Virus record (IMG/VR): IMGVR_UViG_3300042450_000799
Coordinates: 1-64,000 of that record
DNA: 64,000 nucleotides
From: a virus
Reading direction: 5' to 3' (one strand)
Shown: piece after piece, positions 1 to 64,000 of the stretch
How positions within the stretch are numbered: position 1 is the stretch's first letter
How the letters are laid out: the number at the start of each line of letters is the position of its first letter
Program-made: the position numbers and the translations under genes
Notes under the pieces: model-generated
What the model saw: the letters and a program-made list of their open reading frames with translations, nothing else
Database searches by the model: none
Told to the model about the DNA's origin: nothing

Positions 1-56
1 GCCACAACTTTTAAGTGAGGTAAAGCCTCACTTATTTTCATTTTACCAATTTCCAT
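1..56 (-). CDS. 5' part of a hypothetical protein (MEIGKMKISEALPHLKVV...), truncated by the window edge
   Basis: ATG at 56, 8 nt after the stop of the 65..274 ORF; open to the window start. Confidence 0.55.
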   Translation of the reverse strand, partial: MEIGKMKISEALPHLKVV

Positions 57-64
57 ATCGGAAT

Positions 65-274
65 TTAGAATAATTCAAATTCAACATTAACATGACCGCA
101 ATCACTACACTTATACGTTGGGAAGGGAACTAAAGTATCTTCACTACTACCCGTCATCAATTTAGAGACTTTTTTTATCAAAACAACTTCTTTGAAATAT
201 TTCGACTTACACTTTTCACATTCAACTGTTGGTTGTTTTTTTAAGTCAATTTTTGGTTTTAAAATATCTTCCAT
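65..274 (-). CDS. Small zinc-ribbon protein
   Basis: CEKC...CSDC Cys pairs; tightly packed with neighbouring genes. Confidence 0.75.
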   Translation of the reverse strand: MEDILKPKIDLKKQPTVECEKCKSKYFKEVVLIKKVSKLMTGSSEDTLVPFPTYKCSDCGHVNVEFELF

Positions 275-275
275 A

Positions 276-530
276 TTATTCTTTAATTAATTTTAGTTCA
301 TATTCTTCATCAAAAAGATCATCATCAATCATTTCTTGATTAAATTCAAATTCATTTACCAGCGAACCTTCCTCACTATCTTTAACCTCAAATTCATACA
401 TATGCTCATCTAAATATGAAATCGCTTCTTCATCAGACAATCCTTGAAGTTCGGGATAATCTTCTTTGTTGATCTCAATTGTGTCATAAAGTTCATAAAC
501 TTGATAAGTCTTAACCATTCTTAGTTTCAT
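276..530 (-). CDS. Acidic hypothetical protein
   Basis: 84-aa ORF, 1-nt gap to the next gene, very Glu/Asp-rich. Confidence 0.7.
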   Translation of the reverse strand: MKLRMVKTYQVYELYDTIEINKEDYPELQGLSDEEAISYLDEHMYEFEVKDSEEGSLVNEFEFNQEMIDDDLFDEEYELKLIKE

Positions 531-616
531 AATATATTATAATTAACGTTTATTTTTACCGTATCACTATCCCACGTGGAATTATTCCACCAATTAATTG
601 TTAAATAATTTGTCAT
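527..616 (-). CDS. 29-aa micro-protein MTNYLTINWWNNSTWDSDTVKINVNYNIL (not in ORF track)
   Basis: Its stop overlaps the next start (ATGA at 530-527); ATG lies 5 nt downstream of a TTGACA-17-TATATT promoter. Confidence 0.5.
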   Translation of the reverse strand: MTNYLTINWWNNSTWDSDTVKINVNYNIL

Positions 617-621
617 ACTAA

Positions 622-650
622 AATATAATTATTTGATTTTATTTTGTCAA
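622..650 (-). promoter_or_regulatory. Sigma70-type promoter TTGACA-N17-TATATT
   Basis: -35 at 650-645, -10 at 627-622, exact 17-nt spacer. Confidence 0.65.
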
Positions 651-658
651 ATATTTTT

Positions 659-1540
659 TTACTTTATATCAATAAAAGTTAAATGTTTTAAATATTTTGT
701 TATATCCATGTCTAATATGGTTTGTTGAATCTGTTTTGGTATTCTAAATTCTTCAAATGTTCCATCATCTTTAACTAACACAATGATACACCCGTAAACT
801 TTAATATTCTCATATTTAGATCCTCGTAACATCTTCAACAATAATTTACAATAAAACGGTAATTGTGTTGAGTAATGCCCAAGAGCTGTGTCGTCCAACT
901 TTTCAAAGGGGTATTTCATTTTTTTGGTGAAGTAGCTCGCCTCGAAGTTTTTTGGCTTATTTGTTTTATAATCTGTGCAAATAAGGCCAACTTCAGTTTT
1001 ATCTTTATTCTCAATTAACCACATCTTATCGGGAGCTCCAGTATATCCATACTCATCATCCCCCAGAATTAACTCCGTATCTAATAAGATCGCGCCCCTT
1101 TTTTTCATGGTTTCTAAAAAGTCAGTTCCAGCTGAAACCATAGAATCACTACGTAAAATCTGTTCAAAATCACATTCAAAAATTGGTTGTCTAACCTCTT
1201 TATCAATTCCAAATAGTTCGAGTGATATCTTCTCCAATAAATAGTGAGTTCGACTCCCCACATTTATCGAATAGTCCGCGGCCGCTTTCCATTCCGCTAA
1301 TAATTGTTCCTGCACTATTGGGTCACCTTTCGCTTTCTTAAATGAAATTCCTTTTGAATCGAACTTAGGATAAAATAAAGTCATAACTTTACTAACCGAC
1401 GGCCAATCACTCTTTAACTCTCCCTCCGCATTTTTCATTGTATAGGTGTGAGTATCTTCCACAAATGTAAGTTCAAGTTCTTGTCTCCTTTTTTCTAAAA
1501 TATCTAATATTTCAGTGGCAATATTTTTTAATTCTACCAT
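659..1540 (-). CDS. PD-(D/E)XK exonuclease (lambda-exo/YqaJ/Cas4-like superfamily); probable start MVELKN at 1540
   Basis: WPSVSKV N-terminal motif, GSRTH, E...GAPD...DYKT catalytic motif, QLxxY; follows primase with a 1-nt gap. Confidence 0.8.
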   Translation of the reverse strand: MVELKNIATEILDILEKRRQELELTFVEDTHTYTMKNAEGELKSDWPSVSKVMTLFYPKFDSKGISFKKAKGDPIVQEQLLAEWKAAADYSINVGSRTHYLLEKISLELFGIDKEVRQPIFECDFEQILRSDSMVSAGTDFLETMKKRGAILLDTELILGDDEYGYTGAPDKMWLIENKDKTEVGLICTDYKTNKPKNFEASYFTKKMKYPFEKLDDTALGHYSTQLPFYCKLLLKMLRGSKYENIKVYGCIIVLVKDDGTFEEFRIPKQIQQTILDMDITKYLKHLTFIDIK

Positions 1541-1541
1541 A

Positions 1542-2441
1542 TCATTTAATTTTATAAAAGTAATTACCGATGTCACCCCTTAAATCGGAAACATCCGCAT
1601 CACCAGTTAATTTTATCATTTTAATCTTACCATATAATCTCCCACCATTCAAATTATGATATAACTTAACCGAATCTTTGAAGGCATCGCTATCTAAACA
1701 AATAATAATATTACCATTAGCCTTCTCATATAATGTATTAAGTAACAAGTCCGACATATGTTTCCCCAACATAGCAATACTATTAGGTAGGAATATGGAA
1801 TCAAAAGCCCCCTCACAAAGATGAATGTCTTCATCCCAGTTAATCATATTCTCAAAGAAAATAATTTCATCTTTCGCCGATTCTGGGTTTTTATATTTAG
1901 ATCTAGTATTCGGATCCCAACTTCTAGCGATAAAATAGTTTAATTTGTTCTTACTATCATAAGATGGGATTATTATTCTACCAGAGAACGATCCCTTATC
2001 ACAAAACCCAATGCCAAACTTTTCTATGATTTCATCAGTTATACCTCTATTTTTCAAATAACTATACGCTTGTCGTCTAACTGGATATACAACACTAGAA
2101 TCTTTAAAGGTGATGAAACTTTCAGGTAACTTTAACTTAACAACCTTTTTTTCTTTTGGTTTTAATTCCTCGGGTTGTAAGATATTATAAACTTTCTTTT
2201 GTTTTTTATTCCCATACTTATCAATTAATTTTCCGAGAGTCCCATGAGTACCATTAATATCACCACAACTCCAACAATGAAACAAATGTTTTTCCAGCGA
2301 AACCTCTAAGTTACCTTTCCTATCGTCCAAACCACAGTCCGGACAATTGTACCCATATTGCAATTTTGAGTCGTACACTTTTTCAGGGTCACCCAAAATC
2401 TCACATAAAATATCTAAAAGTATTTCTTTATCATCTGACAT
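1542..2441 (-). CDS. DNA primase (DnaG-like: Zn finger + TOPRIM); probable start MSDDKE at 2441
   Basis: CPDC...HCWSC zinc finger, YLKNRGI, RIIIP, KYKN, CEGAFD and DSD TOPRIM motifs. Confidence 0.9.
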   Translation of the reverse strand: MSDDKEILLDILCEILGDPEKVYDSKLQYGYNCPDCGLDDRKGNLEVSLEKHLFHCWSCGDINGTHGTLGKLIDKYGNKKQKKVYNILQPEELKPKEKKVVKLKLPESFITFKDSSVVYPVRRQAYSYLKNRGITDEIIEKFGIGFCDKGSFSGRIIIPSYDSKNKLNYFIARSWDPNTRSKYKNPESAKDEIIFFENMINWDEDIHLCEGAFDSIFLPNSIAMLGKHMSDLLLNTLYEKANGNIIICLDSDAFKDSVKLYHNLNGGRLYGKIKMIKLTGDADVSDLRGDIGNYFYKIK

Positions 2442-2446
2442 AGATA

Positions 2447-2477
2447 CAAAGATAGTAATAAATATAATAGTAATCAA
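2447..2477 (-). promoter_or_regulatory. Promoter for primase: TTGATT-N17-TATCTTTG (fits both a sigma70 layout and the Bacteroidota TAnnTTTG element)
   Basis: TATCTTTG at 2454-2447, immediately upstream of ATG 2441. Confidence 0.45.
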
Positions 2478-2524
2478 TCTTCACAAGTTTTGTGGGTTCA
2501 TTATATTTATTTAAAAAGAATAAA

Positions 2525-2743
2525 ATGCCTACAGACATTACAATCAACAATATTACTGGATTAGCACCATTTGATATTTATTTATGTGATAACCCGATAA
2601 CAACATGTATCTATATTGACACAATCTCGTCAACACCATATATATTCGAAATCCCATCAATAATGTCAAGTCAAACTGATTTTAATTTAAAAATTGTTGA
2701 TGATAATAGTTGTACTATACTTGAAACCTTAAGTTTACCATGA
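2525..2743 (+). CDS. Small Cys-containing beta-rich protein, probable virion component; paralog of 4739..4969
   Basis: Start MPTDIT at 2525 after TATTTAT (2504-2510); shares ITG..P..(I/V)YxCD....C..I.TI...P...KI..D..C with 4739..4969. Confidence 0.7.
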   Translation: MPTDITINNITGLAPFDIYLCDNPITTCIYIDTISSTPYIFEIPSIMSSQTDFNLKIVDDNSCTILETLSLP

Positions 2744-4734
2744 AATGTAAAGCATATAGAATATATAATGGGGATCTTTCTGACCAAACACAAAGTTTCG
2801 ATAATTGCGATGGTTTAGCATGTGAGATTACTATCCCATCTGATGGTAATTACTTTATAACCGCAGATTCTGACACATTTGTCAATAACCCCCTATTAAC
2901 AATATTCGAATTTGAACCCATTCTCGCATATTCATTCAGTAGTTGTTGTGATGATCAAGTTTTTCATATTCTAGGTAACACTGGTATTTTTTCAGAATCC
3001 CCTGGAAAATCAATTTGTACCACAGAATTCATGAGCCCTTTGGATTGTGGTATATCTACATCCCCAACCAATGGATGTTATTCATTCATTAGTTCTACCA
3101 TACCCGAACTTGCTCTTGGGAGTCAAGTTTATTTAAACTATAATGGTTATTTTGAAGATGGTTGTGTCGAATGTCTTACTCTTTGTGTTCCTTGTTGTAG
3201 ATGTTACCAAGTTGAAGTTGAGGGTTTTGATGGATGTGTTTTAGGATATATTGATTGTGAAACAGGTCTTGAAGTTATTGAAACATTCATAGGTTCAAAT
3301 AATTATGTTTGTTCTCTTGGTGAACCATATGGTTCAGGTGTTTGTCTCAGCCCATTTACAATAACCGATTTAGGTTCATGCTCTTTAACAGAACAATGTA
3401 AGACTTGTTCTGAAACTTACTGTATAACTAATACGGGTAATCTTTATGACGATACATACAATTTAGACGCGGATTATGATGGGTATCAGTCTTGGATAAG
3501 TTCAACGGGTGACTATTACATTTATTATAATATAACTGATAAACAATGGTGTTTATCAAGTAGTTTAGGTGGAACATGTCTTTTATCAGGTAAGTCCCCA
3601 TGTTATTCAAAATGTCCTGACTTATGTGACGAATATTTCTTTGAAGGTACGTGTCCTACAACCACAACAACAACGGTTGCTTGCGTAACTTTTGATTTTG
3701 ACGCAATCTTTGATTGTATGACAGAAGTAACCCCTACACCAACACCCACACCAACTATCACACCAAGTATGACACCAACCCCAAGTTCAACAAGTTATTG
3801 TTCAATGGTTAGTGTTGATGCCACAATATCTGGTTACACTCCAACCCCAACACCAACCCCAACTATTACTCCAACATCCTCTCAAATAATAGTGAGACCT
3901 TGTAATGTATTAGGTGACGTTTCATTTACAACTCTTGAAGGTCACATTGGTTGTCCAAGTAGTAAACAATTTCAAGATTGTGTAACTGGTATGATGTATT
4001 ACACAACCGAACTAGTACCAACCCCTTCTGGTGATACATTGACCGAGTTTATGATTTTCAAAGCATATGTTGATGGAATTCTTAAATGTGTATCATTCGT
4101 TGGAATTAACGATGTTACCATTGGTGTTAATACAATTGATTTAGTAGAAGGCCCAACCGGATATTCAAACTTAGGTGAATGTGTTTTATGTGATGTTATA
4201 TCTAGCCCAACACCGACACCTACACCTACCATGACACCAACACCAAGTGGAATACCTTGTTTTTGTTATGAGATTATTTCTGAAACTGAAACAGCACGTG
4301 AATACGTTGATTGTAATGGGGTTTATTCAACAATATCAATCGATACACCTTTTACACCTTATTACGTTTGTTCATCAGCGCCATTAAACCACCCAGATAC
4401 AATAAACATGAGTATTACAAAACTTGAATTATGTTCTAATGGGATATGTCCTCCACTTGTTTGTAATTGTTATATCGTATCAAACGATTCAACCCAAGGC
4501 CCCGTGGGTCTTACTACCGCTAAAGACGTATCTACAGTAGCTGTAAATCTTGGTATTTATGTTACTTATTATGACTGTGATAATGTGGAACAAACTATTT
4601 ATATAAACCAAAAGGAAGAAACTCAACCATTCTGTTCATTAACAACACCATTTGTACATAGTCCTATTGACCCCACAATAATCCAAATTACCACAATTAC
4701 ATTACTTGGTGATTGTAATTCATGTTCACTGTGA
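2740..4734 (+). CDS. Cys-rich repeat protein with (PT)n and poly-Thr linkers, probable virion decoration/fibre protein
   Basis: 664 aa; four CxxY(x)n(Y/F)xxC modules; three TPTPTPT tracts; ATGA-coupled to the upstream gene. Confidence 0.7.
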   Translation: MKCKAYRIYNGDLSDQTQSFDNCDGLACEITIPSDGNYFITADSDTFVNNPLLTIFEFEPILAYSFSSCCDDQVFHILGNTGIFSESPGKSICTTEFMSPLDCGISTSPTNGCYSFISSTIPELALGSQVYLNYNGYFEDGCVECLTLCVPCCRCYQVEVEGFDGCVLGYIDCETGLEVIETFIGSNNYVCSLGEPYGSGVCLSPFTITDLGSCSLTEQCKTCSETYCITNTGNLYDDTYNLDADYDGYQSWISSTGDYYIYYNITDKQWCLSSSLGGTCLLSGKSPCYSKCPDLCDEYFFEGTCPTTTTTTVACVTFDFDAIFDCMTEVTPTPTPTPTITPSMTPTPSSTSYCSMVSVDATISGYTPTPTPTPTITPTSSQIIVRPCNVLGDVSFTTLEGHIGCPSSKQFQDCVTGMMYYTTELVPTPSGDTLTEFMIFKAYVDGILKCVSFVGINDVTIGVNTIDLVEGPTGYSNLGECVLCDVISSPTPTPTPTMTPTPSGIPCFCYEIISETETAREYVDCNGVYSTISIDTPFTPYYVCSSAPLNHPDTINMSITKLELCSNGICPPLVCNCYIVSNDSTQGPVGLTTAKDVSTVAVNLGIYVTYYDCDNVEQTIYINQKEETQPFCSLTTPFVHSPIDPTIIQITTITLLGDCNSCSL

Positions 4735-4738
4735 TAAA

Positions 4739-4969
4739 ATGACATCAATAGAATTAACATCCATAACTGGTAGTATAACAACACCTTATTTGGTTTACGC
4801 TTGTGACGTATACGGTAATAACTGCGCGTTAATCGCCACCATCACAACAACCATTCCACCAACAAACACAATTATTCTCCCAATACAATTTAACACCGCA
4901 CCCGCAGTTGGGATTAAAATAATTACTGATGATGGTTGTGAAAGATTCGAAGTCTTTAATTGTATTTAA
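4739..4969 (+). CDS. Small Cys-containing protein, paralog of 2525..2743 (probable start MTSIEL)
   Basis: Same ITG/YxCD/KI..D..C pattern; ATG 4 nt after the preceding stop. Confidence 0.7.
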   Translation: MTSIELTSITGSITTPYLVYACDVYGNNCALIATITTTIPPTNTIILPIQFNTAPAVGIKIITDDGCERFEVFNCI

Positions 4970-4985
4970 TCGTTGGATTAAACCA

Positions 4986-5588
4986 TTATTTCCATATACC
5001 TTCTTGATTCATAAACCCTAGAACACAACAATACGCGTCTGATTGATCAAAATTTTCTTTCTTAAGAGTGTTGTTTCTAGTATAACCCCAAACAATCTGA
5101 GGTTCTCTTTTTGCAACTAAATCCCAAATGACATGTTTCTTATCAATATCTCTCGGTAGACCACCAAATAAAACATATTTACCTTTATCATTTTGTTGAA
5201 CAAGTTCTGGAAACCCCAATTTTCTAGAATTATATGTTGAGATGTAATCAGGTACAATACCTAACACATCATATATTTGTTTTGTAATTAACGTATTAAA
5301 TCTTAATAGGGTTTGTATTGTATACACATTATTACTATTCATTAATGGTTCCTCAATAATAACCTTAGTTATCCCTAAATCTTTATAATCTAAAAGCTTA
5401 GTCTTAAAAATTTCACTCTTAAGAAGTAATTCCTTTATTTTGTTTTCTTCCTTTGGTTTAGGAACTGGTGAGATGTGAGTTAATTCAAGTAATTCTTGGT
5501 TCCCAATGTCAAATAACGCCCATCCAATAGTGCGAGTAGAAACATCTAATCCAAGGACTTTAGGACTTTCTTTAATAGATTTTTTCAT
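4986..5588 (-). CDS. RuvC-like Holliday junction resolvase
   Basis: LGLDVSTRTIGWA (RuvC motif I), IIEEP, DQSDA catalytic acidic motifs. Confidence 0.8.
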   Translation of the reverse strand: MKKSIKESPKVLGLDVSTRTIGWALFDIGNQELLELTHISPVPKPKEENKIKELLLKSEIFKTKLLDYKDLGITKVIIEEPLMNSNNVYTIQTLLRFNTLITKQIYDVLGIVPDYISTYNSRKLGFPELVQQNDKGKYVLFGGLPRDIDKKHVIWDLVAKREPQIVWGYTRNNTLKKENFDQSDAYCCVLGFMNQEGIWK

Positions 5589-5591
5589 ATG

Positions 5592-8156
5592 TTAAATATC
5601 GAATTTAATCAAAAACTGCTGTATGCCCTGTCTTAAAACGGGAGATTGCATTTTTGATATAATCATAAGATTCTTTTTGTCATCGTAAAGACCTATTTCA
5701 CTAACGTAAGATGCGTTACCTTTAGTCCATGTAGGATTTGATGGTACCTGGAATTCGGCTTGTCCTAAATTAATTTTATATTTCATCTCATAGATTGTTG
5801 CTTGGATATCAGTTTCTAATGATCCGTAGAAATAATATTCATCCCCAAAGTTTAAAGATTGTCCAGTTTCACCAACAGGTGTTAATGGGATATAATTATT
5901 TAAATTATAATTAGGAGCATCATCATACTCTTGTTGTGTAATAACAAACGTATTCCCCGTTAATCCATCTTGTGTAATATAACCATTAACCATTGTTGAA
6001 GCTAATTGACTTGTGAAATCAATTGACACCCAATCAGAGGAGTTAGGTCTCGCATTACCCACAACTTTTTGACAAAGAATCTCAAACTTATTAGCCAAGA
6101 ACCCTTGAGTTGCGTCACAGTATATCGGACATATCGATGTTGTGGTTGTTGTTACAGGATTATACGTTGTTTCCATTGTCGTAGTTAGAAAATGGCTAGT
6201 TGTTGTAGTGGTAGTCGGATAATGACTTGTTGTCGTCGTTGTAATTGGATAAAAAGATTGATTTAAACATCCAAACTCACCACCAAATCTAACCGCAACA
6301 TTCTGAGATGTAATCGGACTACAATCAATATTAGGCCCTTGAATTAAAGAGTAATAATTACAATGTAAAGAATCTGTAAATAAATCAGTATTGCTTAATC
6401 TATACGTTACATATAAAGATTCTGTTAACCCTGTTAATATACCAGTAACTGTCAAACTATCGTTCCCACAAGTATTAGGAGTTATTAATGATATTTTAGG
6501 AGATGGTAATGTCCAATTTCTATTTGATTTGTAAGACATTGCGGCTATGATTTCCTCATCATCAATAATAACCAACTTATCATCAGGAAATACTTTACCA
6601 ACTCTATTAGGAATCCCATCAATATTCGCATTTGTGTCCCATAAATGGTAGTATCTCATACCCGGGTTATTCATGTCAACATTCTTAGTTGATTGAAGGT
6701 GATTAACTTGAAAAAGATTTAAGTCTTCGAATCCTGGAGGGTCTACCCAAAATGTTTGTCCATTACAACAATCAGGATTTTTATGCCACATTAACCAAGG
6801 AATATGTACTTTAAAGTTTCTAGCTTCACCAGTTGTGTCAGCAGGGTTTGATGGGTCAAATGGTTCCAACGCAAATTTTTCACCATAAAAGAAATCTACA
6901 GTTTGATTTGTATAATGAATAATCCCAATCGCCTTTTGTTGTTCAGGTTTTACTGTAATTTTATCCCCAAAAGAGTTAAAATAATAAACAGAACTACTAT
7001 CAGTTTGCCCACTACTAGATGCGTATCCAAAGTATTCTTTTGCCCCTAAATAAGCGACAGAACCAAAATTAGTATAATCTTTACTGATTGATGATATTAA
7101 TCCAGCCGGATTTTCTGACCACGGAATATTCATATTCCATATCTTAACATCAAACTCGTCGGTATAACAAACAGATTCGAAATTAATAACATTATCATTC
7201 CAATGACGACTAGGTGTAATACTGTCATACATTGTTGTCATATTTGGTGGGTAAATAATTACTCTACCATAACAAACATTTGTTAAGTTTAAGAAGTTAG
7301 GTGTTGGTCTATCTAAAGTTATCACACCTAAACAAATATTAACAATCCTATATGTTAACATCGAATAACAACTACTCATATCTACCAAACAATCTGGCGG
7401 TGGAGGTAGTGGACATTCTCTACTCGGTGTAGGTGTTAAACAAGGTGTTTTAGAGGGCATTGGTGTTGGTGTTGGAGATTCACATGGAACTGAGTTAGTG
7501 GATGTTGGTGTTGGAGTTGGTGTTGTACCATATGACGCAGTAACTGAAGGTGTTACAGAAATAGTCGGGGTTGGACTTGGGGTTGGAATGTTTGAACAAT
7601 AACAATCTTCCATACCTTTACCATCATAATAAATGGTGATAATGTCTCCAATAGCCGGTTCTCTAACTGAATCAGGATTACTAGGATTACTTATAAGTGT
7701 AATACTATTTGTTCCACCCAAAGAATTCATCTGAACAACATAATTTGCATTAATTGCGTAAAAATTATTAGTTAACGCGCTCCAACTAATTGTACTGTTA
7801 GTTGTATCACCAGTGAAGAATCCTCTCATAACAGCTCTATTGTAAACAGGACTTATTTGAGAATCCATAAATGGAATTCCGTATGTGTTACCAACCACCC
7901 CATCAACATAGTAAGGATATTTTACGTTACTCTTATTTGATTGTGGAATCCCACTTGAATTTTGAGCATTAAAACTCGGTTCTAATATTACAGTATCAAA
8001 TTGATTATAACTTGTCGGTAAAGTATTATACGAAACCTCACTATCCCCGATTTGGAAATAGGAAATGTTAAAATTCCCTTGTGACAATTTTTCTCGTCCT
8101 ACGTCAGTCAATCTTGTATTAACTAACCCTGCAGTATTTTTTATTATAAACGCCAT
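5592..8156 (-). CDS. Virion structural protein (baseplate/fibre-attachment type) with PT- and Thr-rich inserts
   Basis: N-terminal LTDVGREKLSQG...ISYFQIGDSE and C-terminal SEIGLYD...ISK...PV motifs typical of fibre/baseplate-attachment domains; lies in the structural cluster. Confidence 0.65.
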   Translation of the reverse strand: MAFIIKNTAGLVNTRLTDVGREKLSQGNFNISYFQIGDSEVSYNTLPTSYNQFDTVILEPSFNAQNSSGIPQSNKSNVKYPYYVDGVVGNTYGIPFMDSQISPVYNRAVMRGFFTGDTTNSTISWSALTNNFYAINANYVVQMNSLGGTNSITLISNPSNPDSVREPAIGDIITIYYDGKGMEDCYCSNIPTPSPTPTISVTPSVTASYGTTPTPTPTSTNSVPCESPTPTPMPSKTPCLTPTPSRECPLPPPPDCLVDMSSCYSMLTYRIVNICLGVITLDRPTPNFLNLTNVCYGRVIIYPPNMTTMYDSITPSRHWNDNVINFESVCYTDEFDVKIWNMNIPWSENPAGLISSISKDYTNFGSVAYLGAKEYFGYASSSGQTDSSSVYYFNSFGDKITVKPEQQKAIGIIHYTNQTVDFFYGEKFALEPFDPSNPADTTGEARNFKVHIPWLMWHKNPDCCNGQTFWVDPPGFEDLNLFQVNHLQSTKNVDMNNPGMRYYHLWDTNANIDGIPNRVGKVFPDDKLVIIDDEEIIAAMSYKSNRNWTLPSPKISLITPNTCGNDSLTVTGILTGLTESLYVTYRLSNTDLFTDSLHCNYYSLIQGPNIDCSPITSQNVAVRFGGEFGCLNQSFYPITTTTTSHYPTTTTTTSHFLTTTMETTYNPVTTTTTSICPIYCDATQGFLANKFEILCQKVVGNARPNSSDWVSIDFTSQLASTMVNGYITQDGLTGNTFVITQQEYDDAPNYNLNNYIPLTPVGETGQSLNFGDEYYFYGSLETDIQATIYEMKYKINLGQAEFQVPSNPTWTKGNASYVSEIGLYDDKKNLMIISKMQSPVLRQGIQQFLIKFDI

Positions 8157-8182
8157 TGACTATAAATATGTATATTTCTTTT

Positions 8183-9613
8183 TTATGTTGCTATTACCGT
8201 ACAACAATTACAACCCGATAATTTTAAATTTGTTATTGAGTATTTTTCATCACTTGTTCCGATATAGCAATTAATTGATTCGTTTTTTGTTACGGAAGTT
8301 ATTGTTGTTAACACTAAAATATCCGTATTAATTATTGTAAATTGATCCCATATTTCACCATTTGAAGTAATATAAACCGTATTTGACTGACACCCAGGGA
8401 CTATACTTGAGGTTTCGGAACTACCAGTTACCTCTCCACTAGGTTTAAAACTTCCCCCATTTAATACTAAGTCACTATTACTTTCAGAAATAGACGATTC
8501 AGAATTTGGTGAAGATTTCGATGTGTTTAAATGGTTTAAATCAAACGTTAATAAAACACCATCAGGTAATGGTGGGAATATCTTAATAGTTGTTTCGTAT
8601 TGTTTTGTTACACTATTATTAGATCTTTCAATAATTTTTGATGTCGTATTTAACCCAACATTATACGTTGTAGGTTTAGACGGTGAATTAATAATAACAC
8701 TTAAACTATTAGTGATTTCATTACTATCCATGGTAATAACACGATAAGTACCAGAACACAAATTATTAAAAATTGGAATATTTTTATAAGTTAATCCTGA
8801 GTTAATAGAATAAGTATATGGAGGTGACCCGCCATTTGCATTAATTGTAATACCACCATCACACCCACAGATTGTTTGATTTTTGGTCACATTCATTGTT
8901 AATGGTGTTATTACTTCATCAACTTTAAATTTACCCAATAATGGGGATTGTCCTGGAAAAGACGTACAATTACCTTCATTAACCATTGCACTACCAGACG
9001 CCCCGATAATTAACCATCCACCATAAACAGGAGGATATGTTGGATTCAAATTTGATATTACATATAATGTTGGTGTTGCTGCCGATACCAACCACTGTGA
9101 TTGGGATGAGTCCCAAATTATTGATTGTAGACTATCATCAGAAACCCAAGTTGGTTTCCCATCATACATTCCATTTGGATTAAAATGTATTTGTTCAACA
9201 ACTATGTTATCACCTATAAGTATTTCTGTGGTCATACACATCTCATATTCATTCGGATATGGTGAAGTGGTACTCGTACTTGTGGTAGTTGTGGTTGGAG
9301 TTATCCCAGTTAAAACACAAACAGTATTTGCAGTAAAATCACCATAATAATCTGTAACTGTCGACCCATATGATCCGGCACTCAAACCATAGATAATTGG
9401 CCCAACGCCCCCGTTTGACCAAGTAACAACATAAGGTGGAGTACCCCCCGTTATAATTAAAGAAGCAATTCCATCTGTCGAATCCGGTTGTGTTGGATGA
9501 GAGACATTACAATCAACACCCATTTGAAATAATGTTATAACATTACATTCATTAATCCCTGTTGGTATACAAGACGTTTCTCCAGTAATTTGATATGGGG
9601 GTTTATTACTCAT
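8183..9613 (-). CDS. SprB-repeat adhesin-like virion protein
   Basis: DGxxxxxITGGTPPYxxxWS...GLSAGxYxxTVTD and GGSPPYTYS repeats; TPTTTTTSTSTTSP linker. Confidence 0.75.
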   Translation of the reverse strand: MSNKPPYQITGETSCIPTGINECNVITLFQMGVDCNVSHPTQPDSTDGIASLIITGGTPPYVVTWSNGGVGPIIYGLSAGSYGSTVTDYYGDFTANTVCVLTGITPTTTTTSTSTTSPYPNEYEMCMTTEILIGDNIVVEQIHFNPNGMYDGKPTWVSDDSLQSIIWDSSQSQWLVSAATPTLYVISNLNPTYPPVYGGWLIIGASGSAMVNEGNCTSFPGQSPLLGKFKVDEVITPLTMNVTKNQTICGCDGGITINANGGSPPYTYSINSGLTYKNIPIFNNLCSGTYRVITMDSNEITNSLSVIINSPSKPTTYNVGLNTTSKIIERSNNSVTKQYETTIKIFPPLPDGVLLTFDLNHLNTSKSSPNSESSISESNSDLVLNGGSFKPSGEVTGSSETSSIVPGCQSNTVYITSNGEIWDQFTIINTDILVLTTITSVTKNESINCYIGTSDEKYSITNLKLSGCNCCTVIAT

Positions 9614-9628
9614 TTATGATAAATACAT

Positions 9629-10609
9629 TTACAATTGATTTTTTACAATCCTTTTCATTATCTCAACGTATTTAATTGTTGAACTATTCGTATCTACAAA
9701 ATCAAAATAATTAATATTCTCCCTTAATTTATCTAAAGGATTAACATTAATAAATTCCCCTTTATAAAACTTAGTTTCTTTTAAATTGTGAGTTACTCCC
9801 GCCATATGTAAGATGGGGTGTTTTTCATAACTGGTAATATTATCAGTCGCCCACGAAAACCCCAATTCATCCGTTATCTTTGTCTCAATCCCAAAGTCCC
9901 AAAGGTTCCATAATAAAGACCACATCTCAGCAGTCCAAAACTGTATTTCACCAGGACTTATCGGAAATCTCTTTTGATAACTCATCATTTGATCATATAG
10001 AGGTGTACAATCTTCATAAATTTTATTCCACATAAATGAATCAGTATTTTTTATAATATATTGACCACCACCTGAGTTTTCTTGATTACATTTAACACAG
10101 TCAACTGATACCCCAACAACATCTACCATCTCTTGAATTAATTGTCCTTTATTAGAAGTGGGATGATGTTTTTCATATCGTTCACAACAATCATTAATAT
10201 AATTATAACCAATGTACCCAATTGTGTCTGACAAATAAGTTACATCGTCAGATAACAACGTATCAAAGTCCGGTAATTTTCTAAAGATAATATCAGCATC
10301 ATGTAAGAAAAAACATTTTCCAAACTCCGGAAATTGTTCTAACCATTTATGTATTAGATATGGTTTAATATTTGGGATATAATGCTTTTGACGTCTATCA
10401 TCCAAATAATGATGGACATTTATCCCCATCGATTTAAGCTCCATCGATTCTTTGGTTGGTTCAGTTTTCCCATTAACTATTGAAAATATAACGTGGATCT
10501 GACCAGGGTCGATACCCATTTCTATAAAATTATGTGAATACACTTTAACTTGCCAATGAAAATATGGAACATCGGGTTGTGCGGTCACAAATACTAAATC
10601 ATTCTTCAT
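9629..10609 (-). CDS. GT-A glycosyltransferase resembling plant peptidyl-Ser/Hyp O-glycosyltransferases (GT96 SGT1 / GT95 HPAT)
   Basis: YFHWQ, YIPNIKP..I..WL, HDADII (DxD), GYIGY, GGGQY, WTAEMW, PILH motifs in the order recalled for that family. Confidence 0.7.
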   Translation of the reverse strand: MKNDLVFVTAQPDVPYFHWQVKVYSHNFIEMGIDPGQIHVIFSIVNGKTEPTKESMELKSMGINVHHYLDDRRQKHYIPNIKPYLIHKWLEQFPEFGKCFFLHDADIIFRKLPDFDTLLSDDVTYLSDTIGYIGYNYINDCCERYEKHHPTSNKGQLIQEMVDVVGVSVDCVKCNQENSGGGQYIIKNTDSFMWNKIYEDCTPLYDQMMSYQKRFPISPGEIQFWTAEMWSLLWNLWDFGIETKITDELGFSWATDNITSYEKHPILHMAGVTHNLKETKFYKGEFINVNPLDKLRENINYFDFVDTNSSTIKYVEIMKRIVKNQL

Positions 10610-10690
10610 AATACCGTTTGACTTAAATATACAAAATATTTATTCTTAGTGAATGATGATGTTAAGACTTAATCACAAAACGATTGGAAA

Positions 10691-13600
10691 TTAAGTTTGT
10701 GTTGGGGTTGGTGTTGGGGTTGGGGTTGGTGTTGGTAGTAAACAACCTAGTTCAACCATATCACCATCAACTTCTTTAGGGGCAGAATTAACATAAACAT
10801 TATTATTAGTTGGGATATATACCCCAAATGATGTACTAGATAAGGCAATTGTTGACACAACCGTATTTGTTATTGTATTGATAATAAGAACACTTTCCGG
10901 ATCAAATTGATTAACATAAAGGTATCCATTTGATGGGTTATATGTTGAGTTAACTGGAGCTCCAGTTGCCGGTATTGTGATTGTCACATCAGTATTAATA
11001 TCGATTACCGTAATAGTATTATCACCAGTATTCGTAACATAAATGTAAAGAGGGGTTTCAATAATTGATACTGTATTTAGAAACCCAACCGGTATTATGG
11101 AAACTACCGTATTTGTGGTTGTATCAATTTTACTAACATTATTATCTAATTCATTCGCAACATAAACATAGTTGTTAATTGATGAATAAAGAATTGTACT
11201 AGGACTATTACCAACAGGTATTGACAACACAACAGTATCTGTAACTGGATCAACAACATCAACTACGTCAAAATTTGTAATCGATACGTAAACATACCCA
11301 TTAATTGGATCATATGCTAAACCATTAGATCCAATATAAGCTGTTCCGGTTAACGTAACTGATGTTAAGACACTATTAGTTGTTGTATCAATAACATTTA
11401 AAAATACGCTAAGATTATCTGTAACATATAACTTATTAACCCCATTTACATATAGAGTTCCCACCCATAAACTACCAGTACTAATTGTTGATATAACCAT
11501 ATTCGTTGATGTATCAATAACGCTAACTGTATCATCACCACTATTAGGAACGTAAATACATCCATTATCAGAATTATATTGGATAGGACAATTATTACCA
11601 AGACCTACGTTAATTGTTGTTATAACGGTATTTGTTATAGTATCGATTACACTGACAGAACTACTATCCGTATTATTAACATAAAGATACCCATTTGTTG
11701 ATACGTAAACCGCAGATTGAGAAACTATCCCAACACCTATCGTATCTAATATTGTAACATCATAACATGGTAAGGGGGTGGGGGTTGGTGTTGGGGTTGG
11801 TTCACATGTTTGACACGCAATATCATAAGAAATTTTTAAAGATATTTTAACATCACCATCAATTAAAGAAATGTCTGAATTACAATCTGTATTAATTACG
11901 ATCATATTATTTAAATAATCGATTAGTACTCCCCCAATACCACCATATGAAATCAAAATCTCTTTTACAACATCATAAAATAAACTATCTAAAGGAAATT
12001 CGGTTAAAGTAGACCCAGTGTAGAAAGATTGAATTTGAGTATCTCCATTAACAGTTACTTCCGCGTAAAATATTGTTTGATTTAATATACAATTGGTATC
12101 ACCACTAGTTAAATCATAAAAACCTTCGGTTAACATTTGTTGAGGGCCTTTCCTAATAGTTTGACCTGTATTCATAAAATCACCATCACAAATATTATAT
12201 GTCTGATATGATGATAATAGATTAAAACCATTAATAATTATATCTCTAGTTTGAACACACCCATTTGAATCCGTAACTGTTAAGGTGTAAGTCCCCGCAG
12301 ATAAAGTATTAACATTTAATCCCGTTTGACCATTAACATTTAAACTCCAATCTAAAATAAACGGTGGTTCTCCATTTGTAATAAATGCACTTATAGTCCC
12401 ATTACTTCCGTTAGTTGAGTCAGTTCCAGCTAAAACAAAATCAAGAGTACTCGAATTATCAATAGTAAACGGTAATATTTGAACACATCCATTTGAATCC
12501 GTAACTGTTGCGGTATAATTACCCGAAGATAAGTTAGTGAAAGTATACGTTAAATCACTTGTAAAAACAAAATGACCATCAATTTCAAACTTAAATGGCC
12601 CAACCCCACCTTCTGTTATATTCAAAGTAACTGAACCATCGTTTGAATCACATGTTGTACCAATGGTATCGACCGATAATTCAAATAACGTTATATTATC
12701 AATTGTATATTCCTGAGTAAACACACAAGGCCCATTATCCGAAATTGTTAAAGTATAATCTCCAGATGATAACCCGTTAAACGTCCATGTTACAAAACTC
12801 CCCGAAACTGTTGTAGAGTTACTTAGGGAATCTATCAATGTATATGTATAGGGAGGTGATCCCCCAAAAATTACAACACCAATTGATCCTGAAATATTAT
12901 TACACACTGAATTTACAACATTAACTGAGGTTACAGAAAGACCCCCCGGTGTTAATAGTGTAACTGAGGCTATAAAATTACATAACCCCGCGTCAGTTAC
13001 TTGAACTGAGAATATACCAGCTGGCACTCCTGTGAAAGTATGTGTCGAAGAAAAACTAACCGCAACAGACCCATTGGAACCTGAATAATAATATGGTGAG
13101 GTTCCACCTGTTATTGTTATTGTTACTTCTCCATCTGATGAGAAACAAGATGGTGTAACAACAGTGAATGCCCCTAAACCAACATTAGGTACTGTCGTTA
13201 CAGTTACCCCACTACTTTGTACACATCCAGAACCATCAGTTACCGCAATTGTGTATGGGCCTGCCGTTAATCCCGTTATTGATTGTGTAGTTTGACCACC
13301 TGGTGACCATAAATAAGTATAAGGTGGTGTTCCCGTTAACCCTGTTATATGTATTGATCCCGAATTAACCGCACAACCCGCATCATTTACAACATATAAC
13401 CCAATTTCAAGTGGAAGTGAGTCTTTGATGATACACGTTTCAGATTTACCCGTACACCCACCTCCATCATCAGCAACCACATAATATGTACCCGCAGATA
13501 AACCTCCAAAACTATAAGACGAAACAATACTAACTCCTGATGTAATATAACCTGAAGTCATTTCATATAAACCAAAACTACCTGTTCCATATAAATTAGT

Positions 13601-13939
13601 TGTTGTGGCGGTTAAAGAACCATTGTCTAATCCGCATACGGTATTCGTTTGACTCGTAATACTAACACATGTTCCTGTTGATATATAGACATTAACTGGT
13701 AAGATAGTATTCGTTGGTGAGCAACTATCAATAATATTAAATGTATATGTTCCTCCTGATAACCCAGTGTTACTATAATTTGTAACTCCTGAACCTAATG
13801 GGATTGTTGTTGTATAAGGACTAATCCATTGTATTGTATAATCAGGAGCGATCCCTAAAATATCAAGACTAAACGCCCCTGATGAATCATTCGAACAGTC
13901 TCCTGTTAGACTAATAGCATATGTTAAAGTACATGACAT
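10691..13939 (-). CDS. SprB-repeat plus YVTN beta-propeller protein (receptor-binding/fibre-like), PT linkers
   Basis: Multiple GGxxPYxY...L.aG.Y...VTD..GC repeats; C-terminal (Y/L)YVxN...VSVIDT.TN.V...I.VG blades; PTPTPTPTP tracts. Confidence 0.8.
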   Translation of the reverse strand: MSCTLTYAISLTGDCSNDSSGAFSLDILGIAPDYTIQWISPYTTTIPLGSGVTNYSNTGLSGGTYTFNIIDSCSPTNTILPVNVYISTGTCVSITSQTNTVCGLDNGSLTATTTNLYGTGSFGLYEMTSGYITSGVSIVSSYSFGGLSAGTYYVVADDGGGCTGKSETCIIKDSLPLEIGLYVVNDAGCAVNSGSIHITGLTGTPPYTYLWSPGGQTTQSITGLTAGPYTIAVTDGSGCVQSSGVTVTTVPNVGLGAFTVVTPSCFSSDGEVTITITGGTSPYYYSGSNGSVAVSFSSTHTFTGVPAGIFSVQVTDAGLCNFIASVTLLTPGGLSVTSVNVVNSVCNNISGSIGVVIFGGSPPYTYTLIDSLSNSTTVSGSFVTWTFNGLSSGDYTLTISDNGPCVFTQEYTIDNITLFELSVDTIGTTCDSNDGSVTLNITEGGVGPFKFEIDGHFVFTSDLTYTFTNLSSGNYTATVTDSNGCVQILPFTIDNSSTLDFVLAGTDSTNGSNGTISAFITNGEPPFILDWSLNVNGQTGLNVNTLSAGTYTLTVTDSNGCVQTRDIIINGFNLLSSYQTYNICDGDFMNTGQTIRKGPQQMLTEGFYDLTSGDTNCILNQTIFYAEVTVNGDTQIQSFYTGSTLTEFPLDSLFYDVVKEILISYGGIGGVLIDYLNNMIVINTDCNSDISLIDGDVKISLKISYDIACQTCEPTPTPTPTPLPCYDVTILDTIGVGIVSQSAVYVSTNGYLYVNNTDSSSVSVIDTITNTVITTINVGLGNNCPIQYNSDNGCIYVPNSGDDTVSVIDTSTNMVISTISTGSLWVGTLYVNGVNKLYVTDNLSVFLNVIDTTTNSVLTSVTLTGTAYIGSNGLAYDPINGYVYVSITNFDVVDVVDPVTDTVVLSIPVGNSPSTILYSSINNYVYVANELDNNVSKIDTTTNTVVSIIPVGFLNTVSIIETPLYIYVTNTGDNTITVIDINTDVTITIPATGAPVNSTYNPSNGYLYVNQFDPESVLIINTITNTVVSTIALSSTSFGVYIPTNNNVYVNSAPKEVDGDMVELGCLLPTPTPTPTPTPTQT

Positions 13940-16900
13940 TAATTACATAATATATTAAAGTTTATTCCAATATTCAATTTAAAATTGATACCTTGTTCTG
14001 ATACCGAACATACTTGATTAGATAACACCACAGTATCAGTTGTTGTTAAAAAATAATCATAACCATAAGTTTTTAAAGTCTCTAACCCAATTAAAAGAGC
14101 CGAATTCCACTCAGATATTGTTGGGACACTATAGACGGGACTATTGTATCCGATCCCATTAAAAAATGAATAATCAACAATAATGACATCATCGATTCTC
14201 AAATCAACAAACCACTCACTTGTCATCCCATTGAAATCACAATCATTCAAATTATACCCATTATCCGCTAAATAATTAGTTAATAATTGACCTAAAACCG
14301 CATTAAAATCTTGGATCACAGAGTTTTCCATCCAAGGATATATCGGACACTCAACTGTCTCTAATGGACAATCATGTGAGAATAAGTTTGATGTGAGCGA
14401 ACATGGTTTACAAGGAACTTTCATTAGTTGGCATCCCTCTTGTCTTCTCCAAACAAATTTTTGTCTATGAAAGATCGAATTCTCAAGTCGAACCCCCGTA
14501 TTCCAAATTGTTGTTGCCGGAACCATTTGTTCCACTAATCGTATCCAATAATCCCCCAATCCATTAACATATTCCATCATAGTTTTATATGTGAAATTAT
14601 CATTTGGAACCCCAATAGTCTCATTTGATTGTAGATATCTCCAAAATATAGAATCTAAGGTTGGATACCCACCAGTCTTACCATTAGAAGAGAATTGTCT
14701 ATTTCTAACATTAATAGTATTTAACCAAAATGTTTGAGCAAACTCAAAGAAAGTTTTTCGACTTGGTTGTGGATTAATCTCAGTCCAATCTACGCCACCT
14801 CTACTCGGATAAGGACTATACGGTTTTGGATCACAAGGTGTTGGTGGAACGTAATTTAACCCCTCATCCGGTATTGGGTAATTATATTGCTGTGACATAT
14901 ACCATATATCGTAAGCAATCCCTTGTCCAGGATTTAAGAATAAATCAACATTCTTAACATTCAATACTAATTTTTCATCCGACACATAATATCTAGCATT
15001 AAGATTGCCGTCAAGATTTCTTCTAATACCTATCTCATTATCAACCCAACTTTTATTGTTATCAATTGTTTCTCTTAACGTATACCCTAAATTCATAAAT
15101 GGGAACTTACGATATCTATTCAAATATTCTTGACCATATGAATACGGTAATAATACTGTTTGATAATTCGGATTATTACCCACAAATACACTATTAGTTA
15201 GGTCTACATTTTCTGGAGCCCTATGTTGTGGTGTTTGTTCAAACCATCCACTACCCATTTGAAAGAAATAACTATCTGAGTTGATTGGTGTTGACGGATA
15301 CCCATATTCATCCATAGGATATTCATCTATAGTTACATTAACATCTTGTATATCTCCCGTTGTTGTAAATCCAGTGTAAGTTTGACCAAAAATTGAATAT
15401 ATATCAGCAGTATCTAATACCGGTGTTTGTTGTACATAAGTACCTCCAGATATCTGAGAGAATTGTGTGTCAAATTGAGATATGTTAATTTTTTGATCAG
15501 CAAGATAAACATACTCATTAAAATCAATCAATGCTTCAGGAGCCCCAATTAACCTCATTAAAATTTCAATCGATTTTCTAGTTCCTTTAGATTTAAATAG
15601 ATACGCAGAATTCAACACTAAATTTCTATAATATTGGTAATTCAACTCATCTGGTGTTTGTTCTTGAGATAACCCAGGATAAACCGAAGCCTCATTATTT
15701 TTAGTCCCAAAGACTGATGTCAATAAATCTGTTTCTGATATTGGTGAAATATTAGTATTCCACCCAAGTGTTTGTGCAAGATTTTTAAGTAATTGTGATG
15801 GTATATCATTACCAACATTATAATTAACAGATGTCATATAAGATAATGCTGTTATGTATTTTTTAACATCATCAAAACTTTTACCATAAATCTGTAACAC
15901 TTTCTCAACTTTCTGATCTTGAGTGTCAAACTCTTTAAATGATCCCGTTGTTAAAAATCTCGAAACTAAATTTGTTCTATATAAATCAAAAGATTCACTA
16001 AGATCACTTATTGAAATAATATACGTCTCAAAAGATTTTGTAATGATATCAATATTCCAAGTCCCATATAATGGCCAAGTAATATTTTTATTCTGAATGT
16101 AATACGTCCCATCTTCAGATTCCTTCGGTATTTTAAATGTTGCCGTATATTTTGGTGTGACGTTTCTGTTTAATAGGAAGTTTTCAACTTCGTCTAAATT
16201 CTCATTAAACACCTTATTAACTTCCAAGTCATTTGGTCGTATAACCAAATCATCAGTAGTTACGGTCTGACCTGAAAACGGATCCCCATAAACATACAAT
16301 TTCAATGTCCCACTCGTTAAACTTGTTGTTGGAACGATTCCCGTTACTCCATACCCAACCCCATTATAATAAAGTGAGTATTTTGCATACTGAACTTTCA
16401 TATCTCTTAATGGAGAGACTTGGATTTCCTTTAATTGTAAATTTCTAGTTGAGTTTACCGTAAAGTCAACGTCAAATGGATTACGTAATCTAGACAAATC
16501 TAACTCAAAACTAGTTTCATTATTTTTCTTATCATACGTAATATTATTAGCTGTAGGTCCCGTCACATAATTAGGCCCCATATAAGTAACCTCTAACGCT
16601 CCCGGGAAATAACTAATTATTGTAGTAATTGACGCAGACATTCTTTTAACCATCGAACCATACAATGTAAAGTTAGTAACTTGAGTTAAATCGAAATTAG
16701 GGTATACTTTGAAATTGTTTTCAATAATCGCTTTAGATTGATCAAGACTCTCAATCCCTAACGAACTTAAATTTATTGGTTCTGAAAATGTCCCAGTATT
16801 AAAAGTTCTATTTGTTTTCTCATTTGCCGATGTGGTAAATTCAAAATTCCCTTGCGTAAGACCTCCTCCCGACACAAGTTGTAAACCAACTAAGTTATCT

Positions 16901-16959
16901 GAGAAAGTACCAGCACCAGTTACGGGTTGTGGTGGACAAGTGTATTTCTTAATCGCCAT
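13939..16959 (-). CDS. Large baseplate-associated structural protein (phage tail protein I / gp7-like region)
   Basis: LLKNLAQTLGW...YLFKSKGTRKSIE..MRLIG motif resembles tail protein I-type wedge domains; 1-nt overlaps with neighbours. Confidence 0.65.
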   Translation of the reverse strand: MAIKKYTCPPQPVTGAGTFSDNLVGLQLVSGGGLTQGNFEFTTSANEKTNRTFNTGTFSEPINLSSLGIESLDQSKAIIENNFKVYPNFDLTQVTNFTLYGSMVKRMSASITTIISYFPGALEVTYMGPNYVTGPTANNITYDKKNNETSFELDLSRLRNPFDVDFTVNSTRNLQLKEIQVSPLRDMKVQYAKYSLYYNGVGYGVTGIVPTTSLTSGTLKLYVYGDPFSGQTVTTDDLVIRPNDLEVNKVFNENLDEVENFLLNRNVTPKYTATFKIPKESEDGTYYIQNKNITWPLYGTWNIDIITKSFETYIISISDLSESFDLYRTNLVSRFLTTGSFKEFDTQDQKVEKVLQIYGKSFDDVKKYITALSYMTSVNYNVGNDIPSQLLKNLAQTLGWNTNISPISETDLLTSVFGTKNNEASVYPGLSQEQTPDELNYQYYRNLVLNSAYLFKSKGTRKSIEILMRLIGAPEALIDFNEYVYLADQKINISQFDTQFSQISGGTYVQQTPVLDTADIYSIFGQTYTGFTTTGDIQDVNVTIDEYPMDEYGYPSTPINSDSYFFQMGSGWFEQTPQHRAPENVDLTNSVFVGNNPNYQTVLLPYSYGQEYLNRYRKFPFMNLGYTLRETIDNNKSWVDNEIGIRRNLDGNLNARYYVSDEKLVLNVKNVDLFLNPGQGIAYDIWYMSQQYNYPIPDEGLNYVPPTPCDPKPYSPYPSRGGVDWTEINPQPSRKTFFEFAQTFWLNTINVRNRQFSSNGKTGGYPTLDSIFWRYLQSNETIGVPNDNFTYKTMMEYVNGLGDYWIRLVEQMVPATTIWNTGVRLENSIFHRQKFVWRRQEGCQLMKVPCKPCSLTSNLFSHDCPLETVECPIYPWMENSVIQDFNAVLGQLLTNYLADNGYNLNDCDFNGMTSEWFVDLRIDDVIIVDYSFFNGIGYNSPVYSVPTISEWNSALLIGLETLKTYGYDYFLTTTDTVVLSNQVCSVSEQGINFKLNIGINFNILCN

Positions 16960-17867
16960 TATTGAACTATGTTTGTGAAGTTTTTACTAAAATCAATATT
17001 ATTACCTCTATCTTGTCTAACCTCATATAATAATTCATTAAATTGATCTCTAATTTCGTATAAATTGTATTGTTTATAGATGTTATTTTGATTGTCGTAT
17101 AAGGTATAAACACCATCATCAATAGATTTAGTTTGATTACCAAATAATGCAATAGCCAATGTTGAGAAATCATGTTCCGCAATTTCAATATCCAAAGTGA
17201 TTGGGTTGAAAAAAGTATTGGTTATTATAATATCCTGATCAGGTTGACCTATATAAGGAATTGCATTAGGTTTATTTGTCGGTGCCGAGGACGGTGACAA
17301 TGTGCAAAACACTAAATTAGTATTATTATCAGTATATCGATATCTAATAGATTTCTGAGATGTATTTGTTAAATTTTGAACAACTGGCTCACAGAAAAAT
17401 GAAGAGGTTATTAATCTAAAAAAGTTAGGTATTTTTGTTCCATCAGAATTTAAATATTCAATTCTAAACCCAATTAACCCCTGATTAATAAATTTATTTC
17501 TATATTGTGATGGTACTGAATTTAAATCAATAACAATACCTCTAACATTAGGTAATGCCGATAAAACCCCACAATCTAACACTGTAGTTCTAATTTGAGC
17601 CGGTCTAATCAACAATGTATAAATTCCAATCTTATTGAATTGATCCGCAGGTAATTTCAAATTATATAACCCACCTAAAATTTCAACGCCAGGATTTCCT
17701 CCTGTACTCGCATTATTGAAGTATGGTCTTAGGATAGACGGAGCGTCTAACTTAGTTAAAACAAAATTATCAGTTTCGTCTCTCGATGGGGTGTAATTTA
17801 AGATTATCTCCACATCTTCGGGGGAGACATCGGCGGGTCTTATGGTTCCGTAAGTAGCAGTTGCCAA
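16959..17867 (-). CDS. Conserved structural-cluster protein (TTG start)
   Basis: 302-aa ORF, TTG GCA ACT at 17867; coupled to the downstream gene. Confidence 0.7.
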   Translation of the reverse strand: MATATYGTIRPADVSPEDVEIILNYTPSRDETDNFVLTKLDAPSILRPYFNNASTGGNPGVEILGGLYNLKLPADQFNKIGIYTLLIRPAQIRTTVLDCGVLSALPNVRGIVIDLNSVPSQYRNKFINQGLIGFRIEYLNSDGTKIPNFFRLITSSFFCEPVVQNLTNTSQKSIRYRYTDNNTNLVFCTLSPSSAPTNKPNAIPYIGQPDQDIIITNTFFNPITLDIEIAEHDFSTLAIALFGNQTKSIDDGVYTLYDNQNNIYKQYNLYEIRDQFNELLYEVRQDRGNNIDFSKNFTNIVQ

Positions 17868-17871
17868 ATTT

Positions 17872-18810
17872 TTATAGTATTAATTCATTTATTGTTATTG
17901 AACATTTAGTTCTTTTTTTAATGTTTTCTTCCCAAGGAATAAACTCCAAATTTTTAATTCCCCCAATAATTTCAGGTGATATATTATTTTTAAATCCTTC
18001 TATAATTGAATATTTATGGTCTAAATGAAACGCCCCGTCAACACCAGAATTATTTCTTTTTCCATAATTAGGTAATTGATTGATAGATTGTTGTCTTGTG
18101 AACCTCATAACATCATTTTTATATTTTTTATAATCATCTTTAATATTTAAGTATTTGTCATATGATATCCCTCTAAATCTTTTTACAGTACCAACCGAGT
18201 TTCCCTCACTCATATTTCTACGATAATCGGTTAATTGTAAATATTTGTCAATAAAAGATTTTGTTAATCCTAACTGACAACCAATTTCTTCAGTATTTTT
18301 ATAATCATCCAAATACAACTTTTTAATTAAACTAATTTGTTCTTCAGATAAGTTAATTTTAACACCATTACTACGACCTTTCCTTAATATATTTTTTTCT
18401 TTTAAAATTCTTTTAATTGGTGTAATACTGACATTAAAATCTATTGAAATTTTTTTTGCCGATAACCCTTCGTTATATTTTTTAATTATTGTATCAATAT
18501 CGTCAACACTAAATTCTTTTTTAGTTTTATCTCTATCTTCAATCCAAACATTTTTTTCAATCAAAATAGTTTTAACATTTTTGCGACCAATATTTATCAT
18601 CATACTCACCTCACTATAACTAACCCCATTTTTATATAATTTAACTACCTCGCTAACAACCTCATCACTATATATTTTTTTCATGTGAGTTGGAGAACAG
18701 TTATTACACTTCCAATTTTCTCGGATAGAACATTTTAACCTACTTTTAGTAGTGTAAGATTGTATTCCCCCACAATTAAAACAAGTTTTAATATATTCTT
18801 TATTACTCAT
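17872..18810 (-). mobile_element. Free-standing HNH homing endonuclease (Zn ribbon + repeated helix-turn-helix-like units + C-terminal HNH)
   Basis: CFNC..CNNC; three I..(L/K)Y..G.S...I....(I/V)..IL repeats; HLDHKYS...NLEFIPWEENIKK; Lys-rich composition unlike flanking structural genes. Confidence 0.8.
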
Positions 18811-18827
18811 AACAATAAATATCCATT

Positions 18828-20015
18828 TTATATTTTTATAACATTGAAAAACTTAAACCCATACTTTTCAAGGTCACCAACATTATCAACTTCCCCTAAT
18901 CTCTCAAGTCTCTCTAATGCCGAGTTTTTACCTCTCTCAATGAAGACGTTGGATTGTATTTCTGCTTCATCAATTACATTTAATAATACTTCATTTTTTG
19001 TTATTGCCGAACAAACCATCATGTCAGGGGTCATTCCAGAAGAATAAACCGTAAATACAGTGGTTCCATCGTTATAATCATAGTAGTTAATGTCATTAAT
19101 TGTATAGGCGGTGTATAGGTTATCGATAGATGGCCCAAAAAATGTCCCAACATTACCCGAGGTACCTGTCACCTGAATACCTATTTTATATTTCCCACCA
19201 AATAAACCAGGATTATATTTACTACCGTATTGAGTTAAGTCATTCATCGTTGAATTTGTATACCCCGTAATTAGGAATGGAACTGTGGTGTAATTATAAC
19301 TTGACTGATCATATACATCACAATTAGAATCCCCCGTAAATAAATAATCATACATAAATGATGTTCCTGTCCAATTCCCCCCCGCAGGTGTGAAATACGC
19401 AGTTCCATTAGGGTTAGTGGCAATAATATTCGTAAATGGTACCGTAACATCTTTTTTAACCACATTATAACCCCACGGACTCATCCCAGACATTGTAATA
19501 GTATAGTTACCATTAGAGGCATAAGTGTGAGCATAATAATTAGGAGCTGTATAAGGAACTAATTCTAATGGTGAACCATCTCCCCAATCAATTTGGTAAG
19601 TCGCAAATGATAAATACTTTTTAAATTCAGACTCTGAAGTATTATAAAAATAATAGGTATAAGGTGAAAATGTTGTTGCGGAAAATAAAAAATTAGTCAT
19701 TGTTTCTTTTTGTATGACCATTCCATCAAACACGGAATAATATCCAATATCAATTGTGGTTTCAGTTAATAATATAGGTATGGTTAATCCTGTTAATAAA
19801 GAATCCCCACTTGTACCACCACTCACAATTTGTGACATTCCCGAATACACCCGAGTATATCCAGTGTATTGACTAGTTGTGGTAGTTGTCGTTATATCAC
19901 AACAAGGATCCCCACTTAAATTAAATTGTGATGTACCAGCATCGTAAGATGCAAGAAATAAATCTCCATTAATAACTTCCGGGGAAATTCGTATACTATA
20001 ATATCTATCGTCCAT
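18828..20015 (-). CDS. PKD-domain virion protein
   Basis: IDWGDG...HTY...GNYTIT PKD signature; ITTTTTTS tract. Confidence 0.7.
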   Translation of the reverse strand: MDDRYYSIRISPEVINGDLFLASYDAGTSQFNLSGDPCCDITTTTTTSQYTGYTRVYSGMSQIVSGGTSGDSLLTGLTIPILLTETTIDIGYYSVFDGMVIQKETMTNFLFSATTFSPYTYYFYNTSESEFKKYLSFATYQIDWGDGSPLELVPYTAPNYYAHTYASNGNYTITMSGMSPWGYNVVKKDVTVPFTNIIATNPNGTAYFTPAGGNWTGTSFMYDYLFTGDSNCDVYDQSSYNYTTVPFLITGYTNSTMNDLTQYGSKYNPGLFGGKYKIGIQVTGTSGNVGTFFGPSIDNLYTAYTINDINYYDYNDGTTVFTVYSSGMTPDMMVCSAITKNEVLLNVIDEAEIQSNVFIERGKNSALERLERLGEVDNVGDLEKYGFKFFNVIKI

Positions 20016-20836
20016 TATGGGTTAATATATTCATACCATTTTATTGGTGAACCCGCACCTATACGGCTATTTAAATAATCAAATACTTGGTAAGTTTTTG
20101 TGGTATAATCTAAAACCACTTTATTATAAAAGTATCTACCACCATCAAATATGAATTTATCGGGTAAAATTCCTTGTGGTTCATTCATCATCTTAACGAA
20201 AACACCAAATCTGCCGTCAAAAAATTTAGCTGACATGTAGAATGTATCAATATTTAAATAAGTTATATCTTTCAACCAATAAATAAAAAACCCTTCTTTA
20301 TCACCAACAAAATCCAGAGTATAAGACGGTTTTCTAATATCAACATTTGGTGTTAATGGTGATATACTCACATTTTCAGTCGCCCCTTGTTGTACAGGAA
20401 TTATGATTGTAAAATAATTAGTTTGACTTTGGGAATCTTTTGTGTCGTAAAAATCAAGTTTAAAAAAAGATTTGGTAAACGGTTTTTCATAAAAATAAAC
20501 CTGTGTTGGTGAAAACCCAGATGGTACCGCATTTGGGAATAAATAACTATTAACCCAATCGGTTGATGTTGTAGACGCAATCACAGGAACACTAGAGTCA
20601 TAAAAATGAAAATCATATTTAATTTCAGTTTTTTGATTTGGTTCATAAGATAAATGACTAAATCTTGATACCTCATAATCTTTAGCAATACCAATAACAT
20701 CCGTTAAAACATCTTCTTCATAAATCTCAATACTATCATCTCTACCATAGAAATCCCATTTAATTTCAATAGGTAAATCGATAGCTTTGTTTCCCGTTGG
20801 GATGGTAAATAAAAATTTGTTACTCACAATTATCAA
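20015..20836 (-). CDS. Structural-cluster hypothetical protein (start may be GTG at 20827)
   Basis: Overlaps both neighbours; FTKSFFKLDFYD motif. Confidence 0.7.
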   Translation of the reverse strand: MIIVSNKFLFTIPTGNKAIDLPIEIKWDFYGRDDSIEIYEEDVLTDVIGIAKDYEVSRFSHLSYEPNQKTEIKYDFHFYDSSVPVIASTTSTDWVNSYLFPNAVPSGFSPTQVYFYEKPFTKSFFKLDFYDTKDSQSQTNYFTIIIPVQQGATENVSISPLTPNVDIRKPSYTLDFVGDKEGFFIYWLKDITYLNIDTFYMSAKFFDGRFGVFVKMMNEPQGILPDKFIFDGGRYFYNKVVLDYTTKTYQVFDYLNSRIGAGSPIKWYEYINP

Positions 20837-22607
20837 TGGTTGGATCTGCGATTATGGTTTGTTCACTATAATTAGTTCCTTCTGGTATTATTCTAAAAAT
20901 AATATTACGAAAAGGGTAGTGAACACCGTTTAAAAAGGGGTAATTTACGCCAATACCACCACTATCAACAAACCCATACGGATATAAATCTCTCCATATA
21001 AACGAATCTTTAGTTGTTGAGAAATGAGCATAATCCGGTATCCCAACAACATTTTTAATATCACCATCTTCAATATAATCTGAAAACACCCTTGTTGTTA
21101 ACACATGATGTGGTTGATAATAATACCCAAGTTGATTCTCCACCGTAGTCCCAATTCTAAATGAAAAAGGATTAAATCTTAATTTGTGAAATATGTTTGA
21201 GACAACCCTCTCTTTTTGGTCATAATCATTCCATTCACAATAATCACCATCAATAACATCCCCCTCTTTAAGGGATTCAATATATGTGAATGTTATTGGC
21301 CCTGATGCTGGGCCAAACCCTGTACTAATAGGGGTTGTATACGTATTAATTGGGAAATTACAATCGGAATTACTTTGTCCATTCGACCACCAAGAACTAG
21401 GTTGACCTAATGGGTTTAAAGGTAAGTTAAATTCAAACCCTTGTTTTAATCCGTGATATCCTCCCAACCCATCTGGTATACCAAACATCCATCCAAAATA
21501 ACCTTTATATATAACGGTAAAGAATAATTCAGTTATTGGTCTTTTTTGGTTATCTCTAATCGGATTAACACTAATATCTTTATTAAAAGATAATGTATAA
21601 GATTGAGACCCTTCTTTAATTGATACTCTAGCGATATGGTCAGGTGTTAATCCACTACTTTCATATTGTTTCTTTTGTCCAAAAACATTTTGCTCAAATC
21701 CAGCTTTAACTAAAATAGCATTTTCCGATTCTGTTAATAATTTATTTCTTCTAACATAATACGTTGAAATCGTATCCGCCTCATGGTCATTTAATATCAC
21801 CCTTTTTGCCGTCCCTATTACACCATCATTAAAAACTCCAGGTAAGTATCCAACATCAATAATGTTAAAAACATATTGTTCGCTACCAAAAGTATCAACC
21901 CCTAAAGAATCTATTTGAAATTTATCAATACCATTGTATAAAAAATTTAACTTAACAAATTCACCAACCGACATTCCGTGTTTAACGGGACATCTAAATG
22001 AAATCGTATTCATACCATTATGGGTAGTATTCTCAATAATAAAAGGAATCCCATCGCCCACAACCCACGTCATTGATGCGAACGTCTTTTTATCCGTTGC
22101 GGTCATAATTTTAGTATAATCATTTTCATACCCATAACTAACAAAGAAGTTCCAATTGTAACTTGACGCGCTTTGGGGTATAAATGTTAAATGTTCATTC
22201 GGTGATTGGGTATATCCCATAACATTATAATCTGTTCTAATAAAATCAAATTCATTATACTGGGGAAATCCTGACCACGACACATCGTTAGGGGGATTAG
22301 TACATTGGTCAATAGTCGCAGCAATCGAATTTATATAATATAAATTATTTTCAAATGGGGGGTAATTGGTAAATCCGGAATAAGAGTTTTGAAATAAAAG
22401 TGAAAATTTACACGTAGGTCTAATAACATCAGAATTTTGTCGTTCATCATTAAAAAGTCGTTCTAAATCAACATCAATATTTCTATCAAACTCAACATTC
22501 TCTTTTACTGTCTGTATTAATGGTACGTTAAATAATAATGTTGTGTCCGGAGCGGATTTATAACGTAACGAACCTAAAATTACCCTAATATCTTGTCTAT
22601 TTCCCAT
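20820..22607 (-). CDS. Structural-cluster hypothetical protein (baseplate region)
   Basis: 595-aa ORF within the coupled baseplate operon. Confidence 0.7.
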   Translation of the reverse strand: MGNRQDIRVILGSLRYKSAPDTTLLFNVPLIQTVKENVEFDRNIDVDLERLFNDERQNSDVIRPTCKFSLLFQNSYSGFTNYPPFENNLYYINSIAATIDQCTNPPNDVSWSGFPQYNEFDFIRTDYNVMGYTQSPNEHLTFIPQSASSYNWNFFVSYGYENDYTKIMTATDKKTFASMTWVVGDGIPFIIENTTHNGMNTISFRCPVKHGMSVGEFVKLNFLYNGIDKFQIDSLGVDTFGSEQYVFNIIDVGYLPGVFNDGVIGTAKRVILNDHEADTISTYYVRRNKLLTESENAILVKAGFEQNVFGQKKQYESSGLTPDHIARVSIKEGSQSYTLSFNKDISVNPIRDNQKRPITELFFTVIYKGYFGWMFGIPDGLGGYHGLKQGFEFNLPLNPLGQPSSWWSNGQSNSDCNFPINTYTTPISTGFGPASGPITFTYIESLKEGDVIDGDYCEWNDYDQKERVVSNIFHKLRFNPFSFRIGTTVENQLGYYYQPHHVLTTRVFSDYIEDGDIKNVVGIPDYAHFSTTKDSFIWRDLYPYGFVDSGGIGVNYPFLNGVHYPFRNIIFRIIPEGTNYSEQTIIADPTIDNCE

Positions 22608-22608
22608 A

Positions 22609-25600
22609 TTAATCAGTTATTGTTTCAAATGATAACCATTTAGTCGCAAATCTATCGAAAGATGTTTTACCCTTTTTAAGTCCAAAATAAAAATGGAATG
22701 GTGCCCCTACGGTTATTGTTCTGGATAATGGTATATTAGGGTCTTGTGTTGTAGGGTTAGGTTCATATAGACCAGCACCATCAACTTGATATATATACCC
22801 TTTAAAATCTTTAATGTTTGACGTTGATCCTCTAAAATATCTTGAATTTGGGTCAAGCCTATCCAAAGTTTGGTATTTATGTGTGAAAAACTTAAATCCA
22901 CTAATTGGTGATGTATACCAATCATTACTTTGACTACCAAAGATACTATCACCGACCGAATTTGATTTAACTTCCCATTGATATAACGGGATTTCTTGAG
23001 TAAACACGTTGATATTATTGAACGTGCACGAATCCGTAATCGCAGCATTATTATTAATAATCGTTCTCCGAGGTGTAATAAAGTCTCTAACTTGAGTATC
23101 AGATGAAAAGAATATACCAATAATCCCATTACCAACGGTAAAACTATTAAAATAAATAGGGTCTTGGGGTGGACCTGGAGCTGTCGGATAATTCTCTGGC
23201 TCAAAATCAGCAACCCCCAACTCAGAACTAATCGATATCATTTGAGCATAATCCGCATCCACAAATTGTTTACTTCTTTTATCAAAATAAGATAAAACAT
23301 TTGCCCCTCCTGTCCCAAACATTTGACCCAAGAAACTTGTATTCGTTAATCTACTAATAATAAATAAATTTAAAATCTCAGAAATATCTGTAAATGTTGT
23401 TTCACCTAAATTATTAACAACATACCCATCATAATCATCGGACATCGTAATTTCTTGTAGATACTGACTTCTAGGTCCTAAGTCCATAATTGTTGTTGGA
23501 TATTTTAAATTTTTAGAATTCCCACCATAAGTGCCACTACCTGACAAAGGTGTTGGAGCATCCGACCCAATAAACCCAACACCATTTTTCCATGGACTAC
23601 TCCTATAATAAAAATTGTTTGTGGGATGTAAAACCAATGTGTCCCTACAATATTTACTATAAGGTCGATTTAAAGAATCATAAAATCTATCATTTTTAAA
23701 TGAAAACGCGTATAACGATCCATTAATCCAATTGTTAGTGAATATATGAGACCATACATTACGACAAGCAGCAAACGTTATTTGTAATCTTGACGACCAT
23801 TCAGTAATTAAACGAAGATCCCTCGGTAAACTTAAAAAGATTGTCGTTACTAATACATAACACCCATTTACCATAATATTTTTACCTTCACATGTATAAC
23901 AGTCGTCACCATCTGGTGCAACGTCAACTTCATTTACATTTGGTAGATAACAACTTAATGGAACCATACCCCCACAAGTAAAGGTCTCTAAAATCGATGT
24001 GCTCACACCTGTAAAAGCTTCTTCTGAAAATTCTCCCGAATCAGAAATAGATGGAGAATTAGAAGCAGTACCTCCCAACGTAGACGATGTCCCTTCATCA
24101 CTAATTAAAAACGCCCCAAAGCTAGTATTACTATGTAATGCGTAACTATTATTAAGATTATTAACTACTGATGTGGATGTTGGTAATCTGTCCGATCTCA
24201 TAACAATTTGATTACCCGAAGAACCTAAATTAGTATAACTATATGTTCCCGAATATCTTGGTGCGTAATAAATAGCATTATAACCAAGATACGAATTATT
24301 AGGTTTCATTATAATATTTTGTAACATAACGGATCCCCCATCAACAATCTCATTTATAAAATAACCTCTATTATCCGATGAATAAGTATTAACCGTCCAA
24401 TCATAATATCCGCAGATCCCAGGGATAGGTGGTAGCCAAACATATTGATCCCACTCAATTGTAAATCCATTATACGCCCAATCAATTAATGGATCAGGAA
24501 CGAATGAATTAATTGATGCGGATTTAGTAGACAGTTCAGTATGACAAGCCGCATATAACCCTGGTGATCCCGCAGCAGGGACAAAACTAATATTACTATC
24601 ATCAAGAGATGAATAATAACTTGGTAAATTTGATGTAAAACCCGTAAAACCAGCATTTGCTGGGATAGGTTCAGGTAGAAAATGAAATGAGTCATAATAT
24701 AAATTCTCAGTAGTCCATGGATCTGATTGTGTAACATCAGATGTCATATTATGTCTAACAGAAGCAAACGACCCTTGTATTGGGTAATTTAATTTATACA
24801 GTAATGTTGGCCCACCCACAACTAACGACGGAACACTAGTTGGATATCCAAATAATTTACTTAAATCGTATGAATTTTGTAACCTTGTTGAGTTAGGGTC
24901 AACACCTCTAACTAAAAACGTCAAAACTTGTAAACCCCCATCTAAATATGACTGTAAAGGATTCTCCCTCAGAATAAGAGGTGAACCAGACCCAGCTGAA
25001 GATTCAAACGCACAATTATTACCAGTAACATATGTGAAAACCATATCGTTATTTAAATAACGATTATTTAAAGTAATGTCACTACCAACAGGGTTAGATA
25101 ACCCTGAGAATGAATTATATGTCATTGCCGTAATAACTTGATAATATTCAATATCAATTGGGAATTTGGCGTATAATGCATCAGTAGGATCTTGATTTAT
25201 TATATATAGTGAGTTTGGTGGCGATATCGTACCTGACCCATCAGGGTTCGCATAATTAATTTGTAACGTTCCCGAATTATTTATAGTTGTTCCTGTTATA
25301 CTTTTACTTCCAAATTGGTTATATGTAGTAAACCCAGTAATATTAACATCTGTTGATAACATAGGGTCTTGGAAGGAAATTAATTGTCCTGGTTGAAGTA
25401 GGGATGAGTTAGATGGTTGACATGAAATAACCAATACATTATCATAATGAAATTTTGCCAATGGATTATTTAATGTTGTGTCAAACGTAACTTTAATCCT
25501 ATTCTCCCCACCACCTGGATTTAAACCACCAAGATTATCAAAATATTTAGCTTTATTATTGAATAAATTAATTCTTTCCGCCAAAGTAATACTTGTTGTG

Positions 25601-27693
25601 AATATCTGTCCGTTATTACTAGGATCCCCATATGACTGAAGTTGAGGGGCTAATGATGTTGGTGTTGGGTGAAGAGTGTCTATATACGCACCCCCCATTA
25701 TATTTTGAAACTTATATGGTTCCGACCATCCAGGATTAACATTTTGATAATTACCCGCTAATGTATATGTTGATAAAAATGCTGAGGATGGAGGCTGGGG
25801 TGGAATAGACCCACCAACACTAGCGGCCGAAGCTCCCGTTTCATCAATTGATGTACCTTCATCACACGAACACATTTCACAGTCAGGGTACGATAAATTA
25901 GGTATGGTTATGTTTTTGAAATTTTCTCTAACCTTATATATCTTAATTGTTAAAAACGTAACTGTAATCGCCCCAAGTAAACAAGCCAAACCAATTAATG
26001 CAAATGGTAAAATTAAAAGTAACGCAGGAAAAGACACCCCCGCTGCTATAAAATTTTGAACCGCTAAAGTAATCAGATATAAACCCAACATTACTAAAAG
26101 TGGTATTAATACGAAATTAACCAAAAAAGCAAAAATGTGCATCAAGATTACTGTTATGTACACCAAGGGTTTTGTTATAAAAAATAATATAATAAATAAC
26201 AAATAAATAAGATCAAATCTTAATACAGAATCATTAGTAGGATATTTAACAATCTCACTTTCACATGAATCATCCATGATATTTTTAATCGATACCATCC
26301 TATTTGATAAATATCCTTTCCTATATTGATCCATTAATTGTGAAACGGTATAAACTTTATTATACATCATCTCATAAAAAGTATCTTCACAATTAACAGC
26401 CGATGGTACATCCGCATAATCATTCCAATCTAAGCTAAACGCATATGATTTAATCGCGTCTTGATAGATAACACTTGACGGGGAATATTTTAGAGGGTCG
26501 TCATCACTACTTACCCACCCATACTCTCTAATATTAGGTACCAAGAAATATCCTCTCTTAACCGGCTCACTCAATGTTGTAGACTGATTCCATTTTACTT
26601 TAAAACGATATTTCCCCTTTGTTGGGACACCCTTTTTAGAATCATTAGATAAAACTCTCTCCCCAAACTCATTAGTGATCACATAATCCATATTCATTGG
26701 GACATCAATTAACCAAGTTCCATTATCATCAATGACTTGACCACCACCCTCTAATTCAACAGTCTCCAATATAGGTTGACCATTAATATCAGGATAAATT
26801 GTTTGTCTTATGGCTAAAATTTCTCCAGGACCCGCAACTAAATTACAAAGGTTCCCTTGTTTTACTTTTGGTTTACAATTTCTTTTCTGAAACTGATCGT
26901 CATTAGATGACATAATAGACCCCATGAATATTGATGTTGGGGTTATCAAAATATTAGCCCCCGATGTCAAATCAAAATCAGTTCTTGTTACTCCTAAATT
27001 ACAAACCTCAGGTTGTCCCCATAATGGTTCCACCTCAATATTATTATTCAAACTTATTATTTGAGGTAATTCATTTAAATTTGTCGAGCTTTTAAATTTA
27101 TTTCCAGCAACTTGATCCGGAGTAGCAACACCCATACGAATTAAATCCTGAGGTGATAATGAAAACTCCCCAATGTCCGATAAATCAACATCAACATGAA
27201 TTGTTTGATCCCCAGTTGGTACACCAAATATCATGTAATCACCACTTTCATTAGTTTTTGCCGTATACTTATAATACTTGTCATAAACCTCAATAAGTGT
27301 TGGTTCAACTAAAACATCATGTTTATCAAAAAAAGAACCTGTTGGTGAATGATTACTATATGATGGTAGATATGGTAATAAATTATATCTATATCCATCC
27401 TCATTTAAATCTGTTAATGTTTTATATGGATATAACTCGGAAATAATAGGGTTTGCTGCGTCAGTATCCGATAAAGGTATAAAGACCGATACTTTGGCAT
27501 TAGGTATTCCAAAACCATCATTCGCGGTAACTCTACCAATAACAACCCCATAATCGGAACATTGTCTTGTATATATTTGACTCGGTAATATTTTAAGGGA
27601 TAAAATCTCAAGATATTCAAAATCTTGGTCGATTAAAATCTTAATTGATTTATCCACCCCTACTTGAGTTCTTATCCTATATGAATTTGACAT
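22609..27693 (-). CDS. Very large baseplate-region protein with N-terminal carboxypeptidase-regulatory-like beta sandwich and an internal hydrophobic segment
   Basis: GRV...G.GIPNAKVSV...TNESGDYMI.GVPTG motif; about 95-aa hydrophobic stretch; directly follows gp6-like gene. Confidence 0.7.
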   Translation of the reverse strand: MSNSYRIRTQVGVDKSIKILIDQDFEYLEILSLKILPSQIYTRQCSDYGVVIGRVTANDGFGIPNAKVSVFIPLSDTDAANPIISELYPYKTLTDLNEDGYRYNLLPYLPSYSNHSPTGSFFDKHDVLVEPTLIEVYDKYYKYTAKTNESGDYMIFGVPTGDQTIHVDVDLSDIGEFSLSPQDLIRMGVATPDQVAGNKFKSSTNLNELPQIISLNNNIEVEPLWGQPEVCNLGVTRTDFDLTSGANILITPTSIFMGSIMSSNDDQFQKRNCKPKVKQGNLCNLVAGPGEILAIRQTIYPDINGQPILETVELEGGGQVIDDNGTWLIDVPMNMDYVITNEFGERVLSNDSKKGVPTKGKYRFKVKWNQSTTLSEPVKRGYFLVPNIREYGWVSSDDDPLKYSPSSVIYQDAIKSYAFSLDWNDYADVPSAVNCEDTFYEMMYNKVYTVSQLMDQYRKGYLSNRMVSIKNIMDDSCESEIVKYPTNDSVLRFDLIYLLFIILFFITKPLVYITVILMHIFAFLVNFVLIPLLVMLGLYLITLAVQNFIAAGVSFPALLLILPFALIGLACLLGAITVTFLTIKIYKVRENFKNITIPNLSYPDCEMCSCDEGTSIDETGASAASVGGSIPPQPPSSAFLSTYTLAGNYQNVNPGWSEPYKFQNIMGGAYIDTLHPTPTSLAPQLQSYGDPSNNGQIFTTSITLAERINLFNNKAKYFDNLGGLNPGGGENRIKVTFDTTLNNPLAKFHYDNVLVISCQPSNSSLLQPGQLISFQDPMLSTDVNITGFTTYNQFGSKSITGTTINNSGTLQINYANPDGSGTISPPNSLYIINQDPTDALYAKFPIDIEYYQVITAMTYNSFSGLSNPVGSDITLNNRYLNNDMVFTYVTGNNCAFESSAGSGSPLILRENPLQSYLDGGLQVLTFLVRGVDPNSTRLQNSYDLSKLFGYPTSVPSLVVGGPTLLYKLNYPIQGSFASVRHNMTSDVTQSDPWTTENLYYDSFHFLPEPIPANAGFTGFTSNLPSYYSSLDDSNISFVPAAGSPGLYAACHTELSTKSASINSFVPDPLIDWAYNGFTIEWDQYVWLPPIPGICGYYDWTVNTYSSDNRGYFINEIVDGGSVMLQNIIMKPNNSYLGYNAIYYAPRYSGTYSYTNLGSSGNQIVMRSDRLPTSTSVVNNLNNSYALHSNTSFGAFLISDEGTSSTLGGTASNSPSISDSGEFSEEAFTGVSTSILETFTCGGMVPLSCYLPNVNEVDVAPDGDDCYTCEGKNIMVNGCYVLVTTIFLSLPRDLRLITEWSSRLQITFAACRNVWSHIFTNNWINGSLYAFSFKNDRFYDSLNRPYSKYCRDTLVLHPTNNFYYRSSPWKNGVGFIGSDAPTPLSGSGTYGGNSKNLKYPTTIMDLGPRSQYLQEITMSDDYDGYVVNNLGETTFTDISEILNLFIISRLTNTSFLGQMFGTGGANVLSYFDKRSKQFVDADYAQMISISSELGVADFEPENYPTAPGPPQDPIYFNSFTVGNGIIGIFFSSDTQVRDFITPRRTIINNNAAITDSCTFNNINVFTQEIPLYQWEVKSNSVGDSIFGSQSNDWYTSPISGFKFFTHKYQTLDRLDPNSRYFRGSTSNIKDFKGYIYQVDGAGLYEPNPTTQDPNIPLSRTITVGAPFHFYFGLKKGKTSFDRFATKWLSFETITD

Positions 27694-27766
27694 TATTGGT
27701 CTTTTTTGATAAATAGTTTATATGCTACTTTCAAAAAGATAAACCATTATTTATATAAATAAATTA

Positions 27767-29605
27767 TCAGGTGAAATTAACTGTTTTTAAATTCTTAACC
27801 CTAACATTAATATCTTTATTTGGAAATCTTACTTGATACGTCTGACTTGGTTCCGCAAATATTGTCTCATCAATCAACTCAATCTCTCTAGTATCAAGAT
27901 CTAAATATTTTTGAGATGTTTGAGATGATGAGTATTGCCCACCAACTTTATTAAAAACTTGAATATTCGAAACTGAAATAACACCATTTTCACTTTGTAT
28001 TTCTCTCCTAATTTCAGAAATATATACATTCTGACCCATCTGTCTATTTGAAGGATCAAAATATGTTGAAACAATATTAACAATTTTAGAAATCAACGAT
28101 CCCTGATTTTGACTATTATCTAACACGACATCTAAGTTCATACCTAAGTCAATAACACTTGCTGTCTCAACCGATATGTAATCATTAATCATTCTATAGT
28201 TAGATAAATAATTAGCTACATTATTTTTCAATGTGTTTGAAACAATTTCGGTTAGTTTACCCGAATCATCATAAGACAACATTTTTATTTTAATCTTATT
28301 ATTTTCTTCCGTTATCGCCACCTTAGCAGGAGCTCCAAACTGTGAGGGCATTGTTCTAATAAGAGAATCATAATCATTAACAGTTACCGCCCTATTTTGT
28401 GCCGAGAAATTAAACCCAACTAAATTTCTTACCTCTTCTGTTGTTGGAGATGCTGACCCCCCAATTGCCGCTGTAACATTATTACAACTTAATGAATTAA
28501 CAACACTAGTGTTAATAGAATCTGAAGGCCCATTAACAAAGAAAGAAACCGTACCAATTTGAGATATAACATTAACACCCAAATTACTTCCTGTACCACC
28601 TCCAATTCTATATTGAATGAACATTGTTGTATTAGATTTAATAGTACTACCTAATGCCAAATTATTAGAATATTTATATAGATTTAATTCATATCCATTT
28701 CTCGCAAACTCTCTTAATTGTTCATCCGCAGATTGACTACCACCACCAAAAGTCATTTTTAAAAACCCTTCTGGAGTAAATTCAGTTATAAATTTATCGC
28801 TCGTCTCAATATACTTCCCAACTTTAATACCCGGTCGATCAGACACTTTAGTAGGATCTTCAATGAAGACTCTATCTTCAACTAAAGCCTTAACTTCATA
28901 CCATCTATTATCTAACCCTAAAAATTCTTGTGAAGAAGGCATATTAGCATATTGAGTTCCGTCTTTTAATAAAACACTTGTTATACCTAAAACGTTTTTT
29001 TCAGGTAAAAACATTTCAAAAAATGGTTTAACATCATTAGGTGTCATAACTCTTTTAAACACCTTAGTTATACCATTAACAACAGTTTCTCTTTTTACAA
29101 TCGTATAATTAAGTAATTTATTATTTGAATCAAAATTAGGAATTTTTAATCTATTAGGATATCCATCAGCATTAAGACCCGATGAGAAATCAATATCATA
29201 AACAGTTTCAAATACTTGACCAGCACCACTAACTTGAGACCCTCTTCTTAATATACCACAATACCTTAAATCTTCTTTATCCCCAAAAGCAGGAACAGTT
29301 ATAGAGAAATCAACTAAAGCAACCGACGGTCTTTGACCAGGAATCTTTAATCCATAAGTTCTTGCAATATTAAAAATTGACGATCTTTGTTGAGCATATT
29401 GTAAAACAGTTTCCTGAATACTTCTATCAATATTAAACTGTAAGTTATCACTAACAGCAGCATTTAAATCTAATAAGGCCGAGAATACTGACGCATCATT
29501 AAAGTTGTCAATTAACTCGGGATAGTATGTTCGAGTAAAATTAATTAATTCAGTCCTTATTGACTGAAAATCCCTTGTCGTATACGATATTTTTTTATTA
29601 GCCAT
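27767..29605 (-). CDS. Baseplate wedge protein (T4 gp6 / P2 gpJ-like)
   Basis: YTTRDFQSIRTEL, AQQRSSIFNIA..GLK, YRIGGG..SN, SAQNRAVT..DY motifs. Confidence 0.88.
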   Translation of the reverse strand: MANKKISYTTRDFQSIRTELINFTRTYYPELIDNFNDASVFSALLDLNAAVSDNLQFNIDRSIQETVLQYAQQRSSIFNIARTYGLKIPGQRPSVALVDFSITVPAFGDKEDLRYCGILRRGSQVSGAGQVFETVYDIDFSSGLNADGYPNRLKIPNFDSNNKLLNYTIVKRETVVNGITKVFKRVMTPNDVKPFFEMFLPEKNVLGITSVLLKDGTQYANMPSSQEFLGLDNRWYEVKALVEDRVFIEDPTKVSDRPGIKVGKYIETSDKFITEFTPEGFLKMTFGGGSQSADEQLREFARNGYELNLYKYSNNLALGSTIKSNTTMFIQYRIGGGTGSNLGVNVISQIGTVSFFVNGPSDSINTSVVNSLSCNNVTAAIGGSASPTTEEVRNLVGFNFSAQNRAVTVNDYDSLIRTMPSQFGAPAKVAITEENNKIKIKMLSYDDSGKLTEIVSNTLKNNVANYLSNYRMINDYISVETASVIDLGMNLDVVLDNSQNQGSLISKIVNIVSTYFDPSNRQMGQNVYISEIRREIQSENGVISVSNIQVFNKVGGQYSSSQTSQKYLDLDTREIELIDETIFAEPSQTYQVRFPNKDINVRVKNLKTVNFT

Positions 29606-29611
29606 ATATTA

Positions 29612-30067
29612 TTAAATATTAATGATTACAAAATCACTCTGATTAAATGCTGAATCAGTAACTATATAATCAATCTTAATTTTAGCGGTATGTTCTTTTT
29701 CACTAATACCAGGAACCCGATAAACTCTTGAATCCCCATCAACATAAGTACCTTTATCTTCCTCTCCATTAGAAGCGTCAGTTACACTTATTTTAGTTAT
29801 AGTAATTCCCGGAATATATTCAGAGACTGAATCTCTTATCTCCGCCTCAATATCCGAAAATGTTGGCCCATCCATAGGTTCAAAAATGTATTCATAAAGT
29901 CTAGTTCCAAAATCAGGTAAATAATATCTAGTACCTTTTCTTGTTAATAATAAATGAATCAAATTTGATCTAATCTCCTCATCAGCAAAATTTGATAACG
30001 AAACATAATTACCTTTTAAAGAATCTCTAAAAGGGAAGTTAATACCATATGTTTTTCCTTCTGCCAT
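29612..30067 (-). CDS. Baseplate wedge protein gp25/gpW-like
   Basis: IRSNLIHLLLTRKGTRYYLPDFGTRLYEYIFEP signature. Confidence 0.9.
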   Translation of the reverse strand: MAEGKTYGINFPFRDSLKGNYVSLSNFADEEIRSNLIHLLLTRKGTRYYLPDFGTRLYEYIFEPMDGPTFSDIEAEIRDSVSEYIPGITITKISVTDASNGEEDKGTYVDGDSRVYRVPGISEKEHTAKIKIDYIVTDSAFNQSDFVIINI

Positions 30068-30118
30068 TAATCATAAATATAGTGTTACAATATTTTCGGT
30101 GAATAGATATAAAATAAA

Positions 30119-30142
30119 AAATCACGACAAGTGTCGTGATTT
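30119..30142 (-). terminator. Intrinsic terminator after the RNR operon
   Basis: AAATCACGAC-AAGT-GTCGTGATTT 10-bp stem with T-tracts. Confidence 0.75.
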
Positions 30143-30151
30143 CTTTTACAA

Positions 30152-30364
30152 TTATTTTATAACCGTATTTCCTTTTTCATATCTAGGATTGTAAGGACAA
30201 TGTAAACATTTATTCCCGCAACAACTACCCCTTCGTTTATGATAACTTTCAGTCATCATCATTCTACCTTGTTCCCAATAAAAATCAGTAGGTAGAAATT
30301 TATTTTTGGTAGTAGTTTCTTTAATATGTAATTGGAAGATCCAATCATCTGTTATAATACCCAT
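30152..30364 (-). CDS. Small Cys-rich protein (DUF5522-like)
   Basis: DFYWEQG...TE.YH.RRGSCCGNKCLHCPY motif. Confidence 0.7.
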   Translation of the reverse strand: MGIITDDWIFQLHIKETTTKNKFLPTDFYWEQGRMMMTESYHKRRGSCCGNKCLHCPYNPRYEKGNTVIK

Positions 30365-30369
30365 GTTAA

Positions 30370-32229
30370 TTATTTTATTTCACATCCGTCAGCCCCACAC
30401 GCAATTTCACCACTTAGGTCTGTTTCATCAGAATATTCAATAACTTTAGTCAAATCAATCGAATGTATTTTAGTTACCATAGCCTCAAATTCTTCTTTAG
30501 TACAATCGGTAAAAGGTGCTTGAATATATGATCCTCCGTCGTGGGGTAAAACTGATAGACCATTATAAAAATCTTTGTTATTCCACATCCATTCTCCCGC
30601 TAAATCCCAATCCTCAGGTTTTAAACTGATTGTGGCAGACACGTTATGTAAATTAGAACCACCTCTATGTCCGGGTCTAACCCACTCTTGAGTTACTCTT
30701 TTAACTCTCTCCAATAATTGGAATGGACTTTCCGTTCTCAATATTGCCCCTTCGGGTGCCTTTTGTGGTACCGAAATAACTGCGGTATCGTGAGGTCTAA
30801 AGAATTCATCCTCAACTAGTTCTGGATGATTTTGACTTAAATATTGATAGATAGATTCATTTTTTCCAACACGAATTCGTCTAATATAATAATCGTTATG
30901 CCAAGCGTGGATTCCTGAAGATGTTCCCAAAGTTAATGATGTTGTTCCCGCAGGTTTTACCGTAGTTGTTCTTGCAGATTTATTAATCCCAATTAATTTA
31001 GCAACTCTTTCATTTTCTTCTTTAACAATCTTAGCCGATTCTTTCATATTATATCCCAACACAACACCTGAACCAATCCCAGTCATAGAGACCCCAATCA
31101 GGGCATCTTTTTCAGTAGTTCTTTTCCAAACATCTCTTAAATAGTGGAAGTTAGTGTAACCTGCTTGTAATGTTCCAATGAATGAAGCTGCTCTAACACG
31201 ATTATTTAAATCTTCTTGAGATTCAATATCAGAAACATTTACCTCACATAAGTTACAAAATTGATTTGGTCTCAATGCGATTTCACAACACGGATTCGTT
31301 CCCCAATCTTTATCATTTGAAAAATAAATTCCTGGTTCACCTGCTCCTGAAGCTTCAATACGTTTCCATAAATCCATGAAGAAGTCTTGAGTAATTTTAT
31401 GTCTCAATAATACTGCCGAATTGTTAGCTCTACCTCTTTGTGGATTTGTTTCCCACCAACTACCTGATTTACAAGAAATCATTTCTTGGTCATCAGCACT
31501 GAATAATGAAATTAATGCTGCTCGTCTAATTCCACCCGCAAGAACCGCATCGGCAATATGACAAACCATATCATGAACCTCTATTGGTGTCAATCTATCC
31601 CCATCTTCTTTTGATTCCAAAAGACCTTTCAATTTATGTAAACAATCTTTAAGTGGTTGTGGACCCGGAGCTTTTCCCCCAGAGGTTACAAGTTGAGCAC
31701 CTTTATGTCTTATGTCAGAGAAATCAAAATCGGGTGTTGATATTTGTTCACCAAAATAAGATTTAAATAACACTTTAATCGCGTCAGCCCACCCTTCAAT
31801 TGAGTCACTAATTAGATATCTTCTTTTTCTAGTTTCACTCGGTTTTCTAATCTCAGGTAGTTTTTCTACGTGATGTTTCTGTACTGAATATCCAACACCC
31901 GTTCCACCTAATAACAAGAACATTGATTCAGAAAACGCCTCCAAGGAATCAATTGGCAAATATGCACAATTATAGATCCTGTTTGGAGAAATTTCAATTG
32001 GTTTTCCACCAAATTGCATTGACCTCATTGAGGGTAATACTTTTTTATCATACACATATTTGTACACCTCTTTAATCTCACTCTCAAGTGATGGGTATTT
32101 TTTAATGTGCATATTAATGTTTCGGGTTACTAACTCTTCCCAAGTTTCACGTCTATTTAATTCAGGTACAAATTTTGCGTACTTCATATAGACAGTTAAG
32201 TCCGATAAAATCTTTTGTGATGCGTCCAT
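30370..32229 (-). CDS. nrdJ: Class II (adenosylcobalamin-dependent, monomeric RTPR-type) ribonucleotide reductase
   Basis: RETWEE, NCAY, GTGVG, GGIRRAALI, TNPCCEI active-site loop, TTVKPAGT, C-terminal CGADGCE redox pair; no beta subunit gene nearby. Confidence 0.9.
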   Translation of the reverse strand: MDASQKILSDLTVYMKYAKFVPELNRRETWEELVTRNINMHIKKYPSLESEIKEVYKYVYDKKVLPSMRSMQFGGKPIEISPNRIYNCAYLPIDSLEAFSESMFLLLGGTGVGYSVQKHHVEKLPEIRKPSETRKRRYLISDSIEGWADAIKVLFKSYFGEQISTPDFDFSDIRHKGAQLVTSGGKAPGPQPLKDCLHKLKGLLESKEDGDRLTPIEVHDMVCHIADAVLAGGIRRAALISLFSADDQEMISCKSGSWWETNPQRGRANNSAVLLRHKITQDFFMDLWKRIEASGAGEPGIYFSNDKDWGTNPCCEIALRPNQFCNLCEVNVSDIESQEDLNNRVRAASFIGTLQAGYTNFHYLRDVWKRTTEKDALIGVSMTGIGSGVVLGYNMKESAKIVKEENERVAKLIGINKSARTTTVKPAGTTSLTLGTSSGIHAWHNDYYIRRIRVGKNESIYQYLSQNHPELVEDEFFRPHDTAVISVPQKAPEGAILRTESPFQLLERVKRVTQEWVRPGHRGGSNLHNVSATISLKPEDWDLAGEWMWNNKDFYNGLSVLPHDGGSYIQAPFTDCTKEEFEAMVTKIHSIDLTKVIEYSDETDLSGEIACGADGCEIK

Positions 32230-32251
32230 AATTTTTCTTTTGTTTTATTTA

Positions 32252-33628
32252 TTATTGTTTTTCTCTTTCTTTTCGTTTGTCAATCAAATCTTTGATTCGT
32301 TGTCGATTTCTTTCTTCTGTTTGTTCTTCAAGACCTAAAAATGTAACTGATGACTCTGTATCAATCTCTAACATACCATTATCAAATTTACAATTTTCAA
32401 ATACAACACCATCATCCCCAATTCTTGATTTAGTTATCGCAATGGTTGCCAATTTCATTTCTTTTTGAGTTAATGACTTAGCAATTGAAATGATGACGTG
32501 ACCAACTTGAGCTTTTTTAATTGAACCCCCCATTTGATCTGTTGTTACAACATCTGATGAGATTGAACTTCTATTTCCTTGTGTTGCCGTCCATCCCACT
32601 AAATCCATCTCATGACACATCGCCTCAAATGCTCTCATTACAGATCCTTCAGATTTCCATTCATCACCAAGATTTTTATTAGGTACCACACAATCAATAT
32701 AATCAAGTAACACCATGTCAATCTTGATACCATCTGCCATCATTTTTCTAATTTGACCTTTGATTTGTAACATAGTTACAGTGTCTGACGGTAATTTTTT
32801 AAGTATTAACTTATTCGGCATAGAGTCTTTGATCTCTTTAACTTTAGCCATTACCTCTTCTTTCTTCACAGTTAACTCATCTGGATGTACTTTCGTCCAT
32901 AATGTGATGTGTTTTCTCTGAATGATTTTAGGGTTATCCTCAAAAAATATTTGAAGAACATTATACCCTAAGTTAAATGCGTGGTTAGATATTTTAGTTA
33001 ACATCGTTGATTTTCCAACACCAGTTGGTGCTAATACAACTCCGATTTCACCTCTCGCCAACCCACCTTTTAAGAGACGATCAATACCTGGGATTCCCAT
33101 TGGTATTGGATGTCTATAATCTTCGTTTAAAACCTCATCCAAGTTGTTGAAAACGTCTTCCATACCATCTTCTCTTTCCCCTACTTGTAAGGCCTCTCTA
33201 ACCAAAGTTTCCAAAGTGTCATAGTTCTCAAACTCACCACCATCAATCACTTTTTGAGCCTTAGTAATCGCTTTCTGCAACTCTTGTTGTTTACAGAATT
33301 TCAACGCTTTTTCTTGAACAAATTCTTGTCCATCAGTTGGAGCGTCTTTAATTTTTGTTAGAGTATCTAATACAATTTTAGACGCTAACTCTTGTTGTAA
33401 TTCTGATTTGGTAATCTGATCTAAAGTATCAAACGTTGGAGTATGTTCATATTTCATATAATACTCCTTAACCATTTGGATAATTATTTTGAAATATTTA
33501 TTCTCAAAATAATTACTCTCAATCACATCAATAATTGATCTTGAGAAGTCTTTATCGATTATGATTTGATTTAATAATTGTATCTGAAAAGTACTCCCTA
33601 GATAATCGAAATTTTTGTTTGATGACAT
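32252..33628 (-). CDS. Replicative DNA helicase (DnaB / T4 gp41-like)
   Basis: APTGVGKS Walker A, LLDYID Walker B, ATQGNR, KSRIG. Confidence 0.92.
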   Translation of the reverse strand: MSSNKNFDYLGSTFQIQLLNQIIIDKDFSRSIIDVIESNYFENKYFKIIIQMVKEYYMKYEHTPTFDTLDQITKSELQQELASKIVLDTLTKIKDAPTDGQEFVQEKALKFCKQQELQKAITKAQKVIDGGEFENYDTLETLVREALQVGEREDGMEDVFNNLDEVLNEDYRHPIPMGIPGIDRLLKGGLARGEIGVVLAPTGVGKSTMLTKISNHAFNLGYNVLQIFFEDNPKIIQRKHITLWTKVHPDELTVKKEEVMAKVKEIKDSMPNKLILKKLPSDTVTMLQIKGQIRKMMADGIKIDMVLLDYIDCVVPNKNLGDEWKSEGSVMRAFEAMCHEMDLVGWTATQGNRSSISSDVVTTDQMGGSIKKAQVGHVIISIAKSLTQKEMKLATIAITKSRIGDDGVVFENCKFDNGMLEIDTESSVTFLGLEEQTEERNRQRIKDLIDKRKEREKQ

Positions 33629-33644
33629 ATAATTTTAGTATTGT

Positions 33645-34115
33645 TTAAGATAAGTATTCAACCTTTGTCGGAATTCCAAGATACTCATATGTTAAATTTT
33701 TCTCCGAAAAAATGTCAGTCAATTCCGAAAGTATACTTTTTATGTGCGGACGTATATCCACGGTGTATCTTATCTTTGGCGGGAAGATTTTCGCATCCAT
33801 CTGTCTATGACAAATTGTCATGTCCCCCTCCTTAATAAAAATGTTAAAATGTTCAGGCCCATCTGTATTTGAAGTTTCAATCATCATAGGATTCTGCTTA
33901 ATTTCATAAGAATTATCCAATAAATAACTTATCGACTTCATCTTTAAAACCCCCTCCAACGTTCCCTTCAAATCATAAAGATACTCATAAAATTCAAGCG
34001 AATTCTTAGCATCAGAATTATAATCCCTAACATTAAAAAATCTTTGGACAATAATATTGTCATTAACCATCATCAAAAATTCTAGTTTGGTTGTTTCTTG
34101 TTCTTTCATAATCAT
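33645..34115 (-). CDS. Hypothetical protein in the replication block
   Basis: 156-aa ORF packed between exonuclease and helicase. Confidence 0.7.
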   Translation of the reverse strand: MIMKEQETTKLEFLMMVNDNIIVQRFFNVRDYNSDAKNSLEFYEYLYDLKGTLEGVLKMKSISYLLDNSYEIKQNPMMIETSNTDGPEHFNIFIKEGDMTICHRQMDAKIFPPKIRYTVDIRPHIKSILSELTDIFSEKNLTYEYLGIPTKVEYLS

Positions 34116-34117
34116 TG

Positions 34118-35125
34118 TTATTTTTGTTTAAATTTTTCTTTTTCTTTTCTTGTTAATTTTAAAAATGGGGTCAAGAAACTTACCCAATTATTATCCCCCT
34201 TAGGTAGATATTTAAAAAGACCATCCTCCATCATCATCTTAATAATGTTCCTATGCCCCCTACCATCAGGGTCTAAAGATTCTTTGTAATATAATTCAAC
34301 GAGATCCCTACCTTCATCAGTAATAAGAGGGTTTGATAAATCAACCAATATTTTATTCGTTTCATAGAACTTTTCCCCGAAAATACCTTCTTTTGTTTTT
34401 CCACTTACCAGATTATTTAAGACAACACTCTTACTCTGTTCTTCTAATAATTTTTTACCTCTCAGTAAAATATCAGTGAAATTTATCTCCGAATCAAGTA
34501 TTTCAGGAAATAATTTAATTAAAGTTTTTCCACCTAACAAACTAATACCATCAATATTGTCCGAAGTATCACCCGCAAGAATTTTAAAGGTTTTAACATT
34601 ATAATGAGGGATTGAACAATCTTTAAACCCAATATTATCTCCGAATCTATAATGTGTTTTAGAATTAGGAGAATAGACACTCACAGATTTTGAAATAAGT
34701 TGAGTTAAGTCTTTATCACTCGAAAATATGGTTTTCTCCTCATCTAAAGATATTTGACAGTAATAAGCTATTAGATCATCCGCCTCTGAATTTTCAACCT
34801 CTAATTGTCGAATAAACATCTCCTCAAGATATTGTTTAACCCTAGATTTTTGTTTGTTAAATGAATCTGTCTTCACCTCACTATCAGGCGAAGATTTACG
34901 ATTCATCTTGTACTTGGGGTAAATTAATTTTCTTTGGGTTGAACTAGTATCACTATCCCAAAAAACCATAACTTTATTAAAATTAGTCTCTTCCAAAAAC
35001 TTACGAATCGTATTAAGAAAATGCCAAATTCCACCAACATGATCAACTCCGTTATAAAAATCTTTTACCCCATTAATTCCTATCTTCAATAGGTTGTTCC
35101 CGTCAATAACTAACGTTTTGGTCAT
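34118..35125 (-). CDS. 5'-3' exonuclease / flap endonuclease (T4 RNase H, PolI N-terminal domain-like)
   Basis: LVIDGNN, YKMNR, EADDLIA, SSDKDL.QL, GDTSDNI.G. Confidence 0.92.
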   Translation of the reverse strand: MTKTLVIDGNNLLKIGINGVKDFYNGVDHVGGIWHFLNTIRKFLEETNFNKVMVFWDSDTSSTQRKLIYPKYKMNRKSSPDSEVKTDSFNKQKSRVKQYLEEMFIRQLEVENSEADDLIAYYCQISLDEEKTIFSSDKDLTQLISKSVSVYSPNSKTHYRFGDNIGFKDCSIPHYNVKTFKILAGDTSDNIDGISLLGGKTLIKLFPEILDSEINFTDILLRGKKLLEEQSKSVVLNNLVSGKTKEGIFGEKFYETNKILVDLSNPLITDEGRDLVELYYKESLDPDGRGHRNIIKMMMEDGLFKYLPKGDNNWVSFLTPFLKLTRKEKEKFKQK

Positions 35126-35146
35126 TTGTGTTTTTTAGATTCGTTA

Positions 35147-35761
35147 CTATAAAATTTTGTTACTCTTTTTTAAATTGTCTTCAGCCCATAATGGTTGGAG
35201 ATTTGTATAATGACACAACCGATAAAGGTCGTCTTCTGTTTTTGCCGATGATAAGGGAATAATATGATCAATATGCCACTCAACCCTATTATCCCAACCC
35301 ATACCATCAATAAATTGACTTTCTAAATGTTCCTTTAAAAATTCTGGTGAACAACCAACAATATCAAAGGTTTTTTGTGATCTATATTTTAAATATCGGT
35401 TAACCGAATTTCTCATATCAGTTTTAAGTTTAAACATGATATCTTCTTTTTTTCTTTTTTTCTGGTAGTTGTTAAAATATTCTCGATTATCACGATACCA
35501 TTTTAATTTTCTTTCTTTTTCTGTTTCGTAATTAATAATATAATATTCTTCAAAGTATTTTTTATAATATTCTTGGTTTTCCTCATTCCATTTAGTGTTA
35601 TATTCTTTAATTTTTCCTTTGTTTTCTATCCTATATTTTTTAGAATCAATCGTTTGGCATTCTCGACAATAACTTCTAACACCACATTTAACTTTAGACA
35701 TCTTATTAAAGTCTGTCAGTTTTTTTTCAACACCACATTTAGTACAAACTTTTGTCTCCAT
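35147..35761 (-). mobile_element. HNH homing endonuclease
   Basis: CTKC..CREC Zn finger; WHIDHIIPL...CHYTNLQPLWAEDNLKKS HNH motif. Confidence 0.85.
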
Positions 35762-35903
35762 TTCTAATATACTCTTTTAATAGTTTATTAACAAGAGAAG
35801 ATAAGTTTATAGATTTATCCTTAAAGTATTGTGGTAACTCGGGATCAATAGACACCGCCAATTTTACTTTCTTTTTTTCTTCTTCAACCTTTCTTCTCCC
35901 CAT
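35739..35903 (-). CDS. Small ribbon-helix-helix DNA-binding protein (probable start MGRRK at 35903), overlapping the HNH start
   Basis: KVKLAVSIDPEL...SINLSSLVNKLLKEY RHH pattern; TATTTAT motif 5 nt upstream. Confidence 0.65.
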   Translation of the reverse strand: MGRRKVEEEKKKVKLAVSIDPELPQYFKDKSINLSSLVNKLLKEYIRNGDKSLY

Positions 35904-35952
35904 ATTAATAAATATCACCAAATAACTAAAAAGTATAATTATTTATATTTTA

Positions 35953-36936
35953 TTATTCGTCAATGTCGTCATCAGATTCCTCCAAAGAATAATTAGAACC
36001 TCCCAATTTTGTTTCCCAATAATCCGAATATTCTTTTTTATAGTTATCCAAAGATTCTTTTGTGTCAGTAATATACCCTTGTGGTACCGCAATGAGCTTA
36101 CCGTCTTTATATCCAAGACCATTAACGTGATTCTTTAATATCGATATCTTTGTTCTAATTGCGAACGACACCTTTCTACCGTTTTTAGTAGCGTCAATAT
36201 GACTAATACCAGCTTTCTTCTGATTACCAAATAAAAACACCAATGACGACGCTAACCATATTGCCGTTCCTCCTTTGGCACGAATTTCAGGTTGCCCAAA
36301 TGGATTGTCAGGTAACTCAACCCAAGGCTGATTTAATATCACTAAAGTGTTGTAATAAGGGTATTCTTCTTTTTTAGATTTTGATATTCTCGAATGAATA
36401 CCCATACCAATTTTATCGGCTAAAACTTTAGCGGTGTGCATGCCTCCACCCTTACCGTCGAATGTCATCTGACATGGTATGGATCCGATTGAATCCCAAA
36501 GAAATAATAAACTATGAGGGATGTCACCTTTCTCTTGAGCATCCAAAATATTATTAACGAATTCAGTCGCTTGTTCTACTGTGTCAAATGAATCATTAAA
36601 GATGAAATGTCCATCCCATTCCCCATCTTCATTTTTTTCAGCTTGCAATCCTAACTCAACTGAGTGTTCCCATGACCATTTTTTCTCCGTTATAATAAGA
36701 ACGGGTAAATGTCCCCTTCTTTGTGCGTCAGCCGCCGCCAATATCATCGCTGTTGTTTTAGATGTGTTAGAATGTCCTAAAAACATATTGATCCCCCCCA
36801 TTACGGGTCCTGGTAATCCTGTCGCTCCCATAAATGCTTCGCCACAATTATAAAAACTTTCTGGTTTATATTTTGTTTTAGTTGAGAATTTACCCTTGAT
36901 TGCATCCAAAGACACTTCTTTCTTTTTTATTGCCAT
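35953..36936 (-). CDS. RecA/UvsX-like recombinase
   Basis: GHSNTSKTT P-loop, LWDSIG Walker B, ILNQ, KGG.AI, KNHV; located near SSB. Confidence 0.85.
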   Translation of the reverse strand: MAIKKKEVSLDAIKGKFSTKTKYKPESFYNCGEAFMGATGLPGPVMGGINMFLGHSNTSKTTAMILAAADAQRRGHLPVLIITEKKWSWEHSVELGLQAEKNEDGEWDGHFIFNDSFDTVEQATEFVNNILDAQEKGDIPHSLLFLWDSIGSIPCQMTFDGKGGGMHTAKVLADKIGMGIHSRISKSKKEEYPYYNTLVILNQPWVELPDNPFGQPEIRAKGGTAIWLASSLVFLFGNQKKAGISHIDATKNGRKVSFAIRTKISILKNHVNGLGYKDGKLIAVPQGYITDTKESLDNYKKEYSDYWETKLGGSNYSLEESDDDIDE

Positions 36937-37009
36937 CTTTACCTTTTTTTTGTTTTTTTAATATCTTTCTACATGTCTTCCGTTAAGGAGATAGTATTTG
37001 ATTTTTTGG

Positions 37010-37231
37010 TCATATAATATTATACTTGTAAATGGTTTCCAACATTTCAAGTTTGTCTTTAGCGTTTGTCATTTTTTCAACATATTTATCCATTTCCTCT
37101 AAGTGTTGTGGATGTTCTCCAATACCAACAGAATTATTAAAATAGATTAGTAGTGTTGCTTCTGATTCCGCCATCTCTGACCTATATCTCAAGGTTAGAG
37201 CTTCATACATTTTTTCTGATATCTTATTCAT
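37010..37231 (-). CDS. Conserved small phage protein
   Basis: VGIGEHP motif seen in T4-like phage small proteins. Confidence 0.7.
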   Translation of the reverse strand: MNKISEKMYEALTLRYRSEMAESEATLLIYFNNSVGIGEHPQHLEEMDKYVEKMTNAKDKLEMLETIYKYNII

Positions 37232-37258
37232 ATATTATTTTTTAATGTTAAAGAATAA

Positions 37259-37285
37259 GAACTTGGCGGTTATATCGCCAAGTTC
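37259..37285 (-). terminator. Hairpin terminator after SSB
   Basis: GAACTTGGCG-N7-CGCCAAGTTC followed by TTATTCTTT on the minus strand. Confidence 0.7.
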
Positions 37286-37291
37286 AATAAG

Positions 37292-38155
37292 TTAAAATGG
37301 TAATTCTTCGTCAGGTTGGTCATTAGCTTGTGAATCATGAACTAATTGTGGTTCAGGAGTGCTACCCCCCATAGAAATTTCCGATGAATCAGAGTTTCCA
37401 TATGCGTACCCACCTTTTTCACTATCCCAACGTGGAGTTTCTCCTCGTGCGATTGCTTCAAGATACTCAGTTGGTTTCTTAGAATAAACATCTGACCAAT
37501 TAAGTTCATCGTTAATCCAAGATTTTGCTGTGTCAGCATCTTCATGAACAGTCCCAGCATCTTCATACATAACTGTCTGAATAACTGTGTAAACAGCTCC
37601 TTTAGGAGTTTTAGCTTTAGTTAATTCAAGGATAATGTCACGACCCGTTGTAGGATCTGTAATGTCACCTTTAGCTCTCCAAATAGGAATGATTTTGTCA
37701 AGGATTCCCTCGTTTTTGTAATTGTGTTTAAAACGCCAGAATTTAACACCATCCGATTCATTGTCACGATCAATTACTTTTACGATGTAAAACTTACGAG
37801 GTTTGTATTGTTTAGCAAGTTCTTTATCAGAATCTCTACCTGTTGCCATAAGTTCTTCAGCAACTTCACTCAAAGGTGAACGTTCGTTATCGTTTTTTCC
37901 TGGATCGAATAACTTCACCCATTTTCCGTCAATTTGGATCTCGTGGAACCATACTTCTTTAAAAGGCGAAGAACCATCTGTTGTTGGTAAGATTCTTAAT
38001 CTTTTTTGTCCTTGTTTCTCGTTATCCTTAAGGATTGCCGCGAAATACTTTTTCATTCGATCTTCTTGAGATACCTTAGAAGTGGAAGTATAACCACCTT
38101 GTTTTGATTGTTCGTACTGTGCTAGTACTGAGTCTAGGGAATTGTTTGTCGCCAT
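37292..38155 (-). CDS. Single-stranded DNA-binding protein (T4 gp32-like)
   Basis: LRILP...PF.E..FH, VIDRD...GVKFWRF, DITDP..GRD; acidic tail ending DEELPF. Confidence 0.85.
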   Translation of the reverse strand: MATNNSLDSVLAQYEQSKQGGYTSTSKVSQEDRMKKYFAAILKDNEKQGQKRLRILPTTDGSSPFKEVWFHEIQIDGKWVKLFDPGKNDNERSPLSEVAEELMATGRDSDKELAKQYKPRKFYIVKVIDRDNESDGVKFWRFKHNYKNEGILDKIIPIWRAKGDITDPTTGRDIILELTKAKTPKGAVYTVIQTVMYEDAGTVHEDADTAKSWINDELNWSDVYSKKPTEYLEAIARGETPRWDSEKGGYAYGNSDSSEISMGGSTPEPQLVHDSQANDQPDEELPF

Positions 38156-38181
38156 ATAAATTAAGTTTTAATTGTTTAAAA

Positions 38182-38210
38182 AGTATAAGTGTCAGCCGTT
38201 GGTTTGTCAA
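38182..38210 (-). promoter_or_regulatory. Near-consensus sigma70-type promoter TTGACA-N17-TATACT driving the SSB/replication block
   Basis: -35 at 38210-38205, -10 at 38187-38182, 17-nt spacer; directly downstream of a terminator. Confidence 0.8.
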
Positions 38211-38220
38211 ATAATTTTAA

Positions 38221-38252
38221 ATAAAAAACGGTCATTTAAGACCGTTTTTTAT
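38221..38252. terminator. Bidirectional-type intrinsic terminator
   Basis: ATAAAAAACGGTC-ATTTAA-GACCGTTTTTTAT. Confidence 0.8.
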
Positions 38253-38253
38253 T

Positions 38254-38943
38254 TTATTTTAATCTTGTAAAAGGATTAGTATCTTCATCATCGTTTCCGA
38301 AATCTTTAAAACTTTTTTTAATGTCTCCCGGGGAATATGCTTCAACATCATCTTGAGTTAAAATATACTCATTTTTTCCTGATTTTTCCATATCATCCTG
38401 TTTATCATCAAAGAAGTCGCTTAATTTTTGATTGAATGGGCCTGAATCTAAACTTCTTAATTCCAATTTTTCTTCAGGTGTTTTTACTCTATATTTATCA
38501 ACCTTAGTTTCAAGGTCGTTTAATTTAGCCATAATTGAGTCCATATCAGAAAGTTTACTTTCTAATCCTTCAAGGTGTTTAAACAAATTATTAAAATACT
38601 CTTCTTGTTTTTTCTCAACGTTTTGTTGTGACTTAACTAAGTCGGTTATCTCAAGTTCTTTTTTATCACTATCATCTTTCCCAATTTTTTCAACATCAGG
38701 GTCAGTTGTGATATCAACAGGTTCTGGTGGCATTCCTGCCTCAGGAGCTGGAGGTGGTGGTACTGCACCATCATCAGGTGGTAACATTGCTCCAGTATCA
38801 GGTGGTAACATTGCTCCAGCATCAGGTGGTGGTACTGCACCAGCATCAGGTGGTGGTGGTAATTCGGCTTCTTGTTCATTAATATAATTATTTATGTCCT
38901 TATACCTCATTATCTCATTTAATATTTTTACGTCCATTCTCAT
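38254..38943 (-). CDS. Acidic Pro-rich/coiled-coil protein, possibly an internal head protein
   Basis: N-terminal ILNE...YINEQE, PPPDAGA repeats, coiled-coil middle. Confidence 0.7.
   Translation of the reverse strand: MRMDVKILNEIMRYKDINNYINEQEAELPPPPDAGAVPPPDAGAMLPPDTGAMLPPDDGAVPPPPAPEAGMPPEPVDITTDPDVEKIGKDDSDKKELEITDLVKSQQNVEKKQEEYFNNLFKHLEGLESKLSDMDSIMAKLNDLETKVDKYRVKTPEEKLELRSLDSGPFNQKLSDFFDDKQDDMEKSGKNEYILTQDDVEAYSPGDIKKSFKDFGNDDEDTNPFTRLK
38752..38860 (-). repeat. 24-nt tandem repeat (about 4 copies) encoding (P/L)PPD(A/T/D)GA(V/M)
   Basis: Repeated atcaggtggt..... units on the plus strand. Confidence 0.85.
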
Positions 38944-38947
38944 CTTA

Positions 38948-39172
38948 CTATCCGTTTAATAATTGTTTAACCCCAGTGGTTGTCTCAACTTGGATTTTTT
39001 TATTTTTAGACATGGTATTGTCCACTCTTTCGATTAAACCATCTTTCATTCTGATTGTATAACAATCACCTGTGTCCAAATCACAAACTTGCTTATTACC
39101 GTCACCTAAATCTTTTTCAGTGTGTCGAGTATTTTTACCTAAGTAGTTGTCTAATATTAATTTTGTATTCAT
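38948..39172 (-). CDS. Hypothetical protein (VCDLDTGDCY motif)
   Basis: 74-aa ORF after TATTTAT motif; ends KQLLNG. Confidence 0.7.
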   Translation of the reverse strand: MNTKLILDNYLGKNTRHTEKDLGDGNKQVCDLDTGDCYTIRMKDGLIERVDNTMSKNKKIQVETTTGVKQLLNG

Positions 39173-39230
39173 AACTAATGTTTCTATATAAATATATCAA
39201 AAAAGATAAAATTTTATTTATAACTTACTT

Positions 39231-42200
39231 TTATGGTGTTGTCGTGGTTGTTGTTGTTGGAACCGCATTCCAAATATCAATAGATTTTTTTACTTTATCC
39301 TCAATGGATGTTAATTGTGTTGACCCCATTCCAGTATAAACATTGTCTGGAAGAATATTGGCACCCATATTTAATATCCAAAATTTAGCAATATCTTTTT
39401 CCGATGAACTAGCAACATTAAACATTCTATTATTCCATCTTTCTAAAAGGAGTTTAATCGTATTAGCTAAATCATCAAATACCGCATAAGGTAACATTGT
39501 TGTTTCAGATTTTAAACAAAAAAACTGTTTATTTGAATTGAACTGTGAGGATGACCCTTCACCCCAAAAATTAGATAAATCAATACCAGCAAAGTTATAT
39601 TCATAAGCTTCTAACCCTGTGGATGTCCCTGATTCTAAATATAAAGCCGCAAATACTGCGTATTTTAGTTTTCCATCGTCTGGAATACCACCAGATGCCA
39701 TTAAATTTTTTATCATCTTTTTAGCCTCAGTAAATGTTACCTTACGATTTGTTGGTGTTATCGCCACATAACCCGAGTATTTTGAATTTGGTACACAAGT
39801 TTGAGGCTCCACTAATTCTTTACCCCCATTAGCATTTGACACAACTTTATCTTTTTGGGAAATCACATTTCCTTTAGCATCTTTAGTTTTTTTAGTTTCT
39901 TTATTTTTCTTAATAATTGTTTGTAGTAGGTTAGTTCTAAGAGACTGTAAGTAAGCATCAACTTTAGGTAAGGCAACAACTGGTTGTCTAACACCTGTTA
40001 TATATGTATCAAAATTCCCCGGAGTGATATAATGATCAACACTTAATATCATATAAGGCCCACTAAACATTGGCACATTTCTCAAATTAAAATACATCGT
40101 TGGTTGCATCATCGCATTTCCCATCATATTTATCTGACAACTATAACTTCTATTTTTATAAAGATTATATAACGAAGTATTTTGAGTACTCTCTTTTCTC
40201 GCACCTCCTGAGTTCGCAAGTTGATTCAACACTTCAAGACCTTCAGCGGTTGCTAACCCAGCACTTTGGTCAACTTGGAAACTTTTAAATATTTGTTGAT
40301 TTTGAGGCCCAATATCAACATTAAACCCGACCACTTTATTTGATAACGCCCAATCTTTTTTACCGACCTGATTTTCCACTAATGGATTATCACTAGCTCT
40401 ACGTAAATCAAACGCATCATTTCTATAACGATAATCAACATTGTTTTTCATTTCTAATTGTCCACTTGGTTTTCCAGCATATAAACAAACTAATTTTGAT
40501 GTCGAATCTCTATAATCAACATCTAAAAATGTACCAAATAATGTATTAGCAAATTCCGCAGTACCTTCTATTTTTGGTGTTGGATTTTTCACAGCGTCTT
40601 GTACGTTATAAAAATTAACATAAGATGGTATATTCATCACAACAAAATGGTTATCTGTTAAAATACTTTGAGCTACCGTTAACATTGACATTTTAGCATT
40701 TGTATTCATTAACCTGTCTTTTAATTGGTAAACATCCACTAAAATTTTATCACCAATATCACGACTTGCCCTATCTAATAGTAACACATCTTCAAATAAT
40801 GTTTTAGTTTTAAAATCATACCCAGAAACCCACTTATCATTTAAAGCCTTGAATGTTTCCCATAATTCAACTTTAGTTTGATCCCCTTCTAAATCAGAAT
40901 CAACTTGACCTTCAGCTCCAATTGTTGTTGTTGGTAACGAGGCTTGTAATTTAGGCATTAAACTATCAATAATCTTATTTTGGAATGAATCGATATCTAA
41001 AAGATAATTAGTCATAGCCTGATAGAAAGCCCCTTTACCTTCATTACTTCCCGGGTTTGGTACTAGTGGGTACTCATCTTGAGGGACAAATACCGTATTT
41101 ACAATATATTGTGGTTGTGTTGGGGTAGTCGCCAATGAACCAAAAACCGCAATAATCGCCTCATCAATTAATGATTGCGTAATACCAGTCGTTGGTGGCC
41201 CACCTAATGGTAACCCTTCATACAATATAATACCCGCACTATTCGATAAGTAAGCAGTTTTTTGAGAACCAACTTTCCTAACCGTAACAGTATCCCCACT
41301 TAAAAGAGATGTTGTGGAAATCACCTGACTTGGTGATGTTATCGGAGCGTCGGGTGGAAGAATTGGGTTACTTTGGAATTGGTTTAATTTTTGGGTTGCA
41401 TATATTTTAATAACTGTTGCGAATAATTTAATATTGTCCACAGTAAAGGCGACATTCAAATCAACAAAGAAATCTGTAATATAAGAACCATTGTCACCAT
41501 AAACTAATTCAGGTATTTCTGAGAATCCAACATATGTATATAAACTTGCCCATTCATTAGGATAGTTTATTTTAGATGTAGCAAATGAAACCCCACCACC
41601 ATTAGTTGGTACAGCATTAGGTGTCATAACCGTATAATCCTCCCATGTGTAAGGATCGACTAATTGTAATGTTGAAAACGTGTAGAATAAACGTTTATCA
41701 TATAACGATGGGTTCCCATATTTAAAAACAACATCATAATTTAAAAATTGTCTTAAAATATTAGTCACATTAGTTGTTTGATAATCTTGGATTTCACCAA
41801 TAACGATTGACCCCGTATCACCTGTTATTTTTGGAACTTTTAATAAACTTCTAAATAACATTTGAAAGTTTTTAAAAGTTTGTTCAGTTTCTGTCCCCGA
41901 ATCTCCAGTTGACCCTGGTGTATAATCATACATAGATCTTGAGAAATTTAAAAATTCCGTTTCAAACCCATCTAATACTTCTTTTTCAAAAACAGATAAT
42001 ACCTCACTCATTTTTGTATAATCACTTGCCACCCCATTAATCGAGAAATTTTCCTGTTGACTTTGTCCTGAAAAAATATGTTTCATATACTCAAATGGTG
42101 ATGGTTTCGTAACCTTTGAATTATCATAGTACCCATAGTTTGGTGCCGACCAAAATAATCTAACAGACCCATCATACATCGCTTGATTAGAATTAACCTC

Positions 42201-45200
42201 AAACTCTAATTTACCGTCCTTAAAACATTCATTTTTTGTTTGATTTAATAGTGATCCTTGGGATGGCATCAAATAAGTGTATTTTGTGTCAGGTGTATCA
42301 ACACTAACCGACCAAGGTATAACCCTTAAATCTCTTAATGGTATCGCTGGGTCAAATCCCTCAGCAAAATCAATAATCGCACTATCGACATAATTAATTG
42401 AAACCCCAGAAGTTATCCCCGATTGTATATCACTATCAGTATATCCCGAGAAAACTTCATATCCTTGACAGAATACGTTAAAGTCATTTATCAATTTAGG
42501 GTAAAACCCTGTATTAATTAATGTTGAAACCTCAGCCCCAATAGTCGTATCTTTTTGTAACACAATATCAATTGGTGCTCCATTAATTATCAAACCGTAA
42601 TTTCTAGAATTGGAACTTGTTACTGGGTCAAAATTAGTCGTATAACTAAACCCCGACCAAGATGTATCTAAAATATCAACATTTTTCTCAACATATGTTT
42701 TATACCTATGCCAAATAGAACCAAATTTCAAAACCCAAGCATATGGCATTTTATGAACAGCCCCAAACTTTTTAAGTGCTGCAAAAACATAATCTAAGTC
42801 GGTCTCGGTTGTACCATCAGATGTTTTAAATTTTTCTCTAAGAGTTGTTAATGGTAAACTATTAATGAAAAGATATGATGATGCGATAAACGGATTTTCA
42901 TCACTGTTTCTAAAATTCTTAATCCCTTGTTGAATTGAATTAATAAAATACGGTGTGTTAAATATTGATGTTGTTTGGGTATCTGTAACACCACCACTAT
43001 AATTAAAATATCTAACATTACCTTCAGTAACCAATTGAGATTTAAAATCCCTACCTTGATACCAAGTTTTTAAATCAGTTGTACTATCCACGTTTGGTGT
43101 TTGCCCCAATAAATAAACAAAATTAGTAATAGGTCGATTACTGTTCGGTATCGTTGGGTTATCAAAACTTGTAATCAATTTAAGATCCGAGTTATATTTT
43201 AAAACTTTTGTAGTATTAAAAGAACTGTTAGCATCCAAAATAGTAGTCCCATTTGCTAAGTATGTCTTATCCCAATCTTTATTAGTAAAGGGAAATAAAT
43301 CAGCCAAATCAAATTTATTTGATGTTGTTGACCCCATAATATATTCTGACATGGCAACCTCATTTGGTAATGAAATTAACGGTTTTGATTCTGAACTGTT
43401 TAAAATATCTGAACTAATAATTTCAAAACCACCAGTTGTAATTATATTCTTAACATACGTAGTGTTAAAAATCCCTCTAATATAATTTTGCCAACTTTCA
43501 CCCACACCACTATTTGAAAACTGTCTTAGAATCGTTGTAAAGTTAGTTGAATTAAACCCATATTCCCTTAATTTTTGAATTATAAAAGGATTATCATTTG
43601 TTAAACTTTTAACAATGTTGTTATTTTCAGAATCCGCAATTAAATTAATAATTTTATCAGCATCCGATACCGAAACATTACTTCTAGAAAGTCTTGAGTA
43701 ATGTGATATTAACATAACCCTTTCATAAATTTCATAAAAGTATTTAACTTCTTCTTTATTCCCATATACCCAATTACCAATTGGGAATTCAATCGCATCT
43801 AAAGAAACTCTTTGAGGTTGGGTTGATTCATTAGTATTAGCCGTAGGATCTGAAGGTGGTAAAGTTCGTTCAGTAAATCCTTTTATAAATTCCTCAACAA
43901 ACTCAACTTCAGGCCAAACATCAAACAAATATCCTTTAGTTCTACTAGATATTTTTGGATCTCCAGGATAAGCAATTTCATATTTTTCTCGACCATTATC
44001 CCCCGAAGTTTCAACGATTAATTGAGGCCATGGATAGACGGGCTCAGTAGAATTTTCACCTGACGAAAGATTATCTGAAGACGCACCAGCGATTTGTTTA
44101 TCAAAAATAACATCTTTTCTATATTTATTGTCTCTTTGTTCCCACGCACTAGTGTGAACATCATCCATTAATCTTAAAAAAGCTTCAGCATTTGCAAAAA
44201 GAACTGCAAGGACATTTCTAATGTTTGGTACAAACCCAATACCACTAGTTTTACTTTGTAATAAAGTAGATAAGGCATTTGTTAAATCAATTTCTATTTG
44301 TTGTGATTTTTCTGTTAATGTTTTAGATAAAGCATCAATTTTATCTGAAAATCTTTTGTCCCCTTCGAACGCATAATAATAAACAATTTTCCTTTCTTTA
44401 CCATCACGGGTAATCGATTTTCCCGAATTAAACGTATTATTCCTATCTAACTCAACCTGTAAGTCAGCCTCAGAGATCAACGGTGTTTTCCCATTGTTTC
44501 GTTCATTAAGAGTTTTCGTTAAATCAATATCGTCAGACGCCACTTCAATTGAAAAATCTTTATAACTAATATCAGAGACTATTTGACAAGGAATTGGTTT
44601 ATTATCAATAGTATAACTACCCCCAGCACCTTTATGTCCATTAGGTCCAAAAGTGTCATTGTCATTTAATAATTTATTCTTTTCTGATATAATGTTATTT
44701 AATTTTGATATTGCTTCATTTTGTAACGTCAGTGTATTAATTTCGGGTTTAAAGGTGTAAATTTGAGTATTACTCCCTTTCAATACGAAATAATTTTTTT
44801 TATCCATGTACGTATTAAACCAAGATGTTTTATAAGCATCAAGAACCTCTTTTCGATATGATTCCAATATCCCTCGATAAGTATCAATATCCGTTAATGG
44901 GTCTAAATTTTGTTTACTAAATGTATCTAAAACATTCTTAATAAAATTTTCAATTCTATTCTGCATTTGGACGAGAGTAATCTCAGGAAAATCATCAGGT
45001 ATTAGACCTTTTGTTTTATATTCACTATACATCTCTCTAACCTTCTGATACCCCCTTTCATAAACAGTATCCTCAACATTTGAGAATTGACTAGCATTAC
45101 CACTCGTTGTTTGTATTTTAACTCTCGATTTATACATGTGAGGAGTCGCCAATAAATATCCCATTGACACCTCACGTAAAACACTATACTTATATGTAAT

Positions 45201-45890
45201 AAATTCTAACGACACATCAAAATTACCTGAACTTGTGTTATATCTTGTGTTAAAACTTTGTAACATTACCGGTAGTCGAACCGCCTTACCATAATACCCT
45301 TTTATTGTTAGATAAAATAATGGATACGGTAAATTGAAGAATGATGCATATGGGGAATTATCCCCACCCTCAAATAATGCCCTCCCTTTTATATCCACCA
45401 TTTGAATTGAAATAGTTGATGTAAAAGAAGTGTTTTGTTTAATCCTTATGTCAGTAATACCTAATAACCCATTATCTGTAGACCCTGGTTTACCCCCTGA
45501 ATTAATAGTTTGTCTAATATAAAAATCTTTATCGTTTTTTGGGTTGGTTACAGATTTTTGGTTTGGTTGATTCACACCCTTTCCCTGAATAGTGTCCTTA
45601 CCAGTAAACTCATCAGTATATTCATTATCTAAAAAGTTTTTACCACCCGGGTTTAAAAAATTCATTGTTGCCACCGAGATAGTCTGAATATTATCATTAC
45701 TAGCAGTACCAACAGATAACTTAGTTCTTGGAATTACTCGACATTCTAAATTAGCATACATAACTAAATCTTCTTGTCTTACGTGTCGTTCTGACGCAAC
45801 CCCATGTTCATCCATAAGTTTATTCGGGTCAACTATTATAATGTTGTTGTAGTCGAGTTCGACCAATATATTCTCAGGTTTATCTGCCAT
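39231..45890 (-). CDS. Giant baseplate hub protein (gp27/gpD-like) with a C-terminal glucosaminidase/lysozyme-like domain
   Basis: MMGNAMMQP..YF.L.....FSGPYMI.SV.H.I....F.T hub motif; AALYLESG...YNFAGI near the C-terminus; follows LysM/gp53-like gene. Confidence 0.65.
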   Translation of the reverse strand: MADKPENILVELDYNNIIIVDPNKLMDEHGVASERHVRQEDLVMYANLECRVIPRTKLSVGTASNDNIQTISVATMNFLNPGGKNFLDNEYTDEFTGKDTIQGKGVNQPNQKSVTNPKNDKDFYIRQTINSGGKPGSTDNGLLGITDIRIKQNTSFTSTISIQMVDIKGRALFEGGDNSPYASFFNLPYPLFYLTIKGYYGKAVRLPVMLQSFNTRYNTSSGNFDVSLEFITYKYSVLREVSMGYLLATPHMYKSRVKIQTTSGNASQFSNVEDTVYERGYQKVREMYSEYKTKGLIPDDFPEITLVQMQNRIENFIKNVLDTFSKQNLDPLTDIDTYRGILESYRKEVLDAYKTSWFNTYMDKKNYFVLKGSNTQIYTFKPEINTLTLQNEAISKLNNIISEKNKLLNDNDTFGPNGHKGAGGSYTIDNKPIPCQIVSDISYKDFSIEVASDDIDLTKTLNERNNGKTPLISEADLQVELDRNNTFNSGKSITRDGKERKIVYYYAFEGDKRFSDKIDALSKTLTEKSQQIEIDLTNALSTLLQSKTSGIGFVPNIRNVLAVLFANAEAFLRLMDDVHTSAWEQRDNKYRKDVIFDKQIAGASSDNLSSGENSTEPVYPWPQLIVETSGDNGREKYEIAYPGDPKISSRTKGYLFDVWPEVEFVEEFIKGFTERTLPPSDPTANTNESTQPQRVSLDAIEFPIGNWVYGNKEEVKYFYEIYERVMLISHYSRLSRSNVSVSDADKIINLIADSENNNIVKSLTNDNPFIIQKLREYGFNSTNFTTILRQFSNSGVGESWQNYIRGIFNTTYVKNIITTGGFEIISSDILNSSESKPLISLPNEVAMSEYIMGSTTSNKFDLADLFPFTNKDWDKTYLANGTTILDANSSFNTTKVLKYNSDLKLITSFDNPTIPNSNRPITNFVYLLGQTPNVDSTTDLKTWYQGRDFKSQLVTEGNVRYFNYSGGVTDTQTTSIFNTPYFINSIQQGIKNFRNSDENPFIASSYLFINSLPLTTLREKFKTSDGTTETDLDYVFAALKKFGAVHKMPYAWVLKFGSIWHRYKTYVEKNVDILDTSWSGFSYTTNFDPVTSSNSRNYGLIINGAPIDIVLQKDTTIGAEVSTLINTGFYPKLINDFNVFCQGYEVFSGYTDSDIQSGITSGVSINYVDSAIIDFAEGFDPAIPLRDLRVIPWSVSVDTPDTKYTYLMPSQGSLLNQTKNECFKDGKLEFEVNSNQAMYDGSVRLFWSAPNYGYYDNSKVTKPSPFEYMKHIFSGQSQQENFSINGVASDYTKMSEVLSVFEKEVLDGFETEFLNFSRSMYDYTPGSTGDSGTETEQTFKNFQMLFRSLLKVPKITGDTGSIVIGEIQDYQTTNVTNILRQFLNYDVVFKYGNPSLYDKRLFYTFSTLQLVDPYTWEDYTVMTPNAVPTNGGGVSFATSKINYPNEWASLYTYVGFSEIPELVYGDNGSYITDFFVDLNVAFTVDNIKLFATVIKIYATQKLNQFQSNPILPPDAPITSPSQVISTTSLLSGDTVTVRKVGSQKTAYLSNSAGIILYEGLPLGGPPTTGITQSLIDEAIIAVFGSLATTPTQPQYIVNTVFVPQDEYPLVPNPGSNEGKGAFYQAMTNYLLDIDSFQNKIIDSLMPKLQASLPTTTIGAEGQVDSDLEGDQTKVELWETFKALNDKWVSGYDFKTKTLFEDVLLLDRASRDIGDKILVDVYQLKDRLMNTNAKMSMLTVAQSILTDNHFVVMNIPSYVNFYNVQDAVKNPTPKIEGTAEFANTLFGTFLDVDYRDSTSKLVCLYAGKPSGQLEMKNNVDYRYRNDAFDLRRASDNPLVENQVGKKDWALSNKVVGFNVDIGPQNQQIFKSFQVDQSAGLATAEGLEVLNQLANSGGARKESTQNTSLYNLYKNRSYSCQINMMGNAMMQPTMYFNLRNVPMFSGPYMILSVDHYITPGNFDTYITGVRQPVVALPKVDAYLQSLRTNLLQTIIKKNKETKKTKDAKGNVISQKDKVVSNANGGKELVEPQTCVPNSKYSGYVAITPTNRKVTFTEAKKMIKNLMASGGIPDDGKLKYAVFAALYLESGTSTGLEAYEYNFAGIDLSNFWGEGSSSQFNSNKQFFCLKSETTMLPYAVFDDLANTIKLLLERWNNRMFNVASSSEKDIAKFWILNMGANILPDNVYTGMGSTQLTSIEDKVKKSIDIWNAVPTTTTTTTP

Positions 45891-46203
45891 AATAGAAGAA
45901 ATGATTGTCTAATTGATTTTTATAGTCCTGTAGAGAAGCTACTAAAGGAAATGGAATTGTCAAGATAGAACCGTCAGGAATATTCCATTCTTGTCCACCA
46001 TATGTTGGATTACCTTGCATAATTAACCACCCAAATGTTGGAGAACCATAATATTGTTGAGAAACCTTATCCATTCTTGATTGCCCAACCTTGTAAATAT
46101 ATCTTTTGTCAGTCGACTTACTAGGTAATGTTATATATGGAACAACTGTTTGTTTTCCATCAAGAATAAAATTACTATATCTGTTATAATTTTGTTTTGC
46201 CAT
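45880..46203 (-). CDS. LysM/TailX (gp53-like) baseplate protein
   Basis: RMDKVSQQYYGSP..GWLIMQGNP...IPDG.ILTIP. Confidence 0.85.
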   Translation of the reverse strand: MAKQNYNRYSNFILDGKQTVVPYITLPSKSTDKRYIYKVGQSRMDKVSQQYYGSPTFGWLIMQGNPTYGGQEWNIPDGSILTIPFPLVASLQDYKNQLDNHFFYYGR

Positions 46204-46205
46204 GA

Positions 46206-49200
46206 TTAATCAAATTTAATTTTTCCATCGAATGTATCTTTTTCTAAAGGTGGTACATTAACTGTCCTATAAAGATTTTGAATATTTGTTTTTTGATCCT
46301 TCTCTGTTGCCGGATCAGCTACTGTTGTGTAATTAAATTTCCTTGTTTTACCTTTAGGGTACATCTTTTTTTCTAAACCATTAGTAAATGAGGTGTATAA
46401 CTTATTAGTTTTAAATTTATCAAATTTTTTCTCTTCTTTTTTAATTTCTTTCGAATATCGTTTCTCAATATCATCAGTTATATCGTCAAATTTTTTCAGT
46501 AATTTAACAGGGTCTTTAACATCAACCAATTCACCTTTAATTACATATTTTTTAAATTCCTCCAATTTATTTTTATCATTAAAAATTCTTGAGATCACTA
46601 AGAAGAATCGTTTGTCCTCAATACTTTTAAAGGATCCTTCATCAATCTCAGTAAAATCCCCTTCCCTATATAATGATGTTTTACTAACGATTCTTTCGGT
46701 ATCTAACAAATCACTAAAATCTTTTAAAGCATCCCTTAAAGAAATGTAATCAAGTCTTAACTCATCATAAGTATCAGTAGGTACCACATTAGGGTTGTTA
46801 CTTAAATCACTAATTGGGTTAGTTCCTTTTATATTATAAACCCTAGGAGTCCCCGCATCTAAAAGTTTACCATCTGTTTTAGAATTAATTAAATTTAATT
46901 TTCGTATATTTTGAACATACGATTGTTGTAAAATAGTTAATTCTTGAGTTATTGTTGTTATTTCCGATGGAAATGTTGATGATAAACTCGTAATATAATC
47001 AATCATATTCTGTTTAACCTCTCTAAGAGTTGAACTACCCTCATCAAATTTTAGTTTTAATTCTGTAATAATTGGATTATTATTATTATCGATATCTTCT
47101 ATCACTTTTTTAAATAACGTTTCAAGTCTTTTTTCAACCCCTTCAGGTTTACCATATATTTCACCCTGAGGTGTAAGTATAACCGTTCCCGCCAAAATAG
47201 TTCCTCCTGTATATTGTCGAGAATCGTTAACTAATTGTTCAATACCATAATTAAAATTCACAGTTAATTTTTCCATTTGATTAACCACCGCTTCAAAATA
47301 TGTTTTAGTATCAGTTAATAAACTATCCATAATTTTTTGATAACTAGTTTCTCCCGTTTGACCATTAGGTACCGGAATATTAGTTACTATCTCACCTATT
47401 GTTGTCCCACCATTATTCGTAGCCGGATTTTTAACATCAGCAACAGTTGCTGGTGTTTGTGACGCCAATATAGCATCAACGACACTTTTATCTAACGCTG
47501 ATGTATCTTCAGTCCAAACAGACCTTTCATCATAAATCTCAGTATTTCCATAATAGTTAAACGATAAAGCGTTTTGTAATTGCTCAACAGGTTTTGCTAA
47601 CCCCATACCACCAATAATATTAAAACTCAATGACACATTTGCAATCATTGGTTGTATACCAATACCCTCAGGGTTTAAGTCAAATATTAAAGGTTCATAA
47701 CCAAACGTTAATGCCGTTGGAATAATTTTACTATTAATAAAATCCCCCAATCTTAATATTAAAACAGGCGGAGCCCCAAATGAGGTGTTAACCGCATCAT
47801 TATATTTTGGTTTACCATCAGTTCCAATTGAAGGAATAGTGTCACCAGGTCTAACACATTGATTTAAGAACGTTAGACGAGCGTTTAAACCTTCAGGTGT
47901 TGTTGAGTGAAACGCTGGGTTAAAGTATTTAATCTTCTCTTTAAAAGAGTCATATACCATTGGGTTTTCTTCTTTAATAACATCAAAATAATCACATTCA
48001 GATAAGATACCTCTTAATATTTTTTTACTAATACCCTCTTTAATTTTCTTAATAGTGTCAACCGTTGGTAAAGGTTTTGGTACGTCGACATTTACTGTCT
48101 TAACCTCCTTAATAACCTCAGGGGTTTTAGTTTCACTTTCACTTTTATCAGGAAGTACAACATCAATTGTTTTAACTCTAACTCGTCTACAAGCCATCGC
48201 ACTAACCGAATATTTTTGTGAATCAGCCGTTACTTTACCATTTTGATCTTTTTGATTAACTCTACAATCAACTTCCGATCCAGTAGTTGTCCCTGATGTC
48301 GATACGGGTGTTGTATCTGACCCTTGTTCAAGGTACGCTTTAGGAATGACAGTCTCCTCACCCGTACCAGGTTCAGTTTTAATAATAAATCTAACATTAC
48401 TTCCTGTCATAAAAGACCCCAATGAGTTTGTTCCATCAGAATAACTTTTAAAGAACTTACTAATAGAATCAATCCTCCTTTCAGACAAAGCTTTATTATA
48501 ATCAACTGATGCAACCGCTGACGCAGAGCCTTCCAATGTAACACTAATCGTTGCTTTAGGATTATCGGTCAATAGTTTAACCGCATCTTTCACAAACCCT
48601 TTACTAAAAACTGTAAAGTTTCCTGTCACAACACGATCAAAGAACTCCTGTACATTCACATCTGAACTACCTGAATTAAACGTACCTTTCGCTTTACTCA
48701 CATATTTTTTAATATTTGACGGACTCGTATATGTATTATAGGTATTTTGATAAGGATCCGTTGTTGTGGTATTAGGACTTTTACCAGGAATATCATTTTC
48801 AAAATAGAATGCAAAATCCAAATATTTATTTTCAAATTCCGCCCCCGAAGTATCCTCAGTTGTCGCAACAACGACATTTGTCTCAGGCCCCGCATCAGCC
48901 CCACTACCTTGTTTTGGTATTGACAGGTTAACACCAGCCAATTCCTCAGGGGTTAATTTAGGGTTATTCAATATTTGTTGATACGTAAATAAATCAGCCG
49001 CAGGTATTGTGTTATATTTTTTAGCCAACTCATAGATATCAAATTTGACACATCCCGCAAAAAACGAATCCATTATTGATGTTATCTTTTCTTTGTTTTG
49101 ACCTTTCAATTGTTTTTCAGCAACAATATTCATCACCGATGGGTGATCAACAATCATTTTCCAAGTTAAAGTACCCGTTCTTGAGGTACTTTTATAAGTG

Positions 49201-51245
49201 TAAATTGGTTCGGGTCTACCTAAAAAATCAGTTCCTTGGAAATTTGGTGTGCTTGATTCGTTAAATTTAATGTCGTATGGAGGAAACCACATAACCCTTC
49301 CTCCATTTGGGCCTTTCTCACATACAGGTAAATCATCATACGTAAATCCAGGTCTATTTGATGTTCTCCAAGCTAAATTTTCAATAGAAAACATATATTT
49401 TTTAGCATACCCACCTCTACCATTTTCCCCTCCAGAGACAATATTTGTTGACCCAGGATTTTTTAACGGGGCAATATTTAAATTGAACGTATTATCTAAA
49501 ACAGAATTTGTAAATCTTCTTCCTGACGTTGTTATACCATCAGTCTTTTGTAAATCAGCATATGTGTAGTATGGTGTATCTTTTGTAAAAATCCTACAAT
49601 ATTCTATACCCACTTCACCACCTGTTGTATTATCAGTATAGGAAACAACCTGAGAACCTTTAGTTATTTCTTTATATCCATCATGAAACACTTTACTAAC
49701 TTGATTTATCGCATTACCAACATGTTTTAATCTCTTAATACCAGTAACATTATCCGCAGAATCAACAATTCTTTGTGTTTGATCAAGTATTGAAGTTTCT
49801 TTAAATGTAATATTCGTAGATTCATTTTTTAAATAATCCGAACTAATTTGATTAAATTGTTGATCTAACTCCCCTGAACCTCCACCCGGAGTTGCATGAA
49901 AACCAGCGTTTTCTTTATATTTAGGAGATACCCATATAAATTGACCATCAATACCACCTCCATCACTTGATGATTTACCCGCTAAACCAAAATTTAGTTT
50001 AGTCTCATTACCTTCATAAAGAATCCCTAATTCTGAAGGCCCATAAACAGGTGTTTGTACTTGTTTACCAAATGGGTCAACTGGCACTTGATTTGGGGGT
50101 GAAGCTATCGTTGAAGGGTCAGCGTTTTTACTACCCACATAATAACCACCAACAACAGTTCCATTATCGGGGTTAATTAGACTAACTGTTAAATTAACAA
50201 TTGCTTGACCAACACCTAATAACCCACCATAACTTTTGTCATAATCAGGTTGAAATCTATTATAATTTATATTCGCAAATAACGCAGATCTTTGACCATT
50301 ACCTGTATTCGCTAAGAATATTTGGGATGGATTCCTTGTCTTATTTAAGATTGGTCCTAAAAATCCTCCCGTTAATTTATTAATGATATTTAAAGCCGAT
50401 GATGTTTGTTTTGATTGACCACCATCAAGTTCACTTTGTTTAAAATAATCCCCAGGAATTGGTGATACAGGCCAATAAGCACCCGCCAATCTTGTCGCCA
50501 AGTCAACAGCCGCTAAAATAGGGTTTTCTGGTACTGTAATTCTCCAATTTTTATAAATTAAAGGTTGTTGTCCAGATACTAATAAACTAGCCTCAAAAGG
50601 ATCTTGTAATGACTGTAAATTAACAGCGCCTACCGTATGTTGATAAATTTCAAACGCAACCCTCTCTAAAAACAACCCTTTTAGGGTTTGAGCACCAAGT
50701 TTCGCTAGATATGAATCTTGAGATAACGATCCGTTAGACCCTGTTGGGCTATTTGACGATAATATCTCAAATGGAGAATAAACTGATGGTGTAAAAGTAA
50801 AATAAGGTAGATGAAGTTTATTATTATTTTGAATATTATCAATAACCACCATATCTTTATACCCCCCTTCAGGCCCAAACGGATTTTCAATATAAGCAGC
50901 GTCAATAAAAAACTCATTAACCAAATCCAACGCTGTATCAGTTGGATTATACTCCCCTTGATTTGAATTAACTGGTAATGGAGGGTTATTATATGTAATA
51001 TTTAAATTATAACCACCATTTGGCCCATATGAATTTAATGGATATAGTAGTTGACCATATGGGTCATCATGAATTAACGTATCAGGAGAATCAATAACAT
51101 TTGAAACCGTTTGGGATAATTCATAATTTAATGGTCCTGATGGTGGAGTATAAACTCCGGGTACAGAATATTGAGCTAAATTTTTAGCCATTAAACTATT
51201 TCTGAAACTCGATGTTGATACAAATGATAAAGTACTCCCTGTCAT
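46206..51245 (-). CDS. Large baseplate/tube-initiator-type protein containing an OmpA-like peptidoglycan-binding domain
   Basis: FLGRPEPIYTY..TSR and APP..ILRLGD tube-initiator-like motifs; FYFEND...LEGSAS....YNKALSERR...RRV OmpA-C motif; immediately follows tape measure. Confidence 0.7.
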   Translation of the reverse strand: MTGSTLSFVSTSSFRNSLMAKNLAQYSVPGVYTPPSGPLNYELSQTVSNVIDSPDTLIHDDPYGQLLYPLNSYGPNGGYNLNITYNNPPLPVNSNQGEYNPTDTALDLVNEFFIDAAYIENPFGPEGGYKDMVVIDNIQNNNKLHLPYFTFTPSVYSPFEILSSNSPTGSNGSLSQDSYLAKLGAQTLKGLFLERVAFEIYQHTVGAVNLQSLQDPFEASLLVSGQQPLIYKNWRITVPENPILAAVDLATRLAGAYWPVSPIPGDYFKQSELDGGQSKQTSSALNIINKLTGGFLGPILNKTRNPSQIFLANTGNGQRSALFANINYNRFQPDYDKSYGGLLGVGQAIVNLTVSLINPDNGTVVGGYYVGSKNADPSTIASPPNQVPVDPFGKQVQTPVYGPSELGILYEGNETKLNFGLAGKSSSDGGGIDGQFIWVSPKYKENAGFHATPGGGSGELDQQFNQISSDYLKNESTNITFKETSILDQTQRIVDSADNVTGIKRLKHVGNAINQVSKVFHDGYKEITKGSQVVSYTDNTTGGEVGIEYCRIFTKDTPYYTYADLQKTDGITTSGRRFTNSVLDNTFNLNIAPLKNPGSTNIVSGGENGRGGYAKKYMFSIENLAWRTSNRPGFTYDDLPVCEKGPNGGRVMWFPPYDIKFNESSTPNFQGTDFLGRPEPIYTYKSTSRTGTLTWKMIVDHPSVMNIVAEKQLKGQNKEKITSIMDSFFAGCVKFDIYELAKKYNTIPAADLFTYQQILNNPKLTPEELAGVNLSIPKQGSGADAGPETNVVVATTEDTSGAEFENKYLDFAFYFENDIPGKSPNTTTTDPYQNTYNTYTSPSNIKKYVSKAKGTFNSGSSDVNVQEFFDRVVTGNFTVFSKGFVKDAVKLLTDNPKATISVTLEGSASAVASVDYNKALSERRIDSISKFFKSYSDGTNSLGSFMTGSNVRFIIKTEPGTGEETVIPKAYLEQGSDTTPVSTSGTTTGSEVDCRVNQKDQNGKVTADSQKYSVSAMACRRVRVKTIDVVLPDKSESETKTPEVIKEVKTVNVDVPKPLPTVDTIKKIKEGISKKILRGILSECDYFDVIKEENPMVYDSFKEKIKYFNPAFHSTTPEGLNARLTFLNQCVRPGDTIPSIGTDGKPKYNDAVNTSFGAPPVLILRLGDFINSKIIPTALTFGYEPLIFDLNPEGIGIQPMIANVSLSFNIIGGMGLAKPVEQLQNALSFNYYGNTEIYDERSVWTEDTSALDKSVVDAILASQTPATVADVKNPATNNGGTTIGEIVTNIPVPNGQTGETSYQKIMDSLLTDTKTYFEAVVNQMEKLTVNFNYGIEQLVNDSRQYTGGTILAGTVILTPQGEIYGKPEGVEKRLETLFKKVIEDIDNNNNPIITELKLKFDEGSSTLREVKQNMIDYITSLSSTFPSEITTITQELTILQQSYVQNIRKLNLINSKTDGKLLDAGTPRVYNIKGTNPISDLSNNPNVVPTDTYDELRLDYISLRDALKDFSDLLDTERIVSKTSLYREGDFTEIDEGSFKSIEDKRFFLVISRIFNDKNKLEEFKKYVIKGELVDVKDPVKLLKKFDDITDDIEKRYSKEIKKEEKKFDKFKTNKLYTSFTNGLEKKMYPKGKTRKFNYTTVADPATEKDQKTNIQNLYRTVNVPPLEKDTFDGKIKFD

Positions 51246-51283
51246 GTTTTATGTTTTTCTATAAATAGAGTCAATCCCTATTT

Positions 51284-53158
51284 TTATACCACCCCTAGTT
51301 CAGAGAGAGCCTTCAAATTTTGTTGTTTCTGAATAGAATTTAATGGTGAAGTTCCTGAAACACCACTCAATGCGTCTTGTAGAGATTTAATTAAAGTTTG
51401 CTTAATAGATGGGTCGTTAAGAGCTAAAGTTAATTGTGTTACATCCATATTCGTAGGTGCTTCAACCTTAACGTTCAAATCAACTTTTACAGGTTCCACT
51501 TTTATTGTTGAATTTGAAGAGTTTCCATTTATAGATGATTGAGTATTATTAAGTGGTGTTATCAAAGGAGCATTAACATTACTTCCCATTTTATTAACGG
51601 GTAACGATAAATCTATTTTCTGATCTTTCTCGATAAATGCTTTCCCTGATTCCGCAATTGTTGTAAAAAATTTAAGTAATGGGTTTGTTGACTCACCCAA
51701 AGTTTTAATCGATTTAGCTGAATTATCTAACGCTTCTGTCCAAGCACCTTTAATAAATGTTTCAGAATTTTTAGCCGCTGTACCAAGAGCCTCAAGCATA
51801 GGCGTTCCTTTATTTACCGAATCTATGAAGGTGCTCAACATACCCCCAAACTGATTACCAAGACCTTTAGATGTTAAAGACTCCCCACTAGTTATCTTTG
51901 TCACACCTTTTGTTACAAGTCTAGAAGCGTTTTCAGCATCTGTTACAATTTTTTGTCCCGCCATTCCTAAACCAAATCTTGTTGATAAAGCTTCAAGATG
52001 TTTTTCCGATAACTTTGATGTCGTTAATTGATCTTCAGCAATATCAATTATTTCTTTTGGTTGACTCGCCTTAACTAACTCATTAAATGATTCCTCGCTG
52101 GTACCATACTTCTCGAGAGCAGCATTGATGTCCATCTCAGCACCATCAACCTTGATCATCATATCACCATTTTTACCCATTTCAGTAATGTTTGCTAACA
52201 TTTCTTTTTGTTCTTTGGTCGCGAACTCTGGGAAAGATATTTTACTGAGTTTATCGTCCAATTCAGCACCACCTAAAGCCATTTTAGTTATTTCACCATA
52301 ACTAATATTTAATTCCTTACTTATCTCCATAAGTTGTCTTTTACCATCAGGTAAAATTTCAAAATGTCCGTCAGCATTTAATTTTGTAAATGATTTTGAC
52401 ATCTCAGCGATTTGATTTTGGAGTTCAGCAGGATCATTTTGAGCTAAATCCATTAATCTCAACGGATCCAATAAATCTGATTGGGTAACTCCCAATCTTT
52501 GCATAGCGGATGCCATCTTAATAGCCTCCTCAGGGTTAAACAATTTATCAGCTAATTGAAAGGTCTCTTTCATATCAACTCTTAAATTAACCGCTTGAGC
52601 CGCCATTTTTGATAACCCCTCAACACCACCTTGAAAATTGTACTTATTTAAAGAATCAAGGTTTGTAACAACCGATAGTGAAACTGCTCGAGCATCAACC
52701 CCAATTAATCTTGCGGTATCCATAACTTTTTGCATTTGATTACTCACCTCATATAGTGAGAACCCTGCGTTTTTAAACCCATTAATAAGTGAACTATTAG
52801 CAACACCTGTAACTTGAGCTGTAGCATAAAGTTTTTCATAACTATCGGACGCTAAAATAACATTTCTACCTAACGCCTTTGACGATTCAAGTTGTAAATC
52901 TATAACATCTTTTTGAGTTCCACCTAATTGAACAACCTTTGTTACCGCATTAGCCAAACCTGACCTAATTTCGGTTATTTGTTCCCTACCTTGACCAAAA
53001 GCCTTAGCAACCTGTATTGCCCCGTCTTCTATTGAAGCAACAATTACCTTTATCTTTTCACCATCAAAATTATCACTAAGAGCCTTTTGGTATTTACCTG
53101 TAATGCCTTGAACATACTTGTTAGCATCAGCTCCTAAAGGGTTTTCTTCATCAGCCAT
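51284..53158 (-). CDS. Tail tape measure protein
   Basis: Ala/Leu/Lys-rich helical protein between the tail chaperone and baseplate genes. Confidence 0.75.
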   Translation of the reverse strand: MADEENPLGADANKYVQGITGKYQKALSDNFDGEKIKVIVASIEDGAIQVAKAFGQGREQITEIRSGLANAVTKVVQLGGTQKDVIDLQLESSKALGRNVILASDSYEKLYATAQVTGVANSSLINGFKNAGFSLYEVSNQMQKVMDTARLIGVDARAVSLSVVTNLDSLNKYNFQGGVEGLSKMAAQAVNLRVDMKETFQLADKLFNPEEAIKMASAMQRLGVTQSDLLDPLRLMDLAQNDPAELQNQIAEMSKSFTKLNADGHFEILPDGKRQLMEISKELNISYGEITKMALGGAELDDKLSKISFPEFATKEQKEMLANITEMGKNGDMMIKVDGAEMDINAALEKYGTSEESFNELVKASQPKEIIDIAEDQLTTSKLSEKHLEALSTRFGLGMAGQKIVTDAENASRLVTKGVTKITSGESLTSKGLGNQFGGMLSTFIDSVNKGTPMLEALGTAAKNSETFIKGAWTEALDNSAKSIKTLGESTNPLLKFFTTIAESGKAFIEKDQKIDLSLPVNKMGSNVNAPLITPLNNTQSSINGNSSNSTIKVEPVKVDLNVKVEAPTNMDVTQLTLALNDPSIKQTLIKSLQDALSGVSGTSPLNSIQKQQNLKALSELGVV

Positions 53159-53201
53159 TTAAGTTATTTTATTATAAATACATAACACGTCCCATTTTAT
53201 A

Positions 53202-53345
53202 CTAATCTTTGGGTGTATTATATTCAATAATTTTATTAATAAGGAATTTTCGTTCATATGTTGGCATACGATAAAAGTCCGAATATGAAACCCTAAGGAT
53301 TTTAGCCATTAAATAAAATTCCTCGATGAGGTGTTGTCGATAATC
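53202..53345 (-). CDS. Unannotated +1-frame ORF (DYRQHLIEEFYLMAKILRVSYSDFYRMPTYERKFLINKIIEYNTPKD): tail-chaperone frameshift extension, or a 35-aa gene from ATG 53309
   Basis: Open +1 frame overlapping the end of 53344..54102; MPxxER motif; position immediately before tape measure. Confidence 0.65.
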   Translation of the reverse strand, partial: DYRQHLIEEFYLMAKILRVSYSDFYRMPTYERKFLINKIIEYNTPKD

Positions 53346-54102
53346 AAAAGAAAGGCCGAAAAAACTCCACCCCAAAGGATATCTCGAAAGATACCATTTC
53401 TCCTGATGGGGCGTATGCTGTTTTTCTTAGGTCTAATGACGGTTCGTTTTCTCTCATAAAGTTACGAATATGTTTAGAATCCATAATCGGTAGAGCTTCT
53501 ACAAATGCAGAAATCGTACTTTGATCTGTAGACCCGTCAACTTCCTGAATTTGTTTATTCAATCTCCATGTAACTGTCGGAGCTGTTCGTCCAGCAGGAT
53601 ATTGGTCAGATAATCTACCCAACTCTAAAATCTCAGAATAATTTAACGGTTTTAATTTAACAGTAGAATTTGTTTTAGGTAATTTTGTTATAAATAACCC
53701 ATTTTCATCCGCATCACTGGTTGTTTGTTTAATGTTTAACTCATCTAAAATTACAGTTGCTGTAAATTTTTTATCAGTCTGAGGATCAGTTAAATTAACT
53801 TCATATTCAGGCCCAAAAGATGTATTTCGTAAATAAATCATAATCGCCTCAACATCACCGTTTAAAAGTTCTTCAGGACGTAATTCAGTCTCATATATTT
53901 TATTTCTAAGTAGAGTTAAAATGATATTAGTATTTGGGTTTTGAGAAGCACCAATTAAAACATTTTCATCATTAGCCGTTAAATAACCCACTTTAATTGA
54001 TTTCTTTTTAGATTTGTAAAATCTTCCACCTGAAGGTAATGTGACAACGTCATGGGGTAGGTTAAATCCCTCCGTTCCAGCTTTAATTAAATCTTGTTCC
54101 AT
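53344..54102 (-). CDS. T4 gp26-like baseplate hub / tail assembly chaperone
   Basis: LPSGG.FY, LTA.DE..L, L..GD..AI...LR..SFG.EY; ends FFRPFF. Confidence 0.75.
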   Translation of the reverse strand: MEQDLIKAGTEGFNLPHDVVTLPSGGRFYKSKKKSIKVGYLTANDENVLIGASQNPNTNIILTLLRNKIYETELRPEELLNGDVEAIMIYLRNTSFGPEYEVNLTDPQTDKKFTATVILDELNIKQTTSDADENGLFITKLPKTNSTVKLKPLNYSEILELGRLSDQYPAGRTAPTVTWRLNKQIQEVDGSTDQSTISAFVEALPIMDSKHIRNFMRENEPSLDLRKTAYAPSGEMVSFEISFGVEFFRPFF

Positions 54103-54162
54103 ATAGAATTGTTTTTATTATAAAAATAAGATAAAGTCAATTTTTATAAAGATAATCAATAC

Positions 54163-54384
54163 CTATATTATCAATTTATTTTTTTTATAATATTTCTTTT
54201 TTGGAGAGTACGACCGAACACCTTGTTTTCTAAGGTTAGTCATTTTTTTCTTCATCCTTAAATCATTCTTAATCATTGTATTATGTAACACTCTCATATT
54301 TTCTTCATGAACACTATATGTGTTTTGAGAACATGAACACACTATTAAGATTAATAATGGTGTGGTTATTTTGATTAAAAACAT
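54163..54384 (-). CDS. Small basic putative lipoprotein (probable start MFLIK at 54384)
   Basis: Short hydrophobic leader ending IVCSC followed by a Lys-rich body; lies downstream of the tube terminator. Confidence 0.45.
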   Translation of the reverse strand: MFLIKITTPLLILIVCSCSQNTYSVHEENMRVLHNTMIKNDLRMKKKMTNLRKQGVRSYSPKKKYYKKNKLII

Positions 54385-54421
54385 GTAATATTTAAAGTTT
54401 GTTTTATTTTTTTTTATAAAA

Positions 54422-54455
54422 AAAATTCCCATACATTTATTTATATGGGAATTTT
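54422..54455 (-). terminator. Intrinsic terminator after the tail tube gene
   Basis: AAAATTCCCATA-N10-TATGGGAATTTT with a T-tract on the minus strand. Confidence 0.75.
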
Positions 54456-54496
54456 ATAATATTGTAAATGTTTTAATATAATTTAAAAATTAAGAA

Positions 54497-54985
54497 TTAA
54501 TAAACCAATATACATCTATCCATACGGATTGTCGCTGTTATACTAGCAATTGCGTCTGTACTATAAGCCAATGAATCAAAGTTAACGTCAGATAACCAAC
54601 TACCCTCCATAATCCATTTCTCAACAACTACACCTGTTGGGTCTAACATCTCAAGATCAATATTTTTCTTATAACCAGCTGCATATCCCATACGACCTGT
54701 TACTGATTCAGCACATAAACGTACCCACTCCATTAAAGCTTGTGATGCTGAAGGCCCAATTGGGTCACGGAATTTAACATTTATAGTTCCCCAAGTAAAA
54801 CGTCCTGCAACATATGTTGAAGTATTTAAGAATTGAATCTCAACTGGATTTATTGTTATATGTGGTCTAGCTGCCGTTTCAACGAACCATTCATTAATCC
54901 CCAAAGTAGATGGGAAACGAAGAATGAACCTATTTTGTCTTTTCGGTTCATAAGGAATCGGCATTTTCATTAGTAAATCAGCCAT
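54497..54985 (-). CDS. Tail tube protein (T4 gp19-like)
   Basis: EPKRQNRF, AGRFTW..I...FRDPI, W..L......G..GY...YKK, LDPTG.VVEKW...G.W. Confidence 0.9.
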   Translation of the reverse strand: MADLLMKMPIPYEPKRQNRFILRFPSTLGINEWFVETAARPHITINPVEIQFLNTSTYVAGRFTWGTINVKFRDPIGPSASQALMEWVRLCAESVTGRMGYAAGYKKNIDLEMLDPTGVVVEKWIMEGSWLSDVNFDSLAYSTDAIASITATIRMDRCILVY

Positions 54986-55021
54986 TGTAATTTTTTGTTT
55001 GTTTTGTTTGTTTATTTTATT

Positions 55022-55058
55022 ATAAATATCCAGAGATTAAAAAATTTCTCTTTACTTT
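55022..55058 (-). promoter_or_regulatory. Putative late promoter of the tube gene: AAAGTAAAG-N20-ATATTTAT
   Basis: Matches the arrangement upstream of the sheath gene. Confidence 0.6.
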
Positions 55059-55077
55059 CTTTTTTTTTATTTTAATC

Positions 55078-55181
55078 TTCTAGTATTAATCTTCTAGTTA
55101 ATTATTTCTAGTATATATTTTCTAGTTAATTATTTCTAGTATATATTTTCTAGTATATATTTTCTAGTTAATTATTTCTAG
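55078..55181. repeat. Intergenic tandem array: 8 x TTCTAG at exact 14-bp period with A/T-rich 8-nt spacers
   Basis: TTCTAG starts at 55078, 55092, 55106, 55120, 55134, 55148, 55162, 55176; spacers TATTAATC, then TTAATTAT or TATATATT. Confidence 0.95.
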
Positions 55182-56030
55182 CTATACTCTTTTTTTCACC
55201 CCCCCTGCTGTTAAATATAAATCCCATATACTATCAGGATTATTCTTTTTTCCTCGTTTAACATCAAAAGTGTCGACATTTCGTTTATCATCATCAGAAA
55301 ACCCAATTTGAGGTTCTTGATTAATAATCACTTTCTTTAAGAAAGCTTTATTTTTAATACGGCTTGATATGTCCCTAATATGTCCTTCAAAATCATCAGC
55401 AGCTTTATTCTTACCTTCTTCTGGGTTGGTTGCTGACCCTTCACCATAAGTTACAGGATAAAACCTACATAAGTCAAGATATTCTTTAATCATATCTTTT
55501 TTAGACATTTCTCCCTCACCCGCCAAATCTCTATATTTTTCTAAATTTTTAACTAATTCGTTTGAACTAATGCCGTTATGGTTAGAAGCAATAAGGTTAT
55601 AACAAGCTTCTTTAAGTACATTTGGAGTGTGACCCCTTGCGGTTATTATCGAAAAAATCGACCCACTATTAATAGCCTCTACAAAATCAGACCAAGATGG
55701 TCCTGGTTTCGCCAATAAGGAATCAATTATAAATTGTTTATCACCTTTAACACCAAAATTTATAAAAGAATCATCCGATAAAGACACGATCATATGATCA
55801 TTATATTCAAACGGTGTTTCCGCATCCCCACTTTTATTAAAATTACCTCTATATTCAGCAAAATCCTCAGTAGACATACCTACTTTTTTACCATTTTCAT
55901 CTTTTAATAAAATTATTGTTGGCATAAACATAATGTTATCGTCCCAATCAAAAGCGTAGTATTTCAAATCGGGAGTTCCCTCCTCATCAAAACCTTCACT
56001 TAAAAAAATATTTCTAATTTTCATTTTCAT
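55182..56030 (-). CDS. HAD-superfamily phosphatase-like protein
   Basis: AFDWDDN (DxD motif I), IITARGH (motif II), K, FSDDD (motif IV). Confidence 0.75.
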   Translation of the reverse strand: MKMKIRNIFLSEGFDEEGTPDLKYYAFDWDDNIMFMPTIILLKDENGKKVGMSTEDFAEYRGNFNKSGDAETPFEYNDHMIVSLSDDSFINFGVKGDKQFIIDSLLAKPGPSWSDFVEAINSGSIFSIITARGHTPNVLKEACYNLIASNHNGISSNELVKNLEKYRDLAGEGEMSKKDMIKEYLDLCRFYPVTYGEGSATNPEEGKNKAADDFEGHIRDISSRIKNKAFLKKVIINQEPQIGFSDDDKRNVDTFDVKRGKKNNPDSIWDLYLTAGGVKKRV

Positions 56031-56057
56031 ATTAATAAATATCTCATCATATATATT

Positions 56058-56089
56058 AAATCCCCAATAAAATTAATTATTGGGGATTT
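56058..56089 (-). terminator. Hairpin after the tail sheath gene
   Basis: AAATCCCCAATAA-AATTAA-TTATTGGGGATTT 13-bp stem. Confidence 0.7.
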
Positions 56090-56101
56090 GATTTATTTTT
56101 G

Positions 56102-59100
56102 TTAAATGTTGTCAAAAGACGCTCCTGTTGGAGTAATATAGAACGTGATGTCTATGAACTCAAGAGATTTAGTCGGTTTGATATAAATCTTACCTGTCAA
56201 TTGGTTTCTGTCTAAATCCGCAGAATCTGAAGAAACTGTAACACGGAAATCATATAAACCTCTGTCTCTTCTAATAGCATCTAAGATAGGATTAACCGCA
56301 TCCAAGAAATCTTGTCTTACTTTCTCATCGTTTTGTTCAAACAATAATCTTACTGAAACCGCAGAAATTAATTTACGAGCTTGTAACAATAATCGTCTAA
56401 CGTTGATTCTGTCAAGAGCAGATTCTCTTATTTGCATAGTTTTATTACCCCAAATTACAGTTCCGACATCAGAGAAGGTCGCGATTGGGTTAATTCTACC
56501 TTTATAAAGAACATCTCTATCTTCTTGAGTAAGTTTCTTTCTTGCTTTAATTGAGTTAACAATACCACGAGTGTAACCAGCCGCTGCGAACCAAGGGAAA
56601 GCGATGTTATCAGTTAACGCCAAGTTTCTTGTTACCTCAGCTGTTGCTGGGATATAGATTTGTGTGTTATTTACTGTATCTCTTGTTAATACCCATGGGT
56701 AATAAGTTGCAGTGTAATTAGAATCTATACCAGCAGTTTCCAAATTGTCTACCGCTTCTTGGGGATAAATCATATCTAATTGATCACCTGTTGATGGAAC
56801 AAACATGTTGTAATCAGGTGTAGTACAGATATAAACTGAATCCGCTCTATTGTATTCAATCATTTCAATTGCCTCACCTACCAAGTCAGAATTATTTAAA
56901 TAATCGATACCAGGAGTAACGAATACATTAATATTAACCGCCTCAGGGTTAGAGAATGTTTGTTGTCCTAATAAGTAAGCATAATAGTCGGTGTTTGCCC
57001 AATCTTGTCCGTTGTTACCAACAGTGATTTGTTTAAACGCTCCCCATCCTGTAGCCGTTGGGTATTTGAATGAAGGACACGCTCCATTTCTATAACCAAG
57101 TCTACCTAATACGAATCTATCAGAATTTGTTCTATGTTCTCTGTAGATATCCCATCCGTCAAATCCTCCGTGACATAATAATGAGAATTTACGAGCGTAT
57201 AGTCTGTAATATGGATTCGATTCGTTATCTGGATCTGAAGTAAATGGTGCTGAACCTACGTAATACGCTGGTGTACCACTTGTTGCAAAATAACTTGGTA
57301 TTGTTATACCACTTGCGTTAATATCCATGTGGAATCCTTTTGTTTTGTATGCCCATTCGTCACCTGAAACATCAGTACAAACATCTAACGGTAATTGTTT
57401 ACCTTTATATGTGTAGAAATCAACGTCAAAACCAACAGTATCAGAAATACCAAGATAAGTTCTACGAACATTGTCACCAGCACTTCTCACAACATCATCA
57501 GCTCCTGAAGATAAACCAAATGGTGGGTTGTAAACAACTTCACCTGGATAATCATATTTTGTTTTATAAACTGGGAATGGAGGTCTAACACCCGCATACT
57601 CTCTGAAACTATAACCTTCGAATCCACAAGGTAATGCGTCTATTGGTGCATCCTCGTTAAGTTCAATCATAACATATTTAGAATTCAATGCGTATTCCCC
57701 ATCCAATGTACCAATTTTCTTAGCAATAAAACTATTATCGTTAGGATTCATAGAACAGTTAGTGAATTTTTCAAGAACCACAGGATTATTATCCGAATCA
57801 AAGAAATCTCTAACAATAACATCAAATGTACCGTTGTTAAACGACATGTTCGCGATTGAAAGTTTAACTTCAATGTTCGCATCATTACCATCGGCAATTG
57901 TTGTAAATTTAAATAAGTTATAAACTTTTGACCCTCTTAATTCAGATACAACCCATGGGGATGTAGGTGATTGATATTTTTCAAGGTACCAAGCAATTGA
58001 TGTTGGATCATTACCTTGTCTAGCATTTGGTAATGCTGTTAACTCACAACTTAATCCTCTAATAAATCCTTTTCTCCAACCATAAGTTAATAACGCTTGG
58101 AATCTTTCTTCAACAAACAATGGAACAACAGTTCTTGGTTTTGCGAAATTAGACTCACCGAATACTTTAGAAATATATTTACTATCAGAATTTGATAAAG
58201 ATGTCTCAAAGAAGAACGGGTTACCGTCTTTATCTGTTACATTAATACCAAATGTTGAAAATGGGTTTTTAGTTACACCTGAATATGATCCTGAACAATC
58301 CATTTGTACATCATGTCCATCAAAATTGTTATAAGCGTTAACCCCACCAGTTACTTCATATACAGCACCATCATCACTACCATAAGTAGCCAAACCTCTT
58401 GAACGTAAAGTTGCAACAACTAAATCATCAAAATCAGTATAAGCAGTACCGTTATAAACGTAAATTTGTCCTGTTAAAGTACCAGAAAAACATCTTGTTG
58501 GTTTAGGTAATGTAGTTGTTGTTGTTGTTCCTGTTGGAGCTGGGTTACAAGGATCGGGTGTTGGTGTTGGTGTTGGTGAAGTGCTAGTCGTTGTTGTTGT
58601 ACTAATAATTTCAGTCAAATCAGTAACGATTGACCAAAAAGAATAACCACTATAAACTGAACTACCAACATTATCAAATAATGCATAATACCAAGGATCG
58701 TTCACTGGTGCCGCATAAGTAAACACACTTTCATCAACATTGTCAACACCAAAGACGTTTGTTTCTGCTGTGAATATTGGTGCAAGTGAATTATACACAT
58801 CACCTGAAATAGGCCCGTAATAATAAATATTAGTGGTTTCCGCAGTATAAGGATTTATATCACTAATCACATCAAAAATTTGATTTGTCATATCTTGATA
58901 TAATGTTCCCGTACTACCATTAAAGTTTTCATATGGTAAGTTAATTTTCCCCGCGATTTCTGCAGGAATTTGTGTTGGGTCTGTAAAAGTGATACTTGAA
59001 GTGCTATTACTACAACCTGTGAAGTCAATAGAATAACTAATCACATTAGGTAGTGTACATTCAAACACACAATCAACCGTTACCCCTGTAATACAATCGA

Positions 59101-59467
59101 ATTCAATAGTTGCTGGATTAACATTTGCTTTTGTTGTGATTGACCAAGATGGACCTGCATCATAACCTGACAAACCTAACACCCTTGTTACAAACAATTG
59201 ATTAGATTGTTGTAAATAAGCTTTAGCAATGTATGCCGCCTCATATTTAGGAATCTGTGTGTTTATAAATTTTTCAGGAGATGTTCCTCCGAAGTATGAT
59301 GAAAATTCATCAAAGTTTCTAATAAAAATAGGTTCGAAAGCAGGACCTTTTTGAGTCTCACCAACAATCCCTAAAGTTGTAACACCTACACTTTGTGCCA
59401 CAAAACTCAAATCAACCTCAGAGGTATATACTCCAGGTGACACGAATACTTTGTTGTTTGTTGCCAT
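56102..59467 (-). CDS. Contractile tail sheath protein (T4 gp18-like) with large insertion domains
   Basis: VSPGVY..EVD, G...KGP..EP, PWFAAAG..RG, LY..RINPI, WGNKT, RINVRRL, KP.KS.EFI. Confidence 0.95.
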   Translation of the reverse strand: MATNNKVFVSPGVYTSEVDLSFVAQSVGVTTLGIVGETQKGPAFEPIFIRNFDEFSSYFGGTSPEKFINTQIPKYEAAYIAKAYLQQSNQLFVTRVLGLSGYDAGPSWSITTKANVNPATIEFDCITGVTVDCVFECTLPNVISYSIDFTGCSNSTSSITFTDPTQIPAEIAGKINLPYENFNGSTGTLYQDMTNQIFDVISDINPYTAETTNIYYYGPISGDVYNSLAPIFTAETNVFGVDNVDESVFTYAAPVNDPWYYALFDNVGSSVYSGYSFWSIVTDLTEIISTTTTTSTSPTPTPTPDPCNPAPTGTTTTTTLPKPTRCFSGTLTGQIYVYNGTAYTDFDDLVVATLRSRGLATYGSDDGAVYEVTGGVNAYNNFDGHDVQMDCSGSYSGVTKNPFSTFGINVTDKDGNPFFFETSLSNSDSKYISKVFGESNFAKPRTVVPLFVEERFQALLTYGWRKGFIRGLSCELTALPNARQGNDPTSIAWYLEKYQSPTSPWVVSELRGSKVYNLFKFTTIADGNDANIEVKLSIANMSFNNGTFDVIVRDFFDSDNNPVVLEKFTNCSMNPNDNSFIAKKIGTLDGEYALNSKYVMIELNEDAPIDALPCGFEGYSFREYAGVRPPFPVYKTKYDYPGEVVYNPPFGLSSGADDVVRSAGDNVRRTYLGISDTVGFDVDFYTYKGKQLPLDVCTDVSGDEWAYKTKGFHMDINASGITIPSYFATSGTPAYYVGSAPFTSDPDNESNPYYRLYARKFSLLCHGGFDGWDIYREHRTNSDRFVLGRLGYRNGACPSFKYPTATGWGAFKQITVGNNGQDWANTDYYAYLLGQQTFSNPEAVNINVFVTPGIDYLNNSDLVGEAIEMIEYNRADSVYICTTPDYNMFVPSTGDQLDMIYPQEAVDNLETAGIDSNYTATYYPWVLTRDTVNNTQIYIPATAEVTRNLALTDNIAFPWFAAAGYTRGIVNSIKARKKLTQEDRDVLYKGRINPIATFSDVGTVIWGNKTMQIRESALDRINVRRLLLQARKLISAVSVRLLFEQNDEKVRQDFLDAVNPILDAIRRDRGLYDFRVTVSSDSADLDRNQLTGKIYIKPTKSLEFIDITFYITPTGASFDNI

Positions 59468-59505
59468 TATTTTTTTTTCTTTTAACTTGTTAATTTATTT
59501 TATAG

Positions 59506-59541
59506 ATAAATATTCGAAAAAAAACCAAAATACTTTACTTT
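59506..59541 (-). promoter_or_regulatory. Putative late promoter of the sheath gene: AAAGTAAAG-N19-ATATTTAT
   Basis: Same two-part arrangement upstream of the tube gene; TATTTAT recurs before about 15 genes. Confidence 0.6.
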
Positions 59542-59591
59542 ATACTAACTATTTATTAATTGGGTAGATTTAATTCTGCCTTTTTTCTACC

Positions 59592-59756
59592 ATGGACAAC
59601 AAAGTAAAAAAAATAAAGAATCTAAAAATATCAATTGAAGCTCATGATATCCTAAAGACATATTGCGAAAAAAAAGGGATTAAAATGTATAGGTTCTTAG
59701 AAAGAATGATAATTGAGAAATGTAAGGAAAAGACCGATGTATACGGTGAAAACTAA
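59592..59756 (+). CDS. 54-aa ribbon-helix-helix regulator (MDNKVKKIKNLKISIEAHDILKTYCEKKGIKMYRFLERMIIEKC...), not in ORF track
   Basis: ATG 59592 to TAA 59756; RHH pattern; TATTTAT at 59550-59556; divergent from the sheath gene. Confidence 0.7.
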   Translation: MDNKVKKIKNLKISIEAHDILKTYCEKKGIKMYRFLERMIIEKCKEKTDVYGEN

Positions 59757-60790
59757 ATTGGGTTACCAAATAACTTAATTATTGAGTCTTTAGTATTGTC
59801 ATTTTTAACCACAACTAATTTTAATTTATCATCTGTGTTTATTTGAATTTCGGATAAATCTGACCCATAATAATCATTATTAATATACACATCAAAACTC
59901 CCAATATTAGTTAATCCACCAATAATTAAATTTGATGTATAATCGAAAATTTGTGAATTAATATTATTACCAACAACAAATAACACATCAATTTCATTAC
60001 TAGATGTTACACTTTTCCGTTTAGATCTCCTTTTTACAGAATTATTATCAGCTTCAACGACTTGTAATATTCTAGTTATTGCCGGGGAAATCTCAAATTC
60101 ATTTTCATCAATTAAAAATCCTAATAATGTGAATTCATAACTTTGGATATAGAATTTTCTTTTTTCTAAATCCATAACTGATTCATCAGAAATATTACCC
60201 ATAACAATCGGAATGTAGTGTCCTTTGATTACTTGATAAGCTTGTTTAGATGCAAATTTTTCAATCACATTTTTATTAAACTCATTAATCTCTCTCATTC
60301 TATTACAAACAATTTTAACCGTATATGTAATATCAACAGGAACTGGCTGAGGTATTTTATATATATCGGTACCATTTCTTTGACCATCCCACGTTGGAAC
60401 TTGTGCATAAAAATATTGTCTTCTATTTGGTATATTAAATACAACAGCAGGATTCGTCCCAAATTTAACCTCAGGAACTCTTACGGTTGTAATAAATGGG
60501 GGTTCAACATTCTTATCAAGATTTTGTAAATTCCACGTCTCGGTAAATTGACTCCAATTCTGAGTTGTGACTAAAATATCAATCGTAGGTATTACCTTAC
60601 CATCAATAACTGTCTTCAATTCATTTTTAACAAATTCCAAAAATCCACCGTCCAAATCGGCGTGTAATAATGATTTAGGTAGATAAGTACCATCCTTATT
60701 AATTTTATCAACCAACTCCTGTCTTCTTGGTAGAAGAGTTTTAGATTCAGTTAATGGTAAATGTTTCTTTATTTTTTTAGGTAACGGCAT
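59753..60790 (-). CDS. Tail terminator / sheath stabiliser (gp15-like)
   Basis: PQPVPVDITY motif; position between neck and sheath genes. Confidence 0.65.
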   Translation of the reverse strand: MPLPKKIKKHLPLTESKTLLPRRQELVDKINKDGTYLPKSLLHADLDGGFLEFVKNELKTVIDGKVIPTIDILVTTQNWSQFTETWNLQNLDKNVEPPFITTVRVPEVKFGTNPAVVFNIPNRRQYFYAQVPTWDGQRNGTDIYKIPQPVPVDITYTVKIVCNRMREINEFNKNVIEKFASKQAYQVIKGHYIPIVMGNISDESVMDLEKRKFYIQSYEFTLLGFLIDENEFEISPAITRILQVVEADNNSVKRRSKRKSVTSSNEIDVLFVVGNNINSQIFDYTSNLIIGGLTNIGSFDVYINNDYYGSDLSEIQINTDDKLKLVVVKNDNTKDSIIKLFGNPI

Positions 60791-60838
60791 CTTACAATTT
60801 TTTTACGTCATTATTTGTGACAGTTATCAATATATTCA

Positions 60839-61354
60839 TTATAATCCTCTAAATTCATTGTTCACAACCGCAGATGCCATAATCGTTCTATAGAAAGGTT
60901 TGTACCCTGCGTATGTGTGTTTATTATCTGAAATCACCCTCCCATCGTTATTTACTGTGTAATATCTAACTCTATCTTCGGTTTCGTAATACCCAATATA
61001 ATCACCAAAACTAATGTCAACACCCAATTCATCTAATTGTTTTTGATAAACGGATACTTTTAAATTACCCGGCTCAAACTGTTCAATTTTAGAGTTACCT
61101 AAGTTTTTATTCTCAGGAGCCATAATCTGAACGTGACCTTTAAACTCAATTGGGGTTAAAAATTTAATACCGTCAGAAACTGTCTCTCCATAAACGTTAT
61201 CTGTCTTCGTTTTTTGCCTATCAACTCTATATAATACCAACGTGAAGTTCATATCACCATACAACCATTCTTCACCAAATTGAATTTCCAAATCGTAGTC
61301 TTCAGAACTAAAAAATTTTCCGATTCTTGTAATGGGTACCCTATTTTCTGACAT
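60839..61354 (-). CDS. Neck / head-closure protein (gp14-like)
   Basis: LYRVD...T..DNVYGE, P.E......, GDY motifs; position upstream of gp15-like gene. Confidence 0.65.
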   Translation of the reverse strand: MSENRVPITRIGKFFSSEDYDLEIQFGEEWLYGDMNFTLVLYRVDRQKTKTDNVYGETVSDGIKFLTPIEFKGHVQIMAPENKNLGNSKIEQFEPGNLKVSVYQKQLDELGVDISFGDYIGYYETEDRVRYYTVNNDGRVISDNKHTYAGYKPFYRTIMASAVVNNEFRGL

Positions 61355-61416
61355 ATAAATTATATTTTATTGATAAATATTAAAAGATTCATTATTATTG
61401 TATAAAACATTAATCT

Positions 61417-64000
61417 TTGGATAATATAAACACGGGAACTACTGTCAACTTGATTGAACAAAAGGCGTTGTTAATACTTGACACTTATTCTGGCGCAAAT
61501 AATTATATTATCAAATTAAAGTTTCAAAAAGAAACAAATAAAAAGTTTTACCCAACAAGAGCTCAATCAGAGTATATTGTTAATTTTTACGAAACACCAC
61601 CTAAAGTAGCAAAAAAATGGGTCGATTTAGACCCATATTTTGCTAAAAAAATTGCTGATGAAAAATTATACACTGAAATCCCTAAGGAAATTTGGGTTGA
61701 AAAACTTTTAGCTGAAAAAGAAAAATCGTATCATGTTTGGGGTAAAGTATTATCCGGTGAAACAATTCATGATTTTTGGTTACCAAAGGGAGCGTTAATT
61801 AAAACACACACAATTAAAAACATTGTTGTGGATTATTCGAAATACTCTAACCGACCTCCACTTGATCATCAAAAAGAGGCTATTGAGAAACTTACTGGAT
61901 CTAAAAGGTTTATTTTGGCTGATGATATGGGTTTGGGCAAGTGCGAACCTAAGAATAATAAGGTATTTACACCAAATGGTAGAAAAAAAATTGGGGATTT
62001 AAAAGTCGGAGATAACGTTATTGGTAGTGACGGCAAATCGTATAACGTTGTTGGTGTATTTCCACAAGGTTTAAAGGAAACATATAAAATTACATTCAAT
62101 GACGGATTTTCAATTTTATCAGGAGATGAACATTTATGGTCTGTTTCATCCCCCAATTACGGTAAAAATAGAAAAAACGAAAGACTAAAAAAATCTTTAG
62201 TTTTATCAACAAAACAAATGTATGAGGGAGGTAAAATTAAAGTTAAAGGTATTGACTATAATAAAGATAAAGAATACGAAATTGAAACTTATTATAAATC
62301 TCCAAACGGGAATAATAAATGGCAAATACCAATCGTAAATCCAATACAATTTGAACGAAATGATACCCTTCCGATTAACCCTTATTTTTTAGGTCTGATT
62401 TTAGGAGATGGTCATATAACTAAATCGTCTTGTGTTTTTACAGTTCACTGCGACGATTATGATGAATTATTTTACGGTTTTAATTTAAATGAAAATAAAA
62501 AAATTGACAATAAAAGAAAAGGAAATAAATTTATTGGTAGGGATATATTAAACGAACTCAAACTTAACGAGGCTCGATCCCATAATAAATTCATACCTGA
62601 TATATACAAATATTCATCAATTGAAAATAGATTGGCAATTCTACAAGGATTAATGGATACTGACGGACATTGTATGTTTAACGGAAATGAAACTTTTTTA
62701 GGGACTGAATATTGTACCATTTCAAAACAACTTTGTGATGACGTTGTTGAAGTGGTACAAACATTAGGGGGTGTTGCCAGAGTTAAAACTCGTATCCCCA
62801 CATACACATATAAAGGTATTAAAATGGAAGGTAAATTAGCGTATAGAGTTAATATTAAATTACCCTTAGGTATGAATCCATTTCGATTAAAACGTAAATC
62901 GGAAAGATATATCGAACCAAAAAAATACCCCACAGGTAGATATATTAAAAATATTGAAAAAGTTGGATTTGAAGAAAGTGTTTGCATATCGGTAGATTCC
63001 CCCGATAAATTGTACGTTACTGAACACGCAATTGTTACTCATAATACGACCTCAACAATTATTGCTGCGTTAGAAACTAAGGTAAAGAAAATTTTAATTA
63101 TCTGTCCAGCATCCTTAAAAATTAACTGGCAAAGAGAGATTGAGAATTACACCGATAGAAGTGTTTATATTTCGGAAGGTAAAAATTTTTCAACGGATCA
63201 CGACTTTGTTATTGTTAATTACGACATTCTTAAAAACTTTTACGATGTTAAAGATAAAGATAATTCTTTAATCACCAAAGGGAAATTTGATCTTATTATT
63301 TTAGATGAGGCTCACTATGTTGCCAACGGAACAAGTAATCGGTCAAAATTGGTAAATGGTTTTGCTAAAAATTGTGAAAGGGTTTGGTTATTAACGGGAA
63401 CACCTATGACTAATCGACCAATGAATTATTTCAACCTATTATCTCTTATTGAAAGTCCTGTTAGTAATAATTGGATGGCGTTTGCCATTAGGTACTGTCA
63501 AGGGTATCAATTTACTGCAGGAAAAAGAAAAATATGGAATGTCTCAGGAGCATCAAACTTAGAAGAATTGAGAGATAGGACATCAAAACAGGTGTTGAGA
63601 AGATTGAAAACAGATGTTTTAGATTTACCTGAAAAAATTATCACACCAGTTTATTTAAAATTAAAATCAAAACTTTATGAAGGATTGATGGGTGAATATT
63701 ATGATTGGTTTAATAAAAACCCTGATGAAAGTAATTCATTAACCGTTCAGTTCAGTAAATTAATGAAAGTTCGTCAAGTGATTGCTGAAGAAAAAATTAA
63801 AGATACCATTGAGTTGGCTGAGAATATTTTAGAACAAGGAAAGAAGGTAATTATTTTTACCAATTTTACTGACTCGTTAAATAAAATTGCCGATCACTTT
63901 GGTAAACAAGCTGTGAGGTTAGACGGTTCAACGGGAAAACCCCAACGACAATACGCTGTAGATCAATTCCAAGAGAACGATAAAGTTAAAGTATTTGTCG
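61417..64000 (+). CDS. SNF2-family helicase/ATPase (TTG start, contains an intein, truncated by window end; absent from ORF track)
   Basis: HQKEAI, LADDMGLGK|T, ICPASLKINWQREI, LDEAHY, LTGTPMTNRP, KVIIFTNF, RLDGST. Confidence 0.92.
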   Translation, partial: MDNINTGTTVNLIEQKALLILDTYSGANNYIIKLKFQKETNKKFYPTRAQSEYIVNFYETPPKVAKKWVDLDPYFAKKIADEKLYTEIPKEIWVEKLLAEKEKSYHVWGKVLSGETIHDFWLPKGALIKTHTIKNIVVDYSKYSNRPPLDHQKEAIEKLTGSKRFILADDMGLGKCEPKNNKVFTPNGRKKIGDLKVGDNVIGSDGKSYNVVGVFPQGLKETYKITFNDGFSILSGDEHLWSVSSPNYGKNRKNERLKKSLVLSTKQMYEGGKIKVKGIDYNKDKEYEIETYYKSPNGNNKWQIPIVNPIQFERNDTLPINPYFLGLILGDGHITKSSCVFTVHCDDYDELFYGFNLNENKKIDNKRKGNKFIGRDILNELKLNEARSHNKFIPDIYKYSSIENRLAILQGLMDTDGHCMFNGNETFLGTEYCTISKQLCDDVVEVVQTLGGVARVKTRIPTYTYKGIKMEGKLAYRVNIKLPLGMNPFRLKRKSERYIEPKKYPTGRYIKNIEKVGFEESVCISVDSPDKLYVTEHAIVTHNTTSTIIAALETKVKKILIICPASLKINWQREIENYTDRSVYISEGKNFSTDHDFVIVNYDILKNFYDVKDKDNSLITKGKFDLIILDEAHYVANGTSNRSKLVNGFAKNCERVWLLTGTPMTNRPMNYFNLLSLIESPVSNNWMAFAIRYCQGYQFTAGKRKIWNVSGASNLEELRDRTSKQVLRRLKTDVLDLPEKIITPVYLKLKSKLYEGLMGEYYDWFNKNPDESNSLTVQFSKLMKVRQVIAEEKIKDTIELAENILEQGKKVIIFTNFTDSLNKIADHFGKQAVRLDGSTGKPQRQYAVDQFQENDKVKVFV
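61942..63045 (+). mobile_element. Intein (368 aa) with LAGLIDADG homing endonuclease inserted in the SNF2 Walker A motif
   Basis: Starts CEPKNNKVFTPNG..KIGDLKVGD.V; YFLGLILGDG and ILQGLMDTDG motifs; ends CISVDSPDKLYVTEHAIVTHN followed by Thr+1. Confidence 0.95.

Follow-up and report, generated by a model that had tools for sequence, protein, structure and literature searches.

To our knowledge, glycosylation of phage virions has so far been documented only for a few mycobacteriophages. In these phages the glycans were reported at the C-termini of the capsid and tail-tube subunits (Freeman et al. 2023, as cited in PMC12619734), and the transferase involved is encoded by the phage. This is the case in the system considered here as well, the gene lying in or next to structural genes, and the reported glycan sites match the two poly-Thr-tailed proteins of the phages phiFL1A, iLp84, 4995_1, VPE25 and RQ1. 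The present system differs from that of the mycobacteriophages in its predicted acceptor, a conspicuous tag of poly-Thr or Pro-Thr that the genes encode, and in its hosts (Bacillota, and probably also bacteria of the Bacteroidota and of fresh water). Since no Mycobacterium phage was found among the 77 records matched by tblastn with the enzyme of 9629-10609, the enzyme family also appears to be different from the mycobacteriophage one.

A virus-encoded cytoplasmic GT-A enzyme which glycosylates the major capsid protein of its own virus is A64R of chlorovirus PBCV-1 (2p6w). It matches the modelled product of 9629-10609 with Z 11.2, more weakly than the GT8 group does, and its host is eukaryotic. 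Chlorovirus glycans are N-linked. Among bacteria, a counterpart of such mucin-like tags is found in the serine-rich repeat adhesins decorated by GlyE of S. pneumoniae PsrP and its relatives. By sequence, the nearest named family is HPAT (PF23452, which we take to be CAZy GT95), with YFxWQ, YxPxxxP, DxD, WxxxMW, a His and xKGxY aligned over ~250 columns. The HPAT enzymes act on Pro/Ser/Thr-rich low-complexity protein segments and the phage enzyme, a member of the phrog_4417 family, is predicted to do the same; it differs from HPAT in having no visible N-terminal membrane anchor.

The window is a stretch of 64,000 nucleotides from a large uncultured phage (positions 1 to 64,000 of IMG/VR record IMGVR_UViG_3300042450_000799). 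The glycosyltransferase gene occupies 9629..10609 on the minus strand as a single ORF of 326 aa with an ATG start, assigned to phrog_4417 and predicted to have a GT8-like retaining GT-A fold, and is located within a minus-strand block reaching the baseplate wedge genes. The sequence-only reading had listed an ordered series of motifs in this ORF, and all of them were present in the minus-strand translation: YFHWQ (residues 16-20), YIPNIKPYLIHKWL (77-90), HDADII (103-108), GYIGY (131-135), GGGQY (180-184), WTAEMW (225-230), GIETKITDEL (240-249), PILH (265-268) and FYK (281-283). The motifs are beyond chance, since 59 relatives of 30-81% identity all share the same residue at 11 positions (W19, Y77, D104, D106, Y132, G181, Q223, M229, F251, H268 and G271). 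In 114 relatives (~30-55% identity) the DxD (D104/D106) and H268 never vary, and some twenty more positions show little or no variation. A DxD and a late His are the usual metal ligands in GT-A enzymes of the GT8 clan. Neither a signal peptide nor a membrane segment was visible by eye at the N-terminus of the translation. In AT-rich DNA of this kind, a scan of 8000-14200 for promoters and terminators yielded nothing informative. The contig makes up only 26% of the estimated genome, so that the capsid gene, which it lacks, and any other transferases are out of sight. A DUF2827 protein encoded on the same contig outside the window (71748-72947) was considered as a possible second transferase; its model was poor (pLDDT 49), and none of five large relatives has a member of the DUF2827 family.

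The protein matched phrog_4417, a family of unknown function, with E 2.4e-70 over residues 7-321 (profile positions 3-291 of 293), and the family comprises 823 clusters at 50% identity. No Pfam match was obtained at E up to 10, and the sequence search of the PDB returned nothing. The top fold matches of the AF2 model (pLDDT 97) were glycogenin (Z 14.8), LgtC (14.2), the Skp1 alpha-galactosyltransferase (6mw8, 14.1), UGGT (14.1) and GlyE (13.6), and Foldseek agreed with a GT8-like fold (E about 5e-7, TM-scores about 0.4-0.5). The fold is common over 209-242 residues to these GT8-clan enzymes (in UGGT, to the catalytic domain), which carry the DxD plus a late His like the phage protein; their solved structures share only 7-11% sequence identity with it, and none of them was found by the family sequence profile. 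Judged by its model, the product of 9629-10609 is predicted with high confidence to fold as a GT8-like retaining GT-A glycosyltransferase. At the sequence level it falls outside GT8 and Pfam Glyco_transf_8, as there is no Pfam match and the family profile finds no solved GT8 chain. The protein had been taken earlier for a protein-glycosylating enzyme, and the best structural matches, retaining GT-A enzymes of the GT8 clan acting mostly on proteins or protein-linked glycans, agree with this, with the LOS enzyme LgtC tied. On the model, the shared fold does not fix the acceptor, because LgtC scores level with the protein-directed enzymes.

The likeness to plant HPAT and SGT1, which the sequence-only reading had drawn from the motifs, held in part: remote homology to Pfam HPAT was recovered (hhalign 92-93%, E about 1e-7, motifs one to one), and membership in HPAT was not. 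Aligned with bacterial proteins which pass PF23452 (27-101 bits), the family profile gave hhalign probabilities of 93.3% (E 2.7e-7), 74.7% and 91.9% (E 7e-7 over 256 columns), while two unrelated controls gave 0.2-0.4%. The PF23452 model matched neither 9629-10609 nor five gene-carrying phage records nor the 114 relatives at E 0.01 or better; in the set of 59 relatives two matched, at E 0.09. Among the named ESM-Atlas neighbours 18 of 30 carried HPAT, which is a lead only. By profile comparison, the protein is remotely homologous to the HPAT family, whose model it does not pass. The HPAT link is visible only by profile comparison with the HPAT-positive bacterial genes. As for the residue to be modified, no 2OG-Fe(II) oxygenase or prolyl hydroxylase was found among the contig proteins scanned, and PF13640 gave no match in five large relatives, of which three are 93-100% complete, the control having matched in 2 of 14 genomes. 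Since the prolyl-4-hydroxylase considered earlier was thus found neither in the contig nor in near-complete relatives, Thr or Ser is a more likely acceptor than hydroxyproline. Hydroxyproline is unlikely to be the acceptor, although a host hydroxylase might supply it.

Thr tracts were defined as runs of at least 7 P/T/S residues with at least 4 Thr. The non-nested ORFs of the contig contain 12 such runs, compared with a mean of 0.29 and a maximum of 2 in 200 per-protein shuffles, far more than expected by chance. The gene was earlier said to lie between two SprB-repeat genes, and PF13573 was indeed matched in both neighbours. The upstream one (10691..13939, minus strand, 1082 aa, PF13573 E 8e-20) is fibre-like, with a weak beta-propeller match and a match to phrog_26672, 'virion structural protein', at E 2.7e-5; its (PT)n tracts are at aa 714-722 and at the C-terminus, aa 1069-1080. 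The downstream one (8183..9613, minus strand, 476 aa, PF13573 E 1e-8) starts 15 bp past the glycosyltransferase stop and has the tract TPTTTTTSTSTTSP at aa 105-118. In the same minus-strand block, the 854-aa protein of 5592..8156 (minus strand) carries PT tracts at aa 191-220 and poly-Thr at about aa 640-690, and its sole family match is a weak one to phrog_15511 across the tract region. The 664-aa protein of 2740..4734 (plus strand), for which no Pfam or PHROG match was found, has five PT or poly-Thr tracts between aa 306 and 497. These four proteins are candidate acceptors. Further tracts are TTTTTTS at aa 42-48 of a 395-aa protein in the structural block (18828..20015, minus strand, no match in Pfam or PHROG), the C-terminal tail PTTTTTTTP, aa 2211-2219, of a 2219-aa protein (39231..45890, minus strand), and STTTTTSTSPTPTPTP at aa 289-304 of the 1121-aa tail sheath (56102..59467, minus strand, phrog_23 E 3e-57 over aa 819-1119), where it sits in a long N-terminal extension. 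The earlier count of at least seven tract-bearing genes is borne out by these seven credible ORFs with Pro/Thr or poly-Thr runs. An eighth, ORF 62472-62987, lies antisense to a long ORF of helicase type and is probably spurious. No tract was present in the tail tube (54497-54985), the tracts of the window being instead on fibre-like proteins and the sheath.

The co-occurrence of the gene with Thr tracts, noted earlier at this one locus, proved to be strong and local, and it recurred in phage lineages that are unrelated to one another. By tblastn, 77 records in 2.3 Gb of cultured phages matched the gene. Enterococcus, Staphylococcus, Lactobacillus, Lactococcus and Clostridium are among the hosts of the carriers. 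At the small end of the carriers are temperate phages of enterococci and lactobacilli with 38 kb, at the large end freshwater jumbo phages of about 300 kb. In each of the 10 cultured carriers examined, the gene comes either after the gene for the major capsid or major tail protein or among small tract-bearing ORFs, and each has poly-Thr runs, be it on one of these two proteins or on small ORFs next to the gene. Poly-Thr tails are present on the capsid and tail proteins of phiFL1A, iLp84, 4995_1, VPE25 and RQ1. In the complete genome of phiFL1A, a temperate phage with integrase and CI repressor, Thr runs occur in two proteins only, capsid gp45 and tail gp50, in both at the C-terminus, and gp51 is the sole candidate transferase. 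In the closest cultured relative, Chryseobacterium phage MA9V-3, long Thr/Ser runs are found in the 428-aa protein directly upstream of the gene. The tails come and go with the gene: they were present in 3 of 3 capsid or tail proteins from gene-carrying phages and in 0 of 9 homologues from gene-less phages (Fisher's exact test, p about 0.005 by hand calculation), where gene-less status was judged on whole phage records and the positive control matched in 5 of 5 records. The major tail protein of phiEf11 runs 6-8 kDa heavy on SDS-PAGE, and its authors suspected a modification (PMC5221750). Since this phage lacks both the gene and a Thr tail, the observation was set aside as irrelevant.

The same linkage was observed in prophages and uncultured loci. 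In Bacillota prophage loci the Thr run starts 35-106 bp upstream of the gene in 19 of 21 cases, and the density of tracts is 18 per 100 kb up to 1 kb from the gene but only about 1-2.5 per 100 kb at distances of 3-6 kb. For the reverse test, 80 random IMG/VR loci were picked solely by the presence of eight ACN codons; the gene was found in 4 of these poly-Thr loci, each time at most 350 bp from the run, while ~0.02 would be expected from the rate of the gene in cultured phages, a different collection. In the window's own lineage the linkage is seen in 78 of 80 loci, all of which carry the gene, so that this set has no internal gene-less control. Quite apart from this, secreted proteins of Bacteroidota often contain (Pro-Thr)n linkers.

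The O-glycosylation of virion proteins put forward by the sequence-only reading is thus supported by the fold and by the co-occurrence with Thr tracts, from which we infer the glycosylation itself. The enzyme encoded at 9629-10609 most likely O-glycosylates Thr-rich tags on the phage's own virion proteins, with the tracts as its probable acceptors. It would be a soluble, metal-dependent transferase made together with the late structural proteins, and would take its sugar from the host nucleotide-sugar pool. The hydroxyls of Thr, perhaps also of Ser, in the poly-Thr and (Pro-Thr)n tracts would receive the sugar in the cytoplasm, either ahead of virion assembly or in its course. Candidate acceptors in the window are both of the SprB-repeat, fibre-like neighbours, the extension of the sheath and several other large proteins; in the small Gram-positive phages this role would fall to the tails at the C-termini of the major capsid protein and the major tail protein. 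The coat may serve in shielding, in hydration or stiffening of linkers, or in adhesion.

It is unlikely that the enzyme modifies a dedicated acceptor of pure poly-Thr only, such as a small decoration protein or the tail of a capsid or tail-tube protein, and leaves the (Pro-Thr)n linkers of the window's fibres unmodified. The nearly pure Thr/Ser tracts of the Gram-positive phages, C-terminal or in small ORFs, would fit such an arrangement, as would the alternating Pro-Thr of many window tracts and the upstream neighbour, for which just 19 of the 79 close relatives show a tract. However, 52 of the 79 show one in the downstream neighbour of the enzyme gene, pure Thr runs are present in the window too (TTTTTTS, PTTTTTTTP and TPTTTTTSTSTTSP), and in MA9V-3 the Thr/Ser runs lie inside the 428-aa protein directly upstream.

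The gain and loss of the Thr tails together with the gene, as well as their adjacency of 35-106 bp, would be left unexplained if the target were a polymer of the host envelope (teichoic acid, LPS/LOS or capsule) and the tracts unrelated linkers. We regard such a target, which could bring a superinfection block or a receptor change as in serotype-converting phages, as quite improbable. The rank of LgtC among the top fold matches (Z 14.2) and the temperate nature of some carriers, e.g. phiFL1A, speak for it, but the gene is situated inside late structural operons, right after capsid or tail genes and outside the lysogeny modules. Moreover, the carriers include Herelleviridae and this large myovirus, which have no lysogeny genes in the regions examined, and the N-terminus of the protein shows by eye no signal peptide or membrane segment.

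The protein might also be a catalytically dead glycosyltransferase remnant with a structural or chaperone-like role. This is very improbable in view of the DxD, His268 and about twenty positions that are invariant or nearly so in the 114 relatives, and of the size of the family (823 clusters at 50% identity). Modification of phage DNA by T-even style glucosylation of hydroxymethylated bases is hardly credible, for although phage glycosyltransferases are classically DNA-modifying (PMC12619734), no DNA glycosyltransferase was among the top fold matches, no hydroxymethylase-type gene was among the proteins scanned, and peptides are indicated by the position in structural operons, the linkage with Thr tracts and the RiPP-like surroundings of the cellular relatives.

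Having preferred the O-glycosylation of the phage's own Thr-rich tags, we also lean, with somewhat less assurance, towards a broader view: phrog_4417 may be the enzyme of a widespread, undescribed 'glyco-tag' system, in which a single HPAT-related transferase would O-glycosylate in the cytoplasm the tracts of capsid, tail-tube, sheath and fibre proteins, and whose cellular cousins would act on exported ribosomal peptides of Bacteroidota. No description of the phrog_4417 family was found in the literature on poly-threonine tags, phage O-glycosylation and HPAT in phages, nor any experimental study of one of its members. If the family acts as its context suggests, sugar coats would be common among phages and predictable from sequence, by a transferase gene plus a Thr tag, and could affect antibody recognition, stability and adsorption; some of the carriers are under study for therapeutic use or are relevant to dairy fermentation. 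The enzyme and tag would also offer a minimal pair for the cytoplasmic O-glycosylation of chosen bacterial proteins, and the family a bacterial and viral branch of HPAT for structural work.

The chromosomal relatives in Bacteroidota adjoin C39-peptidase ABC exporters in 21 of 44 loci, LanC-like proteins in 20 and HlyD in 13, and these bacteriocin- or RiPP-like clusters point again to peptide acceptors. Since no Thr run was found near the gene in 38 of the 44 loci, the family is not tied to poly-Thr in every setting. An HPAT-type gene lies beside a separate gene of the phrog_4417 family in one Myxococcales MAG. Fused members of the family carry extra glycosyltransferase domains, including a Skp1-type GlcNAc transferase and a protein O-fucosyltransferase.

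The translation of the minus strand at 9629-10609 gave a 326-aa ORF with an ATG start, and all motifs that the sequence-only reading had listed for it were present in the same order. The gene is separated from its neighbours by 81 bp and 15 bp, all on the same strand; both neighbours match the SprB repeat family (PF13573) and both carry Pro/Thr tracts, as had been described. When a tract was defined as a run of at least 7 P/T/S residues including at least 4 Thr, 7 credible ORFs in the window qualified, in agreement with the earlier claim of at least seven, and the contig in total contained 12 such runs versus 0.29 expected from per-protein shuffles.

Over its full length the enzyme belongs to phrog_4417, a large family of unassigned function; clustering at 90% and 50% identity leaves 1450 and 823 clusters, respectively. 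Pfam gave zero matches to it, even at E 10, and no relative among the solved structures was found by sequence and profile searches. The AlphaFold model, built from an alignment of 59 sequences, has a mean pLDDT of 97. In an all-against-representatives search with this model the top matches were retaining GT-A enzymes of the GT8 clan with 209-242 aligned residues, namely glycogenin (Z 14.8), LgtC (14.2), the Skp1 alpha-galactosyltransferase 6mw8 and the UGGT catalytic domain (both 14.1), WbbM (13.9), GlyE (13.6), which is part of the pneumococcal serine-rich-repeat adhesin pathway, and LARGE1 (13.3); Foldseek concurred. In GT8-type enzymes a DxD and a His of this kind coordinate the nucleotide sugar's metal. 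D104 and D106 (the DxD in HDADII) and H268 (in PILH) are invariant across 114 relatives and, by analogy with GT8, are the predicted metal ligands. Since the N-terminus is without a hydrophobic segment, the enzyme should be cytoplasmic.

The sequence-only reading had pointed to the plant enzymes SGT1 (GT96) and HPAT; the likeness to the hydroxyproline O-arabinosyltransferases (HPAT, GT95) held as remote homology in profile comparison but not as membership. The Pfam HPAT model (PF23452) was unmatched by the window protein, by five other phage records and by 114 relatives; a weak match (E 0.09) was seen in 2 of 59 relatives, and HPAT-bearing clusters were among the nearest named neighbours in the ESM Atlas, which is a lead and not a test. 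Four bacterial genes passing the HPAT model at 27, 35, 88 and 101 bits were used for comparison. The family profile aligned by hhalign with bacterial HPAT genes at 93.3% (E 2.7e-7) and 74.7% probability, and with the four-sequence HPAT alignment at 91.9% (E 7e-7) over about 250 columns, placing YFxWQ, YxPxxxP, DxD, WxxxMW, the His and xKGxY one to one. Controls with two unrelated proteins, including a different glycosyltransferase domain, reached 0.2-0.4%. Because these matches are high and the controls low, yet the HPAT model is unmatched, phrog_4417 is best described, on the basis of four bacterial sequences, as a remote HPAT relative and not a member by the Pfam criterion. A search for prolyl hydroxylase found none on the contig and none in five large relatives, which argues for Thr/Ser more than hydroxyproline as the acceptor. 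In a Myxococcales MAG (L295:2-2139) the immediate upstream neighbour of a phrog_4417-type gene is a same-strand gene that passes Pfam HPAT, and in an actinobacterial Acidimicrobiaceae MAG (L221/L296) the two are about 4 kb apart; therefore the two related families co-occur as separate genes. Next after a strong bacterial HPAT-family member, the ORF L298:2369-3616 has a GxGxxG dinucleotide-binding motif at its start and, by eye, looks similar to UDP-galactopyranose mutase; such an enzyme would fit a furanose sugar donor.

The gene was detected by tblastn in 77 cultured-phage records, with hosts including Lactobacillus, Enterococcus, Staphylococcus, Lactococcus, Clostridium and Chryseobacterium. 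Ten of these were examined for gene position and Thr tracts, and the expected co-occurrence was borne out in all ten. The gene comes right after the major tail protein gp50 in phiFL1A, where the last 27 residues of gp50 form a Thr/Ser tail, and right after a tail protein with a poly-Thr tail in phiCTP1 and in RQ1. In Staphylococcus phage RQ1 (L210:4232-4934) a 104-aa ORF with six T7-T8 repeats sits just ahead of the transferase gene and overlaps, in a different frame, the 3' end of the major tail gene; it might extend the tail protein by frameshifting. The gene directly follows the major capsid gene in 4995_1, whose capsid protein has a poly-Thr tail, and in VPE25 and Planchet, whose capsid proteins are without a tract and whose major tail proteins end in T10 and TTTSTT, respectively. 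It also follows the capsid gene in iLp84 and R3.3, with tails on both capsid and tail proteins, and in iLp84 a small ORF also contains five T7-T13 repeats. In Bacchae (Herelleviridae) it lies among three small ORFs, each with Thr/Ser runs, and in Chryseobacterium phage MA9V-3, the closest cultured relative (36% identity), it follows a 428-aa protein with a 23-residue run. In the complete phiFL1A genome Thr runs occur in only two proteins, gp45 (capsid) and gp50 (tail), in each case at the C-terminus. Since gp51 is the sole candidate transferase there, the enzyme itself must, judging from gene content, start the glycan in phages of this type, with a sugar nucleotide supplied by the host.

Gain and loss of the tails follow the gene. 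The phiFL1A tail-protein homologues of Javan47, Javan505, phiJL-1, ATCC8014 and phiLpTT2 have no run of at least 4 Thr, and the gene is absent from these whole records; in the gene-carrying phages such a run was present in 2/2 homologues. The 4995_1 capsid protein has its four nearest homologues in gene-less phages, and these proteins retain the conserved end of the fold but have no Thr tail. The search used for calling absence recovered the gene in 5/5 positive controls. Altogether the tail was found in 3/3 cases with the gene versus 0/9 without it (Fisher p about 0.005, calculated by hand). In the reverse direction, IMG/VR was scanned for eight consecutive ACN codons, which gave 80 loci totalling 640 kb; four contained the gene, each time less than 350 bp from the Thr run, against an expectation of 0.02 derived from the rate in a different collection, the cultured phages (77 records in 2.3 Gb). 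With a base rate twentyfold higher the probability of four carriers is still about 0.001. In bacterial genomes the Thr run starts 35-106 bp upstream of the gene in 19 of 21 Bacillota (prophage) loci, and over all 80 genome loci tract-bearing positions thin out from 18 per 100 kb at distances up to 1 kb to about 1-2.5 per 100 kb at 3-6 kb. Among close relatives of the window phage, all of them carrying the gene, a tract-bearing ORF lies at most 10 kb from the gene in 78/80, and the downstream neighbour is tract-bearing in 52/79.

We regard it as likely that the enzyme, made with the late structural proteins, transfers a host sugar onto the Thr tracts of virion proteins. The host nucleotide sugar would be bound through the DxD/His residues and a metal, and the sugar would be passed to Thr hydroxyls in disordered Thr or Pro-Thr tracts; should the GT8-like fold be indicative, the anomeric configuration would be retained. 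What we observe is the fold, the motifs and the linkage to Thr tracts, whereas acceptor, sugar, chain length and benefit are inferred. It is rather doubtful that pure poly-Thr tags are the only substrates and that the Pro-Thr sequences of this window are plain linkers. Modification of the host envelope, with which the LgtC-like folds and the temperate carriers would agree, is quite improbable, as it leaves unexplained both the operon position and the gain and loss of Thr tails. That the enzyme modifies DNA or is catalytically dead is unlikely.

In most chromosomal homologues of Chitinophaga, Pedobacter, Mucilaginibacter and Sphingobacterium, which are fused to a second glycosyltransferase domain, no Thr run was seen nearby. 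Chromosomal loci contain a C39-peptidase ABC exporter (21/44), a LanC-like protein directly downstream (20/44) and HlyD (13/44); this gene content matches that of a bacteriocin/RiPP export cluster and is a further hint at a peptide acceptor. L231:2403-8827, L256:2707-8136 and about 20 further loci (L230-L288), combining the fused enzyme with the exporter, HlyD and the LanC-like protein, are candidates for clusters that produce glycosylated ribosomal peptides. Other fusions, with a Skp1-type GlcNAc transferase (PF11397), protein O-fucosyltransferase, GT2, GT6, sialyltransferase or discoidin domains, were also found, a range consistent with multi-step glycan assembly. An NAD-dependent epimerase/dehydratase (PF01370, up to 192 bits), possibly a nucleotide-sugar-modifying enzyme, occurs in three of five large relatives (G308, G309 and G311, the records behind loci L033, L036 and L088); the window's contig showed none.

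The nearest described counterpart is the virion glycosylation of mycobacteriophages, reported at capsid and tail-tube C-termini and cited in PMC12619734. Our tblastn search (77 cultured-phage records) did not find the present enzyme in Mycobacterium phages. Literature searches turned up no account of phrog_4417 or of phage glycosylation at poly-Thr tags.

The source record is 75.9 kb long, of which the window is the first 64 kb, and CheckV completeness is 26%, i.e. it is a fragment. Family matches to a tail sheath (56102-59467, minus strand), a tail tube (54497-54985), a baseplate hub (53344-54102) and wedge subunits (27767-30067) identify the phage as a myovirus, and replication genes are also on the record. 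Because relatives whose enzymes are 70-73% identical have contigs of 274-318 kb rated 93-100% complete, it is probably a jumbo phage with a genome in about this range. Sheath families match only the last 300 or so residues of the 1121-aa sheath protein, whose 800-residue N-terminal extension holds a Thr/Pro-Thr tract. A 312-aa ORF amid the structural block (17872-18810, minus strand) has PHROG matches of the helix-turn-helix and HNH-endonuclease types and may encode a homing endonuclease. Beyond the window, contig 71748-72947 (L090:11748-12947) encodes a 399-aa DUF2827 protein (PF10933, E 1e-99), to which metagenomes contribute hundreds of close relatives. Its predicted model is poor (pLDDT 49), and this family was not found in the five large relatives. 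Contig 73015-75819 (L090:13015-15819) encodes a 934-aa protein combining many leucine-rich repeats with a C-terminal carbohydrate-binding module 5/12, an unusual combination in a phage protein.
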